This document shows positions 1 through 64,000 of a stretch of 64,000 nucleotides of DNA, piece by piece. The stretch spans positions 15,947 through 79,946 of the forward strand of contig JBDRCZ010000017.1 in assembly GCA_043821285.1 (NCBI GenBank), written 5' to 3'. The notes beneath the pieces were generated by a model. That model worked only from the letters and a program-made list of their open reading frames with translations, had not been told where the DNA came from and did no database searches. This stretch comes from Candidatus Omnitrophota bacterium. Its GTDB lineage: Bacteria > Omnitrophota > Gorgyraeia > B26-G9 > JBDRCZ01. Position 1 is the stretch's first letter. Every line of letters starts with the position of its first letter. The translations under genes were made by a program, and so were the position numbers.

Positions 1-982
1 GGATACCCTGAGGATACTTTCAAAAATACTTGCTCATTCACCCGTTCCCGTTGGAACCGTACCGATATACCAGTCCGCGGTAGCGATGAAACAAAAGAAA
101 AAAAAGATTATCGATATGACGGCAGAGGATATGATCGCAGCGGTAGAAACCCATGCCAAAATGGGTGTGGATTTTATGACCATTCATTGCGGTGTCATTC
201 AGGAAACAGTAGCGCGGCTTAAGGCGGAAGGCCGGATTTTAGATATTGTTAGCCGCGGCGGGTCATTTCTCCTGGAATGGATGGTCCATAACAAAAAGGA
301 AAATCCTTTCTACCGGTATTTTGATAAAATATTGCAGATTGCCAGCAGATATGACATGGTTTTAAGCTTAGGTGATGGATTAAGACCAGGGGCAATTATT
401 GATTCTACGGATCGGGCACAAATCCAGGAATTAATCATCTTGGGAGAACAGGCAAAAAAGGCGCAGGAACGCGGAATACAGGTAATTATTGAAGGTCCCG
501 GACACCTCCCGCTTTCTGATATTGAAGCGAACGTTTTGTTGGCAAAAAAGATTTGCCATGATGCACCTTTTTATGTTTTAGGACCGTTGGTTACGGATGT
601 TGCTTTAGGATACGATCATATCTGCGGAGCAATTGGGGGAGCAATTGCCGCAATGCACGGGGCAGATTTTTTATGTTACGTAACCCCATCCGAACACCTG
701 CATTTGCCAGATGCCGATGATGTAAAAGAGGGGGTAATTGCTTCACGGATTGCGGCGCATGCAGCAGATATTGCCAAGAATGTCCCTGGCGCCAAAGACT
801 GGGATTTAAAAATATCTTTAGCCCGCAGAAAGCGGGACTGGAAAACGCAGATAAAACTATCCCTTGACAAACAACGTGCAAAGAAATACCATAATAAGTC
901 TTCAGCCAGCCATACGGATGTATGTACGATGTGCGGGGAATATTGTTCGATAAAAATAGCCGAAAAGAATTTGCGGGGATAA
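1..982 (+). CDS. thiC: Phosphomethylpyrimidine synthase ThiC, C-terminal part (5' end lies outside the window)
   Basis: Track ORF 86..982 is only the distal part. Translating upstream in the same frame from position 2 gives ...VPVGTVPIYQSAVAM..., containing the GTVPIYQ motif conserved in ThiC. C-terminal CTMCGEYCS tail is typical of ThiC. Stop TAA at 980-982. Confidence 0.8.
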   Translation, partial: DTLRILSKILAHSPVPVGTVPIYQSAVAMKQKKKKIIDMTAEDMIAAVETHAKMGVDFMTIHCGVIQETVARLKAEGRILDIVSRGGSFLLEWMVHNKKENPFYRYFDKILQIASRYDMVLSLGDGLRPGAIIDSTDRAQIQELIILGEQAKKAQERGIQVIIEGPGHLPLSDIEANVLLAKKICHDAPFYVLGPLVTDVALGYDHICGAIGGAIAAMHGADFLCYVTPSEHLHLPDADDVKEGVIASRIAAHAADIAKNVPGAKDWDLKISLARRKRDWKTQIKLSLDKQRAKKYHNKSSASHTDVCTMCGEYCSIKIAEKNLRG

Positions 983-1047
983 TTCAGGGGCAGAATGCAA
1001 GCTTCCCAAGCTTGACGTCGCGGGTTCGAATCCCGTTCCCCGCTCCA
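973..1047 (+). tRNA. tRNA-Gly (anticodon CCC), CCA encoded
   Basis: Hand-folded cloverleaf: acceptor GCGGGGA/TCCCCGC, D-stem ATTC/GAAT, anticodon stem CAAGC/GCTTG with loop TTCCCAA (anticodon CCC), T-arm GCGGG-TTCGAAT-CCCGT, discriminator T, CCA. Overlaps the last 10 nt of thiC. Confidence 0.75.
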
Positions 1048-1121
1048 GTAAAGATAGTGTACAATGAACTATTTATAGTTTACAGCAGGAGAACCAGAAA
1101 AAATGGTTTTTAGGGAAAAAG

Positions 1122-1343
1122 ATGCCAATATATGAATTTGAATGTTTTAACTGTCATAAAGAATTTGAGCAGTTTTTTCATTCGGCAAATCAAGAGTTGA
1201 GCATACAGTGTTCTCATTGTAATTCAAGAAAAATTAAACGAATTTTTTCAATTTTTGGATTTAAATCAAAAGATAAAAGCTCTGGTAGTAATAGTTCAGG
1301 ATGCACGTCATGTACCACTGGTAATTGTAGTAGCTGTCAATAA
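1122..1343 (+). CDS. FmdB-family zinc-ribbon protein
   Basis: N-terminal MPIYEFECxxCxxxFE followed by a second CxxC pair (CSHCNS), then a Ser/Cys-rich tail; classic FmdB zinc-ribbon pattern. Confidence 0.6.
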   Translation: MPIYEFECFNCHKEFEQFFHSANQELSIQCSHCNSRKIKRIFSIFGFKSKDKSSGSNSSGCTSCTTGNCSSCQ

Positions 1344-1593
1344 ATTATTGCCTTCAGCACTAATTTATTGACTACCTTTTCTTTTTCAAAGAAAAGAAAA
1401 AATAAAGTAACGGATTAACACTGATTAAACACAGACCTCGCCTATGCAGAGCTTCGGCGGGTATTTTGGGTAGTATTACTGTTAAGCAGGGGTCCATTAA
1501 AAATCCGTGCAACATCTGTGGCTAAAAAATATATGAAATTCACGCATTATTCAGAATAATCTCCTATAAAATTGTGGAAATCTGTGTATAAAT

Positions 1594-3228
1594 ATGTTTA
1601 GCGAGCCAGTTATAAAAGAAAAATTTTTCGGGCGCAAGCTGCTTCTGGACTTATTGAAAAAACGAATTGAGGCTTTTAAAAATGACTATCGCCAGAATGT
1701 TGCGCTGCTTGGACCGGAATTAATTGGTAAAACTTCCCTGGTATTAGAATTACTTAATCAACATAACGACAAGACGATTATTCCGGTTTATGTAGAGGTT
1801 AAATCAGAACCCCTGCAGTTTTTTGTGCAAAAATTCATTGGTGTCTTTTTAAACCGCTTTATCACCACGGTTGAACATCAATCTCCCGAAGATCTAAATT
1901 TGCTGATTAAAAAATGCCGCCAGCATGCCAGCAAAACTTATCTTGGAATTAAAGATGTTTTTTCCCATTTAGAAAATAATAATAATAATGAAGCCTTTGT
2001 TCGGTTACTGCAATTGCCGGTAATATTTTATGCCGAGACAAATAAACGCTGCCTGATTGCAATAGATGAGTTTCAGAATTTGGAAACTTTAAAAATCAAT
2101 AATCCATTTAAGGTCTTAAGTAATGCAATTATGATGCAAAAGACAACGATGTATATCATTACCAGCTCCTGGGAGGCAAAGGCCAGGCAAATATTGTCCG
2201 AAAAGCTTAGTCTGTTATTTGGAAATTTTGAAACCCTGCATATCACTTCATTTGATATGCCGACCAGTAAGTTTTTTTTGGATAAAAAACTTATGGATAT
2301 CGAAATGCAGGACCTGTGCAAGAAATTTTTATATAATTTAACCATGGGGAAACCATTTTATTTAGATTTGATTGTCGAACGTTTAAAACGCCTTTTTGCC
2401 GCAGATAAAACAAAAAAAATGACCAGAGAATTAATTATCGATGCATTAAATGATCTCTTGTTTGACCCGCGTGGCATATTACATCAGTACTTTGAACATC
2501 ATATCGGAACGTTTTTACAGAATCGTACGTACTGCACATTTTCTTTAATTTTAAATGCGCTTGCCGATGGACAAAAAAGGACAGCCGGTATTTCAAAATA
2601 TACCAATCGGCCGGTAAAAGACATCACACAACATCTCTCGCAATTGATCAATATGGAAATTGTTCAACGTAGCGGAAGCTTTAACCGCTTGCATGATCCG
2701 ATGTTGAAATTATGGCTGAAATATGTATATAAAACACGGCAACAGAATTATTCGACTAATCCACAGATGCTTTCTACCGCATTCAATATGGCGATTGATG
2801 ATAATTTTACCGCTTTTTGTGATACGGACCGTAAAAATTTAGGGGAAATTCTCTTGACACTTTTTGAATCTTTTGGCAATGAAATTGTAGAAATTGGCAA
2901 AAAAAGATTCAAATTGTCAAAATTTAAAAAAGTTGAATTAAAAAATCAATCGGGGTTCTGCTATATTATTGCTACTCCAGCCTCATCACAAAAACAATGG
3001 ATCTGCCTCTTGGAAAATAAACTGATTACGGAACAGGATATTATCGATTTTAGTCAATATCTGCGTAATGCTAAACTGCGCCCAATACGCAAGATTATTG
3101 TTACAATTCGCACGTTGGATGTTAATGCAAAACTGAAAGCATTAGAAGATAAGTTTATAATCTGGGAAATTGAAACTTTGAATTCGCTTTTGGATTTATA
3201 CAGCCGATGCGGCGTTGTTAGGTGGTAA
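1594..3228 (+). CDS. ATPase (archaeal-type AAA ATPase with a DUF234-like C-terminal region)
   Basis: Walker A-like LGPELIGKTSL near the N-terminus and a DExx-like IAIDEFQN motif; 544 aa. Confidence 0.55.
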   Translation: MFSEPVIKEKFFGRKLLLDLLKKRIEAFKNDYRQNVALLGPELIGKTSLVLELLNQHNDKTIIPVYVEVKSEPLQFFVQKFIGVFLNRFITTVEHQSPEDLNLLIKKCRQHASKTYLGIKDVFSHLENNNNNEAFVRLLQLPVIFYAETNKRCLIAIDEFQNLETLKINNPFKVLSNAIMMQKTTMYIITSSWEAKARQILSEKLSLLFGNFETLHITSFDMPTSKFFLDKKLMDIEMQDLCKKFLYNLTMGKPFYLDLIVERLKRLFAADKTKKMTRELIIDALNDLLFDPRGILHQYFEHHIGTFLQNRTYCTFSLILNALADGQKRTAGISKYTNRPVKDITQHLSQLINMEIVQRSGSFNRLHDPMLKLWLKYVYKTRQQNYSTNPQMLSTAFNMAIDDNFTAFCDTDRKNLGEILLTLFESFGNEIVEIGKKRFKLSKFKKVELKNQSGFCYIIATPASSQKQWICLLENKLITEQDIIDFSQYLRNAKLRPIRKIIVTIRTLDVNAKLKALEDKFIIWEIETLNSLLDLYSRCGVVRW

Positions 3229-3718
3229 AATGAAAATTGGTATTTTATCGGATACACACATACATCTGCCAAAAGATAAAATCCCGGCAGCTTTAATTGA
3301 TGGACTAAAAAACGTTGATTTAATTTTGCATGCGGGTGATATATTGGATTTGGCGGTGATTAGAAAATTAGAAAAAATTGCCCAGGTTAAAGCAGTACAG
3401 GGAAATATGGATACCCCAGTGCTTAAAGAGATATTGCCGGAGAGAGAATTAATACGCGCGGAACAGATTAAAATCGGGTTAATCCACGGCTGGGGGCCGC
3501 CGGTCGGCCTATTAGATCGGGTAAAAGAGCTGTTTTATACAATGAAGGTGGATGTAGTTATATTTGGACATTCACATACCCCGATGATAAAAAAAATAGA
3601 TGGAGTTTTGTTTATAAACCCGGGCAGCCCGACAGATAAAATTTTTGCCCCTTACAATTCATATGTTGTTTTAGAGGTCAAAGGGAATAAAGCAGAAGCG
3701 CAGATTGTTAAGATATAA
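3215..3718 (+). CDS. Metallophosphoesterase, YfcE/MJ0936 family
   Basis: Motifs GILSDTH, HAGD, GNMD, FGHSH(TP) in the correct order for calcineurin-like phosphoesterases. The true start is probably the ATG at about 3230 (MKIGIL...), overlapping the upstream gene by a few nt. Confidence 0.8.
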   Translation: MLGGKMKIGILSDTHIHLPKDKIPAALIDGLKNVDLILHAGDILDLAVIRKLEKIAQVKAVQGNMDTPVLKEILPERELIRAEQIKIGLIHGWGPPVGLLDRVKELFYTMKVDVVIFGHSHTPMIKKIDGVLFINPGSPTDKIFAPYNSYVVLEVKGNKAEAQIVKI

Positions 3719-3827
3719 CAACAATTAACAGTTTACGGTTTACAGTGAGATCGTGATGCGTAACTGTTGGCCAGGCAGAAATAAGTTATAACTTATAGGT
3801 AGTGTCAAAAATAAAATGAAAAACCGG

Positions 3828-4201
3828 AAAGCAACCACAGATTACGCAGATAGTTATAAAGATTTTAAGAGGGGAGAAAATCTGTGGTGAATGGATCAGT
3901 GGTGAAAGAAAGAGAAAAAGATTTTCCATATTCAAGGAGATAATATACAAGATAATTGGTGCGGCAATGGAAGTCCACAAGTAGTTAGGATGTGGAATTC
4001 TTGAAGCAGTAGATGAAGAAGGAGTAAGTAGAGAATTTAGAAGAAAATGATTATTATTTAACATAGGTAGAGTTTCTTTAGAATATAAGAGAGTAATAAG
4101 GTAGAAAATACACTTATAACCACAGATTAAATCACCACAGATTTATACAAATAATTTAAAAGAATAAAATCATTTTAATCTGTGAAATCTGTGGTTGCTT
4201 T
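3828..4201. repeat. MITE-like element bounded by 16-bp inverted repeats (AAAGCAACCACAGATT ... AATCTGTGGTTGCTTT), internally rich in CCACAGATT/AATCTGTGG 9-mers
   Basis: Perfect terminal inverted repeats at 3828-3843 and 4186-4201. At least 6 copies of the 9-mer in both orientations inside. No ORF of convincing coding character. It fills the whole intergenic gap before the thyA-like gene. Confidence 0.4.
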
Positions 4202-4221
4202 AAAAGATATACGAAAGATTT

Positions 4222-5079
4222 TTGACAGAACCAACTTATAAACAAGGGGTAGTCGTAATGAATATAAATGGTAACATCCCGGTATTTTTGGTTCAGGGTG
4301 AGACTCTCCCTGAAGTTTGGGAGCGCGCGGTTATTAAAATCTGGGAAAATGGGGTTGATATTAAAACAGAATATGATAAAAAAGACGATCCGCCAAGTAA
4401 AGATGCAACAATGACAATGGTTGTCAATCAACCTTTTTCCGAGCCAAGAATTCACCGTGCGTTTCCCGCAGGGCTGGAGGACCTTGAAATTTACAAGCAA
4501 GAGGTCGTCTATGGCGTTCATGACCATTGGATAAATCCAGAAGAAGGTAAATGGACATATACCTACCATAAACGTTTATTTGAATATGAAATCGAGCAGG
4601 AAATAATCAGACAAATAGATTATATTATTAAAAAATTATCACAAAACGGCTATTCCCGCCGTGCACAAGCAATAACATGGAATCCAAAACTTGACCCGCA
4701 GACTGATGATCCTCCGTGTCTGCAGAGAATTTGGTGCCGGCTTATGACCAATAGCGATGGAAAAAAGGTATTGAACATGAACACCCATTGGCGAAGCCGA
4801 GATGCGTATAAAGCAGCATTTATGAATATTTTTGCCTTGACGGAACTGCAGAAGCTGATTGCCGATAGAATATCCGAAATATTAAAATTCGAAGTTATTG
4901 TTGGCCGCTATGTAGATATAAGCGATAGTTTTCATATCTATGGTTCTTATTATCAGGAATTTCAGAAATTTTTAAATCTTGTTAAAAACCGAACATTTGC
5001 CGAGCGCACCTGGACGACGGAATTTGCCCAGAGTTTTTTTGACGAAGCTGACAAAAAACTACATGATCGTGCGGTGTAG
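4222..5079 (+). CDS. Thymidylate synthase (ThyA) family protein, divergent
   Basis: RRAQAITWNPKLDP...DDPPCLQRIW matches the ThyA signature R-x(6)-WNP-x-D ... PPC (catalytic Cys) but deviates after the Cys (canonical PPCHxxxQF). The real start is probably the ATG at 4258 (MNINGN...), which is preceded by GGGG. Confidence 0.55.
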   Translation: MTEPTYKQGVVVMNINGNIPVFLVQGETLPEVWERAVIKIWENGVDIKTEYDKKDDPPSKDATMTMVVNQPFSEPRIHRAFPAGLEDLEIYKQEVVYGVHDHWINPEEGKWTYTYHKRLFEYEIEQEIIRQIDYIIKKLSQNGYSRRAQAITWNPKLDPQTDDPPCLQRIWCRLMTNSDGKKVLNMNTHWRSRDAYKAAFMNIFALTELQKLIADRISEILKFEVIVGRYVDISDSFHIYGSYYQEFQKFLNLVKNRTFAERTWTTEFAQSFFDEADKKLHDRAV

Positions 5080-5112
5080 AACATCAAAAATAATAAAAAA
5101 GAAAAAGATAAT

Positions 5113-5201
5113 GCCACAGATTTTCACTGATTGAACACGGATAAAAAACAAAAGACAAATATTAAATAAAAATCCGTGTTTCATTCGTGTGAATCCGTGG
5201 C
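5113..5201. repeat. Small inverted-repeat element (GCCACAGATT ... AATCCGTGGC), same family as 3828-4201, 16432-16506 and about 1398-1587
   Basis: Imperfect 10-bp terminal inverted repeats. Shares the internal string CACTGATTGAACACGGATAAAAAA with the copy at 16432 and ATC(T/C)GTGGCTAAAAAA with the copy near 1515. Confidence 0.35.
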
Positions 5202-5289
5202 TAAAAAAATAGTTAAACTACGCGTAACACAAATTAACACGAACAGCAAAGGCTTTATTCTTAAAAGGGTAGGTAATTTTTGACAGAAC

Positions 5290-5796
5290 TTGCTGTCACA
5301 GCGGAGAAGATACGTGGATAGGCTTTGGGCACCATGGCGGATAGCTTATGTTAACAAAAGGGTAAAGAGAAAATGCATATTTTGTATAGAAGCTAAAAAG
5401 ATAAATCTTAGAAAAAACTATATTGTTGAAACAGGCAGGTACAGTTTTGTGATTTTGAATATTTTTCCCTATAACAATGGACATTTGATGATTGTACCAT
5501 ACCGGCACTTGCCTGACGTCTCTATACTGAGAACTGAAGAGTGGAATGAAATGTTAAAATTTATTAAAATATATAAATCTTATCTCTCAAAAATACTTAA
5601 TCCCGACGGCTATAATCTGGGTATAAACATTGGACGCGCGGCTGGGGCCGGTTTTGCCAACCATGTGCATTTACATATTGTTCCGCGCTGGATCGGGGAT
5701 AGTAATTTTATGCCCGCGATAACAAAGACTAAGATAATCTCTCAGTCACTCGATGAATTGTATAAGCAGTTAAAAAAATGGCAGAAAAAGAAGTAA
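5290..5796 (+). CDS. HIT-family hydrolase / Ap4A phosphorylase-like protein
   Basis: HIT motif HVHLHIVPR, upstream CIFC motif, and an N-terminal LWAPWRxxY motif characteristic of the GalT-like/Ap4A phosphorylase branch. Overlaps guaA by 19 nt. Confidence 0.7.
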
Positions 5797-7322
5797 TATT
5801 AATTCTTGATTTTGGCTCTCAATATACCCAGTTAATTGCCAGACGCGTGCGGGAACTGGATGTTTATTCAGAGGTCTTACCGGCAAATGCCGCATTTAAT
5901 CTTATAAAAAAACATAATCCTTGCGGGATAATCCTCTCTGGCGGACCGGCTAGTGTTTATAAAGATTGTGCGCCAGAGTGCCATAAGGAGATCCTGCACT
6001 TAGGAATTCCGATTTTAGGCATCTGTTATGGCATGCAGTTAATCGTAAAATTTTTTGGCGGGCAAGTAATATCAGGACATAAACGGGAATATGGGCCAGC
6101 CAAACTCAAAATTATAGATAAAACGGATTTGTTTTATAAAATTGATACAACAATAAGCTGCTGGATGAGTCATGGTGACCGGGTCAATACTTTACCGGAT
6201 GATTTTAAGGCGCTTGCTTACACGGATAATTCTCGATATGCAGCAATTGCTAATAAAAGGCTTAATATTTACGGCGTACAGTTTCATCCGGAGGTTGTCC
6301 ATACCCCCTGTGGAAAAAAAATTATTCATAATTTTTTATATAAAATCTGCAGCTGTCAAGGTGCATGGTCAGTAACATCTTTTATTAAGGAAAAAATAAA
6401 AGAAATTAAATCAACCGTAAAAAACTCAAAAGTTATCCTGGGATTAAGCGGCGGAGTCGATTCCGCGGTTGCGGCAGTATTAATCCATCAGGCGATTGGC
6501 CGACAGTTAACCTGCATCTTTGTCGATAATGGACTGTTAAGACTTGGCGAGCTGAAAAAGGTTAAGGAAACATTTACCAGAAATTTTAATATAAATTTGC
6601 ATTGTCTGGATGCCCGCAGGCAGTTTTTGAAGAAACTTGCCGGGATTACTGATCCGGAACAAAAACGGAAAATAATTGGTAAGCTGTTTATCCGCGTATT
6701 TGAACAGGAAGCAAGAAAAACCGGCAACATCGAATACCTTGCCCAGGGCACGTTATATCCGGATGTCATCGAGAGCCGTTCCGTGTTTGGCGGACCGACC
6801 GCTAAAATAAAATCCCATCATAATGTCGGCGGGCTTCCGGAAAAGATGCATTTAAAATTGCTGGAACCGTTTAAATTTTTGTTTAAAGACGAAGTACGGC
6901 AAGTCGGTAAAAAAATGGGACTGGCTGCGGAAATTATCTCCCGTCAGCCGTTCCCCGGTCCGGGGCTAGCCGTTAGAATTATTGGTGCGGTAACTGAAAA
7001 TAGACTCGATATTTTGCGAAAGGCAGACCGGTGTGTGCTCGAAGAGATAAAAGCCAGTGGCCTTTATCAGCAGATATGGCAGGCATTTGCCGTGCTCTTA
7101 CCAATAAAAACAGTCGGGGTAATGGGCGATGAACGTACATATGAGAATGTTATTGCATTAAGGGCCGTTACCAGTTTAGATGGGATGACCGCAGACTGGG
7201 CAAGATTACCGTATAATGTCCTGGAAAAGATTTCCAATCGTATTATCAATGAAGTTAAAGGTGTTAACCGGGTAGTATACGACATTAGCACAAAACCACC
7301 GGCAACGATTGAGTGGGAATAA
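5778..7322 (+). CDS. guaA: GMP synthase (glutamine-hydrolysing)
   Basis: N-terminal class I glutamine amidotransferase ([27 protein letters not shown]), central ATP-pyrophosphatase P-loop [13 protein letters not shown]-terminal dimerisation region ending ...TIEWE; 514 aa. Confidence 0.95.
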
Positions 7323-7329
7323 GTAATAA

Positions 7330-7525
7330 AAAGTATTGCGTATCGAGCATTGCGTATTGCGTTTCTTTAAGATAAGAATTTTAATTTTTTTGCTTTTACT
7401 GTTAGCTGCTTGCCCCCAGGATAGGGGTAAACTGAACAGCATGCTCTGTACCCTTTGCTTTATGCTTTGCGTTTTATTCGCAATACTCAATACTCAATAC
7501 TCAATACTTAATACGCGATACGAAA
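7330..7525. repeat. Heptamer-repeat element: inverted arms of GTATTGCG/CGCAATAC-type units with 4-5 tandem ACTCAAT heptamers (7478-7521)
   Basis: Left arm GTATTGCGTATCGAGCATTGCGTATTGCG. Right arm CGCAATACTCAATACTCAATACTCAATACTTAATACGCGATACG, directly read. The same CAATAC units recur in the giant-gene leaders. Confidence 0.45.
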
Positions 7526-7528
7526 AAA

Positions 7529-10500
7529 ATGAAGCATTCCGATTTTGTGCACTTACATGTGCATACACAATATAGTCTTTTAGATGGGGCCTGTATGATC
7601 GATAATTTGGTCGATCAGGCTTATCAGCTGAAAATGCCGGCCTTAGCCATGACCGACCATGGTAACATGTTTGGCACAATTGAGTTCTATCAAGCCGCAA
7701 TGAATAAAGGGGTAAAACCAATAATTGGATGTGAGGTATATATTGCACCGGAAAGCCGTTTAAAAAAAACATCCAAGGCCGGGCGGGATACCGCATATCA
7801 TTTATTACTCTTAGCTAAAGATGAACAGGGATACAAGAATTTAATGAAGCTTGTATCAATTGGTTATCTTGAAGGATTTTATTATAAACCGAGAATAGAT
7901 AAAGAAATCCTGGGAAAATATGCCAAAGGTTTGATTGGTCTGAGCAGCTGCCTTAAAGGAGAAATTCCGGTGTTGATTGCCTCCGGATTAATTGAACAGG
8001 CAAAAAAAACAACCGCAGAATTTATTGATATTTTTGGTAAAGACGATTTTTATTTAGAGCTGCAGGATTCCGGCATCACTCAGCAAAGAACGGTTAACCG
8101 GCACTTACTCGAATTTGCCAGACAATTTGAAATTTTACCCGTTGCTACAAACGATGTGCATTATTTACTTAAAGAGCATGCGCAGGCACATGAAATATTG
8201 TTATGTATCCAGACACAAACAACATTAGCTGATCCCGGTCATATGCGTTTTCAAACCGAAGAGTTTTATCTTAAAAATCCTCAAGAAATGCATAGTTTAT
8301 TTTCGGATGTCCCGCAAGCGCTGAGAAATACCTTGGCGATAACAGAAAAATGCAATTTAGAACTGGATTTTAGCAAAGTTTATTTGCCGAAATATAAGGT
8401 TCCCGACGGAAAAAAACCAGAGATTTATTTATCGGAGTTATGCCACCACAATTTAAAAACACGCTATCCGGAGCCTACGGAGATTATCTGTAACCGCCTA
8501 ATGCATGAATTAAAAGTAATCAAAGATTTAGGTTATGCCAGCTATTTTCTTATTGTTTGGGATTTTATAAATTTTGCAAAACAAAAATCTATCCCTGTCG
8601 GGCCGGGCCGGGGGTCGGCCGCCGGAAGTATCGTTAGCTATCTCTTAGGGATCACGGATATTGATCCTTTAAAATATGACCTATTATTTGAGAGATTTTT
8701 AAATCCCGAAAGAATCAGTTTACCAGATATTGATATTGATTTTTGTTACGAAAGACGGGAAGAGGTTATTAAATACGTTACCGAGGTGTATGGAAAGGAA
8801 AATGTTGCGCAGATAATTACTTTTGGCACGATGGCCGCTAAAGGGGTAATCCGTGATGTTGCCCGGGTTATGGGACTACCCTACGTAGATGCCGACCGTA
8901 TTGCTAAACTTGTTCCTTATGATATCAATATTACCTTGCAGGATGCAATTAATAATGTTTCTGAACTAACAAATTTATATAAAACAGACCCAACCATAAG
9001 ACAACTTTTGGATACATCTTTATCACTTGAAGGGCTTACGCGTCATGCCTCAACGCATGCGGCGGGGGTGGTGATTAGCAGTGATCGTTTGACCGAGCAC
9101 GTGCCATTGTTTAAGCCTAATGACGCGGGCCAAATTTCCACAGGATATCCCATGGGGGCACTTGAAAAAATAGGCCTTTTAAAAATGGATTTTTTGGGGC
9201 TTAAAACTTTAACCGTTATTGATCAAACACTCAAAATTTTAAAACGTACCGGTAATCTTGAGTTAATAATAGAACATATCCCCCCGGATGATAAAAAGAC
9301 ATATCAGATGCTCTCTGAGGGGAATTCCACCGGAGTATTTCAGCTTGAGAGTTCCGGGATGAGGGAAATATTACGGAAGTTAAGGCCAGAAATGTTTGAG
9401 GATTTAATTGCCATATTAGCGTTATATCGGCCGGGACCTTTAGGCAGCGGAATGGTTGATGATTTTATAAAACGTAAACATAATAAGACAAAAATAAAAT
9501 ATGATCACAAACTGCTGGAACCTATTTTAAAAGATACATATGGGATTATTATTTATCAGGAACAGGTGATGCGGATCGTAAATATTTTAGCCGGGTTTAC
9601 CCTCTCGCAGGCAGATACCATCCGCCGGGCAATGAGCAAGAAAATACCGGAGGTTATCGATCAGCTTCGTAATTCTTTTATCGAGGGTGCAGTAAAAAGA
9701 AATATTAATAAACGGATTGCAGAAAAGATATTTAATTTGATTGAATATTTTGCCGGTTATGGTTTTAATAAAAGTCATTCTGCCGCTTATGCGCAAATAT
9801 CATATTATACGGCCTATTTAAAGGCAAATTACCCGGTTGAATTTATGGCCGCATTGCTGACCAGTGAAAAAGATAATACCGATAAGATTGCTTTGTATAT
9901 TGATGAATTGAAAAGAATGAATATAAAAATCTTGCCGCCTGATATAAACGAAAGTTTTGGTAAATTTACCGTAGTTGGCGGCGCAATAAGATTTGGACTT
10001 TCCGCGGTAAAAAATGTTGGCATCGTTGCGGTCGATGCAATCGTGCGTTCGCGTATTGAGAAAGGTGCGTTTACATCACTTTATGATTTTTCTGAGCGAG
10101 TTGATTTGAGAACGGTTAACCGAAAAGTTATTGAGAGTCTGATAAAATGCGGCGCTTTTGATAGCTTTAAAAAATCAAGGGCATGTCTAATAACATCTAT
10201 CGATAATGCACTGGAAGTGGCGACTTCCATGCAGAAAGATAAACAAAATGGACAATTGACCTTTATCGATAACTTCGGGTATAGTTTATTTAATAAAAAA
10301 GAGAATGACAATATCGAGGTTAAGGAATGGCCGCAAGGTCAGCTGCTTTCGTTCGAAAAGGAGATGCTCGGATTATATATCACCGGACATCCCTTAGCAC
10401 AATATGCCAAGATCTTAAGCAAATTTAATCATTGTTCTTTAAAAAATATTGCCGAATTCAATAATAATGACGTTATGCTTGGCGGTTTAATTGTAAAAGT

Positions 10501-10969
10501 TAAGTTTACGGTGACAAAAAGAAAACAGGAAAAAATGGCAGTAATTAAACTGGAAAATCTTGACGGAGCTATCGAAGTAGTGATTTTTCCGGAAACGTTT
10601 AAAAAGGTACAAAATAATGTTCGTGCAGACGCAATAGTATTTGTTAAAGGTAACGTAAACGTTCAGGAGGGATTACGTCCGAAAATCATTGCCCGTGATT
10701 TAATTCCGCTGGAAGATGTATCTTCTTCTCTTACTCAGTCAATAAGTTTACAGGTCGACCGGATAAACCATGAGGAATGTTTAATAAAAATAAAAAACAT
10801 TGTTAGAAATCATCCGGGAAAAGTACCCCTTTATTTAAATTTCAACAGTAGTGTACGCACCCCAACACAAATACTTACGGGAATGAAAGTTAAACCGACG
10901 GAAAAGCTGCTCAATGAGTTAGAAGACCTCATCGGAGCAGATAATATAAAATTCGAGCTCTCTCAATAA
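7529..10969 (+). CDS. dnaE: DNA polymerase III alpha subunit
   Basis: PHP domain start HLHVHTQYSLLDGA, polymerase core motifs (GPGRGSAAGS, NPERISLPDIDIDF), OB-fold region near the C-terminus; 1146 aa. Confidence 0.95.
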   Translation: MKHSDFVHLHVHTQYSLLDGACMIDNLVDQAYQLKMPALAMTDHGNMFGTIEFYQAAMNKGVKPIIGCEVYIAPESRLKKTSKAGRDTAYHLLLLAKDEQGYKNLMKLVSIGYLEGFYYKPRIDKEILGKYAKGLIGLSSCLKGEIPVLIASGLIEQAKKTTAEFIDIFGKDDFYLELQDSGITQQRTVNRHLLEFARQFEILPVATNDVHYLLKEHAQAHEILLCIQTQTTLADPGHMRFQTEEFYLKNPQEMHSLFSDVPQALRNTLAITEKCNLELDFSKVYLPKYKVPDGKKPEIYLSELCHHNLKTRYPEPTEIICNRLMHELKVIKDLGYASYFLIVWDFINFAKQKSIPVGPGRGSAAGSIVSYLLGITDIDPLKYDLLFERFLNPERISLPDIDIDFCYERREEVIKYVTEVYGKENVAQIITFGTMAAKGVIRDVARVMGLPYVDADRIAKLVPYDINITLQDAINNVSELTNLYKTDPTIRQLLDTSLSLEGLTRHASTHAAGVVISSDRLTEHVPLFKPNDAGQISTGYPMGALEKIGLLKMDFLGLKTLTVIDQTLKILKRTGNLELIIEHIPPDDKKTYQMLSEGNSTGVFQLESSGMREILRKLRPEMFEDLIAILALYRPGPLGSGMVDDFIKRKHNKTKIKYDHKLLEPILKDTYGIIIYQEQVMRIVNILAGFTLSQADTIRRAMSKKIPEVIDQLRNSFIEGAVKRNINKRIAEKIFNLIEYFAGYGFNKSHSAAYAQISYYTAYLKANYPVEFMAALLTSEKDNTDKIALYIDELKRMNIKILPPDINESFGKFTVVGGAIRFGLSAVKNVGIVAVDAIVRSRIEKGAFTSLYDFSERVDLRTVNRKVIESLIKCGAFDSFKKSRACLITSIDNALEVATSMQKDKQNGQLTFIDNFGYSLFNKKENDNIEVKEWPQGQLLSFEKEMLGLYITGHPLAQYAKILSKFNHCSLKNIAEFNNNDVMLGGLIVKVKFTVTKRKQEKMAVIKLENLDGAIEVVIFPETFKKVQNNVRADAIVFVKGNVNVQEGLRPKIIARDLIPLEDVSSSLTQSISLQVDRINHEECLIKIKNIVRNHPGKVPLYLNFNSSVRTPTQILTGMKVKPTEKLLNELEDLIGADNIKFELSQ

Positions 10970-10970
10970 A

Positions 10971-10996
10971 AAATTTCTTTTACGAGAAATTTTTTA
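10971..10996 (+). terminator. Rho-independent terminator of dnaE
   Basis: AAATTTCT-TTTACG-AGAAATTT hairpin followed by TTTTTAT immediately after the TAA. Confidence 0.6.
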
Positions 10997-11320
10997 TGTA
11001 TTTTTTACTAAAACCTGTGTTCAAAAGGGCTTGACCAAGTTAGTAAAATCTGCGATCATCCTGTGTTATTGTGTTATTTAGTTTGACAAATTAACAGTAA
11101 TAACTTATTATAGTTATTGCTGAAAAACCCCAGCAATGACTTGATTACAGTGATATTCGTCCTTTACCTTTGCTGAAAGGTCATTGCTTGAACTAATGCC
11201 AAGTTACATCAAGGGAAAAAGCTGCAGCACTTAGAGAAAGCTTGAAAACCGTAGGTTCTAATATCACAAGCTGGACGAGTCAAAAGCAAGCATGATAAAG
11301 AATAATTTGACTCGTCCAGT

Positions 11321-12718
11321 TTGAAAAAAACTACGATTATGAGAATTGAAAGTAGAAAATCTACGCGGCTCCGTACGCGCTTACGAATTAAATATCAGAT
11401 TGTTGCCAGTGACGACAGTTTATCAGGTCCAGTATATACAACTAACCGTGATATAAGCGCAAGCGGGATGCTGTTTGAAAGCCCGCGATTAATACCAATT
11501 GATACAGAACTTTACATAACTTTTAATATCCCGGGAATTGATCATCCCTCCCATGTTAAAGGAAGAGTTATCCGCATTGAAGAAAAAGAATTGGGTAAAT
11601 GGTTTTTAATTGGGGTAATTTTTACGGAAATAACGGATGATAATAAAAATGAGATAATCCGCCGCATCGAATTAATGGATATAATGCGGTTATTGCAGGT
11701 TACACATCAACGGCATGCCTCAGATTTACATTTAACTTATAATCGGCCGCCAATCTTGAGAATACATGGAAATTTAAAATTACTGGAGATGGAACCATTA
11801 GATTGTGATGATTTAAAAAACATGATCTATAGTATAATGACAGATGATCATATAGACAGATTTGAAAAACTTAAAGAATTAGATTTTGCATTTTCCCCTA
11901 ATCCGGAACTGCGTTTTCGCGTTAATGTACATCAGCAGCGCGGTAATATTGAAGCAGCTTTTAGAGCGATTATGCCAGAAATACGCTCGATCAGAGAATT
12001 AGGACTGCCATCGGTAGTTGAAAATTTAGCCAGAAAAAAGAAGGGAATTATTGTAATTGCCGGAGCAACCGGAACGGGAAAAACAACAACCTTAGCATCA
12101 ATGGTTGACTTAATTAACAAAGAAAGAGAAACAGTAATAATTTGCCTGGAAGACCCGATTGAATATGTGCATACTAATATTAATAGCATTGTTAAGCAAA
12201 GAGAAATCGGAACCGATACCCTGTCTTTTGCCGGCGCCCTAAAACAAGCGCTACGGCAGGACCCTGATGTGATTATGATTGGAGAGATGTTAGATGCCTC
12301 AACGGTTCGTACCGCAATAACCGCCGCAGAAACCGGGCATTTGGTAATTACTTCTTTGCATGCACCGGATACGGTACAGGCAATTGATCGATTAATTAAT
12401 ATCTTTCCGCCGCAGCAGAAACATCAATTCAGTTTTCAACTCTCTAATTGCCTCGAAGGAATTATTACCCAACTTTTACTCCCGCGTCGGGACAGGGAAG
12501 GCCGGGTGGTAGCAACCGAGGTTATGACGATTACAGATGCTGTGCGCAATCTAATCCGCGATTGTAATACCGTACAAATTCCTTCTGTTATCCAAACCGG
12601 GGCAAAATATATGATGCATACAATGGCCGAATCCATAAAAAGATTGTATGAAAATGGGTTGATTACCAAACGTGTGGCAATTGACCATTGTCCTGAACTT
12701 GAAGAAATTTTATCTTGA
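11321..12718 (+). CDS. PilZ-domain / PilT-family type IV pilus retraction (twitching motility) ATPase fusion
   Basis: N-terminal PilZ-like RxxxR...DISASGMLFES region fused to PilT ATPase core (Walker A GATGTGKTTT, ITSLHAPDT). Track start is TTG at 11321; the ATG at 11339 (MRIESRK...) is more likely. A 14-bp inverted repeat CTGGACGAGTCAAA/TTTGACTCGTCCAG sits immediately upstream (11272-11319). Confidence 0.75.
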   Translation: MKKTTIMRIESRKSTRLRTRLRIKYQIVASDDSLSGPVYTTNRDISASGMLFESPRLIPIDTELYITFNIPGIDHPSHVKGRVIRIEEKELGKWFLIGVIFTEITDDNKNEIIRRIELMDIMRLLQVTHQRHASDLHLTYNRPPILRIHGNLKLLEMEPLDCDDLKNMIYSIMTDDHIDRFEKLKELDFAFSPNPELRFRVNVHQQRGNIEAAFRAIMPEIRSIRELGLPSVVENLARKKKGIIVIAGATGTGKTTTLASMVDLINKERETVIICLEDPIEYVHTNINSIVKQREIGTDTLSFAGALKQALRQDPDVIMIGEMLDASTVRTAITAAETGHLVITSLHAPDTVQAIDRLINIFPPQQKHQFSFQLSNCLEGIITQLLLPRRDREGRVVATEVMTITDAVRNLIRDCNTVQIPSVIQTGAKYMMHTMAESIKRLYENGLITKRVAIDHCPELEEILS

Positions 12719-12773
12719 CATATATAATTTTATTATGATATATTAATATAACAACTAATAAAATCAAAAGTTT

Positions 12774-13262
12774 ATGATAAGTAAAGCGCTAGAAAATAAA
12801 ATCCAGGCAGTAGAAGAATATTTGGAATTGTGGCTGCGTTTTCACGACTTGTATAAAGAAGTTACACAAACGCAGGTAGTTAACCCCACTAAAGAAAAAG
12901 AATTTATGGATTTAAAAAGCTTGCTAACCCGTAAATATCAGGGACTGTTGGATACTTTAAATATACAATTAACTACGGAAGACCGCACTTTTGATGTTGT
13001 ATCACAACTCCTTTCTTTAAAAGATGTTATAAATATTTCCGAACTGCAAATGCAGAAAATTGAAACAGAATGGCATAATTCATATATTTCCTTAAATAAG
13101 ATGCTCGGGTCATTAGAAAATAGAAAAACAGAACTTGCCAATATAAGCCATGTAAAAGTAATTATTAACAAAATATTTTCTGGCCCATTGGTTTCGTTAT
13201 TATCGGTAATTATTGCCATTATTATCTTTTACTTGATTTATACAAAATTTTTTAATTACTAA
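12774..13262 (+). CDS. Hypothetical protein with C-terminal transmembrane anchor
   Basis: Helical, coiled-coil-like body and hydrophobic C-terminus LVSLLSVIIAIIIFYLIY. No recognisable family. Confidence 0.35.
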   Translation: MISKALENKIQAVEEYLELWLRFHDLYKEVTQTQVVNPTKEKEFMDLKSLLTRKYQGLLDTLNIQLTTEDRTFDVVSQLLSLKDVINISELQMQKIETEWHNSYISLNKMLGSLENRKTELANISHVKVIINKIFSGPLVSLLSVIIAIIIFYLIYTKFFNY

Positions 13263-13382
13263 TGGAGAACCACGAGTATAACCCGTGATTTATCCATATT
13301 CAAAAAATGTTTCGCATTTTTGGGTTAGCTTAACCAATAATTATACAGTAGCAAAAAATACAAGAAAGGAGGCGGGTAATCT

Positions 13383-13655
13383 ATGACAAAAAAAGATATT
13401 GTGATAAAAATCTCGAATGAAACAAAAATAAAACAGCTGGAAGTAAAAAGGGTTGTGCAGAAAATACTTGATGTGATTATTGAAAGTTTAGTAAACGGGC
13501 AAACAGTTGAACTGCGAAATTTTGGCGTTTTTAAGGTAAAGTCCCGCAGAGGACGCACGGGCAGAAATCCGCGTACTGGTGAAGTAGTACCGGTTCCGCC
13601 AAAAAAGATTGCGGTGTTCAAACCCGGGCTGGAAATGAAAAAACAGGTAAAATAA
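13383..13655 (+). CDS. hup: HU-family nucleoid-associated DNA-binding protein
   Basis: 90 aa. GVFKVKSRRGRTGRNPRTGEVVPVP arm motif typical of HU/IHF. RBS AAGGAGG upstream. Confidence 0.9.
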   Translation: MTKKDIVIKISNETKIKQLEVKRVVQKILDVIIESLVNGQTVELRNFGVFKVKSRRGRTGRNPRTGEVVPVPPKKIAVFKPGLEMKKQVK

Positions 13656-13724
13656 ATACGCGATATCGAATTACTATTTATTTATCAATAGGTTAAGATA
13701 AAAGATATTCGTAAAATATAAGAA

Positions 13725-13765
13725 CCCCAATGCATTAATTGGTATGGCAATGGGGTATTTTTCTA
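13725..13765 (+). terminator. Rho-independent terminator after hup
   Basis: CCCCAATGC ... GCAATGGGG stem (one mismatch) followed by TATTTTTCT. Confidence 0.5.
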
Positions 13766-13770
13766 ATTAA

Positions 13771-15063
13771 ATGAAGGAAATTAAGCGGTTAAAAGGTATC
13801 AATGATATATTGCCAGGGGAGGCCGTTGCCTGGCAGTTTATAGAAGATAATGCCCGTACTATTTTTGAGCATTATGGATATGAACAAATCCGCCTGCCGC
13901 TCATTGAATATTTGGATTTATTTACCCGCAGTATTGGCGAAACTGCAGATATTGTCCAGAAGGAAATGTATCGCTTTACAGATCGTGCCGGTAGAGTTAT
14001 TGCCCTGCGGCCGGAAGCAACTGCGGGTGTAGTCCGGGCATATATAGAAAATGATCTAAAACGGGAAGGATTAAAAAAATTATACTATAGCGGAGCAATG
14101 TTTCGCGGAGAAAATCCTCAAGCCGGCAGATATCGTCAGTTTCATCAAATCGGGGTAGAGGCAATTGGGTCATCTAGTCCATATCTTGACTGTGAAATTA
14201 TTGTCATGCTGGATAACTTTTTGCAAAAAAATACCCTGACAAATTATGAAATCATTTTGAATAATGTTGGCTGTTTACAAGATCGAGAGAAATTTTCAAA
14301 GCATTTAAAACAGATTCTTAATCCACAAATTGATCTTCTTTGCATAGATTGTAGAGTCCGTCTTACAAAAAATCCCTTGCGAATTTTCGATTGTAAAAAT
14401 GCGCCGTGCAAAAAATTGCTGCAAAACCTGCCGAAAATTTCTGAAAATATCTGCCCTGACTGTGCCGCACATTTTACAACTGTTACAAAACTTTTGACAG
14501 ATTTAAATATTCGATATATTATTGACCATAATCTTGTAAGAGGATTAGATTATTATACAAAAACCGTGTTTGAAATTACCCATAAAGAATTAAGCGCACA
14601 AAATGCAATATGTGCCGGAGGACGTTACGATAATCTCATCGCAGAACTTGGCGGGACAGCAACTGGCGCATGCGGCTTTGCCCTTGGGGTTGAAAGATTG
14701 ATTATCGCACTTAAAAATACCGGTTTTGGTAAGTTAACGTACAATTATCCCAAAGTATATATTGCCACCTTAGGTGATCAGACAGTAAATGAAGGATTTA
14801 ATATCTGGCATGCCTTACATCAGGAAACTATTTCTACGACAATAAATTATGAAGGAAAATCATTAAAAGCTAAATTACGGCTGGCAAATAAACAAAATGC
14901 ATTATTGGTAATTATTCTTGGGGAAAATGAAATGTCCGCGGGAACCGTCATGGTAAAAGATATGCATACTAAATCACAAGATGTTGTTGCACGGGAAAAT
15001 CTTGTTTCTTATATAAAGGATCGTCTGAATATCCCCCCAATTTGCCGCAGTACTGGTGGATAA
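13771..15063 (+). CDS. hisS: Histidine--tRNA ligase
   Basis: Class II aaRS motifs (RPEATAGVVRAY, GGRYDNLI), Cys-rich insertion, anticodon-binding C-terminal domain; 430 aa. Confidence 0.9.
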   Translation: MKEIKRLKGINDILPGEAVAWQFIEDNARTIFEHYGYEQIRLPLIEYLDLFTRSIGETADIVQKEMYRFTDRAGRVIALRPEATAGVVRAYIENDLKREGLKKLYYSGAMFRGENPQAGRYRQFHQIGVEAIGSSSPYLDCEIIVMLDNFLQKNTLTNYEIILNNVGCLQDREKFSKHLKQILNPQIDLLCIDCRVRLTKNPLRIFDCKNAPCKKLLQNLPKISENICPDCAAHFTTVTKLLTDLNIRYIIDHNLVRGLDYYTKTVFEITHKELSAQNAICAGGRYDNLIAELGGTATGACGFALGVERLIIALKNTGFGKLTYNYPKVYIATLGDQTVNEGFNIWHALHQETISTTINYEGKSLKAKLRLANKQNALLVIILGENEMSAGTVMVKDMHTKSQDVVARENLVSYIKDRLNIPPICRSTGG

Positions 15064-15111
15064 GACCGGGGATAAATTCTCTTCGCCAAAAAGCATAGCC
15101 GGTTATTAAAA

Positions 15112-16263
15112 ATGTTAAGTATCGATAAAATTTATAATATAGAAGAGTTGACGTTAGCGCCCTATGCGATGAAATCGAAAGACAGTCGCGGCCGGGGACA
15201 TAAGGAAAAAGAGCATGCCTACCGGAGTATTTATCAACGGGACCGAGACAGAATTGTCTATTCTACGGCATTTCGACGTTTACAGTATAAAACCCAGGTT
15301 TTTGTTAATTATGAAGGGGATCATTACCGTACACGCTTAACCCATACATTGGAAGTTGCTCAAATTGCAAGATCAATTGCCCGGGCACTACAATTAAACC
15401 AGGATTTAACCGAGGCGATTGCCATGGCACACGATATCGGGCACACGCCGTTTGGTCATGCTGGTGAAGCAGAGCTTCACGAATTAATGAAAGATCATCG
15501 CGGGTTTGAACACAACCGGCAAGGATTAAGAATCGTCGATCTGCTGGAAAAAAAATATCCAAACTTTACGGGACTAAACCTTACATGGGAAGTGCGTGAG
15601 GGGATAATAAAACACCAGACATTATATGACCGGCCGGAAGCAAAAGAATTTGAACCAAACAAGTTTCCTACACTCGAAACGCAAGTGGTCAATTGTGCAG
15701 ACGAAATTGCATATGACAATCATGATTTGGATGATGGGCTGCGCAGTGGTTTGATTTCGATTGCGGAGCTTAAAGATATCAGTCTCTATAAAGACATGTC
15801 AATGCAAATGAAGAATAACGATTTTGATGGTTCTTCGGATATATACCGGCATCAATTGGTACGTAATTTAATAGATTTTCAAATAAATAATCTCCTAATT
15901 TATTCTGAAAAAATATTAAAAGAACTAAAAATAAAATCTGTTTTAGATGTACGAAATGCAAAAAAAACATTAATTACTTTTACTCCGAATATGCTAAGTA
16001 AAAGAAAATATTTACAATCTTTTCTCATGGAAAAACTTTATAAAAATTATAAAGTAATGCGCATGTCTGATAAAGCGCGGCGTTTTATAAATCAGTTGTT
16101 TAAGGTGTATCTTGCAAAACCAAAACAACTCCCGCCAACTGTTCAGCAATGGATTAAGGCAGAATCAAAATACAGAGCAATATGTGACTATATTGCCGGA
16201 ATGACTGACCGTTATGCCCTTGATGAATACAAAAAGCTTTTTACCCCTTACGAGCGTGTCTGA
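15112..16263 (+). CDS. dgt: dGTP triphosphohydrolase-like HD-domain protein
   Basis: RTRLTHTLEVAQIARSIA ... AHDIGHTPFGHAGE (HD motif) and C-terminal GMTDRYALDEY. Confidence 0.85.
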   Translation: MLSIDKIYNIEELTLAPYAMKSKDSRGRGHKEKEHAYRSIYQRDRDRIVYSTAFRRLQYKTQVFVNYEGDHYRTRLTHTLEVAQIARSIARALQLNQDLTEAIAMAHDIGHTPFGHAGEAELHELMKDHRGFEHNRQGLRIVDLLEKKYPNFTGLNLTWEVREGIIKHQTLYDRPEAKEFEPNKFPTLETQVVNCADEIAYDNHDLDDGLRSGLISIAELKDISLYKDMSMQMKNNDFDGSSDIYRHQLVRNLIDFQINNLLIYSEKILKELKIKSVLDVRNAKKTLITFTPNMLSKRKYLQSFLMEKLYKNYKVMRMSDKARRFINQLFKVYLAKPKQLPPTVQQWIKAESKYRAICDYIAGMTDRYALDEYKKLFTPYERV

Positions 16264-16431
16264 TACACAGATGATCAGGAATAATGCGTGAAAACACTAT
16301 TTTTAATAGCCTTTTCAGACGACAACTGTGTAAAAGTTTTTAGCAAAAGTGTAGAATTTATCGAAACTTGATTTTTTGCATGCTCTTAAATGCAAAGGCT
16401 GATGAAACAGGGAAAGATAAAGCCACGGATT

Positions 16432-16506
16432 AACACTGATTGCACTCGGATAAAAAAAGACGAGGCCTAAATATTAAATTCACGTATTATTCAGGATAAT
16501 CTGTGT
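16432..16506. repeat. Small inverted-repeat element of the GCCACGGATT family
   Basis: Begins GCCACGGATTAACACTGATTGCACTCGGATAAAAAAA, ends ...TTCACGTATTATTCAGGATAATCTGTG. Near-duplicate strings at 1405-1420 and 1540-1562 and 5113-5150. Confidence 0.35.
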
Positions 16507-16525
16507 TTTAAGTGGTTTAAAGGGC

Positions 16526-16554
16526 TTGACAAAATATATTGCAAGTGTTAATAT
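16526..16554 (+). promoter_or_regulatory. Sigma70-type promoter for the PilZ / GAF-HD-GYP operon
   Basis: TTGACA-N17-TAATAT read directly. Predicts a leader of about 180 nt before the ATG at 16739. Confidence 0.5.
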
Positions 16555-16639
16555 TAAAATATGAAGTATAAGTTGTAATTAAAGATTTAAAAAGTGTGTT
16601 GTATTCAAAAAAGGGGGATAAATTTCCCGTAAAAGGAAC

Positions 16640-16723
16640 AGGGCGGATCATCAAAGAAGTGCGCGTGATATCCGCCTAACAAACTGGCGGATTAAATTCC
16701 CCGCCAAAAGACATGGCGGGTCA
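16640..16723 (+). promoter_or_regulatory. Structured 5' leader with five alternating complementary segments (GGCGGAT / ATCCGCC / GGCGGAT / CCCCGCC / GGCGGG)
   Basis: Segments at 16642-16648, 16670-16676, 16687-16693, 16699-16705, 16715-16720 can pair 1:2 + 3:4 or 2:3 + 4:5, which are mutually exclusive hairpins. Followed by the RBS AAGGAGGGGG. Confidence 0.4.
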
Positions 16724-16738
16724 TTTAAAGGAGGGGGA

Positions 16739-17125
16739 ATGAAAAAGGGAGGACCAATTGCAGAAAAACGGAAGTTTAACCGTATTATCACCGCGGATGT
16801 TGCTGTAAGCTATAAGCTGTATAATACACAAACACTTCCCATGTATCAAGAAATGATCGAAGAAGATGCAAGAAATATAAGTTTAGGTGGTATTGCATTT
16901 AAAACCCATGCGTTACTGCCTGTTGATACACCAATTGGTTTAACTATTCGTTTTGGAAAAACAGCTCCAATAAAAACTTTTGGCCGTGTTGCATGGATAA
17001 GTCAATCAGAAGGATTATCTCAATATAATGTGGGAATTCGTTTTTCCTGGTGGGTGTCAAATGAAGATCGGAAAATCCTGAACAACTATATTGACAAACA
17101 ATTGCCACCAGGAAGTTCAAACTAA
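16739..17125 (+). CDS. PilZ-domain protein (c-di-GMP receptor-like)
   Basis: EKRKFNRI...DISLGGIAFKT pattern of PilZ (RxxxR ... DxSxxG). 128 aa. Stop overlaps the start of the next gene (ATGA). Confidence 0.6.
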   Translation: MKKGGPIAEKRKFNRIITADVAVSYKLYNTQTLPMYQEMIEEDARNISLGGIAFKTHALLPVDTPIGLTIRFGKTAPIKTFGRVAWISQSEGLSQYNVGIRFSWWVSNEDRKILNNYIDKQLPPGSSN

Positions 17126-18621
17126 TGAGAAATAAATATCAGGAAGAATTATTTAATAAAATCTTTGAATTAAGTGAATGGAAAAAGACACAGCAGCTTA
17201 TTACAACCTATCTTGGTAAAGAAGGAAGATGGTGGTTCATTCCCAAGATTAGCAGAAAAACCCTATATTTGCTTAAAAATACGGTCTGTGTTCGCCAGCG
17301 GATTGCGAGTTGTATCACCAGATGGCTGCGATACCTGCAAACTGCAAAACGTAAACATACCCCGGTAATATTCACTTGTAACAATAGATATGTTTACTGT
17401 TTCCCCTTATGCCGCGGAGATAAATTATATGGCTACGTGGGCACTTGTAATGTCCGAGCAAAGATTTCAGACAATCTTCTCGAGTTTTTTGATCTACTTA
17501 TAAAAACAATCATTGAAAATGCACAAAAAGAGTTGGAACTTTCAAAGTTGTACGAAACAATTCGTCCGCGGGCAATTGCCCTTTCAACGATACATACGGT
17601 AAATCGTATTATCAGCGCAAATCTTGACCTGGATAATTTATTACCGCGTATTGCTAGATTAACTCTGCAGGTTATTAAGGCACAACGTTGTTCGATAATG
17701 TTACTGGATTCAGATAAAGATCAATTACGTCCGATGGCCGTTATTGATCTAAAACAAAAAATAGTAGATCTAAACAAAAAAGTTTTTTTAAAGAAGGGAT
17801 TGCCGGCAAAGGTTGTTCGAACGGGTAGGGCGATATTTAAAAATCAATATATATCAATTCCCATGGTCAGTGACGAAAAAATCATTGGGGTGATAACTGT
17901 TTCTAACAACATTAATAAAAAATCATTTAATTTGTTTGACTTTGAAATACTTTCAACCCTCACCGAACAAGCAGTTATTGCGATAAAAAATGCCAAACTT
18001 CATACGAAACAAAAAGAGATAACCTATGGCAGTATTAAAGCGCTGGCATCAGTTTTAGATATTGGCATGAATGATCGTTCAACTTCACCCGCGATTTTTA
18101 TAAATGTTACTATAGCAATCGCCCGGGAGCTAAGAATGCCAGAATCGGAAATGAAAATTTTGTATTTTGCATCTATGCTGCATCATGCCGGAAAAACAAG
18201 TATCCCGGAAAAAATAATCAAAAAAAGATCGCCGCTTACGGGGAAGGAACTGAACATTATAAAAAAACATCCTATTGTTGGCGCACAGATTATCCAGCCG
18301 TTAGACGACTTAGAGCCAGTGATCCCGATTATTTTACACCACCATGAACGCTATGACGGTACCGGATACCCGCAGGGATTAAAACAGAATGAAATCCCAT
18401 TTGGTGCAAGAATAATGTCGATTGCAGATTCTTTTGAAGCAATGATTTCAAAACGTCCATATCGTAAACCCATGACGGTTAAGCAGGCAATGTTGGAAAT
18501 CACCAGACATAGCGGAACACAGTTTGATCCGCAAGTGGTCGATGCATTTTGCCATGTTATTAAAAGAACCAATTACAAAAAAATATTATACAACGAGAAG
18601 TATTTTCAGAATTTTCTATAA
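17125..18621 (+). CDS. GAF-domain / HD-GYP phosphodiesterase
   Basis: HD-GYP signature HHERYDGTGYPQGL plus upstream HHAG..; central GAF-like region. 498 aa. Confidence 0.8.
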   Translation: MRNKYQEELFNKIFELSEWKKTQQLITTYLGKEGRWWFIPKISRKTLYLLKNTVCVRQRIASCITRWLRYLQTAKRKHTPVIFTCNNRYVYCFPLCRGDKLYGYVGTCNVRAKISDNLLEFFDLLIKTIIENAQKELELSKLYETIRPRAIALSTIHTVNRIISANLDLDNLLPRIARLTLQVIKAQRCSIMLLDSDKDQLRPMAVIDLKQKIVDLNKKVFLKKGLPAKVVRTGRAIFKNQYISIPMVSDEKIIGVITVSNNINKKSFNLFDFEILSTLTEQAVIAIKNAKLHTKQKEITYGSIKALASVLDIGMNDRSTSPAIFINVTIAIARELRMPESEMKILYFASMLHHAGKTSIPEKIIKKRSPLTGKELNIIKKHPIVGAQIIQPLDDLEPVIPIILHHHERYDGTGYPQGLKQNEIPFGARIMSIADSFEAMISKRPYRKPMTVKQAMLEITRHSGTQFDPQVVDAFCHVIKRTNYKKILYNEKYFQNFL

Positions 18622-18910
18622 GGACTTGTACGCCAATTATATCAATCGGCAAAAAAAATTTTTGGTGCTACCAGCTTGACATAATACCCTGCAGTTTTGC
18701 TGAGTGATAGTTAAGCTGAAGGAAATTTTTTATATCTATTTTAATGTTTTATTAAAAGCCTTATTATGATATACTAATAATCCGGGCATAAAAAGGGTAA
18801 TTAAATTGAGTGAGAATTAGAAAAACTTATTCCCAGATGCTTTCTAATGAAAGCAAAACCGTGGAACAAAATTCCCGCGAAAAGGCATTGTGGGAATTTA
18901 GGAGATTAAG

Positions 18911-19534
18911 ATGCATTTTTGGAAAAATGAAATCCAGCCTGATTTGTTTAAAAATGTAGATTCCTCAAAAAAACAGGGACTACGTAATTTTATTTTTAGC
19001 AAAAAAATGGAGTTGACAATACAATATGATTCTATTGTTGTTTTAGTTATCAGTTTTTTAATGATTAATATTGTTGTATATACGTTAGGCGTAGAACGCG
19101 GCAAGAGAATGTCAGGTATTCCTGATTACATTGCTGATTTAAAACATATTGTAGAAAATAAAAAAGATAAAAAAAATATTAATTGCAATCCAACAACGGA
19201 GCAAAAGGAAGATGCTATAAATATAAAAACAACACAACCAGTAGAAAAGAAGAAAATAAAAACAATGCCGGCTGATTCGATTACGGTTAAACAATCCGAT
19301 ACCTGCTACTCAATACAGGTTGCAACATATTTGTCGGATAACTATGCGCGGACAGAAGAATTAAATTGGCGGAAAAACGGGCATAAAACGTTTATTATTA
19401 AAAAGGGGAAATATTACGTGCTTTGTATTGGTGATTTTATAAGTAAAAATGTTGCATCGAACGAGCTTAAAAATTTTAAAAAACGCTTCAAAGATTGTTT
19501 TATCAGAACGATAGCAAAAGAAGATGAAGTTTGA
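18911..19534 (+). CDS. Membrane-anchored SPOR-domain-like protein
   Basis: One N-proximal TM helix (IVVLVISFLMINIVVYTL) and a C-terminal region YSIQVATYLS...YYVLCIGDF resembling SPOR peptidoglycan-binding domains. Confidence 0.4.
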   Translation: MHFWKNEIQPDLFKNVDSSKKQGLRNFIFSKKMELTIQYDSIVVLVISFLMINIVVYTLGVERGKRMSGIPDYIADLKHIVENKKDKKNINCNPTTEQKEDAINIKTTQPVEKKKIKTMPADSITVKQSDTCYSIQVATYLSDNYARTEELNWRKNGHKTFIIKKGKYYVLCIGDFISKNVASNELKNFKKRFKDCFIRTIAKEDEV

Positions 19535-19778
19535 TTAAAAGCATGCAGCATTGACCCTGCCGAGAGTATGGAAGGCGTATCCTTTTAAGTACAGTTGTGT
19601 CGCAAATAACAGTCTGGAAAATACATTGCATATTATGTGTTTAGCCGTGTTAGGAATTATTTTCATAGGTAATACTAATTAGGGTCTGATCGATAAAATT
19701 TATGTTTGTTGTAAAAGTTTCTGTATGCTCCGTTATTTTTTGGTTTTAGCACGTCTATGTTAGGAGGTGTAAACAGTT

Positions 19779-20033
19779 ATGTCTATTCATACGAGTTTAT
19801 CGGCAAAAAAAGGCAGTAAGCACCGTAGTGTGCTGAAAAGATATGAGCGGATTCAATGTTTAAAAAAGAAAGAAAAATGGACAGAAGAAACTTCGGCATA
19901 TAATCTGCCAAAGATTAAAAATATTAAGGTAAAGATAAAGAAGACAAAGACCGCGGCAGCAAAAACAGAAACACCGGCAGCTACTGCCTCTACGAAAGAA
20001 GGCAGCGGGGCAAAAGCAGCAGGCAAAAAATAG
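19779..20033 (+). CDS. Small lysine-rich basic protein, function unknown
   Basis: 84 aa, roughly 25 percent K/R, Ala/Thr-rich tail. RBS AGGAGGTG 8 nt upstream. Confidence 0.35.
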   Translation: MSIHTSLSAKKGSKHRSVLKRYERIQCLKKKEKWTEETSAYNLPKIKNIKVKIKKTKTAAAKTETPAATASTKEGSGAKAAGKK

Positions 20034-20041
20034 CGGTTAAA

Positions 20042-20992
20042 ATGAAAAACAGTAAATCTTTAATTTTGGCATTAATATTTATTTTTCTTGATCCGGCGCA
20101 CCTGGTTGCCGCATCGGATAAATTTGCCGGTATGGTTTGTGCTGACCGGGTTAATGTCCGTGCCGGGCCAAGTACTAATTTTGAGCCGCTGTTTCAATTA
20201 GAGAAATCAGCAATTGTTAAGGTGCTGGGAGAAAATTCCGATTGGTACCGGATTGTCCTTCCAGAAGAGGCATCATGTTTTATTAGCGCTAAATATTTGG
20301 AAAAAATAGATAATAATTATTTTAGAATTACCGGTAAAAATGTGAATGTCCGAGGTGGCCCGAGCACAAACTATAATGTTCTTTGTCAGGTAAATACCGG
20401 TGATACAATTTTTGTTAGAGAAATTAAAGACGATTGGGCAAAAATTTATCCGCCGCAGGACTCAGCGGGATGGATACATAAAGACTATGTAAAGTATTAT
20501 ACTACGCTTGCCAGATATGCAATCGAAGAGCAGAAAGAGCAGGAAACTGTTCAACTGTTTGCTGCCGCTGAAGAAGAATATTGCAAAATGCAGAAAAAGA
20601 CAATGCTTGATGCAGATTTTTCCAGTCTGCTTATCAAATACAAACAGATTTTAGATAAATATAACCCTACGGCAGAACAATCAAGGCTTATCCAACAGAG
20701 AATAGACGAGCTTTGTAATAAAGCAAAAGAGATTGCCTTGCTTAAAAATGATTTATATACCCGTCATACGCCATTGGCGGTCGGGAAAATACAGGATTTA
20801 GGGTGGTATATTAAACGGCCAGGAACGCATAAATTAATTGATCATAATAAAAATACATTATATTATTTAAAAGGCGACCGGAAACTTTTAAATCAATATG
20901 CCAATGAATATGTAAAAATATGGGGCACATTAGAACAAGAAAGACGTTATAAACATTCAATAATTATTGTTGAAAAGATCGAACCAATGTAG
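20042..20992 (+). CDS. Secreted protein with two bacterial SH3 (SH3b) domains
   Basis: Signal peptide (LILALIFIFLDPAHLVAA). Two repeats of the pattern VNVRxGPSTN(F/Y)..L.Q......V......DW..I. Confidence 0.55.
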   Translation: MKNSKSLILALIFIFLDPAHLVAASDKFAGMVCADRVNVRAGPSTNFEPLFQLEKSAIVKVLGENSDWYRIVLPEEASCFISAKYLEKIDNNYFRITGKNVNVRGGPSTNYNVLCQVNTGDTIFVREIKDDWAKIYPPQDSAGWIHKDYVKYYTTLARYAIEEQKEQETVQLFAAAEEEYCKMQKKTMLDADFSSLLIKYKQILDKYNPTAEQSRLIQQRIDELCNKAKEIALLKNDLYTRHTPLAVGKIQDLGWYIKRPGTHKLIDHNKNTLYYLKGDRKLLNQYANEYVKIWGTLEQERRYKHSIIIVEKIEPM

Positions 20993-21569
20993 CAAAATGA
21001 ATAGTATTGCCAGATATATTACCACATTACCGGCCTTTTTAACCGCGGTTGTAATACACGAATATGCCCATGGCTGGATTGCTTATAAATTAGGCGATAA
21101 TACGGCAAAAGACAGCGGAAGACTGACCTTAAATCCACTAAGCCATATTGATCCGATCGGGACAGTAGTATTACCACTATTTTTAATACTAACACGTTCA
21201 CCGATTGTGTTTGGCTGGGCAAAACCTGTCCCAGTTAATATTTATAATTTAAGAAACCCAAAACGTGACATGATTTGGGTGGGATTAGCTGGACCGCTGG
21301 CTAATTTTTTAGGCGTATTTATTTTTTACAACTTTTTCCGCTTACAGATATTTCCTGAATTTAGTGCTGCGGCATATTTTTTAGAGACAGCTGTAGTGAT
21401 TAATTTAATTTTGGGGATTTTCAATCTTATCCCTATGCCTCCTTTGGATGGTTCAAAAATAGTAATTGGACTGTTGCCAAGGAGACTGGCTTATAATTAT
21501 AGCCGTATCGAACCATATGGAGTTGTTATCTTAATCCTGCTTTTGTTATTATTACAATCAATATTTTAG
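20967..21569 (+). CDS. Site-2-protease-family (M50-like) membrane zinc metalloprotease
   Basis: HEYAHG (HExxH) in the first TM helix, followed by multiple TM segments; 200 aa. Confidence 0.6.
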   Translation: MLKRSNQCSKMNSIARYITTLPAFLTAVVIHEYAHGWIAYKLGDNTAKDSGRLTLNPLSHIDPIGTVVLPLFLILTRSPIVFGWAKPVPVNIYNLRNPKRDMIWVGLAGPLANFLGVFIFYNFFRLQIFPEFSAAAYFLETAVVINLILGIFNLIPMPPLDGSKIVIGLLPRRLAYNYSRIEPYGVVILILLLLLLQSIF

Positions 21570-21672
21570 CTTGTGGAAACGAAATAGCATTTGACATTTT
21601 CGTGCTTTAAAAACCGCGTGAACATACCTTGTTATTTTTGATTATAATCTGTCCAAACATGGAGAGATAGCC

Positions 21673-22758
21673 GTGATTAGGGTTAAATTAAATAGCCGTA
21701 GTTATAATATTGTTGTTGAATCGGATAATTTAAAAAAATTTGCAAAAATTGCAAAAAGATTAAGCCTGGGACCGGATGCAGTCATTATAACTAATAATCA
21801 GATAAGACAGTATTATGGACAAAGACTTACAAAAGTATTAATGTTAGAAAAATTTAATACATTTTTTATAACAGTTTTGGATTCGGAAAAAAGTAAATCT
21901 TTGGACATATACAAAAGTGTTATTTCAAAAATTACCCGTTTAGATAAAAAACGAAAACTTTTTCTTATCGCATTTGGCGGAGGGGTAATTGGGGATCTTA
22001 CCGGGTTCATTGCCGCAACGTATAAACGTGGTATTCCATATTTACAACTTCCGTCAACCTTACTTGCCCAGGTTGACTCGGCAATTGGCGGTAAAACGGG
22101 CATTGATTTACCTGCAGGTAAAAATTTAGTCGGGGCAATTTACCAGCCACGCGTGGTATTTTCTGATATTTCACTGCTTAAGACCCTGCCACGAAGACAA
22201 ATTATCAGCGGGATGGCCGAGGTTATCAAATACGCAGTTATTTTTGACCGGAATTTATTTATTTTTTTGGATAAGAACGCAAAGGAAATCCTGAACCTTA
22301 AGCCAGATAAAATCTTATATATAGTTAAAAGATGCAGCCAGCTAAAGGCAGAAGTTGTATCGAGAGATGAATTTGAGAAAAAGGGCTATCGTACTCTGCT
22401 CAATCTGGGACACACCATCGGCCATGCAATTGAGGCGGCAGGTAGTTATTCCTCATCTTACAGCCATGGTGAGGCAATTGCGGTGGGTCTAATCTGCGCC
22501 GCAGAAATTTCACACGCATTGGGAATTATGGAAAAGGGAGAGCTTAACCGTATTGAGGAGTTAATCTTAAAATATAATCTACCAAATAAAATTAAACATT
22601 GTAGCATAAAAGCAATTATGCGTGCGCAGATGCATGATAAGAAATACATACACCGGAAAAACAGATTAGTACTACCGGCTAAAATCGGCCATACCATCGT
22701 CGTAGAAGACATTTCCGAGAAGCTGATTAAGAAAATTATTCAGCAACACAGAGTTTAA
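21673..22758 (+). CDS. aroB: 3-dehydroquinate synthase
   Basis: GGGVIGDLTGFIAATYKRGIPYLQLPSTLLAQVDSAIGGKTGID NAD/metal-binding core; 361 aa. Confidence 0.9.
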   Translation: MIRVKLNSRSYNIVVESDNLKKFAKIAKRLSLGPDAVIITNNQIRQYYGQRLTKVLMLEKFNTFFITVLDSEKSKSLDIYKSVISKITRLDKKRKLFLIAFGGGVIGDLTGFIAATYKRGIPYLQLPSTLLAQVDSAIGGKTGIDLPAGKNLVGAIYQPRVVFSDISLLKTLPRRQIISGMAEVIKYAVIFDRNLFIFLDKNAKEILNLKPDKILYIVKRCSQLKAEVVSRDEFEKKGYRTLLNLGHTIGHAIEAAGSYSSSYSHGEAIAVGLICAAEISHALGIMEKGELNRIEELILKYNLPNKIKHCSIKAIMRAQMHDKKYIHRKNRLVLPAKIGHTIVVEDISEKLIKKIIQQHRV

Positions 22759-22759
22759 G

Positions 22760-23155
22760 ATGATTAGTTTTGAAGTTTCAACTCGATCACGTATAGAATT
22801 TATAGATATCACTGCAAAGATCAATCAAATTATCCAAAAAAATAGCATCAGTGAAGGGATATGTGTGATATTTGTACCACATACAACCGCCGCAATAACA
22901 ATTAATGAAAAAGCCGACCCGGCGGTAGTAAAAGATATAATCAAATATTTAAATAAAACCATTCCTAAAGATGGCGATTATCGTCACATAGAGAGCAACT
23001 CTGACGCACATATAAAATCAACACTTATCGGCAACAGTCAATCCATCGCTATTCATAATTCAAATCTCGCCTTAGGTACCTGGCAGGGGATATATTTTTG
23101 CGAATTTGATGGGCCACGTCGAAGAAAGGTTTGGGTCGAGACTGTTTCTGTTTAA
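22760..23155 (+). CDS. yjbQ: YjbQ/UPF0047 family protein (secondary thiamine-phosphate synthase-like)
   Basis: VPHTTAAITINE ... HIKSTLIGNSQSI motifs characteristic of the YjbQ family; 131 aa. Confidence 0.8.
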   Translation: MISFEVSTRSRIEFIDITAKINQIIQKNSISEGICVIFVPHTTAAITINEKADPAVVKDIIKYLNKTIPKDGDYRHIESNSDAHIKSTLIGNSQSIAIHNSNLALGTWQGIYFCEFDGPRRRKVWVETVSV

Positions 23156-23496
23156 AAAATTGTACCATAATTTCCTGAGGTAATTGATCAGTATTGTAAT
23201 GTGGCAATTAAAGACGGAGCATAGATATCCACCACTAAGATTGACGAATTAAATTCGTATAAATAATTTACGCCGCTTTTTACTCCGTAAATTATACACT
23301 CAATGAAGCTACCCTGCAGCAAGAGACGTGGTATCTTCATACACGGAAAATGCAAGCATTTTTCGGTCATCCGGCCTAGAGGCGATGCAAGCGAAATTGT
23401 CTTCGCCCCGCCACGGCGGCGGATCTTCGACAATTTCGCAAAAAACAAAAACCTTTTACCCTGTACAAGCTACAGGTAATACTCAAGTTTAAGGAG

Positions 23497-23976
23497 GTGA
23501 AAAAGATGTCGCTTGCAATTAAGGAATTTGAATCATGTTATGGATTGGCGGTGAGAAAATTAATCCTGAAAATTTTATTATCGGAATTTCCAGAAACAAT
23601 GGTAGCCTATCCAAGTACAGATCTGGAAGATATTACTGGTAATTATGGCGGCAAACGGGAAAGATTTTTTATTGCATTAGATGAGGAAAAAGTAGTCGGA
23701 ACAATTGCCGTCAAAGAAGATGATAAAAAAAATGCACTACTCCGGCGTATTTATGTACATCCTAATTATCGGAACAAAGGCTACGGCAAAATGCTGCTTA
23801 AGACCGCCATAGATTTTGCTAAAAGCCAAGGTTATCGCCGAATCGTTTTTCGTTCCACAGATAAAATGTCACTTGCTAATTTACTTTGTAAAAAAAACGG
23901 TTTTAATGAAGTATCTCAGGTAGGTTTTGGGGGAATAAAAATCGTGGAATTTGCCCATATTTTTAAGAACAAATAA
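23497..23976 (+). CDS. GNAT-family N-acetyltransferase
   Basis: RRIYVHPNYRNKGYGKMLL acetyl-CoA-binding motif (Q/RxxGxG/A). Track start is GTG at 23497; the ATG at 23506, preceded by AAGGAGG, is more likely. Leader contains the hairpin CCCTGTACAAGCTACAGG just before the RBS. Confidence 0.8.
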   Translation: MKKMSLAIKEFESCYGLAVRKLILKILLSEFPETMVAYPSTDLEDITGNYGGKRERFFIALDEEKVVGTIAVKEDDKKNALLRRIYVHPNYRNKGYGKMLLKTAIDFAKSQGYRRIVFRSTDKMSLANLLCKKNGFNEVSQVGFGGIKIVEFAHIFKNK

Positions 23977-24064
23977 TTACGATATAACTGGCCTGACCAA
24001 AAATCCCCAGTTTTCCCGTACAAACCAACGTAATCAAATTAACAGGTTATGCACAGGAGATATA

Positions 24065-24112
24065 TAACTGCTATAACTTATTTAAAATAAACAAGTTATA
24101 GCAGTTAATCGC
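24065..24112. promoter_or_regulatory. Perfect 15-bp palindrome TAACTGCTATAACTT-N13-AAGTTATAGCAGTTA between the GNAT gene and the membrane glycosyltransferase-like gene
   Basis: Read directly. It could be a terminator of the GNAT gene or an operator. It is not followed by a T-run. Confidence 0.3.
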
Positions 24113-24200
24113 TAATATTGTAGTTAACATAAGATACATTATAGGAAGTTAAGGATGGGCCAAGCAAGGCTGGGTTTGCTTGGGTATTTCGGAGTTTTGA

Positions 24201-25373
24201 ATGAAAAAATATTTAAAAACCTGGTCAAAATCACTGCCAGAACTCCTATTTTCCATAATATTCTTGGCCGGCATCATATTTCGGCTCTTAATGCTGCTAA
24301 AGTATAAAAATGTCCCACTGACATTTGATGCTAAAGGATATTATGACATGGCAGTTAACATGACCAATTTCTATGCAGCAAGCTTTCGGGAGCCTTTTTA
24401 CATTTTAATTGTTAAAATGTTTGTTAAGTTAACCGGATTAGGTGAGTTTGCTGTGCGCATTCAATCTTTTACCTTTTCTGTTTTTAGTATACTAATATTG
24501 TATTTATTAGGGCTAAGATTATTTAACCGTTTTGTCGGTATATGTTCTGCTGTATTCCTGTCCTTAAACCCCTTTTTAATTTACAATTGTACCCGCGGCC
24601 TGCGTACAGAAATTACAATTTTTCTATTACTTATTTTTACCTTTATTGCATTTCCCCTGAACTTTTTGTGCAATAACGCAAAATTAATAATTCTGACATT
24701 TATTGCGGCCGCCTTATCCCTTATAAAAATTTATTATTTACCAATTATGATTTTGCTTATATTTTATATATTTTTTAAAGAAAAATGTCCCGCTTGGTTT
24801 TTAAAAACAATGATTGCATTTATTGTCGTAATTTTATTAGTTATGCCGTTTCTTATCAGCAATAAAAATACATATAATGACATGTTCTGCATTTCTAATA
24901 TGAATGCTGTTTTTTGGCGTAATCAGGAATTTGCTGGTAAACCCGGGTTCCCCACTATTGCAGAAGTCAAAAAAAATCCTTACATTGGGCCAAAAATAAC
25001 TACATTTGATTATTTATTTAAACTGCACAGCATTAGGGAAGTTATTATGCGGTTTATACAAGGGTATTATTTTTGCATCTTTAAATATATTTATCAAACA
25101 ATGTGGATTTTTAGCCCGCTGGTTTATTTTGGTATGATCGGCATAATTGCTATGCTTTTTACCGACAAAAGATTATTTGTTTTATTAATGCTCATTGTAA
25201 TTTTGCCGAATGTATTTATATTACCAATCAATACGATTGGATATATCAGAGTCGACCGTCGTTTTGCAATGGTCATGTACCCATTTTTTTCCATATGTAT
25301 CAGCTATGGGATTTATTTTGTGTTTACAAAAATAAAGAATTTTAGGGATAGCAATGCTAAATTAAAAGCCTAA
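24201..25373 (+). CDS. Polytopic membrane protein, ArnT/PMT-like glycosyltransferase fold suspected
   Basis: About 10 predicted TM helices. The N-terminal arrangement resembles GT-C glycosyltransferases. No catalytic motif securely identified. Confidence 0.4.
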   Translation: MKKYLKTWSKSLPELLFSIIFLAGIIFRLLMLLKYKNVPLTFDAKGYYDMAVNMTNFYAASFREPFYILIVKMFVKLTGLGEFAVRIQSFTFSVFSILILYLLGLRLFNRFVGICSAVFLSLNPFLIYNCTRGLRTEITIFLLLIFTFIAFPLNFLCNNAKLIILTFIAAALSLIKIYYLPIMILLIFYIFFKEKCPAWFLKTMIAFIVVILLVMPFLISNKNTYNDMFCISNMNAVFWRNQEFAGKPGFPTIAEVKKNPYIGPKITTFDYLFKLHSIREVIMRFIQGYYFCIFKYIYQTMWIFSPLVYFGMIGIIAMLFTDKRLFVLLMLIVILPNVFILPINTIGYIRVDRRFAMVMYPFFSICISYGIYFVFTKIKNFRDSNAKLKA

Positions 25374-25505
25374 ATTTTCATCGCTTTGAGGATTAAACTT
25401 GATTATTCCCTGTAGTTTGGCTATATGGTGATCTATTGGATGGAAAGTTTGAAAACCGTAGGTTTTCAAATGGATAAAAAATTTCCGTTGCTGCATTGCC
25501 TCATC

Positions 25506-25568
25506 AGCTTGGCAAAAGACCCTGTAATCTTGCTACAGGGATGGTCAAGCTAATGGAAATTTTTTATT
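25506..25568 (+). terminator. Rho-independent terminator between convergent genes
   Basis: Nested hairpin AGCTTGGC ... CCCTGTA-ATCTTGC-TACAGGG ... GTCAAGCT followed by AATTTTTTATT. Confidence 0.5.
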
Positions 25569-25575
25569 AACCGAT

Positions 25576-26667
25576 TTATTTAGATTTTGTCATTTGGATT
25601 TTGGAATTAGTTTGTGGATTTTCCTGCGTTTCATTAATTGCCCTTATTGGATATGGTATAATTATGCCTTCTTTGGCATAGCGCGCGTGCAGCGCCTTGA
25701 TAAATTCATGTTTTATCAGGTAATTATCGACAAATTCCTTTGCCCGCAGGATGACGGTAAAATCAATACTATAGGCATTAAACGTGTGATAGCGGATAAA
25801 CGGCTTAAAATCAGCAACTCCGCCGGTAACCGTTTTCATAATTTTCTCCCCGACTTCAATCGTAACCCGCTCCACCTGTGTTAGGTCGGAGTCATAATGC
25901 ACGCCTACCTGTACAAGCACCGCCAAGTCAGTTGACGGATAATAATAATTGAGCACTTTGGAGTTGACCAAGACCTTATTCGGGATAACCACAATATTAT
26001 TTGGCAGCATTTTCACCCAGGTAGACCTCCACCCGATCTTTTCAACATACCCCTCTTCCCCTGAGTCAAGCTTAATAAACTGCCCTTTTTGTATTGGCTT
26101 ATCAATAACAATTTGTACCCCCGAGAAAAAATTTTCCAGTGTTGGCTGAAGCGCCAATGCCACGGCTAAAGAACCAATACCTAAAGAAGCAATCAGCGGT
26201 GTAATCGATATACCAAAACTATCCATTAATATAAGAATACCAATAACAATGACAATTGCGCGGACAACTCCCTGGGTAATACTCCCGGAGGTTTTTAATA
26301 TTTCTACTTTTTCAGAATATAGCTGAATTAAGTTTTTAAGTAATTTATCTAAAAAAATAATTACCGCGACAATGGTTGTTGCCTTAAACGCAACAAAGAT
26401 ATATTTTGTAAGTTCGGCGTCTTTTGCCAGTGGGGAGAACTGTTGCAACACCAGTCCCCCGCTAACATAGATAAATAGTGTCAAGGGAAATTGTAATGCG
26501 GCAATAAAGATATCATCAAGCTGGGTATGCGTTCGTTGGGCAAAGCGTTGAATACGGTTGAATACAATCCGGCGGACAATAAAAAGTCCACTTACCCAGA
26601 CAAAATAGATTACTGGTGCATATATCCATGCCGGCACGGAAATTCCAAATAATACTAAGTTTTTCAT
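25576..26667 (-). CDS. mscS: Small-conductance mechanosensitive channel (MscS family)
   Basis: Three N-terminal TM helices followed by the conserved MscS beta-domain region (ILMDSFGISITPLIASLGIGSLAVALALQ ... VIDKPIQKGQFI); 363 aa. Confidence 0.85.
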   Translation of the reverse strand: MKNLVLFGISVPAWIYAPVIYFVWVSGLFIVRRIVFNRIQRFAQRTHTQLDDIFIAALQFPLTLFIYVSGGLVLQQFSPLAKDAELTKYIFVAFKATTIVAVIIFLDKLLKNLIQLYSEKVEILKTSGSITQGVVRAIVIVIGILILMDSFGISITPLIASLGIGSLAVALALQPTLENFFSGVQIVIDKPIQKGQFIKLDSGEEGYVEKIGWRSTWVKMLPNNIVVIPNKVLVNSKVLNYYYPSTDLAVLVQVGVHYDSDLTQVERVTIEVGEKIMKTVTGGVADFKPFIRYHTFNAYSIDFTVILRAKEFVDNYLIKHEFIKALHARYAKEGIIIPYPIRAINETQENPQTNSKIQMTKSK

Positions 26668-26700
26668 TTTTTTAGAATAATATATTTGCTGACGCGGTTT

Positions 26701-26970
26701 TCATGGACAATGGGTCAGGTCGGGTTCTAGTTTTAACGCTAATTCCTCGATCTTAGGAAGAATTGCATTCAAATATCCTGCTATTTCTGAGTGTTCAGCC
26801 CGGGTTATCATGATCAAGAGATTTTCCCGTGGGATAGGATTAATATTTTTAGTGTCATACGGGGGGATCAGCGGCTGAACATGGTCTATACTAAAAAAAA
26901 CACCCTGCGCCTGGGCTACCAGAGGTATAAAAACAAATACAAACAGTAATACAAGGGATATCTTTTTCAT
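26701..26970 (-). CDS. Small secreted protein, unknown function
   Basis: Signal peptide MKKISLVLLFVFVFIPLVAQA. 89 aa. Immediately upstream of and co-oriented with mscS. Confidence 0.35.
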   Translation of the reverse strand: MKKISLVLLFVFVFIPLVAQAQGVFFSIDHVQPLIPPYDTKNINPIPRENLLIMITRAEHSEIAGYLNAILPKIEELALKLEPDLTHCP

Positions 26971-27147
26971 TTTCCCCTCCTATTATTTTTTGGGGTTCTG
27001 TCAAAACTTACCTAAACTTTTAATAAGCAATGCAGATTACAAACGACTAATTATATTATATACTTATTTTCAATGGAAAGTCAAGAAAATAATGCCCTAC
27101 GTGACTTAGGAATATCAAATGTTTAATGACAAATCTCAAATGAATTT

Positions 27148-27954
27148 TTAAATAACTTCAAAGCTAAGCCCCCAGCATAGCTGGGGGCTTAGCTTTGAAG
27201 TTATTTTTTTCTTTTCCTTATCAGATATGCTATTTTCTTCAGTTATAAGTTTCAAAATTAACTGAGAGGGCTTAACGGATTGTTTTAATTTTCTTAGATC
27301 CGGCAAGTCACGTACCTTTTTATTTGTATCTACATATTTATTTTTTATTTTCATGGCAAACGCTTCATCTCCCAGAATACAGCCTTTTAACGTCAGTTTT
27401 TGCAAAGGGAATTTTTCTTTTAACATTCCTGCTGCAACAAACTGCCGATATGATTTTTTGCTCTCAAAAGAAGCCATTATGGTTTTTGTTTCCATGTAGT
27501 TAGGCAATATTTTTGAACCAACATAGTAATGATAACTGCACCAGGGATATTCATAAGGTGTATTAGATAATCCGGCAGCGACGGCGTTAAGATGTATGTA
27601 GCGTGACAGTTCATTAAGGTATGCATCTTTATCAACAACAATTGCTTTATATCTGCCTTGAAAGAGGTGTCCTACCCTCTTTTGTGCTTTATTATAATAT
27701 GTGGTGTAGCTTGAATTTATATACTGCATGCACCGGCTTAAATTAGCATATGGAGTTTCCATAAGCAAGTGATAATGATTAGGCATTAAACAATAGGCAT
27801 GAATTATAAAGCTAAAACGCAGGTATGCATTTTTAATATAAAATAAAAACTTATCTTTATCATAATCAGTAGTAAATATTTCATTTTTATCATTTCCTCT
27901 GGCACTGATATGATAAAAGGCTCCTGGATATTCAATTCTTAATGGTCTAGCCAT
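27148..27954 (-). CDS. IS200/IS605-like HUH tyrosine (Y1) transposase, long form with C-terminal extension
   Basis: N-terminus MARPLRIEYPGAFYHISARGN, HUH motif HYHLL, catalytic Tyr region GHLFQGRYKA; 268 aa. No TnpB partner present. Confidence 0.75.
   Translation of the reverse strand: MARPLRIEYPGAFYHISARGNDKNEIFTTDYDKDKFLFYIKNAYLRFSFIIHAYCLMPNHYHLLMETPYANLSRCMQYINSSYTTYYNKAQKRVGHLFQGRYKAIVVDKDAYLNELSRYIHLNAVAAGLSNTPYEYPWCSYHYYVGSKILPNYMETKTIMASFESKKSYRQFVAAGMLKEKFPLQKLTLKGCILGDEAFAMKIKNKYVDTNKKVRDLPDLRKLKQSVKPSQLILKLITEENSISDKEKKKITSKLSPQLCWGLSFEVI
27154..27202. repeat. Perfect 23-bp-stem hairpin (AACTTCAAAGCTAAGCCCCCAGC-ATA-GCTGGGGGCTTAGCTTTGAAGTT) at the 3' end of the HUH transposase gene
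   Basis: Read directly; overlaps the last ~18 codons of the transposase ORF. Followed on the + strand by ATTTTTTTCTTTT. Candidate IS200-type subterminal hairpin and/or bidirectional terminator. Confidence 0.55.
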
Positions 27955-28035
27955 AACCTCTCTTTCTGATGATAATAACCTTCGTATATATTATAGGCGT
28001 TATAGTCAATTTTGGCAAATGGCGAGGTCTGACCC

Positions 28036-28449
28036 CTACTTATTTTTATTTACTACTGATACCAGCTTTTTATTATCATGGGAGTCAATAATTATCATAC
28101 AGGTGTTAGAGTTTGTACATTTACAGGTTGTACCGTATATGTAATTAATATTAATTCCCGCGGCCTTTATTTTTCCGGCCATTTGTGCGGCTTGTCCGGG
28201 TTTATCTTCCAACTGTATTAAGACTACCTCCTGTTCGCTGATCGCATAATCTTTGGCTTTTAATGCGGACGCTGCTTTTCTGTTATCAGAAGTAATTAAG
28301 TAAAAATGTGCTTTATCTTGCATTGCGTAGGCACAGATTGCGGATATATTTGCACCAGCTGCGGATATTGCCAGACTTACCTCTTGCAGTATGCCAACCT
28401 TATTTTCCGTAATTACCGTTAGTTGTTTTATAATTTCTGCCTTAGCCAT
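28036..28449 (-). CDS. ACT-domain protein (two ACT-like halves)
   Basis: LTVITENKVGILQEVSLAISAAGANI and VLIQLEDKPGQAAQMAGKIKAAGINI resemble ACT regulatory domains; 137 aa. Confidence 0.55.
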   Translation of the reverse strand: MAKAEIIKQLTVITENKVGILQEVSLAISAAGANISAICAYAMQDKAHFYLITSDNRKAASALKAKDYAISEQEVVLIQLEDKPGQAAQMAGKIKAAGININYIYGTTCKCTNSNTCMIIIDSHDNKKLVSVVNKNK

Positions 28450-28633
28450 ATCTCTCCCCCCTTATTTTTTGCTCCGCAAAAAATAGAGCAATTGAAAATA
28501 GATAATGGAACATAGAGAAATTTTCTATTGTGGTCTATTGTTCAATTTTCTATTTTCAAAACCCTTTTCATGACCTGCCACAATATTATCAGATCTTCGA
28601 CTTGTTAATCAGAAAATGCAACGCATTTTCTAT

Positions 28634-28930
28634 CTATTGTTTAGTACTACTATATAAGTCATCATACCTAAGCTTAAAATCCGCGTTAAGATTTCTAAAT
28701 TCTAAGATAATTGCTCTTAGAGGAATTCTTGCTAAATTACTATACGCAGAGAAGCTATCGGATAATTTTCTCAGTATGGTCCGTTCATCGCCTTTATAGC
28801 TAAGCACGTTACCTTGCTCATTCACTTGAAGCCCCTGAATTTTTAAAACAGCATTGAACGTTTTTTCTTCTCCCAGTAAACGCAGTTCTCTTTGTATCAC
28901 CGCCGTAAAAAATGCCTTATAGTCAGTCAT
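28634..28930 (-). CDS. Hypothetical protein
   Basis: 98 aa, no recognisable motif. Co-oriented with and 38 nt downstream of the H-NOX/V4R-like gene. Confidence 0.3.
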   Translation of the reverse strand: MTDYKAFFTAVIQRELRLLGEEKTFNAVLKIQGLQVNEQGNVLSYKGDERTILRKLSDSFSAYSNLARIPLRAIILEFRNLNADFKLRYDDLYSSTKQ

Positions 28931-28968
28931 TATCCTAACCCTTTTTTTATTTTTCCGGTACTAAATAA

Positions 28969-29508
28969 TTATTTATTAAACTTGATTATGACCTTACAAT
29001 AATCGTCGCCTTTTTTTATACATAAAGGTTCTTCAATCGTTCCTTCTTCCTGATAAGCGTCAAGGGTGAACTGGACAAGGGATTTTAAAAAAACACAAAG
29101 TTTATTTGGCGAGTTATACATATAGGTTAGCTCATTCTCTGTTTCTTTTAAAATTGTAAGTTTTGCGGTTGGTGTGCCGGCTAACGTTGGCAGTTCAATA
29201 TGATGCCCGGGAACACGGCGCAGCGCCTCTTTAGCACTCCCGGCATCTTCAAAATATCCGGGAAAAGTATTGCTGATCACTTGTCCGGCAAATTTGCCAA
29301 ATTTATCTTCAACTACTTCCGGTGCTTCGCTAAAACATGCCGCGGCTTCTCGATAAAGTTTTTGAAACTCTACTTCCGGATATATTCTTTCATCCTGATA
29401 TTTATCAGTTATCCCTATTTTTTTCATCAGGTCGTTTTTTTTATCCGGTCCCTTTTCTTTTTCCACAAAGGCAAGCAATATATTATTGACTATTCCCATC
29501 ATCAGCAA
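28969..29508 (-). CDS. Hypothetical ligand-binding protein, H-NOX-like N-terminus with V4R-like C-terminal DDYCKVIIKF
   Basis: MMGIVNNILLAFVEKEKG resembles the start of H-NOX/HNOB domains. Assignment is weak. Strong RBS AGGGGGG and an upstream consensus promoter support expression. Confidence 0.3.
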   Translation of the reverse strand: MLMMGIVNNILLAFVEKEKGPDKKNDLMKKIGITDKYQDERIYPEVEFQKLYREAAACFSEAPEVVEDKFGKFAGQVISNTFPGYFEDAGSAKEALRRVPGHHIELPTLAGTPTAKLTILKETENELTYMYNSPNKLCVFLKSLVQFTLDAYQEEGTIEEPLCIKKGDDYCKVIIKFNK

Positions 29509-29534
29509 TCCCCCCTTTGTACATGGTTTATTAG

Positions 29535-29563
29535 ATTTTAACAGGATTAGAGGTGATTGTCAA
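29535..29563 (-). promoter_or_regulatory. Consensus sigma70 promoter for the 28969..29508 operon
   Basis: Minus-strand sense reads TTGACA-N17-TAAAAT (the -35 is perfect). A short leader follows, with the SD AGGGGGG. Confidence 0.55.
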
Positions 29564-29620
29564 GGATATATCGTGAAAAAGTAAGAAAAATCGTATTGTG
29601 TATTGAGTATTGTGGTTAAG

Positions 29621-29806
29621 AAATCTATCCACGAATGGTACAAAAAGCAGCGTTAATGACGAATGACGAAATCAGAACATTAAAATAAAAAACTCAAAAA
29701 AAGAAAATTAAATTTTAGCCACGAAATACACGAATCGCACGAAAAAAGAAAAGAGAATAAAAAGAAAAATATTTAACCACGAAGATCACGAAGTTTTTTT
29801 GTGAGA
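29621..29806 (-). repeat. Array of about 9 direct TTCGTG/TTCGTC hexamer repeats, including three at 9-bp spacing
   Basis: On the minus strand: CGTGATCTTCGTGG; TTCGTGCGATTCGTGTATTTCGTGGC; TTCGTCATTCGTCATT; CCATTCGTGG. They lie 60-250 bp upstream of the 29535-29563 promoter, between it and the terminator of giant gene A. Confidence 0.45.
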
Positions 29807-29808
29807 AT

Positions 29809-29834
29809 AATTTTTTGTCATAAGACAAAAAATT
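29809..29834 (-). terminator. Terminator of giant gene A
   Basis: TTTTTTGTC-ATAA-GACAAAAAA hairpin immediately after the stop (minus sense ...GCAATATAA TTTTTTGTCTTATGACAAAAAAT). Confidence 0.55.
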
Positions 29835-32820
29835 ATATTGCTTGCTCTATAAATGTCAGGTTTTGGAATTGCGGTTTTGGAATTGCTGTTGTACTAGGGG
29901 GAAAATTAGGAAGTGGTGGATATCCAAAAAATTCTCTGGCAGTTGGATTTTGAATAGATTCAAAAGTAATCATACTTGGTGTCCCTCTATAAGTAGCTAT
30001 TTCTCCATTTAATTTTATTGTATTTTCATTATAATCATATGTAACAATTACCTGCAGTCTCTTACCTCTCTCTCCGCTTCTTGTGAGAACTAAGACGACA
30101 TTTAGTTCTGTAATTCTGCTTTGCATGGTATAAACTTGTATGCTTCCAATACTTTCAGGTATTTTAAGCTCTTTACTCCCAATTTTTTTACTCTCACTTA
30201 TAACTTCTTCTTCAATAATCTCTAAGCCTTCTGGCGCGTGAATTTCTCGTATCGCTTTCATCACTTCTTGCTTTAAATCTGGTGACAAATTTTGTACTAC
30301 TTCACTATTTTCTATAAATCTTATTTCCCTTGGATCAGTCCTCCGGCGTTCTTTGCCTTTTTTATCATCAAGTTCAAGAAATAGATATCCCCCGGTCGCG
30401 GAATTCCACGAAATCCTTGTTTGACCTTTATCATTGGCAGAAAAATTAATAGTAACATAGTTATTCGGACTGATTGTTAATATTGTTCCTTCACCAAATG
30501 ACGCGTGTTTCACCGTATCCCCTGCCCGCAATAGTGTTCCGTCAGGCAAAATAAGAGTAGGTCGAGCTAAGTTATTAATTACACTTCGTAACGCTATTTG
30601 TAGGTTTCCCTGGGAATTATTTTCAATATCAGGATAATTTTCAAAAAAGTCGTTTTGTGCCTTTTGTATTGCATTATAATGGCCTAATACTGAACAAATA
30701 GCTCCGTGATAGATGTATTCCTGGCGAATTAATGGATTATCCTGTTCACAAATTTGCCTTGATAACACTAAAGCCGGTTCAGGAAATAATTCGTTAAATT
30801 TCGCCTCACCTAAAATATTAATAATCTCTTGTTTTGTTTCTTCTGCATGTGAATAGAATTCAAGCACATAATCATCTTCTTGATTAAACACAACAGCATC
30901 AGTTACAATAATGCGTAATGGTATCTCACTTCCTGCAGTAGTATGCAAATACTTCCTTATTCTTTGTTCTATTTGTTCTATATCTTGCTTAAGATCATCA
31001 GTTTCATCGCGATACTGCCTATGGGAAAGATTATAGAGCATTTGTTTAAACGCACGGTCACCTTTGCGGATAAAGCCGCCTTCATTGTCTGTCGGATTAT
31101 TTTCTTTTGATCCTTCTCCTAATTCAGGAAGAAGGTGATATTGTTCAATTATTGCGGCTATTTCTTCAGGGTCATTTAGATTTCTGTTCCTAATTTTTTC
31201 ATAAACATCCGAATGCCAATTATCAATAGCATCACCTATAGCCTCATTTGACAACTCGCTACCTTGCGTTCGGGTAACTAAAAACATATACGATAATAAT
31301 GATAGTTTCATAGAATTTGGCAGAGTAGGTTCTTTGAGCATTTCTAATGGGGGTAACATACGGTTTTCTAAAACAGTTTTTACTTGTTCTGGAAAATCCT
31401 TCATAATAATAGGCCACAGCTTTAAAAAATTAACCAATGCTTCTTGATTTATTCTTTCAGGTGGAAACGCCTGGGAGTTTTTTTCAACTATTCTTTCTAT
31501 AAAATACAAAACTGCTCTGAGAGAGAAAATTTCTATGTTTGCATTTTGCGGAATTTCAACAGAAGAATTAACCCGTTCTCCATTAACAAGAATTATTGAT
31601 TTTTCAAAAGATAAGTCGTTTGCCTGGTATGTGGCTGAAATATAAGTAAGTAGTTCTGCTACAGTACTGCCTTTAGCAGGAATTCTAATTAATTCGTCAT
31701 TCCTACTGCCAATAAGTGAAGCAGAGATTCCTATTGTGTAAGGTAAAAGACAAACACTTATCCTTTCTTGATAAATTTGGCGTGTCTGTTTAGTTATAAT
31801 TATAGGTTTGCCAGCATTATCCCTTACTTCTACCCTACCCTCGTGTACGGCATGAAGAAGATTAAGAAAATCATCTGTGCTTTTAATTAAATTTTTATCT
31901 TTAGAAGCTAAATCATTCATAAGGCTAAGGGCATTAAGAAGATTTGCCCTATCATAAAGAGGAATCAAGCCTTCATTAATGCAGCGCTCGAGGTCTTCTG
32001 GTGTTTGAATAAATCTTGTATTAACATGAATCTCAAGTATCTTTTTAAGCGGGGCCCCGAGCGGTTCGTATTTACCAAAGATAAAGTTAAGCCCGCTTAT
32101 ATTATACATAGGAATATTCTTTGATATTCTAACTAAAGCATTACCGTATCCAATAAGACAGATTTTGGTCTCTTCAAAATCTTCTCTAGCGATTAAATCC
32201 TGAACCTGTATTAACCCCCTAAGCACCGCCTCTCTCCGAATATCTTGAATGTGTACTATTTCCTCGCGGATTTGCCGCATCGATCCTATCTTGCGCAAAA
32301 TTTGAGTTAATATTTTGGTATAAATTATAAAATGTAATAATTGGTCATCAGCTTCAACAATACCTTGTTTTTCCATTAAATACTGGATTAAAAATGCCCC
32401 ATGTTCAAACACATACTTGTCTTCATCAGAAACGCTATAAAATCTAACCAACCATTTATTAAGCGAACGCTTAAAAGACGATAAGGTATCAAAGCGTTGT
32501 ATAACATTTTTTGTTGCTAACAGGGCACTAAAGATAAGATTATGGATAATGTGACTAATGCCAGTTCTCTTGTTTTCTTGTAAAAGTTTATCAGCATCGA
32601 CTATTATTTTAGCTTCAGCAGATTCTTTTGCTAAAGTATCCGTTGCTTCGCCAGGATCACTAATATCTTTTGCAAAAATATCGCTATTTATGCTTAAGGG
32701 AGGGGCAAGATGGGTGTGTAGGCCTTTTAAATTGTTGCCGGCGGCCCAGGAGAGGTCGAGGCAGAAAAAAGCGTTAATTAGCATAATAACTGTTAGTTTA
32801 AACCAAATACTGCGTTTCAT
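29833..32820 (-). CDS. Giant-family protein A (995 aa): shared signal peptide, ThiS/MoaD-like beta-grasp segment, small UvrD-C-like beta motif, C-terminal FIEQAI
   Basis: N-terminus MKRSIWFKLTVIMLINAFFCLDLSWAAGNNLKGLHTHLAPPL (family motif). VAELLTYI...SIILVNGERVNSSVEIPQNANIEIF resembles ThiS/MoaD. GDTVKHASFGEGTILTISPNNYVTINF resembles the GxxVxHxxFGxG tail of UvrD-like helicases. Confidence 0.7.
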   Translation of the reverse strand: MKRSIWFKLTVIMLINAFFCLDLSWAAGNNLKGLHTHLAPPLSINSDIFAKDISDPGEATDTLAKESAEAKIIVDADKLLQENKRTGISHIIHNLIFSALLATKNVIQRFDTLSSFKRSLNKWLVRFYSVSDEDKYVFEHGAFLIQYLMEKQGIVEADDQLLHFIIYTKILTQILRKIGSMRQIREEIVHIQDIRREAVLRGLIQVQDLIAREDFEETKICLIGYGNALVRISKNIPMYNISGLNFIFGKYEPLGAPLKKILEIHVNTRFIQTPEDLERCINEGLIPLYDRANLLNALSLMNDLASKDKNLIKSTDDFLNLLHAVHEGRVEVRDNAGKPIIITKQTRQIYQERISVCLLPYTIGISASLIGSRNDELIRIPAKGSTVAELLTYISATYQANDLSFEKSIILVNGERVNSSVEIPQNANIEIFSLRAVLYFIERIVEKNSQAFPPERINQEALVNFLKLWPIIMKDFPEQVKTVLENRMLPPLEMLKEPTLPNSMKLSLLSYMFLVTRTQGSELSNEAIGDAIDNWHSDVYEKIRNRNLNDPEEIAAIIEQYHLLPELGEGSKENNPTDNEGGFIRKGDRAFKQMLYNLSHRQYRDETDDLKQDIEQIEQRIRKYLHTTAGSEIPLRIIVTDAVVFNQEDDYVLEFYSHAEETKQEIINILGEAKFNELFPEPALVLSRQICEQDNPLIRQEYIYHGAICSVLGHYNAIQKAQNDFFENYPDIENNSQGNLQIALRSVINNLARPTLILPDGTLLRAGDTVKHASFGEGTILTISPNNYVTINFSANDKGQTRISWNSATGGYLFLELDDKKGKERRRTDPREIRFIENSEVVQNLSPDLKQEVMKAIREIHAPEGLEIIEEEVISESKKIGSKELKIPESIGSIQVYTMQSRITELNVVLVLTRSGERGKRLQVIVTYDYNENTIKLNGEIATYRGTPSMITFESIQNPTAREFFGYPPLPNFPPSTTAIPKPQFQNLTFIEQAI

Positions 32821-32930
32821 ATTACATATATGCTTTCATTCTCGTATTGAGTATCGCGTATTAATGTTTTAAATTCGAAATCCGAATATCTAAATGTTTA
32901 GAATTTGCCATTCGTCATTATAAGTGTTTT

Positions 32931-32958
32931 ATTTTATCTATCTAGTTGATCCTGTCTA
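32931..32958 (-). promoter_or_regulatory. Candidate sigma70 promoter for giant gene A
   Basis: Minus sense TAGACA-N16-TAAAAT. The -35 lies inside the conserved motif GATCCTGTCTA. About 100-nt leader. Confidence 0.35.
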
Positions 32959-33140
32959 ATTCGTTCTCGTATTGCGTTTTTTTATTGTCGTCTACTTGTT
33001 TTTATACTCAATACTCGATACACAATACACAATGCGTTGTTTAATCATTTCTCTCCGTGTTCTCTGCGGCTCTGTGTGATAAATTTTAGCTTTTATTTTC
33101 TGTCTTCTGAATTCTGATTTCTGTTTTCTGCTGTTAACTG

Positions 33141-36100
33141 TTAGATTGCTTGCTCTGCTATAAATATATTAGGTACTGTTATTTCTCCGGCACTTGGTAT
33201 ATCTTCAAGTAATGTGTCCGGTGCAAATACATTTTCATTAGCAGGATTGGCTCTTGTGGCTATATCTTTAGCGTTTATAACACGTTGTGAGCGTCTGTCC
33301 TTATGAGCACTAGTGTCATTCGTTTCCTTTTGTAATTTTGCAAGAAGAACCGGATTATCTTTTATTTCACGGTGATTTTTGACGTTGGGAAAAAAACCTG
33401 TTGTCAGTTTTCTTGCGGCGGTTAAATCATCAACAGTTTGAATAATCATTCCTAATTCACCATTTAAATCTTCGCTATGAACAACACCAGCTTCTAATCT
33501 TACCTGCATGCCTAATTCTGAAATCACTTCATTAACTTTGATTTCGATCGCTTTCAAAGTAGCGGCAATTTTTTCCGAAGTAATTATCCCATCATCTTCT
33601 CTATAAGCTCCTGCAAATTGATTATAAACATTGTTATTAATTGATAGAATTACATCATTTCCAACATTGTGGCCAAATACATCATTAATAACCTTAAATC
33701 CAAAATGCAATTGTGCAAATTGTGCATCTCCATTTAAGTCTGTTTCTCTGTAAAACTCTCTGTTGCCGCTTGCTCTTATGAAATCATTTATATTTATGGA
33801 TGTAGAACTAACTATATAATGTGCTGATAGTTTTATCAGTTGTACACGGTTATTTTCTCTTTTTATAACGAGGTAGAACTTATCAGGCCGTTCATGTACA
33901 ATACTGATTGAAACAGCAGATTTGCCGTCTAAAATGTTTTGAATGGTTTTGCCCAACTTATCTCTTTCTATTACCGGGTAAAACTTGTCTAAATCTTCTT
34001 TCGAAATACCCGCATCTATCATTTCCTGACGTATTCTTTCTCCTTCAACTCCTAATTGAAATTTTTTATCGTCAGCTATTTTAATCGGTGATTTTCTCTC
34101 TTCGCGCTCAGGATCTGGGCGTTCGGATAATCCTATTCCTACTAACTTGTTGGCATATTTAGTCCTGCGCTGGGTGTATTCCGCCTCATCTCTAGCAATT
34201 CTTAGTTGTTCCAATAGACTCATTTGGGAAATATTAGGTATATCACTTATTTTTACTGCTCCTACCGGGGCAAAGGGAACATAAACAGGAAAATAAATCT
34301 TACCATTAATATCAATGTCAAGACATTTAAGATTAGCGAGTATCTCGGATAGAACAGTGTTTTCATCCTCTTCTACATCTTTAGTGAACAGTATAAATGT
34401 TTCCTTAGAAGCCTTTTCTTCTTCTGGCGTTAAAAATACTGATTTTGTGACCGTAGTAATGTTTCTTTTTTTATTTTCTCTTAATTTTTCTATCAACGCA
34501 TCTCTGTTACTATCATTTATATTTTTTAGGATTGCAAAAACGTATTTTCCTTCAATCCGTTCTATGACCTTGCGTTGAATTTGTACGAGAAAGTGCTCAA
34601 TAACTTCTTTTGGCAACATAGGTGGTAACAAACCAACAACCTCATCACCACTAACATGATAAACTGTTCTACCTCTTTCTTCAATTTCTTTACGAGCTGC
34701 CTCAATTAATGTGTTAATTGCAAGTATATTCACATTTTCCCAGCCATATACATCATTTCTACCCCTTAGTTCGCTGATGTCAAAGAATATCACCCAAGCA
34801 TTGTCGTCGTGTCTACCTAAAAATACCACTGCTTCTTTTTCCCATTTTTGTGCATTTTCTGGATAGGCTTCATTAAGAAAGTTTCTTACGCGTGTTGTAT
34901 TATCAAATAAAGTGGTTAAATACATTATAAACTCTTGCAGTTCGTTATAGGGTTCGTCAGTATCTTTTCTACTTAAAAGAACATCTATCACCTTAGTAGC
35001 CGCGTCCCTAAATTGCTGATCATTAATATTTTGGTTAATAATTTTTCTCCACTTCTCACCTAAACGCTTTATTTCAGCCTTCAGAAACATTTCTATTGCT
35101 TCCTCATCTTCGCCTTGTTCTTTACACCTATCTACTTCTAATATTACTTTTTCTACATCTGCGCCCAACTCAAAAGCAAAAAATTCCCCATCTCGTTCCT
35201 GACTGGAATTTTCTCTTGGCAAAATGCTTGCCATACCTAAGCTAAATGCTGCGATTAAACCTGCGGTTCCTCCTCCCATCCCTGATTGAAGCATTGATGC
35301 TGCGGAAAATTCTGGTTGAGATGGGAAATAACCAAGTGCTCGCATTAATGTTCCAATAGATGCTGCTAAAAGCACGATGGATATTTTAGGTTTATTTCCA
35401 AACCATGCAACTAACCTCCTAATTAGCGTACCTAACCTGTTCTCATGGGAAGGACTTTTGTTTAATGCCCTCCAACCAGTTGGATGCATAAATGCTACAT
35501 TAGTTGCTTTGCGTCTACGATGAAGAAGTCCGCTTATATTTGCAGGAAATATTATTTTTCTGCTTATCCACTTTTTTACCTCATAAGCAATATATATTAA
35601 TGTTAAAATTATGCCCAAACCAGGTATTACCATACAATCGCTAATAAAATTATTCCACTGTTTAACACGAGCATAACCTTCTCTTACAGTAAAACTATCA
35701 ATAAAAAACTCTTCTCCCATCGGTGGCATGATACCAAACTTAGCAATAAAATCTGCCTGGTTTTTAAATGCTTCTGTTGTTTCTGGATTGATATCAAAAA
35801 AAGGAATAACTAATCGAGCAATGTTAAAAATCAACGTTACTGGGTTATGTTTTATAAGAAATTCCATTGGGTTTTTAGGCAAATTATCGACATGATGACT
35901 TAAACGCACTAATGTAACAGCGTATTCAAAAATTCCTCGCTTAGTAAAGAAATTTAATCCAATATTAGGATTACCCCATGTTCCATTCCATCTTGAACCA
36001 TAGACAATATCAAAATTGCTTTCACGGATAGGTGGATTATTTGTCATAAGAATTTGGTAAGTTTCGGGAGAAACTAATTTTATCAAAAATAGCGCTGGTC

Positions 36101-39100
36101 CAATATGTTCTGCTCCTTCAGTTCCATCTCTTCGCTCAATAAAATCGTCCAACATGCCCGCAGCTTTATATTCATTGTAAAGTTTAATTACGGCTGTATC
36201 GATTTCCTGAGCTCTTTTTCGTGCTGTTGATTCTATAAATGATCCCGTGTTTTCATCAATTTTTGATGCAAGTGGAGAGTTTTGAAATGTTTCAATTAGA
36301 TTATGGAATTCATTTAAAGCTATTTGTAATTCTCCATTATTTTCTTGTAATGATACAGGTTGTGGTAATTCATTAAGTTTTAAACTGTCAGCTGGTGTTG
36401 GCTGTACTAATCCACTTTTTCCAACTGGTTCTAAAGATACAATGTTTAATGGTGCAGCAATTCCGATTGGTGCTAATATGGTCTGTGATCCGATAGCGAG
36501 GATAGTGAGTAAAGGCAATACTACCTTACGTGCAAAAGAGAAGTTAACACTGTGTTTAAAACCCCAGCCAAAAATAGCTAATCCTATCAGTCCTATTGCC
36601 GCAATTACAGCACCTGGCAAACCAAAAAATAACCCTGCAAACCCAATTGCCATAATTAACCCATCGATTGAAAGTGCTGTGGTTCCATTAGGTAACCTAC
36701 GGCTGGAATTATTATCCGGCGCAGTAATCTCTACATTATCTCCATGATTAAACGTCTGTTCTAAGTCTTCTACGCTTCTGGGCAAGCCGTTAACTTTTAA
36801 CACCAACTCCCCAGACTGGAGCATTTTTTGTGTGGTTAGGATGGCTTTGCGATTACGATCATTATAATAAGAAATCTGTGAAGTAATAGTCTTAATAAAT
36901 AAATATGCCAGCAGATCATAGATATTTGTTGCGGGAATCTGTTCTGCTGATATCAGTTCTCTAATACCATCTTGTTGACTATTACTGGCTTCTTTAGTTA
37001 TTGTTAATTGGATTAATGCTTTTTGTTCTTCTTCTTGCAATTTTTGAGTTTGCTGAGTTATTTCATCCTCTAAAAGAGCTAATCCAGCCCTATGCTGCTC
37101 TAAGATATCTTTTTCAGGATCAAATTCCCCTTCAGCACAAATTATTAACCCATTTGGCATAATATAGTAGACTATATTGAGATAGCCATGTGTGCTTTTG
37201 CCGATCATCAGTGAGTTTTTATTATTTAGCCAACCTTCGTACCTTTCCTTATGAAGCATAATTTGTTGGCTATGTGTATAATATCTTAACGTTGCATTAA
37301 TAAAACCTTGCGCATCGGCTTCCTCTTCTTTACGATAAGTAAGTGTTGTTCCATGCCCAATGAAACCATTTTTATAATGTTCAGGTAAGTTCTTCCATTC
37401 TTTGTTCAAACCACTTTCAATCCTTTGATGCAGTGATTTGTTTCCAGGAGCCGGTATGACACGTTCTGGCTCTGATGCTAATATCTCAAAGCTCGTGAAG
37501 GCATAAAAAATATTTTCTCTATCTGTCGCAATACCCATGCGTGTTTGACCCAAATTATCAGTTACTACCTGCCAGGTTGTTAATCCTATTTCTCGAGTAT
37601 ATGCAATTAGCGCCAGTTCGTATATTTCTTCTGTTAATAGTCCATCATTTACCATCCGCACAAAAAGCTTAAGAAATTCGTTGCTGTGATATATAAACCC
37701 GACCAATATTACTAAAGAAATTTTTCTTAATCTTTCTGTTGCGTTCTCTTCCTTTTTGAGTTTACAATAGATTGCTTCTATTGCAGTAACACAATCACTT
37801 TTGTATTCTGAGCCTATTGGATCGTCTTCTAACAAGATATTCCCTAATATCTGAACCGCGTATTCTGTTCCAATATCACCTAAAAGGTTTTTAACAGCCC
37901 TTAGGCGTAAGTAAAGCGGGTTAGTTTTATCATTCAACGCATTTGTCACAAGTTTTTCTGCAGGTTCACCAATTCCTCTTATAATCTCCTCACCAAGCAA
38001 AAGTAAGTTGGTTAAGTTCATATTAATTATATATCTATTTGGTTGTTGAATTAATGTTCTCATTCGCTTAATACAAGATTCAATCACATGTGCTCCCAAT
38101 ATCTCTTTCCTGCCAATTTCAACTAAATAGTCCTTTAAAAGTTCTTTTCTTATGTTAGCAAGCTCATAAGCTGAATGAAAAAATAAAATTATTAAACTAT
38201 CAGTTATTTTATCAACCATTTGTTTAATAATATTGTTTTGGTTTTCTGCTCTGGGATTTATTTTTAATGCATTGGCAATTTCAGTTATAAACTGTCTATC
38301 TCTATCTGATAATTCATCCTGTTGAATTCTATTGTATAAGACGAATAAATATCTTATAAAATAATTGAGTACCTCAATAACAGTTCTAAGAAAATCTAGT
38401 TCAGTTTCGTTAAATACTTCTTTTTTTTCAAATTTTTCCTGTGTCATTTGCTCAAATATTTCTTTTATCAATATAACCACTCGTATTTCATTACGTTCTT
38501 TAAGTATGTTAATAAGTAAACGTCTTATCCTCAGGTCAGAAGATTGAAGCACGTATTCTCTTATGTGGGGAAATGCCCGCTCGACAATATTACCTAACAC
38601 CGAAGAGGCAATTGTAACACGTGTTCCGCGATATATTAATCCCTGTTCACTTAATTCTGTAACAGCAGATTGAAGATTATCTTCTGATTTTTTTGCAATC
38701 TCCGTCAAAATATCAATAATCACATCTTGTTTTTTTTCTCCATGATCAAGCAGGTGCCGGATAGCTTTTACGCCAAACCCTTTAACCAAAATATCTTTAA
38801 TATCAGATGTTATTTCACGATCTTCACTATGAGCTGATAAGGCATCTGTTAAAAGGTCCATTGCCGTTGCAATTGTATCTTCATCTCTATTAGCAAATTC
38901 ACCAAGTTCAGCCATATTATCAGTACGTGAAGCGCGATCTCTATACGTAGCTAACTTATTAATCACATCCTGTATGTAAGCTCTCGTTGTACTATTATAA
39001 CTATTTCTATTGCTAAAATGCTTTGTTGTATCTTCTCCCGGATTGCCCCAATCTTGTAAACTAGAAAAAGGTAACTTTAATCCACCTATTCCGGCAAATG

Positions 39101-39581
39101 TCAGTTTAGGGTTTATGCATTGCCAAAATAAATAAACTACCCCTGTTATCATTAACAATACATAAGGATTATTAAAATAACCATGAGGTATATTAGAAGA
39201 TAAGGAAATAATTATTTGCTTAAGTGGGTATAAGATTGTGCTTAGCGGTATTATATTGCTTATTACCAACACAGAAAATATTGCTAAAGCAGTTATACCG
39301 GCAATATAAGCTAATGTTCTGAATCTGTTTAAAAAGATTGGTGATTCTGTTGTAGGTTGTTTTGTTGTGATGGTAGCTGGGGCATGAGGTGTCATTTTTT
39401 CTCCTGAAATTATGAAAGCATGTTCCGTTACGGAATTAGCTATTTGCAATTCAGGGGCAAGGTGGGTGTGTAGACCTTTTAGATTGCCGCCGGCGGCCCA
39501 GGAAATGTCCAGGCATAAAAAGGCATTGATTAATATTATGGAAATTAGTCTAAAATAAATTTTACGTGTTAAATTATTCAT
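33141..39581 (-). CDS. Giant-family protein B (2146 aa): signal peptide, several TM clusters, HEAT/ARM-like repeats, two degenerate GGDEF-like nucleotide-cyclase palm domains, C-terminal IAEQAI
   Basis: N-terminus MNNLTRKIYFRLISIILINAFLCLDISWAAGGNLKGLHTHLAPEL. GGDEF-like 1: FFDISELRGRNDVYGWENVNILA...YHVSGDEVVGLLP. GGDEF-like 2: HFGFKVINDVFGHNVGNDVIL...AYREDDGIIT. TM clusters at about aa 85-165, 960-1010, 1290-1420. No terminator between B and A. Confidence 0.7.
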   Translation of the reverse strand: MNNLTRKIYFRLISIILINAFLCLDISWAAGGNLKGLHTHLAPELQIANSVTEHAFIISGEKMTPHAPATITTKQPTTESPIFLNRFRTLAYIAGITALAIFSVLVISNIIPLSTILYPLKQIIISLSSNIPHGYFNNPYVLLMITGVVYLFWQCINPKLTFAGIGGLKLPFSSLQDWGNPGEDTTKHFSNRNSYNSTTRAYIQDVINKLATYRDRASRTDNMAELGEFANRDEDTIATAMDLLTDALSAHSEDREITSDIKDILVKGFGVKAIRHLLDHGEKKQDVIIDILTEIAKKSEDNLQSAVTELSEQGLIYRGTRVTIASSVLGNIVERAFPHIREYVLQSSDLRIRRLLINILKERNEIRVVILIKEIFEQMTQEKFEKKEVFNETELDFLRTVIEVLNYFIRYLFVLYNRIQQDELSDRDRQFITEIANALKINPRAENQNNIIKQMVDKITDSLIILFFHSAYELANIRKELLKDYLVEIGRKEILGAHVIESCIKRMRTLIQQPNRYIINMNLTNLLLLGEEIIRGIGEPAEKLVTNALNDKTNPLYLRLRAVKNLLGDIGTEYAVQILGNILLEDDPIGSEYKSDCVTAIEAIYCKLKKEENATERLRKISLVILVGFIYHSNEFLKLFVRMVNDGLLTEEIYELALIAYTREIGLTTWQVVTDNLGQTRMGIATDRENIFYAFTSFEILASEPERVIPAPGNKSLHQRIESGLNKEWKNLPEHYKNGFIGHGTTLTYRKEEEADAQGFINATLRYYTHSQQIMLHKERYEGWLNNKNSLMIGKSTHGYLNIVYYIMPNGLIICAEGEFDPEKDILEQHRAGLALLEDEITQQTQKLQEEEQKALIQLTITKEASNSQQDGIRELISAEQIPATNIYDLLAYLFIKTITSQISYYNDRNRKAILTTQKMLQSGELVLKVNGLPRSVEDLEQTFNHGDNVEITAPDNNSSRRLPNGTTALSIDGLIMAIGFAGLFFGLPGAVIAAIGLIGLAIFGWGFKHSVNFSFARKVVLPLLTILAIGSQTILAPIGIAAPLNIVSLEPVGKSGLVQPTPADSLKLNELPQPVSLQENNGELQIALNEFHNLIETFQNSPLASKIDENTGSFIESTARKRAQEIDTAVIKLYNEYKAAGMLDDFIERRDGTEGAEHIGPALFLIKLVSPETYQILMTNNPPIRESNFDIVYGSRWNGTWGNPNIGLNFFTKRGIFEYAVTLVRLSHHVDNLPKNPMEFLIKHNPVTLIFNIARLVIPFFDINPETTEAFKNQADFIAKFGIMPPMGEEFFIDSFTVREGYARVKQWNNFISDCMVIPGLGIILTLIYIAYEVKKWISRKIIFPANISGLLHRRRKATNVAFMHPTGWRALNKSPSHENRLGTLIRRLVAWFGNKPKISIVLLAASIGTLMRALGYFPSQPEFSAASMLQSGMGGGTAGLIAAFSLGMASILPRENSSQERDGEFFAFELGADVEKVILEVDRCKEQGEDEEAIEMFLKAEIKRLGEKWRKIINQNINDQQFRDAATKVIDVLLSRKDTDEPYNELQEFIMYLTTLFDNTTRVRNFLNEAYPENAQKWEKEAVVFLGRHDDNAWVIFFDISELRGRNDVYGWENVNILAINTLIEAARKEIEERGRTVYHVSGDEVVGLLPPMLPKEVIEHFLVQIQRKVIERIEGKYVFAILKNINDSNRDALIEKLRENKKRNITTVTKSVFLTPEEEKASKETFILFTKDVEEDENTVLSEILANLKCLDIDINGKIYFPVYVPFAPVGAVKISDIPNISQMSLLEQLRIARDEAEYTQRRTKYANKLVGIGLSERPDPEREERKSPIKIADDKKFQLGVEGERIRQEMIDAGISKEDLDKFYPVIERDKLGKTIQNILDGKSAVSISIVHERPDKFYLVIKRENNRVQLIKLSAHYIVSSTSININDFIRASGNREFYRETDLNGDAQFAQLHFGFKVINDVFGHNVGNDVILSINNNVYNQFAGAYREDDGIITSEKIAATLKAIEIKVNEVISELGMQVRLEAGVVHSEDLNGELGMIIQTVDDLTAARKLTTGFFPNVKNHREIKDNPVLLAKLQKETNDTSAHKDRRSQRVINAKDIATRANPANENVFAPDTLLEDIPSAGEITVPNIFIAEQAI

Positions 39582-40047
39582 AAGTTAATAGCCTATCAGT
39601 TAATTCCAAATGTTCCGCCTATCAAACCGGCGGACAGGCAAATAATAAAATCCAAATGACAAATGAATCATTTAATATCTCAATCTAAAAATCAAAATGA
39701 TATATTAAAATTCAAATATTTTTCTCTTTGACAGGATTTACAGGATTAACATGATTTTTTATCCAGTTAATCCTGTCTATTTTCTTATTTTCTCTGTGAA
39801 CTTTGTGTTCTCTGTGGTTATAAATTTTTTTATTTTTTTTAATCGTAATACTCAATACATGCTACTCAATACGCATTACTTTTTATAGTGTGCTCTCTGT
39901 GGTTAAAATATTTTTTGTTTTTTTATCTACATAATCATCCGTATTCTACGCTCTCTTTTATATGCACTATTTTCATTACAATCATACATATTGTAACCGC
40001 TAATAATTACAATCTGTTAAATATATTTATAACAATTTTAATATATA
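39582..40047 (-). promoter_or_regulatory. Long conserved 5' leader of giant gene B (about 465 nt)
   Basis: Shares several blocks with the 59037-59553 leader of gene E: conserved stem-loop TCCGCC-GGTTTGATA-GGCGGA near the start codon, CTCTGTG(A/G)TGATAAATTTTT boxes (CACAGAG in RNA sense), ACTCAATAC heptamers, AATCCTGTCTAT box. Confidence 0.5.
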
Positions 40048-40054
40048 CAAGTAA

Positions 40055-40082
40055 AGTATACCATATTTTTCTGATTTTTCAA
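40055..40082 (-). promoter_or_regulatory. Near-consensus sigma70 promoter of giant gene B
   Basis: Minus sense TTGAAA-N16-TGgTATACT (extended -10). Same sequence context (GTATACCATAT...TTTCAAGG) as the gene E promoter. Confidence 0.5.
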
Positions 40083-40419
40083 GGATTTTGCTAAAAAAAT
40101 ATAGAAAATAACAGATTAAAAGATTCAGGTGATCACGGTTTTAAAACAGTATCAAGGCATTATTTATAACTTATTTATTTATAATATATTATAAAATAAT
40201 TATCGAATATGCCTACATGTTAATTATTCGTGAAATTCGTGTAATTTGTTGTTTAAAAATAAGCAGTTAAAGTTTTTCTTTGTGTGATAAATTTTATTTT
40301 TTACCGCAGAGAAAATCTAAAAGAAATCTCGTTCACAGATGTATGTAAGTTACATCCACTTTCTATTCTTAGTGCGTTACGTAAACGGTAAACTGCCTGC
40401 CTCCCGTTAGGGAGGTAAA

Positions 40420-40447
40420 CTAAAAAATTGCCATAGGCAATTTTTTA
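40420..40447 (-). terminator. Terminator of giant gene C overlapping its stop codon
   Basis: Minus sense GCAATTTAA-AAAATTGCC-TAT-GGCAATTTTTT: 10-bp A/T-flanked stem. The stop-codon region GGCAATTT can alternatively pair with AAATTGCC. Confidence 0.6.
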
Positions 40448-43400
40448 AATTGCCCGTTCAATTTCAAACAAATCTGCTATCTCTCTCTTCTCCAGTTTTG
40501 TATCTGATCCATTTATGCCTACCCTATAGCCAGTGTGTCTTTCTTGGGGAGCAACTATTAGAGAATAAAGAGCGTGTAGTAACAGCATATCAGAATCAGA
40601 AATATGAGGGTCTATATTTTTTGCTTCTAATATTGATTCATCATCGCTTATTATTTCTTGTATAATTGTTTTTACTATATCTCTATCTTCAGCTCTGCAT
40701 TTTTCATGAATTGCATTCAGACATTGTTCAAAAAATGGTCTGAGCATCATAAGCTGAACATTATCTTCTTGTGTATATGCATTGGCAACTGCTTTTGTAA
40801 CTGTTTCTAAAACAGTTTGCCGGTAATCTGGTCTTACCGTATAGATATTATCAAAAAAGATAAAAGTCCCGGCTGCGGCTTGTGGCATTATTGTCTTGTT
40901 TAGTATCTCATTAATAACATTTCGAGGAAAATATACTAAAATACTTAATAATTTATCTATTGTAGTATTACTTGGGGTTAAACCTTGCTGCTGGATCAAC
41001 TCTTGATATTTTCTTCCTATGATTCTATGCATAGATTCAAGACTTCTTCTATTTGCATTTATCATTAAATTATTTCCTTTAACTGCTGTAACTAAGTCCG
41101 TTAATTCGCTTCGTATCATTTCTCGTTCTTTCTCAAATACATCCGTATCTTCGTTCCTCTGAGATATAAATAACCCTAAAAATTCAAGTTCTAATGCTTT
41201 TTTAAAGGCATCTTCCGAAGTAAATGCGTTTAATCTAACAGTAATATTTTCTAACAACATTAGCTCAAAGCTGGTACCTTGACGAAAAATATGTTTTAGA
41301 AATTTTTCTGCATTAGTAAATTCGGGTGAAAAGATGATTTCTCCACTGACACCATCTACTGTTTTCTCCATCACTTCATTTATCAAATTACCTACTGAAT
41401 CTAAGTTGTGAAACTCGTTTAATCTATTTTCATCTTGTATAACAGCTCTTAAATAAACCTCCATTCTTAAAAGGTAATCAGCCAAAAAAACACCATCAAT
41501 TGCAAAACGTATATTTTCATTCGTATCTTGAGTTCTTGCAGTCAAGGCTTGATAAAGAAAATCATCTATATCGGTCAACATTCTATAAAAGATTTCCATT
41601 GCTGTTTCCTTATCCTGTTTTAGAGCAAGTTCGAGGACATTATTAACATTTGAAAAATCTCGTGAAATATACTCCTTAATTACATCACATAACGCATTGA
41701 ACAGTGGTTTTTTATCACGACGGTAAATAGCAAAACTTAGCCTAATAAATGCTGCTAATATCTCATGGGAATTAAATCCTGAATTTATTAAATAACTTTG
41801 CTCCTTTTCTATATAGATTGGTATAATTTTAGAAACGTCATATCCCGCAATAACTGTGTAAGCAACTGCAGCAAAAATAAGATTATGTGTTTCTGCATCA
41901 TGTTTAGGAATGTTTATTCGTTGTAAGATTTCTCCTAATACTTCTCCTGCCTCAGTAGTTCTCTCCTCTTTTCCTTCAATCTGCGCTTTTATTTTATTAG
42001 TAAAAAATTCAAAAACAAAATCAGGTTCTGCCTTAAGATACGCTTCTATTGTTTCCCAATCTGCTGCTAATAAATTACGCAGTTTTTGGATTTTATCTTG
42101 AACCACGATTAAGTTATTTCGTAGATTGCTTATTTTTTTCTGATTTTTTCTCGTTTGTTTTTGCTCTTTGTTTATGGTTTGCTGAATAGTTCTTTCATTG
42201 CTTTGGCGACGATTAAGTGCCTGCGTCCTTGTAATAACTCCTTCTAAGAGGATTGTTACTTCAGAGAGTTTTTCTCTACGCGCTTTTACTGCCGGGGGCA
42301 TATCTAAAAGTAGAGGTTCCCTTGTTGTCACTGGAGCCTGCCATGCTGGAAGTTCTTCAGATGCTACTTGCATAGCAGCAGCGCCTTGAAGGACCTGAGG
42401 ATATAATGAATGTTTTTGCATTGGGTCTTCAACTAACATAAGCTCACAACTTTGAGGCGGTTTGAGAGCATTAATTCTATTTTGGATAACTACTCCCAAT
42501 CCCCAAGCCCATTCTGCTTGACTTTTATATAAATCAACTAAGGCTTCAATATCCTCACTTTCGTTTATAATTGCGGTTATTCTCTCTACCAGAGGAGCCC
42601 GGCTGTTTCTGTTAGGATAGGTATTAAGCATTTGATATAATTCAGGTATATTACTTAAATCATTATAACCGAGTAATCTTTTTCTCAGTACCTCTGCTAT
42701 TACCCCCCTTATTTGCTTACATCCGTAGGTATATTTATTTATAGAATTATCTGTAAGTAAACGAAGCAGGTTTTCGATATCTAAGGAAAACACTTGCCTG
42801 ATAATACCGAAAATAATATATATTTCTACTTCAGAGTGAATTTTTTTACTAAGTAAATTAGCTAATGCAGCAAGTGCCTCGCCCCCCCATTTACTAACCA
42901 TCTCCTGAGCAATAGCTTGAGCTTGTGTTTTGTCATTATTTTCTGCTTGCTGACGTTTAAATCTATCGGAAATTGCGGTTAATCGTTCAATGCCATCTTC
43001 AATCGAAGAAACAGTTAGGTGTATTTCTGATATTTTTCCTTGAGAAGCAATACTATTACTTAATTGTGCGGCTGCTGCTTGCTTTGTTTTCTGGGGTAAC
43101 CTTGGATTTCGTGACCACTCTGAAAGCAAGCGATCATTTACTTCTGCTAATCTTTTTGCAGTGCTTAACGCCTTAATTCTATACCAAAGATAATTATTCC
43201 AGTATTCATCGTCCCATTCTTGGCTTAGATACACATCAACTAAGGCAACAATATCTTGATTATTTTTTATTATATGTTTCATCCTTCTTCTTGCCAGATC
43301 TTTAATGTCTTCGTTCGGACATAATGTTTCATTATTAATAACATAATATAATGCAGAAATACTTGTTACGTTTCGAGGAATGCTAACAGTTTTTATGATA

Positions 43401-46400
43401 ATTATGCTTTTAATCATACCTCTGGTAACTTCAGCTCCTTTAGTTTCTTGCTGATTCATCGCAGTATATAAATAAAATATTTCTGTAACAGACATTGAGT
43501 TAAGACAATTACCAAGTGCCGACATAGTTATTTCTATTGCTTCTTCATTAAGAAGATTCGTATCAATTTGCTCAGCAAATTGTTTAATAATTTCTAAAAA
43601 CTCATCTTTATCCTTTGTGTTATACATTTCTGTTATAATATTTTTAACTTCTTGAGGAGCGGATGCAATAAAGGCTTGTATTTCTTCGGGTGTCTGATAA
43701 TAATCAGCCAACTCTTTCTCCAGCTTTTCTATTTGTGACGCAATTGTCGTATCTAGTTCTGGTTTATTAATTCGCAGCCACTCTATTATTCTTTTTCTTA
43801 CTGTCCGATCTTGGATGCCAATCAATAATCCTAGTACATGCACTACCTCGTTTTCTAAACACATGTATTGTGACAAGATGTCGTTAAGTTCCGTATTCGC
43901 TGCATTGCTAAAGAATAGGTATATAGTACCAGCAATATGTTTTTGTATGCCCGTAAGTCTAAGGATTTTTTCACTCAAAATATTTCTTATGCTCGAACCC
44001 CAGCTTCTTTCTAAATATAATTCTACTGCTGTCTTTAAATTATCACATTCATTAACCAGTTCTCTTATTCTCATCCTTAGCAGTGCCCGGGTTCCTTCAT
44101 GGTACTCTCTATCATTGAGCAAATCTTGCAGTGGTTCGATACTAGCAATGCCTTGATATTCAGCAAGGCGCTGTTTGATCGCTTCTATTAATTGACTACT
44201 ATTGTCCCCATGATTTAACCTACGCAATAGTTCCTCTAAGGTGAGAGTTTTTATGGGGTCAAAATCTGCTAGTAGTTCTGCAAAAGTTACTTGATTATCA
44301 GAAGGCGCTGCAACTTCTCTTGTCGGGGGGGCATCCCTGTTGGTGTCGGCTCTTTGATTAGCGTTTCGCCATGCTGCTCTTAAGGCACGTGTATCTGACT
44401 GTGATGGTGGCTCTGGAAAATGTACCACCTGAGCTGCATTCGACGGAGCTGTTGTTCGTACAAACCTATCTGGAGGGGATAGTGATAGATCGAAAGCAGC
44501 TGCTAGTTTTTCTAATGAGTTTAGAGTCAAAGGGTTATTGTTTCCTGATGGAGGAACTGTATCTTTTGGTAAAGCAACTTCTGCTGTGTCAGTCCCTTCC
44601 TTTTCTGGTTGTCGCAAGTCACCTGATTGTAATGGTACGGTGTATGCTTGAGGGTTATTTTCTTTTTCCCTTTCCCTTTTCCTTTTCTTTCTTGCAATAG
44701 GAGGACTATCTGCTCTATATTGTTTACGTGCTTTCCTTTTCATTAATACAACTTTATCTTCTTCTTCATCATCATCATATTGGTCACTATCATCTATTGC
44801 ATTTATTAACTCCTCTATTATGAGCATTAAAGCAATCCGTATATTTTCTTCTGATAATTCACCCGAACCCTCTTGCATCAATTGCTCAATTTCTTCCTCT
44901 GACAAAGTTAAATCGTTTATAACACCAATGAGCTGTTCAATGATTTGACCATTCTCGTGTGCGCTTTCAATTATATTATCTATAGCATCTTTTAACGCTT
45001 CATGATATGTATCTTCATCAAGTAGTAAATAAGTTTTTACTAAAAAACTAAGATCTATTTCTAAAGCACTATTTCTCGTTGATCTTACGCCGGTACTACC
45101 AAGCAAGCATAGTAAACTAAATCCCCAAGCCAACCCCTTCCAAATAAAAAATGCCAGTGCATCTGGTCTTGCGGCAACAAAGTGTACTACTGGATATAAT
45201 AATCCTTCATGTCGTGCAAGAGAATTTATGATTGTAAATTCGATGTAGTCGATAATAATGAGCATAGCTGATTTAGCACCAGTAACCGCCTTTTTAACTA
45301 ATTCCCAAACATTTGGTATAAATTGTATCTGCGGTTGTATATATAAAGGAAAGGTCATTATTAAGGAAAGACCTAATATAGCGTGTATTGGTAAATGCCC
45401 TAAGTTTACACTAACCGGGATGCCCGTGATATTACTGATTACCTCTAATATAAAAGGTGCAATCAATAATAAAAAGAGGCCATTTATTAATGGATGGGAA
45501 TTCAGGGTAACACTCTTACCAGCATTACTTTCTTGATAAAATTCTCTTACCGCTCTATTTGTTTTTATTAAAGCACGTAAATCAATAATGATATTTCCAT
45601 TTCTATCTTTACGAAGGTCATGTTTATTTTCCTTGTCAGATAAAAATATCTTATCATCTTCTTTCACAATTTTATATTCCACGTTACCAATCCAAATAAT
45701 ATCATTTTCCCTGAAAGTTACTTCTTTCCTTAAAATATCAATGATTAATTCCTTGCTGTTTGCTTCGTTACGCAGAAGAATAGTATTACCAGCTATTGCA
45801 TATTTTGTATTATCTATCATTCTGTCTTGATGCCACCATGCTATTCTGAGTTTGTAACCATCACCCTTTCCCTCAGTTTTTATTTTTTTTAGACCATCTG
45901 TTGGGAAAAATTCTAACCGTTCTCGTAAACGCTGGATTTTAGTATTGTATTGTCTTATATCTAAAATTCGCTTGTTATGAATGTTCTGAATTACAGCTAA
46001 TAACTCGTTGTCCTTAATACTTGCTAATAATGCGCCATAAAAGGCCAGACCTAAGCTATCTACTCTTAAAACTATTCTTTCTATTTCTGTGTGTTTGTTT
46101 TTGTTAAATAGAGTTGTTAAATAATTAGCCAATATCAGTACAAATTCCCCGCCCCACCACTTTATAACCTCAACCAATTGACCAAGAGACTGCGGTGTAA
46201 TATTTTGATGTTCATTCAGGAGATTTTCAATAATTTGTAATACTGCAGAAACTGAATATACACCAAATTGTTCGGCCAAAGCTTTGATTATTGCCAATCT
46301 TTGCGTTTCATCAAAATTATTAAGATTAGCTTCTTTTTCTTTCATCATCTTAATATAATTTTCGGCTGAATCCCAATCTTGAGTAGACTTATTAGTATCC

Positions 46401-47536
46401 CAATACTGTACTGGTTTGCGATACACTGCTTTTGCTGCTACTAATATATTTTTTTCTTTCTCTGTAAGTGCGGTGTCATCATTTGTCCATATCCTAATCA
46501 TTCCGTGTCTTGGTGCTGTTATATAAAATGAAATTTTTGACGCAAGAAACTCTTCCCATTCTTCTGGAGAAGGCACAGTTGATAAATCAGCACGTAAACG
46601 TATAAAACGGTTATAGTTTTTATTTTCGTTATTAATTATGTCTGCCGGAAGCAGCCGCCGGCCAACATGAATTTCTATATTAGAGTTTTCTGGTATTGGT
46701 TGGGTATAACGGCTTCGATCAGGGGTTGAAACATTCCAGTAGTTTTGTGTTGATATACCAAATCTCAAAGATTCGTTATCTATTTTTATGCTCTCGGGAG
46801 CAAAAAACATCATCATAATTGCATGCGCAGGTAAACGTATTGCATCAATCCAGTAGTGAATTCCTTTACGATAACTATACTCAAGGATAATTTTAATACC
46901 ACGTTCAAACAGAACTTTTAATCCGGGTAAAAAGGCAATATTATTAAATACGCTGTTGGTATTTAATCTAAAGACTTCCATATCCCTGGGGACAGTAAGC
47001 ACTATTCGCGGAGACGCACCTTTAATATCTATTTTTCCATAAGTAGTAATTTCACTTTGCAAATCACGCGCCAACCCAAGCAAACTTAGAAAGTCAATTT
47101 CTTTTAGAACCGGGGGTATTCTTTCAACCGTCTCATCATCTGGACAAGGTATTTCTGGAATTTCCCTAATATTTAATTGATTGTTTTTTTTAGAAATTAC
47201 ATAAGAACGTTGTTTACCAGCTGCGCCTGTTGTTACAAACAATACTATCGAACCATCATTCGCAAATCTTTTCTCGCATGCATCAAACTCAAACTTATCT
47301 TTAATATAACTTACGCCAACATGTCCTTCTGCCCAAGTATATGCATCACTTATTTTTTTGTAAAGCATAATATTTTCTGCAAATAGAGGGTCATTTACTT
47401 CCAAAGGCGGGGCAAGATGGGTATGTAGACCTTTTAGATTGCCGCCGGCGGCCCATGAGATGTCTAAGCATAGAAAGGCATTGATTAATATTATGGAAAT
47501 TAGTCTAAAACAAATTGTACGTGTTAAATTATTCAT
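40445..47536 (-). CDS. Giant-family protein C (2363 aa): signal peptide, TM cluster, poly-acidic/poly-basic linker, helical-repeat C-terminal module paralogous to F, C-terminal FEIERAI
   Basis: N-terminus MNNLTRTICFRLISIILINAFLCLDISWAAGGNLKGLHTHLAPPL. DDSDQYDDDEEEDK ... RKKRKREREKE. C-terminal 700 aa align clearly with gene F, e.g. LIFAAVAYTVIAGYDVSKIIPIYIEKEQSYLIN versus LFAVIVYTFIAGGDVSKIILIYIEKEISYLIN. Confidence 0.7.
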   Translation of the reverse strand: MNNLTRTICFRLISIILINAFLCLDISWAAGGNLKGLHTHLAPPLEVNDPLFAENIMLYKKISDAYTWAEGHVGVSYIKDKFEFDACEKRFANDGSIVLFVTTGAAGKQRSYVISKKNNQLNIREIPEIPCPDDETVERIPPVLKEIDFLSLLGLARDLQSEITTYGKIDIKGASPRIVLTVPRDMEVFRLNTNSVFNNIAFLPGLKVLFERGIKIILEYSYRKGIHYWIDAIRLPAHAIMMMFFAPESIKIDNESLRFGISTQNYWNVSTPDRSRYTQPIPENSNIEIHVGRRLLPADIINNENKNYNRFIRLRADLSTVPSPEEWEEFLASKISFYITAPRHGMIRIWTNDDTALTEKEKNILVAAKAVYRKPVQYWDTNKSTQDWDSAENYIKMMKEKEANLNNFDETQRLAIIKALAEQFGVYSVSAVLQIIENLLNEHQNITPQSLGQLVEVIKWWGGEFVLILANYLTTLFNKNKHTEIERIVLRVDSLGLAFYGALLASIKDNELLAVIQNIHNKRILDIRQYNTKIQRLRERLEFFPTDGLKKIKTEGKGDGYKLRIAWWHQDRMIDNTKYAIAGNTILLRNEANSKELIIDILRKEVTFRENDIIWIGNVEYKIVKEDDKIFLSDKENKHDLRKDRNGNIIIDLRALIKTNRAVREFYQESNAGKSVTLNSHPLINGLFLLLIAPFILEVISNITGIPVSVNLGHLPIHAILGLSLIMTFPLYIQPQIQFIPNVWELVKKAVTGAKSAMLIIIDYIEFTIINSLARHEGLLYPVVHFVAARPDALAFFIWKGLAWGFSLLCLLGSTGVRSTRNSALEIDLSFLVKTYLLLDEDTYHEALKDAIDNIIESAHENGQIIEQLIGVINDLTLSEEEIEQLMQEGSGELSEENIRIALMLIIEELINAIDDSDQYDDDEEEDKVVLMKRKARKQYRADSPPIARKKRKREREKENNPQAYTVPLQSGDLRQPEKEGTDTAEVALPKDTVPPSGNNNPLTLNSLEKLAAAFDLSLSPPDRFVRTTAPSNAAQVVHFPEPPSQSDTRALRAAWRNANQRADTNRDAPPTREVAAPSDNQVTFAELLADFDPIKTLTLEELLRRLNHGDNSSQLIEAIKQRLAEYQGIASIEPLQDLLNDREYHEGTRALLRMRIRELVNECDNLKTAVELYLERSWGSSIRNILSEKILRLTGIQKHIAGTIYLFFSNAANTELNDILSQYMCLENEVVHVLGLLIGIQDRTVRKRIIEWLRINKPELDTTIASQIEKLEKELADYYQTPEEIQAFIASAPQEVKNIITEMYNTKDKDEFLEIIKQFAEQIDTNLLNEEAIEITMSALGNCLNSMSVTEIFYLYTAMNQQETKGAEVTRGMIKSIIIIKTVSIPRNVTSISALYYVINNETLCPNEDIKDLARRRMKHIIKNNQDIVALVDVYLSQEWDDEYWNNYLWYRIKALSTAKRLAEVNDRLLSEWSRNPRLPQKTKQAAAAQLSNSIASQGKISEIHLTVSSIEDGIERLTAISDRFKRQQAENNDKTQAQAIAQEMVSKWGGEALAALANLLSKKIHSEVEIYIIFGIIRQVFSLDIENLLRLLTDNSINKYTYGCKQIRGVIAEVLRKRLLGYNDLSNIPELYQMLNTYPNRNSRAPLVERITAIINESEDIEALVDLYKSQAEWAWGLGVVIQNRINALKPPQSCELMLVEDPMQKHSLYPQVLQGAAAMQVASEELPAWQAPVTTREPLLLDMPPAVKARREKLSEVTILLEGVITRTQALNRRQSNERTIQQTINKEQKQTRKNQKKISNLRNNLIVVQDKIQKLRNLLAADWETIEAYLKAEPDFVFEFFTNKIKAQIEGKEERTTEAGEVLGEILQRINIPKHDAETHNLIFAAVAYTVIAGYDVSKIIPIYIEKEQSYLINSGFNSHEILAAFIRLSFAIYRRDKKPLFNALCDVIKEYISRDFSNVNNVLELALKQDKETAMEIFYRMLTDIDDFLYQALTARTQDTNENIRFAIDGVFLADYLLRMEVYLRAVIQDENRLNEFHNLDSVGNLINEVMEKTVDGVSGEIIFSPEFTNAEKFLKHIFRQGTSFELMLLENITVRLNAFTSEDAFKKALELEFLGLFISQRNEDTDVFEKEREMIRSELTDLVTAVKGNNLMINANRRSLESMHRIIGRKYQELIQQQGLTPSNTTIDKLLSILVYFPRNVINEILNKTIMPQAAAGTFIFFDNIYTVRPDYRQTVLETVTKAVANAYTQEDNVQLMMLRPFFEQCLNAIHEKCRAEDRDIVKTIIQEIISDDESILEAKNIDPHISDSDMLLLHALYSLIVAPQERHTGYRVGINGSDTKLEKREIADLFEIERAI

Positions 47537-47853
47537 ATGTTAATACCCTGTTAGTTAATTCCAAATGTTCTAATTCAAGATTTAAAAATTCCAAGATTCC
47601 AGATTCTAAAATTATAAAATTCCCCGCTACAAGGTCGAAGATCCGCCATCGTATTAGTGAAGAACGCTGGCGAACAGGCAAATTCTCTAACCTTCGGCAA
47701 GTAAAACGTTTTGAATCGTTAAATCTTAAAATATTCAAATTTTGGAATTGTTTGTTTTATTCTTCTGTCTTCTATTCTCTACCTTCTGTTTTCTGCTTTC
47801 AATCAGCTGTATCAGTAAACGGTAAACTGCCTGCCTTCCATTAGGGAGGTAAA

Positions 47854-47881
47854 CTAAAAAATTGCCGCAGCAATTTTTTAG
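47854..47881 (-). terminator. Terminator of giant gene D overlapping its stop codon
   Basis: AAAAAATTGC-CGCA-GCAATTTTTT hairpin; minus sense ...GCAATCTAA AAAATTGCTGCGGCAATTTTTTAG. Confidence 0.6.
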
Positions 47882-50800
47882 ATTGCTTGTTCTACTGCCA
47901 ACATTTCATTCCACTCTAACTCTGTAAGTGCAGGGGGTTGTTTAGGCATTGTTGTCAATTGTCCTGGGTTATTATCATGAGGATCCAGTCTTTGCTGCTC
48001 TACAATCTTTATTGCTGCTTCAATAATCGCTGCAGTGTCCATCTTATGTGCACGGTATAATATCTCGTGACTTCTTGCGGATTGTCCCCAACCTTGGATT
48101 CCTAACGAAGTTACAGTTGAACCAGTTGTAAGCAGAGATGAAGTTACTACCTTACTTACTGCTCCGCTTAATATTTTTGGAGAAGCGTCTTGAACAGTAA
48201 TTATTGGCACTCCCCGTTCAAGAAGAGGTGGTAAAGCTTCATCGATTAAATCCAATCTGGTCAAATTTATTACTTTTGCGGTAATATCTTGACTTTCCAA
48301 TTGTTCGCTCGCGGCAATTGCAAATTCCACCATTGCTCCGGCAGCAATAATAATAATATCGCTATTTTGTCCGTTTTCTCTTGGATCTTTAATTACATAA
48401 GCACCTTGTTCTGGACTGGGATTTTCTCCTCTATTTAAAACTGGAACATTTTGACGGGTAAGCTGAAGATAAGAAGGTCCTTTACCATCTAATGCCCTGT
48501 GCATAGCAAAATCTACTGCTTCTTCAGCCTCACGGGCATCTGCAGGTATAAAACCAGTCATTTTTTGCAAAAAAGAAATATAGCGAATAACGCCAGCAAC
48601 GATTACTGACTGATGAGTAGAACCGTCTGGCCCAACGCCTAAGCCGGCATGACTTAACGCAACAATTACCGGTAGTTTTGCCCGGGCAATCACAATTATT
48701 TGACTAATCATTCGGTTAGCAAAACAATCAAAGGTTGCGATAACTGGTATCTTACCATATAATGCTAATCCAGCAGCAATTCCTGCCATTGCTTGTTCTC
48801 TTACTCCGGATGGAACGTATCTTCCATTGGTGTTATGACGAGAAAAAATGCCAAAGTCCCTAGCAAACCAATTCAGTCTTGTAGAACTGGCAATGTCCGC
48901 GCAGAAAGCAATAATCTTTTCGACGCGTTTTCCCCAGTCAAGCATCCTGTTACCAAAACCATCACGTGTAGCAAAATTCCTATTTGCTTGGTATCTAATT
49001 TCTGCCGGTGTTTGTAGCATTGTCATTTGAACCGGCTCTGGCTCTTGTGTTTGTTTAATGTTGCTATAAATAAGCAGATTGAATTCCCCAATCTTATAAG
49101 GAACCATTCCATTCAATGCTTCCATAATTGTTGTGGCCATGATGTGTTCATCAAAACCCCGGGTAATAATTAAAACAGGTTTTCCTGTATTATCCTTGTT
49201 TAGCTGTTCAAAGGTTTGACCTAAGATTTCAGCCTGTTCTTGATTATTATTAGCATTGAGCTCAATCACTCTCCAACCATAAGCTTGCCAAATATTAACT
49301 AATTCCGTGTTTGTCTCTGAAGCTTGAAGGACTAAGCAGAGATTATCTATGCCATTGTGTGCGGCGAATCTAGCTGTTTCTGCAAACTGACCTTCTCTTT
49401 CTTCTTTTTCCGTGGCTAAAGCAATAACTCTGCCAGATGCTGTATCCATTTTAGCTCCAAAAGCTATACCTGCGGCCAGAGAAAGACGCATACCCGCAGG
49501 GAATATTTCTTGAGGACTAAAATCTATTTTCATAAGCCCGTCCGTGGGTTTTTCTTTTCCATCAACTAATTCTTTTGCTACTTCTATTATATTTTCAATA
49601 TCCTTGTCACTCATGGACCAAACAACGGAACCTGCGGTTTTAGAAGATGAAGTTACAGTCCTGCTTACCGCATCACCTAAACATACTGGCAATCCATCAT
49701 AAATTGTAAGAATACGGCTTCCTGGCTCAATATACTCTAAGAGCTCACTTCCTGCACCTAATGAGTCTAATTGCGTAACATTTATGATCTTAGTCATCGT
49801 ACCTTGTGATTCTAACTCATTACTGACTTTTATGGTTTGATGAAGACTTTTACCTGAAGAAATAAGAATAACCCTCTTTTTTGCCGTGTCCCACCCTTCA
49901 GATTGACTTATAACATAGGCACCTTGCTCTGGCTGGGGATTTTCTCCTCTATCTATAACCGGAAGATCTGCAGAACTTAAACGAATATAAGAAGCAGTGT
50001 ACTCATCTGGGATATTAAGTGATGTAGGGGCTTTATTTGTTATTTTAGCCAATAATAATGCATTTTTTATTGCCATATCAGTCAACTCATTAGTTTCATT
50101 AGGATCCCCTGGTTCTAACGCAATTACATTATGCATCAGGTCCATAACTCCTGGGGTAAAACTTAACTCTTCAGATTCAGCCGCTAAAATAAACGGTACC
50201 CTTGCCTGAGCATTTATCCTTAATTGGTCTAACATTTTCATCGCATCATTTTCCGGCAGAAAGACAATCGGCAGCATACCCGAATAACCAAACCCAGCAG
50301 CAAAACTGGCTAAGTGCTGTTCTCTATCCTCAACTAAGAAACATCGCTCGATGAGTTTATTTCTTATATCTTCATCAGTAATCTGTGCAATAAATTCATC
50401 AATAAATCTTTGTTTAGAATCGGAATTATTAAAAATAAATACTATCCGTTCATCTTTTTCTGCCCACTGGAGTAGTCTATTTTTAAATGCAACAGATGGA
50501 GAGACTTCCTCATCCTGTGCATAGTTGGTTCTATCTGGTATTGTTGTCGTGTCTGTTTTTTGTAGAGTACTCTCTTTTGATAAATTGTTTTCTTCTTGTT
50601 CTGTCATTTGGTTATCTGAAATAAATCTATCTACATCTGTTGAAAATCCATAAAAATTCATTTGTTGACTAATATTTTCAATTGTGTTTTCTATTTGGGG
50701 GATAGCTTCAGATAGTTCTTTATCATTTAATGCTCTACCGTGAAACGCGGTTGGATCATCTTCCATAAAATCTACGCCTTTACCTTTTTTTGTCTTGGCA

Positions 50801-53553
50801 ATAATTGCTGTTGGCTTGTTTTTAATGTTTCTTGCTTCTTCACAAGCCGCGATAATTTCTAATGGTTCATGGCCATTAATTTCAATAACATGCCAGCCAC
50901 AACCTCTCCACGAACCTGCGACATCCGCACTATCTACTTCTTTAGTCAAGCTATCAATTTGTGCGCCATTAGCATTTACAAATAAGGTAAGATTATCTAA
51001 CCCTAATTCCGCAATATGCCTGGCAGCCTCTGCATATTGTCCTTCCTGTTCTTCCCCATCACCGGCAATAGCAAAGACGTTGGAGTCACGTCCATGCATT
51101 TTAGCTAGAAGCGCCATACCCGCGGCATTGGAGAGTCCCATACCTAAGGAACCGGTCAAGGCTTCTATACCACGAGTACAAATCCAGTCAGTATGTCCAG
51201 GAAGTCCACTGTTTAACTCTCTTAAATGGGATAATTGCTCTTTTGAAATATAGCCAAGTTTAGCTAAAATAGAATAAACTGCTGGCGCTATATGCCCTTC
51301 AGAAATAACTAACCGGTCACGGTCTGGCCAGCGCGGGTCATTTGGTGTATGATTCATAATCCGCGTTCCATCGGAATATCGTCCAAGATATAAAGTGACC
51401 AGTATCTCAGCCGCAGAGAGCGAACCTCCTGGATGTCCTGAACCAGCTATATTAATCATCTCCAGAATATCATTACGGCACATTTCTGCGATTTTCTTTA
51501 ACATCAAGCTTTGGCGCTGCTGTTCTATATAGTCTTTTCGCCAAAAAGCACCAATTATCAAAACACCAACAAGAAATATAGTATATGCGATCAATAAATG
51601 TATTGGAGATTGAAACAGTGTCATTATTGGTATTGAAATGGTTTCAAAACGATGGCTAAATGTTTTTAGTAGTTCGACAAAAGCTAATAAAATCGCACCA
51701 ATTGTGCCCAATAAGGCATAGGGGTTGAATTGTCGAAGGGTTAAATCTTGAGGAAATATATCTGAATTGTGGGGTGAAACATTAGAATCATCCCCTTTCC
51801 TTTTTAAATATTCTATTGCTCCATTAACCACCAAAAGAGCCCTAAAATATGCCTCTAAATAATCTTCTGCTGTTGTAAGAATAATTTTTTGATCATCTAA
51901 TCCAGAACGTGCTATCGGGTGACCTAAAATGTTTTCGTTTTCAGCCATTCTTTGTGAAGCAATCTTCCGCATATGTGTCCAGTTATGAAGTTGATTTACG
52001 CCTTTCAGCGGTAATAAGAGAGGGTTTCTTATACCCTGTGAGGTATAAAATTTTTCAACATCCTCGTCTTTGAGACCTGTCTGCTCTGGCACAAAATGAG
52101 GAGTATCACTAGGATATGCAGCCTCTGCCAAAAAAACATTTGCTGTTATTCTCCCCGAAGAATAATGTTCTGTTACACATTTTAGGTAAAAAACCAATGT
52201 TCCATTTAAAGCAGAGTCAATAAAGCATACTTGCGATGTATTATTATCAATAATTCCTTCATCAATTAACTGCTCATAAGTTTGTTTTGCTTGTTCAGCA
52301 AAAACCGTGTTTGTTTTTAATGTTTCTTCAAAGGATTGTCTTAATTGTGGATAGAAATTTTCCGGATCTCCTTGTTCTGTAGTATTGCGGCGAACTTTTC
52401 GCAATGTGTCTTCAATAATCTTAAAATTGTCGCGTTTTCTTTTTTCCGGAGTAGGATGATCATCTCCTATATAACCTAACATTTTTCGATCAAGATAAAA
52501 TACAAAAGAATTATCAGGGGGAGCCCCTTTTGTCAAAAGACTCAAATAATACTCGGACTCATAGTAAATTGCTCCATCACGTGCTAAATAAACTCTTCGT
52601 CCTTCAGCAGGTAATTGTTCTAATAAATAAGGGATGATTTTAGCTGTGCCTATTAACCACATAAAAGAATCTTTTTTTTGTCTTGAAGTCAAAAAATGGC
52701 AAAGGCTTCTTAGCTTTATATTCAAACTTCCAGTAAATAAGCCTTGATTTCTTACACCTTGTTCTGTCATTACCAATAACTCTTGCTCTCTTCTTCGTAA
52801 TTCTTCTGCTATTTCTACGTTACTTCTCCATCTCAATTGGTCTGGTTTAAGAACTTGATAATGCGTGCGTACCTCATGCCCTTCGATCGGGCTTAAAAAA
52901 TGTATCGGAAATGTTGGACTTATTTCTGGTACATTAATAGAGGTTAACATCATTTCTAAATCCATGGCTATACCTTCTTCGCCGAGTGGATGTCTTAATA
53001 CTGATAATGCGCGCTCTTTAACTTTATCATTGGGGTCTTCCAATATTATTTTTTTCAAAAATTCAACAACCTTTGTTTTAGCTGTCTCACTTTTGTTCCC
53101 AACAATTCCCAAGAGCCGTATTAAATTACTGCGTGGATTGTCTAACACAACACCACCACGATAAAGAAGATCATCAGGGTCAATAATGGTTGGATCATCC
53201 CAAGCAGCGATTAAGGCATTTATCAGTATAATAGCATCGAGACTTAATAATTTTGGAGCTTCATTTCGTCTCCAAATATTAAACTGCGAAAAAGTTAATC
53301 TTAAAACTTGCGTTAGTTCTTCCCTTTTTATCTCTATAGGGTACTTATTTACTGATTGTGTAGATATACCAAGTGTATTTTGTTCAAAAGGCTCTGTAAG
53401 TGAAGACTTACTTATCTCTAAAGGAGGCGAGAGGTGGGTGGACAAATTTTTCAAATTACTATTTGCCGCCCATGAAATGTCAAGACATAAAAAAGAGTTG
53501 ATTAATATAAAGGCTGTTAGTTTGAATAAAATGTCCCGTTTTATTTTTTTCAT
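47878..53553 (-). CDS. Giant-family protein D (1891 aa): signal peptide, HEAT-like N-region, TM cluster, two tandem transketolase-like modules, C-terminal AVEQAI
   Basis: Module 1: SGHPGGSLSAAEILVTLYLGRY ... IAGDGEEQEGQYAEAARHIAELGLDNLTLFVNANGAQIDS (TPP/PP domain) plus a Tkt-C-like segment RGENPQPEQGAYVISQSEG. Module 2: degenerate PP domain (ATEKEEREGQFAE...), then a Transket_pyr-like FATRDGFGNRML...GVREQAMAGIAAGLALYGKIPVIATFDCFANRMISQIIV...GPDGSTHQSV and a Tkt-C-like RGENPSPEQGAYVIKD. Confidence 0.75.
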   Translation of the reverse strand: MKKIKRDILFKLTAFILINSFLCLDISWAANSNLKNLSTHLSPPLEISKSSLTEPFEQNTLGISTQSVNKYPIEIKREELTQVLRLTFSQFNIWRRNEAPKLLSLDAIILINALIAAWDDPTIIDPDDLLYRGGVVLDNPRSNLIRLLGIVGNKSETAKTKVVEFLKKIILEDPNDKVKERALSVLRHPLGEEGIAMDLEMMLTSINVPEISPTFPIHFLSPIEGHEVRTHYQVLKPDQLRWRSNVEIAEELRRREQELLVMTEQGVRNQGLFTGSLNIKLRSLCHFLTSRQKKDSFMWLIGTAKIIPYLLEQLPAEGRRVYLARDGAIYYESEYYLSLLTKGAPPDNSFVFYLDRKMLGYIGDDHPTPEKRKRDNFKIIEDTLRKVRRNTTEQGDPENFYPQLRQSFEETLKTNTVFAEQAKQTYEQLIDEGIIDNNTSQVCFIDSALNGTLVFYLKCVTEHYSSGRITANVFLAEAAYPSDTPHFVPEQTGLKDEDVEKFYTSQGIRNPLLLPLKGVNQLHNWTHMRKIASQRMAENENILGHPIARSGLDDQKIILTTAEDYLEAYFRALLVVNGAIEYLKRKGDDSNVSPHNSDIFPQDLTLRQFNPYALLGTIGAILLAFVELLKTFSHRFETISIPIMTLFQSPIHLLIAYTIFLVGVLIIGAFWRKDYIEQQRQSLMLKKIAEMCRNDILEMINIAGSGHPGGSLSAAEILVTLYLGRYSDGTRIMNHTPNDPRWPDRDRLVISEGHIAPAVYSILAKLGYISKEQLSHLRELNSGLPGHTDWICTRGIEALTGSLGMGLSNAAGMALLAKMHGRDSNVFAIAGDGEEQEGQYAEAARHIAELGLDNLTLFVNANGAQIDSLTKEVDSADVAGSWRGCGWHVIEINGHEPLEIIAACEEARNIKNKPTAIIAKTKKGKGVDFMEDDPTAFHGRALNDKELSEAIPQIENTIENISQQMNFYGFSTDVDRFISDNQMTEQEENNLSKESTLQKTDTTTIPDRTNYAQDEEVSPSVAFKNRLLQWAEKDERIVFIFNNSDSKQRFIDEFIAQITDEDIRNKLIERCFLVEDREQHLASFAAGFGYSGMLPIVFLPENDAMKMLDQLRINAQARVPFILAAESEELSFTPGVMDLMHNVIALEPGDPNETNELTDMAIKNALLLAKITNKAPTSLNIPDEYTASYIRLSSADLPVIDRGENPQPEQGAYVISQSEGWDTAKKRVILISSGKSLHQTIKVSNELESQGTMTKIINVTQLDSLGAGSELLEYIEPGSRILTIYDGLPVCLGDAVSRTVTSSSKTAGSVVWSMSDKDIENIIEVAKELVDGKEKPTDGLMKIDFSPQEIFPAGMRLSLAAGIAFGAKMDTASGRVIALATEKEEREGQFAETARFAAHNGIDNLCLVLQASETNTELVNIWQAYGWRVIELNANNNQEQAEILGQTFEQLNKDNTGKPVLIITRGFDEHIMATTIMEALNGMVPYKIGEFNLLIYSNIKQTQEPEPVQMTMLQTPAEIRYQANRNFATRDGFGNRMLDWGKRVEKIIAFCADIASSTRLNWFARDFGIFSRHNTNGRYVPSGVREQAMAGIAAGLALYGKIPVIATFDCFANRMISQIIVIARAKLPVIVALSHAGLGVGPDGSTHQSVIVAGVIRYISFLQKMTGFIPADAREAEEAVDFAMHRALDGKGPSYLQLTRQNVPVLNRGENPSPEQGAYVIKDPRENGQNSDIIIIAAGAMVEFAIAASEQLESQDITAKVINLTRLDLIDEALPPLLERGVPIITVQDASPKILSGAVSKVVTSSLLTTGSTVTSLGIQGWGQSARSHEILYRAHKMDTAAIIEAAIKIVEQQRLDPHDNNPGQLTTMPKQPPALTELEWNEMLAVEQAI

Positions 53554-53756
53554 GATTTGTAGATATGTTTATCCATTCCAGATTTTAAAATTCCCCGCCA
53601 TAATGCGTTGACAGGCAGATTCAAAATTTAAATATTTTCTTTGAAACAAGTGTCACATGATTAATCTGATTTTTTATCCTTCTTTATCCTATTAATCCTG
53701 TCTATTTTTTCTGCTTTTTTGTCTTCCAAATTCTGACTTCTGTTTTCTATCACAGT

Positions 53757-55227
53757 ACTTTGTTAAAAATCAGGTCTTTTCAAAAAAATCATTTACGTAA
53801 GTCGTGAAAACTCATAACTTATGTAATTTCAATACTTTACGTTAATTTTTTCCTTGACAATATCCACAACTCCTGCTATGGTATATAGTTGTAATCAAAC
53901 CACCGTAACACACAACAGGAGGTGGATATGGGTATTTTTAATCTCACTATTTCGGTAATCAATAATTTCTTATTTCGTTTTAAACCTGCCTTCTCAAAAA
54001 AACAATTTATCGTTTTCTCCTTCCTGATCTATGCTTTGTTTAAAGACTACAAGAGAAATTCCCTTTATGCCCTCGCCTCTAAAACTCCAATCAACTATCA
54101 GGCTTGTCAGTACTTCTTATCTGAAGGAAAATGGAGTATCGATGATCTTAATAATATAAGGTTAAAAATTATTGAACATCAAAGAACTACTTCTGCTACT
54201 TCCTCCGGCGTCTTAGTTATTGATGATACTTCTCCTAAGCCTTTTGCTAAAGCTACCGCCGGTGCTAAACGTCAACACTGTGGTGTCTTAAATCGTGAAG
54301 AAATCTGTAATGTTGCTGTATTCTCTGCCTTCGCCTCCAAAACTAAACGCTTCCCGATAAACCTTAAATCTTATCTCCCCGCTGAAAAATTCTTATTTGG
54401 CAAAGAGGATGTAGATTTTAAAAGTAAGCTCGATCTTGCCCAAATATTAGTCGATGATGCCTTAGAAAGAAAAATTAAATTCTCTTCCCTCGTCATAGAT
54501 GCATGGTATGCTCAGTCTTCACAATTCCTTGAGTTTGTTCACTGCCAGAGAAAACTGCCCTTCATTGGTGAATTAAAGTCCAATCGTAACATCTTCTTTT
54601 ACCATCCGCTAAAGCGGAAACACTGCTGGATCCAGCAGGATGAGCTGGTGAAACTCATCAAAAAACATTATCCGCATAAGTGTAGGTTTTTTACCTCCAC
54701 GAGCAAAGATGGTAAGAAGAAGTCTTGGGTCTTCTACACCTTCAAGGGACTGCTGAAAGATTGTTCTGTTCCCTTAAGCATAGTGGTGATCTTTGGTAAG
54801 TGGGATAATCAGGATGATAAGAATGTTCATATCCTTATCTCCAATCAGACCCGCCTGGCTACTAAGACCATCATTTCCACCTACCTGCTTCGTTGGGGAA
54901 TAGAGCTTATCTTCAGGGAGCTCAAGGATGTCTTCTCCTTTGACCAATACCAGGTTAGACATACCAAACAGATCGAACGTTACTAGACACTATGCCTTAT
55001 TGCATGGAGCCTGTTATATTGGGTCAAACAAAATGCCTATCTTACCAAAATCCTTGAGCATAAACCTGCTACCTTCTATGACTACAAACAGGCCATTGAC
55101 TCCTTACTCCTTTATGATGCTCATCAGTCTCTTTCAAAGAACAGTCATCTTGCTCAGAAATATTTTAAAATTAAATCGGATAATTTTAAACAGCAAATCG
55201 CTCGCGTTGCCTGATTTTTAACAAAGT
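53757..55227 (+). mobile_element. IS element (IS4/IS701-like DDE family), 1471 bp, perfect 18-bp terminal inverted repeats ACTTTGTTAAAAATCAGG
   Basis: Left repeat at 53757-53774 and its exact reverse complement at 55210-55227 (extendable to about 24-29 bp with 2 mismatches). Single transposase ORF inside. Inserted within the leader of giant gene D, between D and the terminator of E. Target-site duplication not clearly resolvable (CTAT/TAT). Confidence 0.7.
53922..55212 (+). pseudogene. DDE transposase of the IS, interrupted by an in-frame TAG at 54984-54986
   Basis: Track ORF 53922..54986 ends ...YQVRHTKQIERY*. The same frame continues TLCLIAWSLLYWVKQN...QQIARVA to a TGA inside the right terminal repeat (about 55212). 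The Y-x2-R-x3-E ... K tail typical of IS4-type transposases straddles the TAG. TAG is a genuine stop elsewhere in this window. Confidence 0.5.
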
Positions 55228-55285
55228 CCTGTTCTATCATTTAAAACATATAGTAGACAGCAAACTGTACACTGTAAACGGTAAA

Positions 55286-55313
55286 CTAAAAATTGCCGAT
55301 GGCAATTTTTTTA
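55286..55313 (-). terminator. Terminator of giant gene E overlapping its stop codon
   Basis: AAAAATTGCC-GAT-GGCAATTTTTTT; minus sense ...GCAATCTAA AAAAATTGCCATCGGCAATTTTTAG. Confidence 0.6.
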
Positions 55314-58300
55314 GATTGCCTGTTCCACGGCCAAAACCGTATTCAATCCTACTCCTTCAAGTAGCGGAAGTAAAGACATCAATTTCTGCATAGGCTTTTC
55401 ACCCTGCTGTCTGCAACCATCTGGAGTGTCTTTTCTTTCTCCATCTTCCATGAAACTCTGAGAAGCTAAATATCTCATTAGTTCTCCTGTTTGATTAGGA
55501 TTGGTTACTCTTACTATCGTAATATTTTCAACTTTAAGAACTAATCGATCATTACCTCCACTCCAAAATTCATCACCAATATATATGTCAGCTGCTGCAT
55601 CTATTACAGCCGCGGCTTTATCTTCTAAGTTTTCAGTATGTTCTTCTACAAAATCTCCCATTTTTTCATCATAGATGAATTTATGATACCCCGGTTCAGA
55701 GGATATGGTATAAAGAACAAGATTTTTTAATAAACCCTGCTTATCTTTCGGGATAGCAAATAATACCTGGCCTTTTACATTAAATATGTTTCCGCCAGTA
55801 ATTATTCTTAGCTTATATCCAACCTCAAGTAAGTTAAGGAATGCATCCAGATTATCTTCTCCGATTATTCCCCAGTAAGGAACAAGTGTGCCATCCATAT
55901 CTATTCCTATAACCTGAATTTCTTCTAACGGTACATGGCCATTTATAATATCATGGACATTTAATGGAGTATTTTGGGTTGTATCTACTGGGGATAGCGT
56001 GCCAAGTGTTTGTTTTGGGACAAAACTGTTTTCTTGCTCACGCTTTGCTATAAATTTACGGTGTGCAAGGACAATAAAGGTAGAAAGTGCAAGACCTTTA
56101 CCCTGCAATTCTTCTACTGTTTCACGGTTATCTTTAAGCTGCGGATCTAAATATGCCGCCAATAATTGCATAAGCAAAGGTTCATTAAGTAATAAATCTA
56201 CTCCCACGTTAACTTCTTGATAAAGTTTTTTTGCCTTTACATAGTCTGAAAAAAGTTCTCCTAATAACGAGGATTCATTGGTTAATTCCGCATACAAATT
56301 ATCGAATATTTCTTCTACAGATATTAATATATCATTGTACATTTCATCAGAAAGATGGCTTCTTAAAAATTCTTCTTGTTCTTGTACTTTCCACGGAGGT
56401 AGATATTTACTTCTCAAACCGTATTGATTTAAACATTGCTCTAACTTATAAAAGATTATTTGTTCAAGAACACTCTCATTATCAACTTTACTGATCAAAT
56501 TTTCTGGCAAGCGGTTTTTAATAAGATTTTTAAGCAGTGTACCAGTCGCCGATGTACTCAATCCGGTTCCATCAGCAAGTGAGTTTGGTGTCCATTCAAA
56601 AGGCAGCCATTCTGACACAACTATTCCGTGAAGATACTCTCTTCCAAAAGATATTCTTCCTCTTGTTCCTAAACCAAAAGTGTGAAGTTGAATGCCAAAT
56701 TGTTCGTTAAGCTTAGCATTTGTAACAGTGGAAGAGTCAGAATTTTTAAGAAGAGCAGCGAAATGTGCTTCAACCTCTGCTAATGAATCAAGCAAACACC
56801 TTGCTTTATGAAGAGTTACACCAGTTTCAACAATATCATCAATTATAAGAACGTTGCGGTGTTCTCTGAGATACTCGACGACCTTTGTATCATTTAGAAA
56901 TAACCGCAGGTCTTCAGGAGAATCTAAAGAGTATACATCTCTTTCAAAACCCAAACGCACCCTTTCAGCTTCTGTCAATAATGACCAAATTATTGTTGTT
57001 AAATTTAACTTTTGAGTAATAATCCAACTTTGGAATTCAGGTATTTCCTTATTAAATAAGTTATTCGCTTTTAACTGAGTAAGCAAAATTTCCAATGCTT
57101 TGGCAATTGGATCAGCTCCTTTTGAGGGAAAGATAACTAAATTTATATCGTGTTGGATTAAATATTTAACAATAGGAAGAAGTATAGGAGCAAATTGCAA
57201 AACTTGTATGTCTGTTCCTAAAGAATCTATGTCTCCAATTTCTTCACCTAATGCAGCTTCGACCGCCTGCCGAAGCTTTCCAGTATATCTGGAGCGATAA
57301 GGACTACGCAGATATCCTTCAATCGTTGGCAAGTTTTTTGCGATCTCCTTTTCAAGCTCTTCTTCAGCCCTCAAAAACATCTGATGCCCTGTTTCTGTCC
57401 TGAATAAAGTTTCACCCAGAAAATTGCCGTCATCTTTGCCTGATTTTTCATAAAGTCTATACTCTTCTTCAAGGCGCTCTTTATTAGTTTTAAATCTGGC
57501 TCGGATCTGTTCAGGTGTTATTTCTATTCCCGCAGCTTCTAAATCAGCAATAATCCCTTGATAAGTACACATAAATAATCTGTCTGCCTCACGCCATACT
57601 GTTATTAATCTATAAAAAGAAGAAGCATTAGCAAAAGGCCCTTCAAAATTAAACAAAAACTGTCCTTTTTCATATAAAGAAGTATCAACACCCATATTTC
57701 TAAGCTCTACTAAGGCCTGTTCAATAGAAGGATTATCATGAGCTTTTACCACACCACAGATTAAATTTACATTTACATCAGTTGCACTTAAAATACCGGT
57801 TGAAATTAATTGTTGGATTAATTCCCTAATCATTTCGGGGGCTTTTTTCATATGCGCAAGCCTAAACGCGATTGTGTTCTGCGCTAATTCTTTTGCCTTT
57901 AACGAATTTCTCTGTTCAATTTTCTTGCGTATTTGAATAATTCTTGCCCGTGAGCCTTCTAACTTGGCGTACCCAATATCATGTAATAAGGCTAATATTG
58001 CTGCGTTTTTAAATTCTTCATAGGTAAAATCTTCTCCTAATCCAATCTGCACCGCGTTCTCTAAGACTTGAGTATGATGATTTACAGGGTTGCCATTTGC
58101 TCCAGCTTTAAAATGAGGTAAGGCGCTCCAAAAAAGTGTGAAGAGAATATTTTGAATTTCTTGTTTTTGCTGGTCTGTAAATGTGCGGTCTTTTTCAATG
58201 CGGCTTAGTGCATTTTCCAAATTCTGAACTGCTAAACTTTTCTTACACTGAACAAGATAGTAGCCATTCTTTTCTTCAATTACTGCTTCTAATCCATTGT

Positions 58301-59036
58301 CTGTAAGAAATTGTTCAAATTCTGCTTTATTAGAAAAACTAAATCGACCACGTCCAGCGTTTATTGGTTCGGCAATCAATATTTCACCTTCTGAACTAAC
58401 TGCCCGAATATACTCCTTTAATAACTGATCACGTTCTTCACGATTACTAAACATGGTAAAGAACCGAATGCTGACCACTTTAGAAAAACTTCCGTCTTTA
58501 AACCGCATGTCCAAGGCACTGGCTTTTACCAAATCAACATTTTTGCTATCTTGCTTTCTATTTTGAGCAATGTTAAGTAAAATTTCATTGGTATCTAACC
58601 CTGTTATATGTTTGCAAAATTGAGAAATATAAAAAGTGAAATGTCCGGAACCACAACCTATTTCTAAAACTTCATCATCATTATCAATATTAGCTTCAAG
58701 CCAGTCTTTAGGGAAGTCTACAAGATAAGATGCAAGCGTACGATCATAAAAATAGGAAAAATATATCTTTTTGAGCCAATCAACGAGTCTTTCAGTCCAA
58801 GACCTGTGAGGAGAAATATCTCGTGTATCGTTAGGCAGCTTTAGCTGAGTTATATTTATTGTTTCTGCAACGTGTTCTTTAAGAATAGAATTATTTATTT
58901 GCAAAGGCGGAGCAAGGTGGGTGGACAAATTTTTTAAATTACCATTAGCAGCCCAGGAAATATCTAAGCATAAAAAGGCGTTAATTAATATAATCGCTGT
59001 TAGTTTGAATAATATATTTTTTTTAATGTTCAACAT
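55311..59036 (-). CDS. Giant-family protein E (1241 aa): signal peptide, class I SAM methyltransferase, HD domain, type I phosphoribosyltransferase-like and HAD-like phosphatase domains, C-terminal AVEQAI
   Basis: MTase motif I VLEIGCGSGHFT; HD: H..H ... LLHDIGYAK; PRTase: VLIIDDIVETGVTLHKA; HAD motif I VIGIDMDGTLVPYWG. N-terminus MLNIKKNILFKLTAIILINAFLCLDISWAANGNLKNLSTHLAPPL. SD GGAGA 8 nt upstream. Confidence 0.75.
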   Translation of the reverse strand: MLNIKKNILFKLTAIILINAFLCLDISWAANGNLKNLSTHLAPPLQINNSILKEHVAETINITQLKLPNDTRDISPHRSWTERLVDWLKKIYFSYFYDRTLASYLVDFPKDWLEANIDNDDEVLEIGCGSGHFTFYISQFCKHITGLDTNEILLNIAQNRKQDSKNVDLVKASALDMRFKDGSFSKVVSIRFFTMFSNREERDQLLKEYIRAVSSEGEILIAEPINAGRGRFSFSNKAEFEQFLTDNGLEAVIEEKNGYYLVQCKKSLAVQNLENALSRIEKDRTFTDQQKQEIQNILFTLFWSALPHFKAGANGNPVNHHTQVLENAVQIGLGEDFTYEEFKNAAILALLHDIGYAKLEGSRARIIQIRKKIEQRNSLKAKELAQNTIAFRLAHMKKAPEMIRELIQQLISTGILSATDVNVNLICGVVKAHDNPSIEQALVELRNMGVDTSLYEKGQFLFNFEGPFANASSFYRLITVWREADRLFMCTYQGIIADLEAAGIEITPEQIRARFKTNKERLEEEYRLYEKSGKDDGNFLGETLFRTETGHQMFLRAEEELEKEIAKNLPTIEGYLRSPYRSRYTGKLRQAVEAALGEEIGDIDSLGTDIQVLQFAPILLPIVKYLIQHDINLVIFPSKGADPIAKALEILLTQLKANNLFNKEIPEFQSWIITQKLNLTTIIWSLLTEAERVRLGFERDVYSLDSPEDLRLFLNDTKVVEYLREHRNVLIIDDIVETGVTLHKARCLLDSLAEVEAHFAALLKNSDSSTVTNAKLNEQFGIQLHTFGLGTRGRISFGREYLHGIVVSEWLPFEWTPNSLADGTGLSTSATGTLLKNLIKNRLPENLISKVDNESVLEQIIFYKLEQCLNQYGLRSKYLPPWKVQEQEEFLRSHLSDEMYNDILISVEEIFDNLYAELTNESSLLGELFSDYVKAKKLYQEVNVGVDLLLNEPLLMQLLAAYLDPQLKDNRETVEELQGKGLALSTFIVLAHRKFIAKREQENSFVPKQTLGTLSPVDTTQNTPLNVHDIINGHVPLEEIQVIGIDMDGTLVPYWGIIGEDNLDAFLNLLEVGYKLRIITGGNIFNVKGQVLFAIPKDKQGLLKNLVLYTISSEPGYHKFIYDEKMGDFVEEHTENLEDKAAAVIDAAADIYIGDEFWSGGNDRLVLKVENITIVRVTNPNQTGELMRYLASQSFMEDGERKDTPDGCRQQGEKPMQKLMSLLPLLEGVGLNTVLAVEQAI

Positions 59037-59553
59037 AATAAATATCTCCAGTTATTTAATTTTAAATGTCCCGCCTATCAAACCGGCGACAGGCAAATGA
59101 ATCATTAAATAATTCAATCTTTAAAATTTATTTATGTAATTTGTGTGATTTGTTGTTAATAAAATAAGTACTTGAAATCTTTCTTTGTGTGCTCCGTGTC
59201 TCTGTGTGACAAATCTAATATTTTTGTTTCGCTTGTCCGCCGTGCTCTGTTTGGCGGGTCATTCTGGTTTCGTTATTCGTTATTAAATTATCCTGTCTAT
59301 CATCCACAATGATTGGCGGATCTTCAATTTTTTATATTTTCTCTGTGAACTTTGCGAGCTCTGTGGTGATAAATTTTTTATTTTTTTTTACCGCGATACT
59401 CAATACTCATTGCTTTTTATAGTGTGCGCTCTGTGATGATAATTTTTGTTTTGTTTTTTTAGCCACAATGCTCAATACACAATACCCGATACTTAATCAT
59501 ATTACTTTTCATAATGCCTTGTTATAAATAAATTTATAACATCTTTTAAATAG
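59037..59553 (-). promoter_or_regulatory. Long conserved 5' leader of giant gene E (about 515 nt)
   Basis: RNA sense contains at least 6 CACAGAG motifs, TATTGAG/TATTGTG heptamers, an AATCCTGTCTAT box, and the stem-loop GTCGCC-GGTTTGATA-GGCGGGAC 50 nt before the ATG. Collinear blocks shared with the gene B leader. Confidence 0.5.
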
Positions 59554-59560
59554 TTTTATA

Positions 59561-59589
59561 AGTATACCATATAATTACGCAATTTTCAA
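59561..59589 (-). promoter_or_regulatory. Near-consensus sigma70 promoter of giant gene E
   Basis: Minus sense TTGAAA-N17-TGgTATACT, read from + strand AGTATACCATATAATTACGCAATTTTCAA. Confidence 0.55.
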
Positions 59590-59933
59590 GGGTTTGGGGA
59601 AATTTTTTTTGATTTTGTGATTTCTATGCTTATTGTTTTAACTATTTGGTATTAAAAAAGATATGGCATAGAAAATTAACAACAGCATTATTTAGGCAAG
59701 AATTGATTATATTTTTATTAAAGAAATAAATTGTAAGAGAAAATAATTATTACGATTAGATTTTATTGATTCTAAAATTTTAAATAAATTTTAACTTTAT
59801 TTTTCACCACAGAAAACACTGAGCCCACAAAGAAAAACTTGATACAAATCATACAAATATTTACATGCATAGCCTTCTTCCGTATAATCTGATTCTGCCT
59901 GCCTCCGGTAGGACGGTAAACAGTAAACGGTTA

Positions 59934-59961
59934 ACAAAAAGTTGCCATAGGCAACTTTTTA
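59934..59961 (-). terminator. Terminator of giant gene F overlapping its stop codon (covarying stem)
   Basis: AAAAAGTTGCC-ATAG-GCAACTTTTT. Relative to the C, D and E terminators, the A:T pair is replaced by G:C on both arms, a compensatory change. Confidence 0.6.
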
Positions 59962-62900
59962 AATTGCCTGTTCTATAGCATACACCATATCTAATTCAAA
60001 CAAGTTAATCTCTGGCGCATCATCCGGTTGAGATACAATCATTAGAGCAGTGCTTGGTTTTATAGGAGGATTATTTTGATCTAACTCATCTGGGTCATTG
60101 CGGAAAGACCCATATTCATCTTCGCTCCAGGGATAACAATATATTGAAGTTCCCCCATCCTTTTTTTTCTCAAGAAGACCGTATTCTGATAATCGATTAA
60201 GAACTGTCCTTACCCTGTCTGTGCCCATATATCTATAATTGCGGAATTCATCTCTCAATACCTCAGCAACCTCTGATGCTTTAAACTCCCTACCGTTAGC
60301 AAAATTCGCCCAGACTGTACGAAGTATAACTTTTTCATTACCGGGCTGATTGTTCTCCTGTAGTGTAATATTGTCCCAGTAAGATAAATATGATTGGTCA
60401 AATTCCTCTTTTGACAAATCCCGCAATTCCCGTTTATGTTCTTGGTCAATTGCTGCCATCTCACGATATACAATGCATTTGTTTAAGTGTGCGAGTGACA
60501 GCAATAACGGCACATTTTTTATCTGCCCCTTGTTTATTCTTTGCGTTTCTGATATTCTTAAAATCTGTTTATAATATTCTATTGTTTTGTCATAACACGA
60601 TAGTGCTTTTATATATTCTTCTTTATCATTTTGCTCAAAACCATTTTCCGCATATTCAGCGCCTTCTTCAGCATACCATGCAGCTGCTTCTGTAAAAATA
60701 TCTACTGCACCAGCAAAATATTTTTCCTTAATATATTTACTAGCTAACGCTTTATAAACATTAGCGGACATTGGCATACTGCTATCTGGATAAAATTGTT
60801 TTCCTGTTGACTGGTTACTAGTTCTCGTGTGTGATGGTATTATCATTCTTGCAGGTGTGCTACTTTGGGGAGAAACTCCATTATATGTTGTATCAAAACC
60901 CCTAGTATATGCGAATTGCCATTTTTGTGGTATGATATTTCGTAATACCTCCGCGATAAAGGCAGGTGGGGTTAAAATCCAATTTGCTACCTTGATTAAG
61001 GCTTCAGAATATCTTTTACCTTCTAATTTATCCTCCATCCATTTTAGTACTGTAGCGCGCTGCCAGAAGCCAAGATATTCTCCAAAGAAATAGAAAAATA
61101 CTACTGCTGCCCATCCTCCCACACCCGCCAGGTCAAAAGGTATAATTAAACGGCCCGCACCTCTATTTCTGAGTCTATCTTGTATAACAAAATGCGGCAG
61201 TGGGACATTAAACCTTAATATCTGCCTTTCTCTACTTAATATTAAATCAGCATTGCCTAAATTTGCTTTACCGATAACTTCATCTATAATACTCCTCACA
61301 ATCACTTTTTCTCGATTATTACACCCGCGGTAAATCGCTCTAAAATATTCTCTTAGTAGAGAACGGATCATTATAAGCTGAACATTGTCTTGTCTTATGT
61401 ATACTTCAGCAGCTGAACGTACTGCTATTTCAAGTGCTTCTTGTTTGTGCGCTGGCAATATTCTGTATGTCTGATTAGCCACTGTGCCCCTATCTTGTGT
61501 GACATAAGGGGCTATCACTTTAAAAAGTACATGCCGTGCATCTGCTTGAGAAAGATATACTAATCCTTTTAATGTGTCATCCATGACCGCTTTAGTTAAC
61601 GGGTGTTGTCCTGGATTTTGAATAGAACTGTAAATTCTAGCGATAATTTCTATATTAATTCTCTCTATAGGTGTAGAATCTATTTTAAATTCATAGCTTC
61701 CTACATCGTCTTTTCTAACGGTCTGCACAATTTCATTTACTTTTTGAATAATCTCTTGTCTTTCATCTTTTAAAAGGCCTATATCTTCTCTTGATAAAAA
61801 GCTTGCTAAAAACTCCAGTTCTAATGCTTGCTGAAGAGCATTTTCTGGAGAAAAATTATTAATCCCTTGTTTAAGAGCATCCATCATGGAAACTTCTAAG
61901 TTTATACCAGGGCGATAAGTGTGTAAAAAAAACCTTTTGATATTGATAAATTCTGGCAAAAGAATAACCTCTTTAGTGTCTAAATTTATAGTCTCATTTA
62001 TAGTTTCTTCTAATATAGAGCTAAACGGGCGAAGAAGTACTAATCTTTCATAAAGAGTCTCATCTGAATGAAAAAATGTTAAATAGATCACAAGTCTTAA
62101 ATAATAATCCGCCAGAAAAACACCATCTACAGTAAACTCTATGTTACCATCTTTATCTCTACGGCTTACAGTTAAACATTTGTACAAAAAATTATCTATC
62201 TCTGTAAGCATCCGATATAAGATTTCCATCGCGGTTTCTGTATTCTGTTCTAAGGCAAGCTCAAGAACATTAGTGACATTTGAGAAATCTTGCAAAACAA
62301 CATATTCTTTAAGAACACCCCATAGACTATCAAACAACTCATGGTCTTCACGATGATAAGCAAATGCAGCCAGGCCAACAAATGACGCTAAGTTTGCTTT
62401 TAAATTTAAACCGGTATTTATCAAATAGCTTATTTCCTTTTCTATATAAATGAGTATAATTTTAGAAACATCACCTCCGGCAATAAAGGTATAAACAATC
62501 ACTGCAAAAAGGGCGTCGTGTAATTCCTCATCTTCCGGAGATATATTTAATCGTTGAAGTATTTCAGCCAACACTGCTATTACCATATCAATTTCTTCGA
62601 TATTATCTTGTATATGCACGCGCATTTTATTAATAAAAAATACCAAAACATGGCGAAGTTCATTTTTTAGATGACTGTCCAATTTTTCCCAGTCTCCTTC
62701 TTCCGTTTCTGTTAAACTTTGTATTTCAGCTTGGACACGGTCTAATTCTTCATTCAACGAGTTTATTCTTTCTGTATTTGAAGGGGCCGGACTTCTCTGT
62801 CTCTGTCTTTGTCTCTGCCGCCTTGAGCTTCTTGGTTCTGACCTACGCTGTAAGTTTTGTATTTCCCGGGTAATCTCTTGCTCTCGCCCTTTCAGCGCCG

Positions 62901-64000
62901 TTAGTTCTTTTCTGCTGGCAATAATATGCTCTAATAAATTGCTTATATCTGTTTGTAATCGGTCATCTGCTGGTCTAACGACCGATGGTTGCTTATCTTC
63001 AGCAGTTGGTTGTTCTGTAGGAATTAATGCTATTGATACTTTTATCGGGTCATCAAACGGCCAATCAATACTTTGGCTTAGCATTCTCTGAAACTCCACA
63101 AATAATTCTTTACTGTTTTTTTGCCCATTAACCTGCTCTGCAAAAATTTCAAACATATCTTCTCTGGTAAGACTACCTTCAATTAACGGTCTAATATCGG
63201 CTGTAGATTCTACAAGAATCATACTAACCGAGCGCAGTGAATTTTCGATTGTATCAGCCTTAATAACCCTATCTTCTTTATCTTGCAAATATTCTCTGAT
63301 TAAATATTGCAGTGCTTCTCGGTTAACACTAAGGGTTGAGCTGGCAAAATACATTACTATCTCTAAATAGTACATCCGCATCTCTTGCTTTCTTGCCCCG
63401 GCAATTTTTTTGATAATTTCTTCAAAATAATCTTTATCCTCCTCAAGTTTATCTTGCCAGAGATTTGCTAACTGGTAAAGAGCCGTCCTTCTTGTATTTT
63501 CATCTCTACTTTCTCTTAGTTTTCTGATAAGCTGTGCTTCGCGCTGTGTAGCAAGATTTTGATAGATTTCATCTATTTCAAACAATATCTCCAATTTTTC
63601 TCTTAATTTTATTCTTTCATTACCCAAACGGCCATCATCCGTGCCTTGGAGAACTAAATTCCCTAATATCTCAATGGCACATCTCTTGCGCATCTTATTA
63701 AGCGGTGTGAAGTTATTAAAGGATGCTTCTATTAATACTAAACCCATTCTTTCTAAAGAAGCGCCTTGAGCAAAAAGGGTTCTAAAATATAGACCGATAT
63801 TATAGTGGTCCGGCGGCAGTTCTGTAAACATCTCTATTTCAGAACGGTCAACAATCTCTTGAAACAATATTTCGATTAAGATAGTTAGCAATCTGTAACG
63901 TCTATTTTCAACCCCAGTAAGATAGAGTACTAAACTATTAGTAAACTCCGCTAGACCAATTATTACTTCTTCTGGTAATTCGGCTGTTTTCAGTTCGGGT
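59959..64000 (-). CDS. Giant-family protein F, C-terminal 1347+ aa (N-terminus beyond window edge): helical-repeat module paralogous to C, TM pair, TPR-like and winged-helix-like C-terminal region, C-terminal AIEQAI
   Basis: Track start 63891 is a TTG artefact. The frame stays open to position 64000 (...PELKTAELPEEVIIGLAEF...). Contains a coiled-coil SR/QR-rich stretch (RRQRQRQRQRSP). FKASEVAEVLRDEFRNYRYMGTDRVRTVLNRLSEYGLLEKK resembles a winged helix. Confidence 0.7.
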   Translation of the reverse strand, partial: PELKTAELPEEVIIGLAEFTNSLVLYLTGVENRRYRLLTILIEILFQEIVDRSEIEMFTELPPDHYNIGLYFRTLFAQGASLERMGLVLIEASFNNFTPLNKMRKRCAIEILGNLVLQGTDDGRLGNERIKLREKLEILFEIDEIYQNLATQREAQLIRKLRESRDENTRRTALYQLANLWQDKLEEDKDYFEEIIKKIAGARKQEMRMYYLEIVMYFASSTLSVNREALQYLIREYLQDKEDRVIKADTIENSLRSVSMILVESTADIRPLIEGSLTREDMFEIFAEQVNGQKNSKELFVEFQRMLSQSIDWPFDDPIKVSIALIPTEQPTAEDKQPSVVRPADDRLQTDISNLLEHIIASRKELTALKGREQEITREIQNLQRRSEPRSSRRQRQRQRQRSPAPSNTERINSLNEELDRVQAEIQSLTETEEGDWEKLDSHLKNELRHVLVFFINKMRVHIQDNIEEIDMVIAVLAEILQRLNISPEDEELHDALFAVIVYTFIAGGDVSKIILIYIEKEISYLINTGLNLKANLASFVGLAAFAYHREDHELFDSLWGVLKEYVVLQDFSNVTNVLELALEQNTETAMEILYRMLTEIDNFLYKCLTVSRRDKDGNIEFTVDGVFLADYYLRLVIYLTFFHSDETLYERLVLLRPFSSILEETINETINLDTKEVILLPEFINIKRFFLHTYRPGINLEVSMMDALKQGINNFSPENALQQALELEFLASFLSREDIGLLKDERQEIIQKVNEIVQTVRKDDVGSYEFKIDSTPIERINIEIIARIYSSIQNPGQHPLTKAVMDDTLKGLVYLSQADARHVLFKVIAPYVTQDRGTVANQTYRILPAHKQEALEIAVRSAAEVYIRQDNVQLIMIRSLLREYFRAIYRGCNNREKVIVRSIIDEVIGKANLGNADLILSRERQILRFNVPLPHFVIQDRLRNRGAGRLIIPFDLAGVGGWAAVVFFYFFGEYLGFWQRATVLKWMEDKLEGKRYSEALIKVANWILTPPAFIAEVLRNIIPQKWQFAYTRGFDTTYNGVSPQSSTPARMIIPSHTRTSNQSTGKQFYPDSSMPMSANVYKALASKYIKEKYFAGAVDIFTEAAAWYAEEGAEYAENGFEQNDKEEYIKALSCYDKTIEYYKQILRISETQRINKGQIKNVPLLLSLAHLNKCIVYREMAAIDQEHKRELRDLSKEEFDQSYLSYWDNITLQENNQPGNEKVILRTVWANFANGREFKASEVAEVLRDEFRNYRYMGTDRVRTVLNRLSEYGLLEKKKDGGTSIYCYPWSEDEYGSFRNDPDELDQNNPPIKPSTALMIVSQPDDAPEINLFELDMVYAIEQAI

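Follow-up and report, generated by a model that had tools for sequence, protein, structure and literature searches.

Gene D lies in a block of six giant genes (A to F), each with its own stop codon and a hairpin close behind it, within the 64-kb stretch of DNA that we analyzed (here called the window, to which all coordinates refer). Its reading frame runs for 5,676 nt without interruption, and NCBI labels the product [quoted passage not shown] Five of the six giants (A to E) have an N-terminal leader of ~55 aa in common, and all six proteins end in EQAI-COOH or ERAI-COOH. The leader and the tail are all that D has in common with its neighbors; the bodies are unrelated, and among the giants only C and F resemble each other in the body, through one ~590-aa domain. 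The original prediction assigned D to a repeated surface-protein family, which holds for the two ends of the protein and does not extend to the bodies. In giant E, the same leader as in D precedes a SAM-dependent methyltransferase. The hairpin that overlaps the D stop codon looks like a terminator; it is conserved past the stop codons of genes C through F, and the copy behind F carries a compensatory change. A transposase gene (53922-54986) lies 368 bp upstream of D. No secretion-system genes were found adjoining the giant block; the sole secretion-type gene in the window encodes a PilZ-fused T2SSE-type ATPase (11321-12718), ~17 kb upstream of the block. Besides D, we found no second transketolase (TK) in the 64-kb window.

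Table 1. Features of gene D, with positions in the window
Feature	Residues (aa)	Position	Strand	Remarks
Gene D, whole	1-1891	47878..53553	minus	1,891 aa + stop codon, ATG start
Leader	1-56	53386..53553	minus	common to giants A, B, C, E
Orphan N-domain	57-610	51724..53385	minus	~550 aa
Hydrophobic segment 1	611-629	51667..51723	minus	PYALLGTIGAILLAFVELL; Kyte-Doolittle 1.91
Hydrophobic segment 2	649-671	51541..51609	minus	..LLIAYTIFLVGVLIIGAFW; Kyte-Doolittle 2.48
PP1, intact diphosphate-binding domain	686-950	50704..51498	minus	PF00456, PDB 6yak, residue table
Pyr1, degenerate pyrimidine-binding domain	1016-1200	49954..50508	minus	residue table; pLDDT >90
C1, first TK C-terminal domain	1201-1315	49609..49953	minus	internal alignment; PF22613/PF02780 sub-threshold on fragment
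Inter-module linker	1316-1350	49504..49608	minus	low confidence, poor conservation
PP2 remnant	1351-1485	49099..49503	minus	residue table; NCBIfam match from model position 130
Pyr2, intact pyrimidine- and substrate-binding domain	1526-1705	48439..48978	minus	PF02779, PDB 6yaj, residue table
C2, second TK C-terminal domain	1706-1850	48004..48438	minus	PF22613 at aa 1717-1832, PF02780
C-terminal tail ...NEMLAVEQAI-COOH		47881..47910	minus	motif common to six giants of window
Hairpin, 12-bp palindrome + T-run		47854..47881	.	AAAAATTGC...GCAATTTTT; overlaps D stop codon

The leader consists of a basic n-region (MKKIKRD), a hydrophobic h-region that extends to ...CLDISWA↓A, and a conserved NLKxLxTHL(A/S)PPL box. 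Its dN/dS is ~0.05-0.2, with synonymous sites saturated, and it is under strong purifying selection. The orphan N-domain gave no significant Pfam or PDB match, and its single-sequence AF2 model reached a pLDDT of only 35. The second of the two hydrophobic segments is followed by a K/R-rich stretch (RKDYIEQQRQSLMLKK), with 4 K/R within the next 15 aa. [quoted passage not shown]

Profile searches and an internal repeat identify two tandem TK modules in the remainder of D. Pfam matches Transketolase_N (PF00456) at aa 686-949 (E = 5.4e-51), Transket_pyr (PF02779) at aa 1527-1704 (E = 2.9e-35), and Transketolase_C/C_1 (PF22613/PF02780) in two stretches. The NCBIfam model NF004559 aligns nearly full length to the first module (aa 677-1307), and module 2 alone covers positions 130-625 of its 627. 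Residues 804-1314 can be aligned with residues 1354-1817 (30% identity, E = 1e-50). The best PDB match of PP1 is 6yak, the N-terminal chain of a split TK (E = 6e-63), and Pyr2 matches 6yaj, the C-terminal chain of a split TK (E = 1e-29). Because the PP2 remnant begins at the GxLGxG equivalent, it lacks ~115-130 positions at the start of a TK PP domain; the missing part corresponds to ~130-145 residues of module 1, or about the first third of the PP domain. The interface helix EEREGQFAE is kept. D reaches none of the NCBIfam transketolase equivalog cut-offs: against the 488 bits set for NF004559, the whole protein scores 478.8, an in-silico chimera of PP1 and Pyr2-C2 415.8, module 1 293.3, and module 2 197.3. 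The motifs on which the original prediction was built (SGHPGGSLSAAEILVTLY, GDGEEQEG, NANGAQIDS, GVREQAMAGIAAGLA, and GPDGSTHQS) are all found in the translation, and its proposal of two tandem TK units, including the profile-HMM check that it called for, is borne out for both modules.

We compared the catalytic residues of the two modules with those of E. coli TktA, using a reference sequence in which 16 of 16 published catalytic residues that we checked fall at their published positions. Module 1 keeps all eight PP-domain residues, the equivalents of H26, H66, H100, G114, D155, G156, N185, and H261 (in D, H707, H754, H787, G801, D832-G833 of the GDG, N862, and H938). Its Pyr domain has lost eight of nine (the equivalents of R358, S385, F434, F437, H461, D469, H473, and R520), and E1078, the Glu411 equivalent, is the only one left. 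Module 2 is the reverse. It lacks the TPP-binding motifs that, together with His26/66/100/261, characterize a TK PP domain, with TEK in place of GDG and SET in place of NxG. Its Pyr domain keeps nine of nine: the Glu411, Phe434/437, His461, and His473 equivalents (E1586, F1608, F1611, H1635, and H1647) and the residues for sugar-phosphate binding and stereospecificity equivalent to Arg358, Ser385, Arg520, and Asp469 (R1530, S1557, R1700, and D1643). Between PP1 and Pyr2, D therefore holds a complete canonical site (17 of 17 residues, including the TPP-activating Glu and all six His), as a single PP+Pyr set per chain rather than the two equivalent sites of a homodimer. In a TK dimer, each active site combines the PP domain of one subunit with the Pyr domain of the other, so complementary decay of this kind would leave one complete site per chain.

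AF2 modeling of aa 672-1871 gave a mean pLDDT of 84.2 and a pTM of 0.89. The alignment behind the model is deep for module 1 only, and module 2 is covered by just two rows. Local pLDDT exceeds 90 in Pyr1 and C1, lies at 85-95 in most of the PP2 remnant, and falls to 34-55 at model residues ~634-677, the inter-module linker. The best structural matches in Foldseek are TKs, each matching half of the model (TM-score 0.80 on the target and 0.42 on the query). Given its definition, a pTM of 0.89 over 1,200 residues implies a low predicted error between the modules, and a free relative orientation would be expected to give ~0.6. The predicted model is thus a confident, compact assembly of the two modules, and PP1 and Pyr2 are probably in contact in it.

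The identical complementary pattern occurs in two homologues, which together with D make up what we define here as a tandem single-site TK subfamily, with the order PP(live)-Pyr(dead)-[C]-PP remnant(dead)-Pyr(live)-C. P0004 (3,487 aa) is encoded on the complete chromosome of Omnitrophota bin140 (CP070797.1) and is 51% identical to D over one 1,168-residue stretch; P0051 (1,573 aa) is ~28-33% identical to D and has lost most of C1. In a multiple alignment, both show all 17 site residues, with the qualification that, by eye, P0004 has a Glu (TES motif) opposite S1557 of D. Identity between D and P0004 is 53% in Pyr1, 54% in the PP2 remnant, and 55% in Pyr2, compared with 18-32% in the linkers (18% in the inter-module linker). 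By this comparison, the dead domains are conserved as well as the live ones. Together, the residue table, its recurrence in two homologues, and the compact model uphold the suggestion of complementary decay as in pseudo-dimeric enzymes, with PP1 and Pyr2 intact and PP2 degenerate. The best ordinary relative of D is P0005 (46% identity), a short-type fused TK of 621 aa (PP-Pyr-C). At least 20 long proteins embed TK modules, and all six with a recovered name are annotated as Omnitrophota. TK within a large protein therefore recurs in this phylum, and the view that a TK fold in a large secreted or membrane protein is very unusual was overstated. Some single-TK long proteins, for example P0006, P0017, and P0025, have altered substrate-binding residues (the R358, H461, D469, and R520 equivalents). 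Tandem TKs with a single site are rare, and we found no published description of them.

Among known systems, short-type fused TKs (NF004559/PRK05899.2-5, ~620 aa) provide the best family model for D, sharing the PP, Pyr, and C unit, the catalytic residues, and the motif LPV(L/I)DRGxNPxPEQGAYVI. Unlike these enzymes, D falls below the equivalog cut-off and has two half-dead units, with one site per chain rather than two sites per homodimer; ahead of these units it carries a leader, an orphan domain, and TM helices. The split-chain TK of Carboxydothermus hydrogenoformans (6yak/6yaj), the best solved-structure match to PP1 and Pyr2-C2, is a precedent for PP and Pyr-C parts as separate evolutionary and structural units. 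This enzyme is a heterotetramer with two live sites, its PP and Pyr-C parts being separate polypeptides, whereas D is a single continuous ORF that encodes one live site plus two additional dead halves. The homodimeric TKs (E. coli TktA 1qgd/2r8o, yeast 1trk, human 3mos) have the same fold (Foldseek TM-score 0.80 for half of the D model against 3mos), and their catalytic and substrate residues are all present between PP1 and Pyr2. They have two symmetric sites, with reports of half-of-the-sites behavior and of communication between the active sites. In D, a natural construct, a second site is impossible. DXS belongs to the same TPP-enzyme family, and its active site reportedly brings together PP and Pyr from the same chain. 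The outcome in D would be similar, functionally a one-chain site, but D scores far below DXS models (142.5 bits for TIGR00204, cut-off 465.95), keeps TK-specific residues, and would have arrived there by tandem duplication rather than the domain rearrangement of DXS.

Giant or long multi-enzyme membrane proteins, including some with glycolytic enzyme domains, have already been published for Omnitrophota (West-Roberts et al. 2023, bioRxiv 10.1101/2023.11.21.568195; 2026 bioRxiv 10.64898/2026.06.07.730766). They come from the same phylum as D and pose the same membrane-side puzzle, with central-carbon enzyme domains inside large proteins that bear signal peptides, TM helices, or both. At just 1.9 kaa, D differs from the "Archaeovorin" type (>10-30 kaa, many TM helices, a divergent SecA-DEAD domain): it has two internal TM-like segments and no SecA match in Pfam. 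Neither paper mentions transketolase, and neither describes the LAPP-box leader, the EQAI tail, or a tandem TK with a single site.

We propose that D is probably a membrane-tethered, single-polypeptide, pseudo-dimeric transketolase with one predicted working site. A short-type fused TK resembling P0005 would have been doubled in tandem, after which each copy would have lost the catalytic half retained by the other. The two modules would pack together as the subunits of a TK dimer do. PP1 would supply the TPP-diphosphate/Mg2+ ligands and His707, 754, 787, and 938, and Pyr2 would supply Glu1586 for cofactor activation, His1635, His1647, and Asp1643, with Arg1530, Ser1557, and Arg1700 as phosphate binders. 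The symmetry-related site, formed by the PP2 remnant and Pyr1, would be dead and retained as a structural counter-half. We predict that D carries out the usual TPP-dependent transfer of C2-ketol units from one phosphorylated sugar to another, each chain binding one TPP, and the leader, orphan N-domain, and hydrophobic helices would tether the TK part to the cell membrane.

The same residues could also be brought together between chains, with PP1 pairing with Pyr2 of another molecule in a domain-swapped dimer or chain, forming an oligomerizing membrane scaffold. TKs are obligate dimers, a flexible inter-module linker of 35-45 aa would permit swapping, and sequence alone does not distinguish cis from trans. 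We nevertheless consider this arrangement improbable, given the compact single-chain model with its high pTM, the large effective concentration by which covalent linkage should favor cis pairing, and the conservation of dead Pyr1 and PP2 as if they packed against the live halves. Less probable still is a pseudoenzyme or binding scaffold, in which the TK fold would bind a sugar phosphate, TPP, or a partner but would not catalyze. Each module is plainly degenerate in one half, the NF004559 score is short of the equivalog level, and single TK modules such as those of P0006, P0017, and P0025 have changed substrate-binding residues; however, retention of the whole canonical site, which the alignment extends to P0004 (S1557 aside) and P0051, would be unexpected without catalysis. 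The scaffold or moonlighting role suggested originally is not favored for this reason. D comes from a metagenome-assembled genome and has a transposase gene close upstream, as might be expected if it were a mis-assembly, two adjacent genes fused by a sequencing error, or a decaying pseudogene. We regard such an artifact as very improbable, because the long frame is uninterrupted, the same six-domain order occurs in a complete chromosome and a third MAG, and the dead domains are under constraint.

For the proposed pseudo-dimeric TK, the topology signals conflict, and we consider an exported or surface-facing location and a cytoplasm-facing one about equally plausible. Export or delivery to a host, in which the leader would be a true Sec signal, perhaps with the EQAI tail as a sorting signal, is possible but somewhat doubtful; it would place TK in the periplasm, at the cell surface, or inside a host cell that the bacterium contacts, using host-derived sugar phosphates. 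Only the location would differ from that of a cytoplasmic enzyme, with one-site chemistry in either case. The leader has the makings of a Sec signal (+3 n-region, ~20-aa h-region, SWA↓A site, strong purifying selection), and because two hydrophobic segments leave TK on the side of the N-domain, a Sec-like leader followed by an even number of TM segments would put TK outside the cytoplasm. In P0051 and in many of the single-TK long proteins, no TM segment is present besides the N-terminal leader. [quoted passage not shown] On the other hand, the cytoplasm is where TPP, Mg2+, and sugar phosphates are found; the SAM-dependent methyltransferase of giant E has the same leader ahead of it, and, by eye, similar signal-peptide-like leaders precede ATP-dependent kinase-like regions in other long proteins. 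The closest homologue, P0004, is leaderless, with TK before all its TM segments; the positive-inside count (4 K/R after the second TM segment, 2 in the loop) favors the TK flank inside; and secretion-system genes were not found beside the giant block. The description of D as a secreted or membrane protein holds as far as the leader and the TM-like segments are concerned; given the conflicting signals, "secreted" goes too far.

A more speculative idea, which we consider rather unlikely, is that the leader (signal peptide plus LAPP box) and EQAI-COOH constitute a dedicated, so far undescribed Omnitrophota sorting route that carries cytoplasm-type, cofactor-dependent enzymes to an extracytoplasmic or host location. 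Its cargo would include the one-site TK and the SAM methyltransferase here and TK-transaldolase-kinase chains elsewhere. If so, part of pentose-phosphate chemistry would be extracytoplasmic, acting on host metabolites, and the TK would have become a covalent single-site enzyme as an adaptation to acting alone, tethered and unable to meet a partner subunit.

In D, we appear to have a natural, conserved TK in which evolution deleted the second active site and kept the structural shell. Half-of-the-sites reactivity and communication between sites in TPP enzymes have long been debated, and a covalent one-site TK would be a direct test of the need for the second site; it could also serve biocatalysis as a monomeric TK scaffold. 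With D, a pentose-phosphate enzyme joins the central-carbon enzymes found inside large leader- or TM-bearing Omnitrophota proteins, sharpening the question of the membrane side on which such enzymes work. The leader box and the EQAI tail are short, strongly constrained signatures that could identify the sorting machinery.

The original prediction read the giant protein D as two successive transketolase (TK) units behind a signal peptide and transmembrane (TM) helices, and profile searches bore this out for both modules. D is identical to an NCBI entry on an 86-kb contig, [quoted passage not shown] In addition to the domains listed in the table, Pfam matched two stretches of D to the TK C-terminal domain. 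The NCBIfam short-type transketolase model NF004559 recovered a near-complete first unit at aa 677-1307 (module 1, PP1-Pyr1-C1), and module 2 (PP2 remnant-Pyr2-C2), when run alone, covered positions 130-625 of the 627 in that model. Within D, aa 804-1314 align with aa 1354-1817 at 30% identity (E = 1e-50), an internal repeat by which the two modules are homologous to each other; in this alignment, module 2 starts no earlier than the residues equivalent to the GxLGxG helix. The hydrophobic segments ahead of the TK units agree with the predicted signal-peptide-like leader and TM helices. Between them, the N-domain (aa 57-610) had no significant match in Pfam, NCBIfam, or PDB sequence searches, and an AF2 model of it from the single sequence had a pLDDT of 34.9.

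Features of D, its giant-protein neighbors (A, B, C, E, and F), and the rest of the window; positions are in the window unless marked aa
Feature	Position	Strand	Detail
Housekeeping region	1-25 kb	+	ThiC, GMP synthase, DnaE, HisRS, AroB, others
Type II/IV secretion ATPase (T2SSE)	11321-12718	+	N-terminal PilZ domain
IS200-type (IS200-like) Y1 transposase gene	27148-27954	-	just outside giant-gene block
Giant-gene block A-F	29833-63891	-	six genes
Gene C	40445-47536	-	
Gene D	47878-53553	-	intact ORF, 1,891 aa
DDE_5 transposase gene	53922-54986	+	between D and E; 368 bp upstream of D start codon
Protein E	55311-59036	-	leader, then directly SAM-dependent methyltransferase domain, aa ~118-236
Gene F	59959-63891	-	
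Leader copies (~55 aa) of D, E, C, B, A	53386-53553, 58869-59036, 47369-47536, 39414-39581, 32662-32820	-	
C-termini of A, B, C, D, E, F	29836-29862, 33144-33170, 40448-40474, 47881-47907, 55314-55340, 59962-59988	-	tails FIEQAI, IAEQAI, EIERAI, AVEQAI, AVEQAI, AIEQAI, each followed by stop
Terminator-like hairpin	just downstream of stops of C, D, E, F		AAAATTGCC-TAT-GGCAATTTTTT
Hairpin/repeat regions of D, C, E, F	~47760-47880, 40330-40447, 55200-55313, 59840-59961		
D leader	aa 8-30		hydrophobic
D N-domain	aa 57-610		~550 aa, no detectable relatives
D hydrophobic segments	aa 611-629, 649-671		
D Transketolase_N	aa 686-949		Pfam, E = 5e-51
D Transket_pyr	aa 1527-1704		Pfam, E = 3e-35
D Pyr1 (dead)			53% identity to P0004
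D PP2 remnant (dead)			54% identity to P0004
D Pyr2 (live)			55% identity to P0004
D linkers			18-32% identity to P0004

The two modules were aligned to a 663-aa E. coli TktA sequence in which all 16 of the published catalytic residues that were checked fall at the expected numbers. TktA residues H26, H66, H100, G114, D155, G156, N185, and H261 of the PP domain correspond to H707, H754, H787, G801, D832, G833, N862, and H938 in module 1; in module 2, each one of these eight is deleted or substituted. The nine Pyr-domain residues R358, S385, E411, F434, F437, H461, D469, H473, and R520 correspond to R1530, S1557, E1586, F1608, F1611, H1635, D1643, H1647, and R1700 in module 2, and module 1 retains only E1078, the Glu411 equivalent. 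The predictions that the first PP domain is preserved (8/8), that the second is degenerate next to a preserved Pyr domain (0/8 and 9/9), and that the two modules decayed in a complementary manner therefore all stand up: each residue set is complete in one module only, with E1078 as the sole overlap, and the full set of TPP-binding and catalytic His residues is found across PP1 and Pyr2.

In the work of Lindqvist et al. in 1992, each TK site reportedly pairs the PP domain of one subunit with the Pyr domain of its partner. The TK homodimer has two active sites, located at the subunit interface (PMC6834573). If module 1 of D acts as subunit A and module 2 as subunit B, the site formed by PP(A) and Pyr(B) would be complete, and the site formed by PP(B) and Pyr(A) would be empty. 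The decay seen in D is the sole pattern that would leave one working site inside one chain. Ordinary sugar phosphates are the substrates favored by the phosphate-binding and stereo-specificity residues that D retains.

The structure prediction proposed for the two modules was run with AF2 on D aa 672-1871, using a 61-row alignment that was deep for module 1 and had two rows for module 2. The model has a mean pLDDT of 84.2 and a pTM of 0.89, with Pyr1/C1 above 90, most of the PP2 remnant at 85 to 95, and low confidence chiefly in the linkers. Its best Foldseek matches are TKs, each over half of the model (TM 0.80 on the target and 0.42 on the query). Because, by the definition of pTM, a value of 0.89 over 1,200 residues would otherwise be unreachable, we infer that the two modules hold a confidently predicted mutual arrangement, with a putative contact between PP1 and Pyr2.

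D passes the Pfam gathering scores, and it has every catalytic, cofactor, and substrate residue of a single TK site. The NCBIfam equivalog cut-off of 488 bits is higher than the scores of both whole D (478.8) and an in-silico PP1+Pyr2-C2 chimera (415.8), and D is far under the cut-off of the DXS models. We place D in the transketolase family as a divergent member with a new architecture rather than as a standard TktA equivalog, with the same fold and predicted chemistry as known TKs. Among solved structures, PP1 and Pyr2-C2 match best to the split transketolase of Carboxydothermus, one to each of its two chains (6yak, E = 6e-63, and 6yaj, E = 1e-29, respectively), ahead of ordinary TKs.

We searched D aa 672-1871 exhaustively against 1.84 billion representatives with phmmer and examined the 150 best of 17,883 matches. 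Among these, only three proteins have the tandem single-site architecture: D; P0004 (3,487 aa), which matches D in one 1,168-residue stretch at 51% identity and is encoded on the complete chromosome CP070797.1; and P0051 (1,573 aa), a more distant form. A multiple alignment shows the complementary residue pattern in all three. About 20 other proteins, of 1.2 to 5.4 kaa, carry one TK module each, joined by eye to transaldolase-like, kinase-like, and other regions, and all of these long TK-bearing proteins that carry a name are annotated Omnitrophota. Genome and metagenome scans with a tandem-specific alignment returned CP070797.1 and one weak match. A word-index search with full-length D returned only D and its neighbor E, overlooking P0004 despite 95 exact 5-mers in common with D, and with the N-domain as query it returned not even D; absence of matches in that search is therefore weak evidence.

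The dead domains are conserved between D and P0004 to the same degree as the live ones. In TKs, the helix EE(R/Q)EGQ(F/Y)AE bears interface glutamates; it follows the lost GDG motif and differs little between PP1 and PP2. Such conservation would be expected if the live site depends on the dead halves as its structural partner. In a neighbor-joining tree of the Pyr-C regions, the D/P0004 split postdates the doubling, a topology that would be compatible with either internal duplication or fusion of two paralogues.

Apart from the C-terminal tail of all six giants, proteins A to E have only the leader in common, which consists of a basic n-region, an h-region running to ...CLDISWA|A, and a GNLKxLxTHLAPPL box. 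Because synonymous sites in the leader codons are saturated and dN/dS is about 0.05 to 0.2, the leader peptide is constrained and not recently copied. By eye, AFLC at the conserved Cys does not match the lipobox [LVI][ASTVI][GAS]C, and no twin arginine of a Tat signal is present. A leader profile search found one additional protein, P0003, a 67-aa leader-only ORF (MNNLTRTIWFRLTAIILVNAFLCLDIAWAAVGSLKSLHTHLAPAIRL..., locus tag ABH952_06340) on another 36.6-kb contig; as the sole other database protein matching the profile, it is probably a shortened member of the family from this MAG or a sister one.

Whether the TK of D is exported or cytoplasmic is close to an even call. A literal reading of the signal peptide and two TM segments places the N-domain and TK outside the cytoplasm, and P0051 and many single-TK long proteins have such a leader and nothing more. 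Published topology predictions for Omnitrophota long proteins agree with an outside location, with doubts of the same kind expressed by their authors (West-Roberts et al. 2023, bioRxiv 10.1101/2023.11.21.568195; 2026 bioRxiv 10.64898/2026.06.07.730766). An outside location is, however, at odds with the requirement of TK for TPP and sugar phosphates and with the SAM methyltransferase that E bears behind the common leader. In addition, the closest homologue, P0004, is leaderless with every TM segment C-terminal to TK, and the K/R count favors a cytoplasmic TK flank. E is another cofactor-dependent enzyme behind an export-like leader; further on, it has weak phosphoribosyltransferase and HAD-like matches. 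No secretion-type gene other than the T2SSE-type ATPase was seen in the window, and the window has no second TK and no transaldolase.

All six giants share the C-terminal consensus ...Φ(A/I/E)(V/I)E(Q/R)AI-COOH. The string EQAI occurs five times against 0.24 expected, every time at the extreme C-terminus, and the tail codons differ synonymously, which points to constraint on the peptide; the tail may be a C-terminal sorting, secretion, or protease-recognition signal. At the P0051 locus (L004:1202-24722), six consecutive large orphan genes begin with a segment resembling a signal peptide, and [FL]L[AST]PP comes about 10 aa after it; this combination of signal peptide and LAPP box may be a phylum-wide signal. 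Φ-x-[AS]-A-COOH is the C-terminal end of several further long TK proteins that bear a leader. Together, the leader box, the tails, the P0051-locus motif, and the Φ-x-[AS]-A ends suggest a putative two-ended sorting signature; we found no description of an Omnitrophota sorting signal, including the signal peptide plus LAPP box, in the literature searched.

Other long TK proteins (P0004, P0017, P0044, P0066, P0072, P0074, and P0144) carry lineage-specific punctuation motifs at or near module borders: SS[PA]Φ in P0004 and P0017, and GLEE in P0044-P0074. P0004 has 11 occurrences of [SCT]S[PA][VILM] (0.8 expected), one of them 6 aa before TK, and P0072 has seven of G[LV]E[EQ] (0.24 expected), on the flanks of TK. 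Such motifs may mark linkers or processing sites in polyproteins; none of them occurs in giants A to F.

The terminator-like hairpin is conserved after four of the giants, C to F, and the copy after F carries a compensatory change; the hairpin after A is of a different type, and B has none. Beyond the hairpin, C, D, and F have a second repeat, GTTTACCTCCCTAACGGGAGGCAGGCAGTTTACCGTTTAC, that looks REP-like, and the Y1 transposase is a candidate RAYT. C (aa 1734-2297) and F (aa 288-874) also share a domain of about 590 aa (36% identity, E = 4e-98) with no Pfam match. As called, F is leaderless; its TTG start lies 109 nt short of the end of the window, and the gene is therefore possibly truncated or assigned the wrong start.

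Fusion of central-carbon enzymes into large Omnitrophota proteins has already been described, and neither of the two Omnitrophota papers mentions transketolase. The literature searched yielded no earlier account of a tandem or pseudo-dimeric single-site TK, and none of any TK in Omnitrophota. As a natural test case, D bears on whether a TPP enzyme requires a second site, and it provides a concrete handle on the localization puzzle of Omnitrophota multi-enzyme proteins.

Follow-up and report, generated by a model that had tools for sequence, protein, structure and literature searches.

In a Candidatus Omnitrophota genome, an insertion sequence (IS) whose transposase frame is interrupted by an in-frame TAG codon separates the tandem giant genes E and D. 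The locus raises the question of whether this TAG is a recent nonsense mutation in an ordinary mobile element or a site of programmed read-through. We addressed this with a computational analysis of the surrounding 64-kb stretch of DNA, referred to in the following as the window, and of related elements in sequence collections. The results make it very likely that this is an ordinary IS701-family IS, the transposase of which was knocked out by a recent single-base change from TGG to TAG, and that the TAG acts as a plain terminator with no recoding involved.

Borders of the Element

A preliminary description of the locus had placed an IS with perfect 18-bp terminal inverted repeats (TIRs) at 53757–55227. 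An IS is indeed present, but its true ends lie 4 bp further out on each side, at 53753 and 55231. The perfect 18-bp repeat is real as well, but it is the core of a longer repeat of 22 bp, in which 21 of the 22 positions are identical. With these corrections, the borders of the IS and its target-site duplication are now defined:

53753..55231, plus strand: complete IS701-family insertion sequence, 1,479 bp (the ends match the related end-to-end contig L002, and the terminus is conserved in relatives)
53753..53774, plus strand: left inverted repeat (IRL), CAGTACTTTGTTAAAAATCAGG (from the repeat search; fits the IS701 end consensus ---YACT-Y--YR, PMC2266710)
55210..55231, minus strand: right inverted repeat (IRR), 21/22 identical to IRL; includes the natural transposase TGA at 55213–55215
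53745..53752, no strand: target-site duplication TTCTATCA, left copy, identical to 55232–55239
55232..55239, no strand: target-site duplication TTCTATCA, right copy, identical to 53745–53752

The repeat search of the window detected the inverted-repeat arms at 53752–53774 and 55210–55232. The related sequence L002, a 1,482-bp Logan contig encoding a transposase with 83% identity, starts with CACTACTTTGTTAAAAA and finishes with ...AACAAAGTCCTG; its two ends align with 53753 and 55231 exactly. About 30 relatives share the conserved terminus CAKTACTTTGTTAAAA, and both termini of about 30 related elements carry the sequence CA(T/G)(T/G)ACTTTGTTAAAA, with protein identities reaching down to about 50%. 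The 17-nt termini of the clade are almost invariant, even where the transposases themselves are only about 50% identical. When the 64 kb were searched with the 22-mer CAGTACTTTGTTAAAAATCAGG, two sites were found, one exact and one with 1 mismatch, corresponding to the two ends of the IS; the number of matches expected by chance is 0.00. Immediately outside the 53753 and 55231 borders lies a perfect 8-bp direct repeat, TTCTATCA, the signature of a genuine transposition event. In those relatives for which a duplication could be detected, its length was 5–9 bp, with a mode of 7 bp.

A BLAST search of the element against the 64-kb window showed no second copy, either full or partial. The sole other match was a stretch of 20/22 identical positions inside gene E, at 57436–57457, which is probably due to chance. 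Exact-protein look-ups with the truncated transposase and with the gene E product pointed to no further contig or assembly carrying the locus. When clustered at 90% identity, the transposase, D and E proteins each formed a cluster of one, and neither a near-identical strain nor an IS-less allele was found in this protein cluster collection. The IS was assembled inside an 86-kb contig, suggesting that its copy number in the genome is low.

The Transposase Gene and Its Interrupted Frame

The transposase gene is encoded on the plus strand and has the following features:

53854..53882, plus strand: promoter-like site TTGACA-17-TATGGT (10/12, with TG) of the transposase gene, conserved in the related contigs L001 and L002
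53917–53922, plus strand: Shine-Dalgarno sequence AGGAGG of the transposase gene, read from the sequence
53928..54986, plus strand: transposase ORF as now read, ATG at 53928, 352 codons plus TAG (GenBank MFH1776246.1)
54222–54227, 54498 and 54903, plus strand: DDE residues D99/D100, D191 and E326, respectively, within the transposase ORF
54882–54926, plus strand: YREK motif, Y-x2-R-x3-E-x6-K (YLLRWGIELIFRELK), residues 319–333 of the transposase ORF
54984..54986, plus strand: premature TAG, codon 353, replacing an invariant Trp (TGG), from the comparison of homologs and DNA loci
54987..55215, plus strand: orphaned 3' remainder of the gene, with 75 sense codons followed by TGA, which aligns with relatives along its whole length

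The in-frame TAG was found where it had been described, at 54984–54986. As had also been stated, the frame continues past it into the right TIR, remaining open for 75 codons to the TGA at 55213–55215. The full-length frame corresponds to a protein of 428 amino acids, of which the current product comprises 352. The promoter, the Shine-Dalgarno sequence and both ends of the IS are intact.

A protein search with the read-through translation returned 497 homologs, many of them 424–432 residues long and aligned with 100% coverage. The best homologs were 84, 83 and 81% identical, and the only 100% match was the window's own 352-aa GenBank product. Pfam identified the transposase as DDE_5 (1.1e-21) and also as DDE_Tnp_1. 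In an alignment of 19 sequences, the catalytic residues D99/D100, D191 and E326 were invariant, and the YREK motif (Y319, R322, E326 and K333) was both complete and invariant. This motif had been thought to straddle the stop, which proved to be mistaken, as the whole motif lies upstream of the TAG at codon 353.

Family Assignment

When the read-through translation of the transposase was compared with NCBIfam profiles, the IS701 model NF033540 exceeded its curated cut-off of 150 bits with a score of 180.7, aligning residues 13–365 with positions 3–361 of the 363 in the profile. The corresponding test with IS4 profiles failed. The best of these, NF049925, reached 61.3 bits against a cut-off of 250, other IS4 models scored 35.6 against 115, 34.1 against 152 and 25.4 against 160 bits, and the IS4, IS1634 and IS1380 models were all far under their NCBIfam cut-offs. 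IS701 elements are 1,400–1,550 bp long and have ends of the form ---YACT-Y--YR (De Palmenaer, Siguier and Mahillon 2008, PMC2266710). Like them, the element described here is filled by one DDE transposase ORF, has a length (1,479 bp) within this range and has ends, CAGTACTTTGTTA, that fit the consensus. Based on transposase homology and terminal sequence, the element is best assigned to the IS701 family, within which its clade is atypical and shows some IS4-like traits.

Compared with the textbook description of IS701, target duplications in this clade are longer and the YREK motif is complete. The IS701 duplication is given as "exactly four" bp in almost all elements, which makes this length typical rather than universal, and the Tyr of YREK is present in only 4 of 27 classical members (PMC2266710). 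In contrast, the duplication here is 8 bp, with the 5–9 bp of the relatives pointing the same way, and the Tyr that is usually absent is in place. A complete YREK and duplications of 7–13 bp are found in the IS4 family, with 8–9 bp in the IS50 subgroup (PMC2266710). The element shares both properties, but these are resemblances only, given the failed IS4 profile test.

The similarity extends to the fold. When P0001, the closest intact homolog, was modelled with AlphaFold (pLDDT 85, pTM 0.85), the structure matched the Tn5 transposase over its full length, with a Foldseek E-value of 3.6e-12 and a TM-score of 0.56, and Tn5/IS50 (1MUH, 1MUS and 4DM0) was the best full-length structural match. The spacing of the YREK residues is the same as in Tn5, and even the residue numbers, Y319, R322, E326 and K333, are shared (PMC2566895), although the latter is a coincidence. 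Like Tn5/IS50, the element has 5'-CA ends, and its 8-bp duplication falls inside the 8–9 bp of the IS50 subgroup. Unlike Tn5/IS50, however, its sequence identity to that transposase is only about 12%, the IS4 models score below cut-off, and no meaningful match for the transposase turned up when the PDB was searched by sequence.

The closest sequences, at 84% amino acid identity, are unnamed Logan contigs, whereas the IS701-type transposases named in plasmid records (e.g., ISNpu7-like), as found in a plasmid protein search, are only 25–29% identical. Profile scans of metagenome contigs and of a genome contig set that does not include the source genome returned relatives with at most 57% identity, mostly from anammox Planctomycetota, and no sister copies; these relatives were used in comparing the codon at the TAG position and the termini. 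Overall, the hosts of the clade include Omnitrophota, anammox Planctomycetota and Patescibacteria. As far as could be seen among the sequences compared, the element has not previously been named. The near-invariant termini, full YREK and duplications of about 7–8 bp might be taken as the marks of an undescribed subgroup that bridges IS701 and IS4, but we consider such a status for the clade quite unlikely.

Origin of the Premature TAG

In the protein alignment, the column that contains the TAG was Trp in 18 of 18 homologs, at 53–84% identity, within the consensus ...QIERYW(T/S/A/N)LCLIAW.... Because protein databases are biased toward intact ORFs, the position was also examined in related DNA loci from Logan, JGI metagenomes and GTDB genomes, which were scanned regardless of gene calls. 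All 51 loci had TGG at this position. The two closest elements (about 84% amino acid identity) read TAC-TGG-ACC, where the window reads TAC-TAG-ACA. The TAG is thus a single G-to-A transition away from TGG, with the changed base at 54985; the outgroups by which the change is polarised as TGG to TAG share at most 84% identity with the element.

The dN/dS ratio between the window copy and L001 or L002 was 0.155–0.16 downstream of the TAG and 0.11–0.14 upstream of it. As a control, the same comparison between the two intact copies L001 and L002 gave a dN/dS of 0.144 for the downstream segment. Purifying selection is thus still visible downstream of the TAG, showing that the mutation is recent. 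The suggestion that this was a very recent nonsense mutation is borne out by the invariant Trp and TGG and by the unchanged dN/dS downstream. The accompanying claim that no other decay was visible is nearly correct, except that the window copy alone has lost one codon, right after the catalytic DDT at about nt 54231, and carries a private change, N384Y, at an otherwise invariant column downstream of the TAG. The missing codon adjoins a loop (residues 104–114) that is disordered in the model of the homolog P0001, with pLDDT below 50.

Disrupted copies are common in this clade. The frame was broken in 12 of 33 distinct end-to-end elements, including the window copy, with intactness judged by the length of the open frame. 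In two of these elements, L026 and L032, the stop falls seven residues further downstream and affects another Trp codon.

Consequences of the Truncation

In the model of P0001, the TAG site is near the start of a helix comprising residues 347–369, which is followed by helices at 384–403, 407–414 and 419–428. The lost residues, 353–428, correspond to the four conserved C-terminal helices of the Tn5-like model and include many invariant columns, among them W360, Y364, K367-Q368-N369 and the LSKN block. All three catalytic residues and the YREK motif are upstream of the TAG. Dimerisation of the Tn5 transposase in the synaptic complex depends on its C-terminal domain. Judging from this comparison, the 352-residue product is most likely inactive. 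The GenBank entry MFH1776246.1, a 352-aa protein listed as "transposase", would then be the truncated pseudogene product of a 428-aa IS701-family transposase.

Alternative Explanations

An uninterrupted, well-conserved frame of 75 codons beyond the TAG, in an element that otherwise shows only slight damage, could also result from programmed read-through or recoding of the TAG, which would yield full-length transposase at some frequency while keeping its levels low. However, a recent nonsense mutation also predicts the conserved downstream frame, and none of the 18 proteins or 51 DNA loci has a stop at the TAG position, which is Trp/TGG throughout. The RNA at 54975–55070 (96 nt, starting 9 nt before the TAG) folds no better than shuffled sequences, with a minimum free energy of −12.2 kcal/mol compared to a shuffle mean of −14.5 kcal/mol (z = +0.82). 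TAG is also a normal stop elsewhere in the window, as the preliminary description had noted: it terminates three other ORFs, and it ends genes at their natural C-termini. In the M50 peptidase ORF, for example, the Pfam match ends at profile position 220 of 221, five residues before its TAG. Neighbouring giant ORFs of 995 to 2,363 codons, about 10,000 codons together, have no in-frame TAG. No suppressor tRNA(CUA) was found in the 64 kb, where tRNA-Gly(CCC) is the only tRNA, and an Rfam scan of the window detected tRNA only. No genetic code is known in which TAG is decoded as Trp. Programmed −1 frameshifting occurs in the IS1 and IS3 families, and programmed recoding sites are conserved within a family. 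The element resembles such cases in having an interrupted transposase frame with a conserved downstream part, but differs in that the stop is at an invariant Trp, is shared with no relative and is not accompanied by a stimulatory structure. With no relative having a stop there, no downstream structure, and TAG used as a terminator, we consider programmed read-through, which had been proposed as one of two options for this TAG, highly improbable. That a leaky TAG gives trace amounts of full-length transposase is a possibility still more remote than the bridging status of the clade mentioned above. Nothing about the IS gives cause to suspect that stop codons are recoded in this Omnitrophota genome.

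Alternatively, the TAG may not be fixed in the organism and may stem from an error in the assembly or its consensus, or from a variant carried by a minority of the population behind the assembled genome; the real element would then have TGG and be active. The source is a metagenome-assembled genome, the difference is one base only, and the rest of the element is intact. Nevertheless, we think this unlikely, since substitution errors are rare in assembled consensus sequence, the copy is not pristine, having its private one-codon deletion and N384Y, and about a third of the related elements are truly disrupted. We give very little credence to a functional role for the 352-residue protein, for example as a trans-acting inhibitor or a DNA-binding regulator of related transposases, for which the TAG allele would have been maintained. 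Such a protein would retain its DNA-binding region at the N-terminus along with the complete DDE/YREK core, and it could be expressed from the intact promoter and Shine-Dalgarno sequence. There is also a precedent in Tn5, which encodes a truncated inhibitor protein, and the PDB entry 1b7e, "transposase inhibitor", was among the fold matches. The Tn5 inhibitor, however, lacks the N-terminus, not the C-terminus, and the same truncation is found in no relative. Moreover, the region past the TAG is undecayed, leaving no time for selection on the truncated form, and no other copy to be regulated was found in the 64-kb window.

With a recent TGG-to-TAG mutation as the preferred explanation, the history of the locus can be reconstructed as follows. 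A 1,479-bp IS701-family IS encoding a Tn5-like DDE enzyme transposed into the short, AT-rich spacer between the tandem giant genes E and D, 199 bp upstream of the D start, and the insertion duplicated the 8-bp target TTCTATCA. Later, recently on the element's evolutionary timescale, a G-to-A change converted the Trp353 codon from TGG to TAG, leaving a 352-residue protein with the DDE/YREK core retained and the last 76 residues gone. If this truncated product is inactive, the element would be a fresh fossil, mobile only when transposase is supplied in trans by an intact copy.

The Insertion Site and Gene D

The IS is located between the gene E stop (55311) and the gene D ATG (53553). Both genes are on the minus strand, and the transposase gene points away from D; the proteins of the locus are MFH1776245 to MFH1776247. 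The insertion upstream of gene D was confirmed, at a distance of 199 bp from the ATG. The following features were identified in the sequence on either side of the element:

53554..53752, minus strand: remaining spacer between the IS and D, 199 bp, including one copy of the target duplication, from reading of the sequence
55250..55278, minus strand: weak promoter-like site TTTACA-17-TACTAT (9/12), in the orientation of D and a short distance upstream of the insertion; a candidate promoter of D itself
55288..55310, minus strand: terminator-like hairpin AAAAATTGCC-ATC-GGCAATTTTT, directly after the gene E stop; the remaining family members are followed by the same hairpin

Without the IS and one copy of the duplication, the spacer between E and D is AT-rich and 270 bp long. 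By comparison, the upstream spacers of the other family members are 320 bp for A, 341 bp for C, 863 bp for B and 922 bp for E. B and E have a strong promoter-like sequence, TTGAAA-16/17-TATACT with TG, about 474 and 525 nt before their respective ATGs. The short D spacer, just 270 bp, indicates that D never had a long promoter-plus-leader region of the B/E type. At the reconstituted D site (…TGATAGAAAACAGAAGTCAGAAT…), the sequence is continuous with a purine-rich AGAAAACAGAAG block that occupies the corresponding position in front of A and C, which supports a clean insertion. The upstream regions of the paralogs are purine-rich and of low complexity, making their global alignment poor, and this alignment was used only to assess the continuity of the spacer.

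It is plausible that the IS has separated gene D from its promoter. The 71 bp beyond the insertion point contain E's terminator-like hairpin and the weak TTTACA-17-TACTAT site, which is now 1.49 kb further from D; the total number of promoter-like sites in the region is not clearly above that expected from shuffled sequence. The GTGACA-N16-TATTTA sequence that had been pointed out as a remaining candidate promoter is present on the minus strand, but its position is 53656..53629 and it fails the criteria of the promoter scan. A site scan found no terminator-like site across the IS in the path to D, and a promoter scan gave no convincing site directed outward from the D-proximal end of the IS. 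As read from the sequence, whatever drives D, be it the weak site or read-through from E, would now have to cross 1.48 kb of the IS in antisense, and the IS may have a polar effect on gene D. In the tandem giant-gene family, gene D alone has had its upstream region disrupted, a point that may be useful should the expression of the family be studied. A leader block that is common to D and B (about 53650–53706) stays on D's side of the IS.

Tandem giant genes and their shared termini

Six giant genes lie in tandem on the minus strand (29833-63891), with products of 995-2,363 aa:

29833-32820, minus, giant gene A
33141-39581, minus, giant gene B
40445-47536, minus, giant gene C
47878-53553, minus, giant gene D (annotated as transketolase-like)
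55311-59036, minus, giant gene E (annotated as methyltransferase-domain-containing)
59959-63891, minus, giant gene F

In at least five of the six products the N-terminal region carries a common signal-like block about 45 aa long (..ILFKLTAIILINAFLCLDISWAA..NLK.L.THLAPPL..), and the C-terminal tail (V/I/A)E(Q/R)AI is present in all six; the middle regions are unlike one another and enzyme-like in appearance. That both termini recur across the family points to a targeting or secretion signal common to the products.

Sites flanking the giant genes

Genes B and E are preceded by near-identical strong promoter-like sites (TTGAAA-16/17-TATACT, with a TG upstream):

40055-40082, minus, strong promoter-like site of gene B, about 474 nt before the ATG
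59561-59589, minus, strong promoter-like site of gene E, about 525 nt before the ATG

At these distances from the start codons, the leaders of B and E would be very long. No strong site of this type was found upstream of genes A, C and D, where the spacers are short. The residual region between the insertion sequence (IS) and the D start codon contains a promoter-like TTGACA-17-AATATT (10/12) at 53608-53636 on the plus strand, oriented toward the IS and away from gene D.

Closer to the genes, 30-60 nt 5' of the ATG, a hairpin-like conserved block, TTTGCCTGTC(C)GCCGGTTTGATAGGCGG(A/G)ACATTT, was observed on the minus strand, and an Rfam search returned no family matching it:

about 39600-39650, minus, start-proximal block of gene B
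about 59050-59100, minus, start-proximal block of gene E
about 47600-47700, minus, variant block of gene C
about 53575-53615, minus, variant block of gene D

Directly 3' of four genes is an AT-rich hairpin, AAAA(A)TTGCC-NNN-GGCAATTTTT, followed in each case by repeated GTTTACC/GTTTAC motifs:

about 40436-40454, hairpin 3' of gene C
about 47854-47881, hairpin 3' of gene D
about 55288-55310, hairpin 3' of gene E
59936-59958, equivalent site 3' of gene F

Possible roles for this hairpin are that of a bidirectional terminator common to these genes, or that of a recombination or regulatory site.

Within gene E, 57436-57457 agrees at 20 of 22 positions with an internal portion of the right end of the IS (TTGCCTGATTTTTCATAAAGTC versus TTGCCTGATTTTTAACAAAGTC). 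A BLAST search within the window gives it an E-value of 0.023. The match is probably due to chance.

Relatives of the IS

Among the related loci compared (L003-L103), those at about 50-57% amino acid identity come mostly from anammox Planctomycetota, including Candidatus Brocadia pituitae (L072), Scalindua rubra (L081) and Brocadia sapporoensis (L102); other relatives in the protein search carry Patescibacteria names. Between the L003-L103 relatives and the Omnitrophota element, the 17-nt termini are nearly the same, and this points to horizontal spread of the clade among groundwater and anoxic-sediment lineages. Two loci, L026 (JGI contig Ga0209417_1037863) and L032 (JGI contig Ga0208977_1022689), carry an independent nonsense mutation at a different conserved Trp, reading LVA*T instead of LVAWT, seven residues downstream of the position of the TAG in the window.

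What the first reader, a model, noticed from the sequence alone, without database searches (positions are those of the whole stretch)
55311..59036. Giant protein E fuses methyltransferase, HD, PRTase-like and HAD-like domains
After the family signal peptide, the order is SAM-MTase (VLEIGCGSGHFT), HD phosphohydrolase (LLHDIGYAK), a helical region, a type I phosphoribosyltransferase-like fold (VLIIDDIVETGVTLHKA) and a HAD phosphatase (IGIDMDGTLVPYWG). All are nucleotide or small-molecule processing activities, combined in one 1241-aa secreted-type polypeptide. Together with D (transketolase) and B (GGDEF-like), this suggests that the family delivers metabolic or nucleotide-signalling enzymes outside the cytoplasm, e.g. 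toward a host or partner cell, or that the signal is not a Sec signal at all.
Basis: partly seen in the sequence, partly recalled or inferred. Interest (0 to 1): 0.68.

Follow-up and report, generated by a model that had tools for sequence, protein, structure and literature searches.

The report
Omnitrophota four-enzyme fusion with sorting tags
Protein E is a real 1241-residue protein of an uncultured Omnitrophota bacterium that strings four apparently active small-molecule enzymes behind an export-type leader, and it belongs to a family of enzyme fusions that all share the same leader and the same few C-terminal residues, a pairing I did not find described.

Summary
The ORF is real: window 55311-59036, minus strand, 1241 aa. 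It is identical to an NCBI protein from a Candidatus Omnitrophota MAG. The four-domain reading holds, with unequal support. The SAM methyltransferase passes Pfam thresholds. HD, PRTase and HAD all miss Pfam thresholds on E itself. They are rescued by homologous modules, complete catalytic motifs and two AlphaFold models. The PRTase assignment is fold plus PRPP loop only. The HAD has lost its cap.

The family signal peptide is real. Its geometry is fixed, [KR]-x13-D-x-[SA]-W-A, which is Sec/SPase-I-like. This held in 18 of 19 complete ORFs against 7 of 123 others.

Cargo includes HEAT repeats, PPDK, transketolase, kinases and methyltransferases. This matches the published domain repertoire of giant Omnitrophota 'Archaeovorins'. 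A fusion protein from another MAG joins transketolase (as in neighbour D) to E's PRTase-like module, and another joins RpiA to it. These fusions point to phosphoribosyl/pentose-phosphate chemistry.

Export, substrates and the role of the tail are inferred. E is a new variant of a known kind. Interest is moderate.

The parts
55311..59036 (-). Complete ORF E, 1241 aa plus stop codon
   Evidence: It is 100% identical to an NCBI Omnitrophota MAG protein.
58950..59036 (-). Family leader, residues 1-29 (MLNIKKNILFK-LTAIILINAFLCL-DISWA). It has an n-region, a 13-aa h-region and a c-region. Cleavage is predicted after W28-A29.
   Evidence: Alignments (F21, D25, W28 and A29 invariant). The geometry [KR]-x13-D-x-[SA]-W-A holds in 29/29 leaders. 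The only strongly hydrophobic segment in E is at 8-26.
58893..58937 (-). Conserved motif at the predicted mature N-terminus, residues 34-48 (LKNLSTHLAPPLQIN). The family consensus is L-[AS]-P-x-h-x-[IV]-[ND].
   Evidence: A similar 'LAPxxxVN' follows ordinary signal peptides in P0007 and P0010.
58251..58715 (-). Class I SAM-dependent methyltransferase, residues 108-262. Motif I is VLEIGCGSG (123-131) and the acidic post-I residue is D148.
   Evidence: Pfam Methyltransf_11 E=2.6e-16 and Methyltransf_25 E=1.1e-15, both above cut-off. The nearest solved relative is phosphoethanolamine N-methyltransferase 5wp4, E=2.1e-10.
57339..58241 (-). HD-superfamily phosphohydrolase/diesterase module, residues 266-566. 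Candidate metal ligands are H320, H352-D353, H395, H433-D434 and D485.
   Evidence: 40-47% identity to the P0002 and P0003 modules. (P0002 passes HD and HD-CE). AF2 pLDDT 89.6. The Foldseek top hits are class I cNMP phosphodiesterases, probability up to 1.0, E=0.03-0.2, TM about 0.4.
56547..57257 (-). Core with a type I PRTase-like fold, residues 594-830. The invariant family motifs are LLP..K (619-624), S638-x3-D642-P643 after beta1, and the PRPP-loop-like VLIIDDIVETGVT (729-741).
   Evidence: a conserved module in 6 other proteins. (all PDB profile hits are PRTases, best E=7.8e-4). (AF2 model and Foldseek). (the ShosT PRTase toxin model matches at E=2e-4, loop only).
56037..56546 (-). Helical domain that always accompanies the PRTase-like core, residues about 831-1000. 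It carries the invariant W882 ('PWK').
   Evidence: Alignment A4. AF2 model helices 251-420 correspond to E 830-999.
55467..55919 (-). HAD-superfamily phosphatase core, residues 1040-1190. Motif I is D1046-x-D1048-x-T1050, motif II T1080, motif III K1140, motif IV D1155 and D1163. The roughly 100-aa C2 cap present in all its relatives is missing.
   Evidence: 4qjb, E=3.3e-5. (alignment A6). (profile against alpha-phosphoglucomutase 4bnd E=1.9e-11, and phosphomannomutases). (relative P0008 passes Hydrolase_3).
55314..55334 (-). Family C-terminal tail, residues 1235-1241 (LAVEQAI-COOH)
   Evidence: 18/19 leader ORFs against 7/123 others carry such a tail, Fisher p=3e-16. Codons, stop codons and 3' flanks differ between genomes, so the constraint acts on the protein.
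55288..55310 (-). Hairpin directly after the stop codon (AAAAATTGCC-ATC-GGCAATTTTT). It is shared with C, D and F and resembles a terminator.
   Evidence: The consensus terminator scan did not call it.

Best explanation
E is an intact gene of an uncultured Omnitrophota bacterium. It is a small, TM-free relative of the multi-enzyme envelope proteins known from this phylum.

Shown:
- A Sec-type leader is followed by four enzyme modules with complete catalytic motifs and a conserved C-terminal tail. The modules are a class I SAM methyltransferase, an HD phosphohydrolase/diesterase with a seven-residue H/D ligand set, a divergent type-I-PRTase-fold module with its own helical domain, and a cap-less HAD of the phosphomannomutase/alpha-phosphoglucomutase lineage.
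- The leader and the tail together frame unrelated enzyme cargo in a family found so far only in Omnitrophota-type contigs, often in tandem arrays.
- The PRTase-like module is fused elsewhere to transketolase (the enzyme of neighbour D) and to ribose-5-phosphate isomerase.

Inferred:
- The leader takes E across the cytoplasmic membrane by Sec and is cut after W28-A29.
- E then works in the periplasm, on the cell surface or at the contact with prey, on phosphorylated ribose or nucleotide compounds. The PRTase-like module would bind a 5-phosphoribosyl group, HD and HAD would remove phosphates, and the methyltransferase would modify a product.
- It would act in the same pathway as D.
- The tail is a second signal. 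In decreasing order of my preference, it is a ClpXP/Tsp-type degron that removes copies left in the cytoplasm (-AI and -AA are the two known classes of ClpX C-terminal degron), a docking peptide for the HEAT-repeat paralogues, or a secretion or retention signal.
For: - Gene and organism.
- Domains and catalytic residues.
- No hydrophobic segment other than the leader.
- Leader geometry typical of SPase I substrates, with a 13-aa h-region that is too short for a stable anchor.
- Family signature of leader plus tail in the window (A-E, with F's tail), in P0005, and in 2 genome and 24 metagenome loci.
- Protein-level selection on both ends: synonymous differences in the 5' region, and varied codons, stop codons and flanks at the 3' end.
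- Cargo census matches the Archaeovorin domain list (HEAT_2, PPDK_N, methyltransferases, SLOG/Lysine_decarbox, HAD, GGDEF): searches compared.
- Fusion evidence: P0007 is signal peptide + transketolase + E-like 555-995; P0012 is signal peptide + RpiA + the module.
- In three loci the arrays are followed by an MFS_2 sugar transporter and a GH2-like glycosidase, which fits extracytoplasmic processing followed by uptake.
- Omnitrophota are proposed predators or parasites: PMC10066038.
- ClpX C-terminal degrons resemble ssrA (..LAA) or MuA (RRKKAI): PMC8138137.
Against: - Every cofactor or substrate expected for these folds (SAM, PRPP or nucleotides, sugar phosphates) is normally cytoplasmic, as are TPP and ATP for the paralogues. 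Activity outside a cell is therefore hard to picture.
- No signal-peptide predictor or experiment was available.
- The PRTase assignment rests on one loop plus a medium-confidence model with weak Foldseek E-values.
- The HAD has lost its cap, and E has no orthologue, so purifying selection on E itself cannot be measured.
- No dedicated peptidase or transporter gene was found next to the arrays.
- The tail statistics use a pattern defined after seeing the data, and the ORFs include paralogues.
- West-Roberts et al. themselves warn that predicted extracellular locations of metabolic domains may be wrong.
Confidence: 0.45

Rival explanations
1. E is not exported. The leader acts as a membrane tether or as a tag for something other than Sec. 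E then works on the cytoplasmic face as part of a membrane-associated metabolon for pentose-phosphate, nucleotide-sugar or nucleotide metabolism, together with D and the other paralogues.
For: - All the domains need cytoplasmic metabolites.
- Paralogues B, C and D have further TM segments that could place enzyme domains inside the cell.
- The 2026 preprint finds 46% of long Omnitrophota proteins to be TM-only with the bulk predicted to be cytoplasmic, and both papers distrust the topology calls.
- The extreme conservation of the leader is atypical for Sec signals.
Against: - The positive n-region and the 13-residue h-region followed by D-x-[SA]-W-A fit a cleavable signal and predict an N-in/C-out orientation.
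- E and A have no second TM to bring the bulk of the protein back inside.
- Ordinary cytoplasmic copies of such enzymes exist without leaders, for example a canonical PRTase and a PPDK in L006.
Confidence: 0.27
2. E is a conflict effector or toxin rather than a nutrient-processing enzyme. After delivery to a target cell it would deplete PRPP or nucleotides (PRTase-like plus HD plus HAD) and methylate a target. The tail or leader would serve self-protection or delivery.
For: - The PRPP-loop region matches the PADLOC model of the PRTase-like toxin ShosT (E=2e-4).
- The HD module's relatives match Pfam HD-CE, and a HAD relative (P0008) also carries PRTase-CE.
- Omnitrophota have a predatory or parasitic lifestyle.
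- A degron-like tail would suit a dangerous protein.
Against: - The ShosT match covers only the generic PRPP loop.
- hhalign found no relation between E's module and the PRTase-CE region of P0008.
- No immunity gene or injection apparatus lies next to the arrays.
- The fusion partners (transketolase, RpiA, PPDK, UDPGP, guanylate kinase) look anabolic or interconverting rather than destructive.
Confidence: 0.15
3. E is mainly a scaffold or a decaying paralogue. Its domains are kept as binding modules or are drifting, and the cap-less HAD and divergent PRTase-like module are no longer enzymes.
For: - Three of four domains fall below Pfam thresholds.
- The HAD cap is deleted.
- E is a singleton architecture with no orthologue.
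- An IS-like element lies between D and E.
Against: - Every catalytic motif checked is intact.
- The 3.7-kb ORF is uninterrupted.
- The same modules are conserved at 25-47% identity in other genomes, with the same invariant residues.
Confidence: 0.08
4. The fusion is an assembly or gene-calling artefact of a metagenome-assembled genome.
For: The source is a MAG. Repeated leader and 3'-flank sequences in neighbouring genes could in principle mislead an assembler.
Against: - There is one continuous reading frame with family-typical ends.
- The repeats lie at the gene ends, not at the domain junctions.
- Independent contigs carry partial versions of the same junctions, such as the linker at E 555-594 joined to the PRTase-like module in P0007.
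Confidence: 0.02

Closest known systems
Archaeovorin-type giant multi-enzyme proteins of Omnitrophota (West-Roberts et al. 2023, bioRxiv 10.1101/2023.11.21.568195; see also bioRxiv 10.64898/2026.06.07.730766)
   Same: Same phylum. A signal peptide is followed by strings of divergent enzyme domains of cytoplasmic type. The family-level repertoire is the same: HEAT_2, PPDK_N, methyltransferases, HAD, SLOG/lysine-decarboxylase-like, GGDEF-like and PMM-like domains. The location paradox is also the same.
   Different: E has 1241 aa, against at least 30,000. Apart from the leader it has no TM helices. It sits in a tandem array of separately terminated genes. Its family has a sequence-conserved leader and a conserved C-terminal tail, and word searches of both papers for signal-peptide, N-terminal, C-terminal and leader terms turned up no description of either.
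Type I phosphoribosyltransferases and PRPP synthetase (Pfam PF00156)
   Same: PRPP-loop motif h-h-h-h-D-[DE]-x-x-x-[TS]-G-x-[TS]. A beta1-loop-helix with an [KR]-G-like loop. A parallel beta-alpha-beta core in the model. Every PDB profile hit is of this family.
   Different: E is below the Pfam cut-off. Sequence similarity is confined to about 35 residues. It has its own invariant motifs (LLP..K, S-x3-DP, PWK), a variable insert and an obligatory helical domain of about 170 aa. No base-binding hood could be recognised.
HD superfamily, Pfam HD-CE (PF24391); structurally, the class I cyclic-nucleotide phosphodiesterases
   Same: H...HD...H...HD...D ligand pattern, and an all-alpha domain of about 300 residues. 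The relative P0002 passes HD and HD-CE. The best fold matches are PDE10, PDE5 and PDE4.
   Different: E itself scores below the HD cut-off. Foldseek E-values are only 0.03-0.2 with TM about 0.4. The substrate is unknown. From my own knowledge, seven-ligand HD sites are typical of binuclear phosphodiesterases such as PgpH and HD-GYP, but E has no GYP motif.
HAD subfamily IIB phosphomutases and phosphatases (alpha-phosphoglucomutase 4bnd, phosphomannomutases, PfHAD1)
   Same: All four HAD motifs are present. The family profile matches 4bnd over its full length at E=1.9e-11.
   Different: E lacks the C2 cap between motifs II and III that these enzymes use to enclose the sugar phosphate. Its specificity, or even its substrate class, may therefore differ.
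Paired N-terminal signal peptide and C-terminal signal systems: LPXTG/sortase, PEP-CTERM/exosortase and GlyGly-CTERM/rhombosortase; also C-terminal peptide signals such as ClpX degrons (ssrA ..LAA, MuA ..KAI), KDEL and PTS1
   Same: A signal peptide at one end and a short conserved motif at the other end of otherwise unrelated proteins. The tails end in -AI or -AA, like the two ClpX C-terminal degron classes.
   Different: There is no TM helix or basic tail after the motif. The motif is the very C-terminus. There are no NCBIfam sorting-domain hits. No partner enzyme was identified. The resemblance to KDEL and PTS1 is recalled from memory and was not tested.

Membership tests
Class I SAM-dependent methyltransferase (Pfam Methyltransf_11/25) | HMM score above the gathering cut-off | tested here: met
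   60.5 bits against 21.2, and 58.5 against 27.
Class I SAM-dependent methyltransferase (Pfam Methyltransf_11/25) | Motif I (E/D-x-G-x-G-x-G) and an acidic residue at the end of beta2 | tested here: met
   E125-I-G127-C-G129-S-G131 and D148, read from the sequence.
HD superfamily (PF01966 / HD-CE PF24391) | HMM score above the gathering cut-off | tested here: not met
   E scores 15.2 against 22. The 40%-identical module of P0002 passes (HD 42.8, HD-CE 32.3), so membership is by transitive homology.
HD superfamily (PF01966 / HD-CE PF24391) | Conserved H...HD...D metal ligands on an all-alpha fold | tested here: met
   H320, H352-D353, H395, H433-D434 and D485 are invariant in A5. The AF2 model is all helical with pLDDT 89.6. 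PDE-like matches.
Type I phosphoribosyltransferase (PF00156) | HMM score above the gathering cut-off | tested here: not met
   20.7 against 26.3, covering residues 725-767 only. hhalign against a bona fide PRTase aligns 23 columns only.
Type I phosphoribosyltransferase (PF00156) | PRPP-binding loop (four hydrophobic residues, two acidic residues, then x-x-x-T/S-G-x-T/S) | tested here: met
   V729-LIIDDIVETGVT741. D733 and G739 are invariant in 7 family members. All 27 PDB profile hits are PRTases.
Type I phosphoribosyltransferase (PF00156) | Five-stranded parallel beta core with a PPi loop after beta1 | tested here: inconclusive
Type I phosphoribosyltransferase (PF00156) | Phosphoribosyl transfer from PRPP to a nucleophile | not testable with these tools
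   Needs an enzyme assay.
HAD superfamily, subfamily IIB (PMM / alpha-PGM / Cof type) | Motifs I-IV (DxDxT, S/T, K, DD/GDxxxD) | tested here: met
   D1046, D1048, T1050, T1080, K1140, D1155 and D1163 are invariant in A6.
HAD superfamily, subfamily IIB (PMM / alpha-PGM / Cof type) | HMM or profile similarity | tested here: met
   E alone scores 16.3 against 20.9 on Hydrolase_3, but matches 4qjb at E=3.3e-5. The family profile matches 4bnd at E=1.9e-11.
HAD superfamily, subfamily IIB (PMM / alpha-PGM / Cof type) | C2 cap inserted between motifs II and III | tested here: not met
   E has about 60 residues between T1080 and K1140. Its relatives have about 150-165, so the cap is reduced to a stub.
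Archaeovorin-type giant proteins of Omnitrophota | Encoded by Omnitrophota | tested here: met
   NCBI source names for E, D, P0005, P0006 and P0015, and the record titles of L001 and L002.
Archaeovorin-type giant proteins of Omnitrophota | Giant size (at least 30,000 aa) with many TM helices | tested here: not met
   E has 1241 aa and its only strongly hydrophobic segment is the leader.
Archaeovorin-type giant proteins of Omnitrophota | Characteristic domain repertoire (HEAT, methyltransferases, PPDK_N, HAD, SLOG, GGDEF, PMM-like) | tested here: met
   Census of 36 leader-bearing proteins compared with the paper's list.
Sec/SPase I signal peptide | Positive n-region, h-region of 7-15 residues, small residues at -3 and -1 | tested here: met
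   Net charge is +2 to +5 in 29 of 30 leaders (+1 in one). The h-region is 13 residues in 29/29. Position -3 is S or A in 29/30 and -1 is always A.
Sec/SPase I signal peptide | Actual translocation and cleavage | not testable with these tools
   No predictor or experiment was available.
Known prokaryotic C-terminal sorting domains (LPXTG, PEP-CTERM, GlyGly-CTERM and others) | Signature motif followed by a TM helix and a basic tail, matched by an NCBIfam/TIGRFAM model | tested here: not met
   There is no TM after the motif and no such NCBIfam hit in A, B, D or E at E<=0.1.
ClpX C-terminal degron classes (ssrA-like -LAA, MuA-like -KAI) | Extreme C-terminus ending in -AA or -AI after a hydrophobic or basic position | tested here: met
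   Tails are -EQAI, -DQAI and -ERAI in subfamily 1, and -LRAA and -LQAA in subfamily 2. The degron classes are taken from PMC8138137.
ClpX C-terminal degron classes (ssrA-like -LAA, MuA-like -KAI) | ClpXP-dependent degradation | not testable with these tools
   Needs stability assays.

The most novel reading that the evidence does not exclude
The leader ([KR]-x13-D-x-[SA]-W-A, then L-[AS]-P-x-h-x-[IV]-[ND]) and the C-terminal tail (-ΦΦEQAI or -ALxAA) may together form a previously undescribed two-ended address system of Omnitrophota. It would export cytoplasm-type sugar-phosphate and nucleotide enzymes. The tail would then either dock them on the HEAT-repeat paralogues, giving a 'split Archaeovorin' assembled from separate polypeptides, or destroy any copy that stays inside the cell. 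On this reading E is a working extracytoplasmic or prey-directed phosphoribosyl/nucleotide-processing enzyme.
Probability: 0.3. Interest if true: 0.8.

Novelty: new variant of a known kind. Interest (0 to 1): 0.55.

Why it matters
Omnitrophota are widespread, uncultured, probably predatory or parasitic nanobacteria. Their hallmark giant proteins carry 'cytoplasmic' enzymes in regions predicted to be extracellular. That puzzle cannot be tested on polypeptides of 40,000-150,000 aa.

E and its relatives carry the same kinds of domains in TM-free proteins of about 1 kaa. Each has one leader and one tail. They could therefore be expressed, fractionated, assayed and mutated with standard methods.

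If the leader-tail pair is a true sorting, docking or degradation code, it would be a new bacterial protein-address system. It would also give a simple sequence handle for listing the whole exported enzyme set of the phylum.

The recurrent PRTase-like module fused to transketolase and to RpiA also defines an uncharacterised protein family linked to pentose-phosphate chemistry.

Tried and rejected
1. The word-indexed protein search failed for the short leader profile (one hit, and not even the query proteins) and for the PRTase-module profile (only P0016). Family size is therefore known only from DNA-pattern scans and is a lower bound.
2. The look-up of encoding contigs has no record of E, P0005 or P0006, so I could not inspect the second MAG's locus.
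4. I tested whether E's PRTase-like module equals Pfam PRTase-CE. hhalign against P0008 found nothing. The literature search for PRTase-CE and HD-CE found nothing usable.
5. I tested whether the conserved ends reflect DNA or RNA elements, such as integron-like cassettes or a terminator overlapping the last codons. Within the window, C-F do share a 3' hairpin, and 'GGCAAT' recurs. Across genomes, however, the codons, stop codons and flanks all differ. The 5' region shows synonymous divergence. I rejected this as the cause of the protein motifs.
6. Lipoprotein signal: the Cys at position 23 is not conserved and there is no lipobox. Rejected.
7. Double-glycine/C39 leader: GG follows WA in many members but not in D or E, and the h-region is Sec-like. 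Rejected.
8. Riboswitch or known RNA upstream: the Rfam gathering scan found only a tRNA.
9. The consensus promoter and terminator scan around E gave nothing above shuffled expectation.
10. PADLOC gave only generic methyltransferase and PRPP-loop matches.

Full report
**1. The observation**

It is 100% identical to an NCBI protein called 'MAG: methyltransferase domain-containing protein [Candidatus Omnitrophota bacterium]' on an 85,997-bp contig. The window has about 36% G+C. Its first 25 kb carry housekeeping genes on the plus strand (thiC, guaA, dnaE, hisS, aroB and others). From 29.8 kb onward there is a run of minus-strand giant ORFs:
- A: 29833-32820
- B: 33141-39581
- C: 40445-47536
- D: 47878-53553
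- E: 55311-59036
- F: from 59959, running off the window end

.

**2. The domains of E**

*Methyltransferase.* Pfam confirms it outright: Methyltransf_11 E=2.6e-16, residues 124-221. Motif I (E125-x-G-x-G-x-G131) and the post-I acidic residue D148 are present. The nearest solved relative is phosphoethanolamine N-methyltransferase.

The other three assignments miss Pfam's gathering scores on E itself: Pribosyltran 20.7/26.3, Hydrolase_3 16.3/20.9, HD 15.2/22. I tested each one independently.

*HD.*
- Residues 266-566 form a mobile module of about 300 aa. It is 44% identical to the C-terminal half of P0003 (a ROK kinase fusion) and 40% and 28% identical to the two copies in P0002.
- P0002 passes Pfam HD (42.8 bits) and HD-CE (32.3 bits).
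- In the four-sequence alignment H320, H352-D353, H395, H433-D434 and E483/D485 are invariant.
- The AlphaFold model is confident (pLDDT 89.6, pTM 0.88) and all-helical.
- Its best PDB matches are class I cyclic-nucleotide phosphodiesterases, with probability up to 1.0 but E only 0.03-0.2 and TM about 0.4.
- The module is therefore an HD-superfamily phosphohydrolase or diesterase with a full ligand set. Its substrate is unknown.

*PRTase-like.*
- An exhaustive HMMER search with residues 566-1241 found only 11 proteins.
- Six of them share a two-block module equal to E 594-693 plus 705-995.
- The alignment shows family-specific invariants: LLP..K at 619-624, S638-x3-D642-P643, T688/E691, D733, G739 and W882. 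It also shows a conserved PRPP-loop-like motif h4-D-[DE]-x3-[TS]-G-x-[TSA].
- A profile of this alignment hits 27 PDB sequences. All are type I PRTases, PRPP synthetases or PyrR, best E=7.8e-4, but only over about 35 residues.
- hhalign against a bona fide PRTase from L006 aligns only 23 columns.
- The AF2 model (pLDDT 73, pTM 0.77) has a beta-alpha-beta core with the loop after beta3, followed by a helical domain at E 830-999.
- Foldseek gives many PRTases (HGPRT, OPRT, XPRT, PyrR, PurF) at probability 0.9-0.99 and TMt 0.35-0.5, but no hit with E<=0.001.
- I therefore accept 'PRTase-like fold with a phosphoribosyl-binding loop' and do not file it as a PF00156 member.

*HAD.*
- Residues 1038-1107 match PfHAD1-like 4qjb (E=3.3e-5).
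- Relatives occur in P0008, which passes Hydrolase_3, and three times each in the 4.4-kaa proteins P0011 and P0014.
- All four HAD motifs are invariant: D1046, D1048, T1050; T1080; K1140; D1155 and D1163.
- The family profile matches alpha-phosphoglucomutase 4bnd over its full length at E=1.9e-11, and also phosphomannomutases.
- E alone lacks the roughly 100-residue C2 cap between motifs II and III.

*Hydrophobicity.* E has no strongly hydrophobic segment apart from the leader.

**3. The family**

The shared leader.
- A to E share the first 48 residues or so at 60-78% identity.
- The DNA shows many synonymous differences, so the conservation is at the protein level.

The shared tail.
- A ends in -FIEQAI, B in -IAEQAI, C in -EIERAI, D and E in -LAVEQAI, and F in -AIEQAI.
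- P0005, from another Omnitrophota MAG, has the same leader and ends in -LIEASI.

Wider distribution.
- Pattern scans found the leader in two further Omnitrophota MAGs and in 24 metagenome contigs.
- Of 19 complete ORFs of at least 150 aa with a strict leader match, 18 end in [QRA][AS]I or x[AS]A, against 7 of 123 other ORFs in the same loci. Five of those seven carry a variant leader. Fisher p=3e-16, or 4e-23 after reclassifying them.
- Caveats: the tail pattern was defined after looking at the data, and the ORFs include paralogues.

Two subfamilies co-vary.
- Subfamily 1: leader '...LDI[AS]WA[AG]G...L[AS]PxhQI' with tail '-ΦΦ[ED]QAI'.
- Subfamily 2: leader '...LDISWAYPP...NxTLA' with tail '-AL[RQ]AA'.
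- Across genomes the terminal codons (GCA/GCG/GCC, ATA/ATT/ATC), the stop codons and the 3' flanks all differ, so the tail is a protein-level feature.

Leader geometry.
- Geometry is rigid. The n-region has net charge +2 to +5 in 29 of 30 leaders (+1 in one). There are exactly 13 residues from the last K/R to the invariant Asp in 29/29. Then comes x-[SA]-W-A.
- That is the form of an SPase I substrate, and the h-region is too short for a stable anchor.
- An ordinary signal peptide in the same genome, on the SH3 protein at 20042, is unrelated.
- NCBIfam has no sorting-domain model that matches A, B, D or E.

Gene arrangement. The genes often lie in tandem arrays: at least five in L003, three in L013, and two in L002.

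**4. Cargo and context**

- A Pfam census of 36 leader-bearing proteins gives HEAT_2 (6 members), PPDK_N, methyltransferases, SLOG/LDcluster4, transketolase, guanylate kinase, an NAD epimerase, HD and peptidase M28.
- This is the repertoire that West-Roberts et al. list for the giant 'Archaeovorin' proteins of Omnitrophota (HEAT_2, PPDK_N, Lysine_decarbox, HAD_2, GGDEF, methyltransferases, PGM/PMM). They note that such metabolic domains are predicted to be extracellular, perhaps wrongly.
- A 2026 preprint reports that 94% of long Omnitrophota proteins have a signal peptide or TM helices, and it discusses the same paradox.
- Word searches of these two papers for signal-peptide, N-terminal, C-terminal and leader terms returned no description of a sequence-conserved leader or C-terminal motif. 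A further literature search found no paper on such a sorting signal in Omnitrophota.
- In three loci the arrays are followed by an MFS_2 sugar transporter, a GH2/GH72-like glycosidase and two unknown ORFs of about 215 aa.

**5. Functional linkage**

- P0007, from an NCBI MAG, is signal peptide + transketolase + a region 32-40% identical to E 555-995. It is therefore a fusion of the enzyme of neighbour D with E's PRTase-like module.
- P0012 is signal peptide + ribose-5-phosphate isomerase A + the same module.
- These fusions tie the module to pentose-phosphate enzymes. They make a 5-phosphoribosyl ligand (ribose-5-P, PRPP or a nucleotide) the most economical guess.
- The HAD lineage (phosphomutases) and the partners of the HD module (a ROK sugar kinase in P0003) point the same way.

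**6. Mechanism**

Shown: the gene, its domain order, intact catalytic motifs, the leader-tail family signature, the cargo repertoire and the fusions.

Inferred:
- Sec export with cleavage after A29.
- Action in the periplasm, at the surface or at the prey interface on phosphoribosyl or nucleotide compounds, together with D.
- A second-signal role for the tail.

For the tail I favour a degron for copies that are not exported, since ClpX C-terminal degrons fall into ssrA-like (-LAA) and MuA-like (-KAI) classes (PMC8138137). The alternatives are docking on the HEAT-repeat paralogues, or a secretion or retention signal. None of these was testable here.

The main rival is that E stays on the cytoplasmic side, because all its expected substrates are cytoplasmic. 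A toxin or effector reading has only loop-level support (ShosT; no relation to PRTase-CE).

**7. Verdict**

E is best described as a small, TM-free variant of the known Omnitrophota multi-enzyme envelope proteins. The leader-tail signature and the transketolase/RpiA-linked PRTase-like module are the new elements.

Interest is 0.55. The fusion itself will not surprise specialists on this phylum. The two-ended signature appears undescribed, and the family offers tractable proteins for testing where these enzymes act.

Noticed in passing
window 29833-63891+ (minus strand); L002, L003, L006, L011, L013, L023: All leader-bearing paralogues end in the same C-terminal residues (-ΦΦEQAI). A second leader subfamily (LDISWAYPP...) ends in -AL[RQ]AA. 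It holds in 18/19 leader ORFs against 7/123 others.
   Followed up: yes
window 55288-55310, and the equivalent positions after the stops of C (about 40420-40444), D (about 47853-47877) and F (about 59934-59958): C, D, E and F share a hairpin immediately after the stop (AAAAATTGCC-loop-GGCAATTTTT), followed by GTTTAC-rich repeats. 'GGCAAT' also forms the last codons (Ala-Ile), so alternative pairings are possible. A and B lack the hairpin, and other genomes do not share it.
   Followed up: partly
window about 59080-59140 (upstream of E), about 39625-39690 (upstream of B), and partly upstream of D: There is a conserved upstream element, TTTGCCTGTC(C)GCCGGTTTGATAGGCGG(A/G)ACATTT..AATTAA, with a CCGCC/GGCGG hairpin 40-70 nt before the start codons. 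No Rfam family matches it.
   Followed up: partly
window 59959-64000 (minus strand): ORF F has no in-frame stop up to the window end, so it is longer than the 1310 aa listed and its N-terminus lies outside the window. Its central part is paralogous to the C-terminal part of C, and it ends in -AIEQAI.
   Followed up: partly
window 53922-55221 (plus strand) and 27148-27954 (minus strand): Two overlapping ORFs (354 aa and 97 aa) on the opposite strand lie between D and E, and a 268-aa ORF (27148-27954) lies downstream of the array. From their sequences I took them for transposase/IS-like genes, but none was scanned against a family library. If they are, they may mark recent rearrangement of the array.
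   Followed up: no
window 28969-29508 (minus strand): An H-NOX (Pfam HNOB, E=2.5e-14) gene lies directly downstream of A and B. B has a weak GGDEF-like stretch (21.4 bits, below the cut-off). This may be an NO/O2-sensing and c-di-GMP link.
   Followed up: no
window 11321-12718 (plus strand): A T2SS/T4P-type ATPase (T2SSE) has an N-terminal PilZ domain. West-Roberts et al. report T2SS genes and pilZ genes near giant Omnitrophota genes.
   Followed up: no
L003 14385-19121; L013 4621-9599; L023 10931-15786: Downstream of subfamily-1 arrays there is a block of similar gene sizes and order: an ORF of about 480-494 aa, one of about 630-650 aa, and one or two ORFs of about 215 aa ending in KYE/YEK. 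In L003 the first is an MFS_2 sugar transporter, the second a GH2/GH72-like TIM-barrel glycosidase, and the two small ORFs have no Pfam match. The L013 and L023 counterparts were not scanned (a separate L023 ORF at 15956-17227 is also GH2-like).
   Followed up: partly
P0007, P0010, P0015 (N-termini): The post-leader motif L-A-P-x-x-x-V/I-N/D also follows ordinary, non-family signal peptides in other proteins that carry the PRTase-like module. P0015 and P0009 end in -QAA and -HAA. The mature N-terminal motif may therefore be more widespread than the leader.
   Followed up: no
window about 24000-25500: Cumulative GC skew peaks at about 24 kb, exactly where gene orientation switches from the plus to the minus strand. 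This may be a replication-related switch point or simply a strand-bias effect of divergent gene blocks.
   Followed up: no
window 47878-53553 (protein D): D contains two transketolase-like units (NCBIfam transketolase E=2e-143, with a second pyrimidine-binding/C-terminal unit at 1532-1850) behind a 600-aa unknown region and two or three hydrophobic segments (611-671).
   Followed up: partly

Follow-up and report, generated by a model that had tools for sequence, protein, structure and literature searches.

Gene E, one of six giant paralogous genes in an Omnitrophota MAG, is on balance probably preceded by an ordinary sigma-70 promoter and a long 5' UTR built of dispersed intergenic micro-repeats, which were inherited and reshuffled among the paralogs. 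As read from the letters, this leader is a repeat mosaic of the REP/BIME and STRR kind, copied between paralogs. Three kinds of repeat appear to make it up, namely GTATTGA heptamer arrays, CAC[A/G/T]GA[G/T] boxes and a GC-rich REP-like hairpin, and these populate many spacers, in either orientation, both in the window (the whole 64-kb stretch of DNA analysed here, a bacterial chromosome segment with about 36% GC) and in contigs of Candidatus Scalindua. The reading of the leader as a riboswitch, which an earlier note on this DNA had put forward, is not supported.

The giant-gene array and the predicted promoter of gene E

The six giant genes lie in tandem on the minus strand, between 29833 and 63891:

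29833-32820, minus strand: gene A
33141-39581, minus strand: gene B
40445-47536, minus strand: gene C
47878-53553, minus strand: gene D
55311-59036, minus strand: gene E
59959 onward, minus strand: gene F, running off the end of the window

The N-terminal 50 or so residues of genes A to E are alike and signal-like (LINAFLCLDISWAA..NLK.L.THLAPPL), and EQAI or ERAI forms the C-terminus of all six. Their middles are unrelated, with a SAM methyltransferase domain in E and a transketolase in D, and gene F has a C-terminal winged-helix domain of the Penicillinase_R type. An exhaustive search with a profile of the N-terminus returned 72 proteins among 1.84 billion representatives; the best matches, among them proteins fused to PGK, to a site-2 protease and to an AAA domain, all belong to this same Omnitrophota MAG. 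An N-terminal peptide profile gave no confirmed loci in genome contigs, a word-index protein search found no match to the giant-gene family, and no link between the hairpin and the giant-gene N-terminus was seen in the hairpin-bearing metagenome loci. The DnaE of the window is 100% identical to a protein from a MAG classified as Candidatus Omnitrophota, and the next relatives by DnaE have an identity of 62% at most.

The spacer upstream of E (59037-59958) is the site of the predicted promoter and leader. It contains the following features, in the direction of E transcription:

59936..59960, minus strand: terminator-like hairpin of F, AAAAAGTTGCC-TAT-GGCAACTTTTT, overlapping the F stop codon, with the same element after genes B, C and E
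59895..59935, minus strand: GTTTAC repeats and a CCTACC-GGAGG-CAGGCAG block, common to the spacers after C, D and E; on the plus strand, a CCTGCC-hairpin variant
59796..59832, minus strand: inverted CACAGAG-type box CTTTGTGGGCTCAGTGTTTTCTGTGGTGAAAAATAAA, upstream of the promoter
59561..59589, minus strand: sigma-70-type extended -10 promoter, TTGAAA-N17-TATACT preceded by TG, with a copy in paralog B
59521..59540, minus strand: AT-rich palindrome GTTATAAATTTATTTATAAC, at about +13 to +34, conserved in B (40034-40018), 5 matches against 0.55 expected
59454..59492, minus strand: heptamer array 1, GTATCGG-GTATTGT-GTATTGA-GCATTGT, ending GTGGCTAAAAAAA
59419..59440, minus strand: CACAGAG box 1 (ATCATCACAGAGCGCACACTAT), collinear with B 39931-39780
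59391..59413, minus strand: heptamer array 2, GCAATGA-GTATTGA-GTATCGC
59336..59373, minus strand: CACAGAG box 2 (TTTATCACCACAGAGCTCGCAAAGTTCACAGAGAAAAT), with two exact CACAGAG 18 nt apart, 87% to B
59290..59299, minus strand: TAGACAGGAT box, also in the A, B and D spacers, with ATCCTGTCTA in metagenome locus L114
59223..59263, plus strand: second GC hairpin GCTTGTCCGCC-N11-GGCGGG, a marginal reversed relative of the hairpin family (10.2 bits, E = 0.75)
59128..59214, minus strand: CACAGAG box 3 and tail, 81% over 64 nt to B 40286-40224 and 90% over 30 nt to metagenome locus L104
59066..59102, minus strand: start-proximal hairpin CCTGT-CGCC-GGTTTGATA-GGCG-GGAC (22.9 bits, E = 1e-4, with covariance model R1)
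59034..59049, minus strand: GGAG Shine-Dalgarno sequence (59049-59046) and ATG of gene E (59036-59034)

The earlier note had placed a near-consensus extended -10 promoter about 515 nt upstream of E, giving a long leader, and both predictions are supported. The -35 hexamer TTGAAA (59589-59584) and the -10 hexamer TATACT (59566-59561) are separated by 17 nt and together match at 10 of 12 positions, and the additional TG (TGgTATACT, 59569-59561, minus strand) gives the sequence of a sigma-70 extended -10 promoter. The -10 ends 525 nt from the ATG at 59036, hence a predicted transcription start near 59554 and a predicted leader of about 517 nt. The promoter has a counterpart in paralog B at 40083-40055, with a 16-nt spacer and a predicted leader of about 467 nt. 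Taken alone, a promoter match proves little, because AT-rich DNA yields many of them; in this region 8 promoter-like sites were found against 7.2 in shuffles. What lifts the E promoter above chance is its recurrence in paralog B and the block TATGGTATAC, which E, B and the promoter-like site of the IS transposase (53853-53882) share letter for letter. The AT-rich sequence around this block aligns poorly between E and B, and the E site fits the CTTGA[CA] and TATGGTATA promoter pattern of the genome. The spacers of A, C and D, of 276-341 nt (D counted after removal of the IS element), are without an E/B-type promoter and carry different period-7 arrays, of the CAGAAnn type.

It was also considered that the predicted promoter is not the main one and that E is read through from F or starts near its ATG, the spacer being a 3' UTR with repeat clutter. 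The tandem, same-strand layout fits operons, promoter-like matches are no commoner in the region than in shuffles, and the short spacers of three paralogs do without such a promoter. However, the two long spacers agree in the promoter block but not in the adjacent AT-rich sequence, a terminator-like hairpin follows F, and the E site matches the other promoter-like sites of the genome, which leaves read-through or a proximal start as a very improbable account. The extended -10 promoter at 59589-59561 most likely starts the gene E transcript. The conserved promoters suggest that the array is split into the units E-D-C and B-A; we infer the start site, these units and any effect on expression.

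The AT-rich palindrome has a form common to E and B, TGTTATAAATnTATTTA(T)AACA, 13-34 nt past the predicted starts, and could be a candidate operator or a 5'-terminal RNA hairpin. On the plus strand, a near-consensus promoter-like site (59860-59888, TTTACA-17-TATAAT, 11/12) is aimed at the bidirectional terminator of F and could give a transcript of about 70 nt from near CTGCCTGCCTCC; the spacer of B has no conserved counterpart.

At the end of four of the giant genes (F, E, D and C), a bidirectional terminator-like hairpin of the form AAAAA(A/G)TTGCC-N3-4-GGCAA(C/T)TTTTT overlaps the stop codon:

59936-59960: terminator-like hairpin of F
55288-55312: terminator-like hairpin of E
47855-47879: terminator-like hairpin of D
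40422-40446: terminator-like hairpin of C

The pattern scanner did not call the F hairpin, because the flanking A/T runs can extend its stem. On the 3' side of these terminators there are GTTTACC repeats and then a CCTCCC-TAAC-GGGAGG-CAGGCAG block, the homologous copy of which at 47825-47850 gives a weak match to R1. The start-proximal hairpin is preceded by YUGCCUGUC, of which the GGCAGGCAG part of the post-terminator block is the complement. An IS element (53752-55232) is inserted upstream of D, between D and the E terminator; its termini are 23-nt inverted repeats, 53752-53774 and 55210-55232, with 96% complementarity, and it carries a DDE_5 transposase (53922-54986, plus strand).

Leader motifs and their recurrence in other spacers

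The leader has four exact CACAGAG (59435, 59365, 59347 and 59206), fewer than the six or more that had been counted in the earlier note; with one mismatch, there are eight overlapping matches, all of them sense, against 0.64 in shuffles. The boxed pair, given there as 20 nt apart, is 18 nt apart from start to start. Window-wide, nine exact CACAGAG were found (2.8 expected), eight of them in the spacers of A, B and E. The TATTGAG-type heptamers are present as described, as GTATTGAG units at 59492-59454 and 59413-59391, and so is the TAGACAGGAT box at 59299-59290, although the plus strand of E reads TTATCCTGTCTAT and not AATCCTGTCTAT.

These motifs are not peculiar to the E leader. Allowing up to 2 mismatches, GTATTGAGTATTG has 21 matches in the 64-kb window against 2.6 expected, all intergenic and on both strands, with the guaA-dnaE spacer and 29593-29612 among them. 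Besides the two in the E leader, GTATTGA-type heptamer arrays are present in at least five other spacers, and both orientations are represented:

7333-7362, plus strand: GTATTGA-type array in the guaA-dnaE spacer, GTATTGC x4
7481-7514, minus strand: GTATTGA-type array in the guaA-dnaE spacer, CAATACT x5
29593-29614: GTATTGA-type array
32844-32856: GTATTGA-type array
33002-33035: GTATTGA-type array
39846-39879: GTATTGA-type array

The motif vocabulary of the E leader recurs, in both orientations, in the unrelated guaA-dnaE spacer and in the spacers at 29509-29832, 16264-17124, 5080-5289 and 3719-4221. Elsewhere in the window, the CAC[A/G/T]GA[G/T] boxes are the arms of inverted-repeat elements ending in GTGGCTAAAA, which are located in the spacers 983-1593, 3719-4221, 5080-5289 and 16264-17124. 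TRF detected nine period-7 arrays of at least three copies in the window, all in spacers between long ORFs, against 0-1 in each of two 23-kb Omnitrophota control loci taken from DnaE relatives. In the guaA-dnaE spacer (7323-7528), the inverted heptamer arrays could pair over about 120 nt; the CAATACT array ends 14 nt before the ATG of dnaE, a gene without a Shine-Dalgarno sequence.

An inverted copy of the CACAGAG-type box also stands upstream of the E promoter: 59840-59799 matches the reverse complement of 59214-59175 at 81% over 42 nt, and 59836-59799 matches that of 59374-59337 at 74% over 38 nt. The spacers of E and B share blocks that are 72-91% identical, but the module order differs; the module at 59191-59128 is inside the E leader, whereas its B counterpart (40286-40224) is upstream of the B promoter. 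E and B therefore share blocks and not a fixed architecture because they are paralogs whose modules have since been shuffled between them.

Several of these elements recur in the metagenome contigs that bear the hairpin, including CAC-box arms terminated by GTGGCTAAA (loci L114 and L127), CTCTGTG arrays (L104 and L178), ATCCTGTCTA (L114), CACGAATTT and GATTGAG units. Short-period arrays are found near the hairpins at 8.5 against 1.4 per 10 kb, a difference that was discarded as a distinct association of arrays with hairpins, being inseparable from their general intergenic location.

The earlier proposal of a dedicated cis-regulatory RNA, whether riboswitch-like, a protein-titrating scaffold of CACAGAG/UAUUGAG motifs or a small-RNA precursor, draws on the strong over-representation of the motifs and their sense-only occurrence within the leader, on the blocks conserved between the E and B leaders, and on a 7-nt periodicity that recalls the repeat-binding proteins TRAP and HutP. 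Against it, the same motifs also stand upstream of the promoter and, facing either way, in spacers unrelated to that of E; module order is not the same in B and E; and the paralogs A, C and D have different arrays in their spacers, of the CAGAAnn type. The Rfam check gave no relevant family either: at the gathering threshold, the only match in the whole window was a tRNA (973-1044), and with E up to 5, the only match in 58990-59990 was a spurious one to mir-202 on the opposite strand. The predicted leader folds weakly, no more than slightly better than shuffles (z = -2.3). The leader comparison set comprises two long and three short paralogous spacers, and the start-proximal hairpin differs in C and D. 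As for a small ORF conserved in the leader, ATGATTCATTTG opens a short ORF (MIHL...) in E and B, without a preceding Shine-Dalgarno sequence, and the frames diverge after six codons. Since the motifs are not leader-specific, they do not indicate a dedicated riboswitch, and a regulatory RNA of any of these kinds is judged highly unlikely. If a protein does bind the repeats, it would do so throughout the genome and not in a way peculiar to the E leader.

Binding could instead take place on DNA, with the boxes as operator arrays in which the inverted CACAGAG/CTCTGTG boxes and the palindrome bind a factor that loops or blocks the promoter. Inverted boxes do flank the E promoter (59832-59796 on one side, 59373-59336 and 59210-59179 on the other), B and E both preserve the palindrome TGTTATAAATnTATTTA, the orientation-independent occurrence of the boxes elsewhere fits DNA recognition, and the neighboring gene F ends in a winged helix of the Penicillinase_R type. 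However, the sub-repeats vary among elements (CACAGAT, CACGGAT, CACTGAT and CACAGAG), the 7-nt period does not match the helical repeat of DNA, and in B the inverted and direct arms stand side by side upstream of the promoter instead of flanking it; an operator array is thus considered unlikely. The preferred reading, a 5' UTR made of dispersed repeats, also has points against it, as all eight CACAGAG-like matches in the leader are sense and the block identity of 77-91% between B and E would also fit a functional leader.

A dispersed hairpin family

The stem-loop that had been noted next to the start codon is present (59093-59068), but it is not a private part of this leader; the same hairpin is scattered over many spacers of Scalindua, facing either way. 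The family is about 27 nt long, CCTGY-CCGCC-AGTTTGTTA-GGCGG-G, with a 9-nt loop. The E hairpin is a slightly degenerate copy that has lost one stem pair, and its last annotated base is 31 nt before the ATG, the GGCGG stem ending at 33 nt.

Metagenome contigs were searched with the exact pattern CCGCCRGTTTGWTAGGCGG, which gave at least 120 matching stretches; copies gathered in this way have an inner stem fixed by the pattern and carry no information on its covariation. Among the matches listed, 14 are in contigs of at least 47% GC, mostly within ORFs, and look like chance matches. At least 97 distinct copies are in contigs of 32-46% GC (metagenome loci L085-L204), and 92 of the 97 listed low-GC copies are intergenic, with five inside ORFs of at least 110 aa by the refined call (a cruder first ORF pass had placed seven inside long ORFs and 90 outside). 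In the 92 copies with full 30-nt flanks, a 5' CCTGY (about 92%) and a 3' G-R-A are conserved, both outside the search pattern. Where source contigs were placed by protein identity or cluster names, all six checked are Candidatus Scalindua. An outer helix, AATTCC...GGAATT, around the hairpin was dropped, as its pairing across the copies is only 50%.

The covariance model R1, built only from 84 metagenome copies, has three significant matches within the 64 kb. These are the B copy (39647-39609, 40.1 bits, E = 6.5e-10), a reversed copy at 16691-16666 (29.9 bits, E = 8e-7), which is antisense to the flanking plus-strand genes, and the E hairpin; over 337 kb of control loci, including the two 23-kb Omnitrophota loci, R1 found nothing significant. 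The hairpin variants of the paralogs C and D differ in the loop or have a 5' arm that has decayed. At 16660-16745, two adjoining GC hairpins, CCGCCTAACAAACTGGCGG (the family hairpin, antisense) and CCCCGCCAAAAGACATGGCGGG, are just upstream of a GGAGGGGG Shine-Dalgarno sequence and ATG, and similar tandems are found in loci L152, L153 and L142.

The listed metagenome copies comprise 17 sense and 11 antisense in tandem spacers, nine in convergent and 11 in divergent ones. The occurrence in all spacer types and both orientations therefore points to REP-like dispersed behavior and not to a leader-specific RNA. Sense copies nevertheless tend to cluster before genes, with 9 of 40 located 23-35 nt before a start codon (34 nt in B and 33 nt in E), although several of the nine are orthologs or have doubtful starts and about four to six are independent. 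The clustered copies include unrelated Scalindua genes with AU-rich spacers and no Shine-Dalgarno sequence. This clustering is a hint of a role in translation or mRNA stability beyond that of a passive passenger, and the invariance of the loop across many contigs suggests a sequence-specific partner.

Taken further, the hairpin would be a functional element that a partner recognizes by its sequence, and it would act as a signal in translation or mRNA stability from a preferred position about 30-35 nt before starts that often have no Shine-Dalgarno sequence; the leaders of the giant genes would have recruited it, and the heptamer arrays would belong to the same recognition grammar. We regard this extended version as rather unlikely. 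In the preferred reading, the effect of the repeats on E is probably generic and REP/BIME-like, with RNA or DNA hairpins altering mRNA stability, processing or ribosome access, and the hairpin 33 nt before the E ATG may be the best candidate for an effect on expression. No description of the family was found in Rfam or in the searchable literature, whether under the sequence of the hairpin or in work on genomic repeats of Omnitrophota or anammox bacteria, and it appears to be undescribed.

Relation to known repeat systems and meaning

Similarly to the REP/BIME elements of enterobacteria, which are short, GC-rich, imperfect intergenic palindromes present in many copies and in either orientation, the hairpin is a multi-copy intergenic palindrome found in both orientations and in all spacer types. 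REP/BIME elements also form mosaics together with other short modules and share transcripts with the adjacent genes, as would be the case here. REPs carry a GTAG-type 5' tetranucleotide, whereas this hairpin has the invariant loop AGTTTGTTA and a 5' CCTGY, and the same hairpin is present in Scalindua (Planctomycetota) and in this Omnitrophota MAG; an invariant loop and a distribution across phyla are atypical for REPs. The window encodes a 268-aa ORF (27148-27954, minus strand) with a Y1_Tnp domain, IS200-like and possibly RAYT-like, and an HYHLL motif. Neither hairpins nor CAC boxes flank it, no hairpin copy has a RAYT gene beside it, and no homolog was found in 120 hairpin-bearing loci, which is a weak test because RAYT genes are single-copy.

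The heptamer arrays resemble the STRR sequences of heterocystous cyanobacteria in having tandem 7-nt intergenic units, several unit families and both orientations. They differ in the host phylum and in the units, here GTATTGA, CAGAAnn and TTCGTGn, with no sequence identity to those of STRR1-3 (CCCCAGT, TTGGTCA and CAACAGT), and in being short, at 3-5 units, with hairpins and CAC boxes set between them. The BOX/RUP elements of Streptococcus pneumoniae are likewise modular intergenic repeats, often in 5' UTRs and able to alter downstream expression, but there is no sequence similarity, and the modules here are of 7-40 nt, compared with 45-59 bp for BOX modules. Riboswitches and the TRAP/HutP leaders have in common with the E leader a long 5' region with short motifs repeated at regular spacing; unlike them, the E leader has no Rfam match and no architecture conserved among paralogs, and its motifs occur beyond leaders and beyond the sense strand.

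For annotation, the E leader is a warning that motif regularity alone is inadequate for calling riboswitches in genomes rich in micro-repeats. The hairpin, the CAC...GTG boxes and the heptamer arrays form a compact intergenic repeat vocabulary common to this Omnitrophota MAG and the marine anammox Scalindua. Such sharing across phyla is unexpected, as REP-like elements are usually genus-specific, and it may reflect horizontal spread among co-occurring PVC bacteria, a conserved host factor that recognizes the hairpin, or a common role in the control of long 5' UTRs. The part of the E leader worth pursuing is the hairpin, in the sense orientation, about 30-35 nt before starts.
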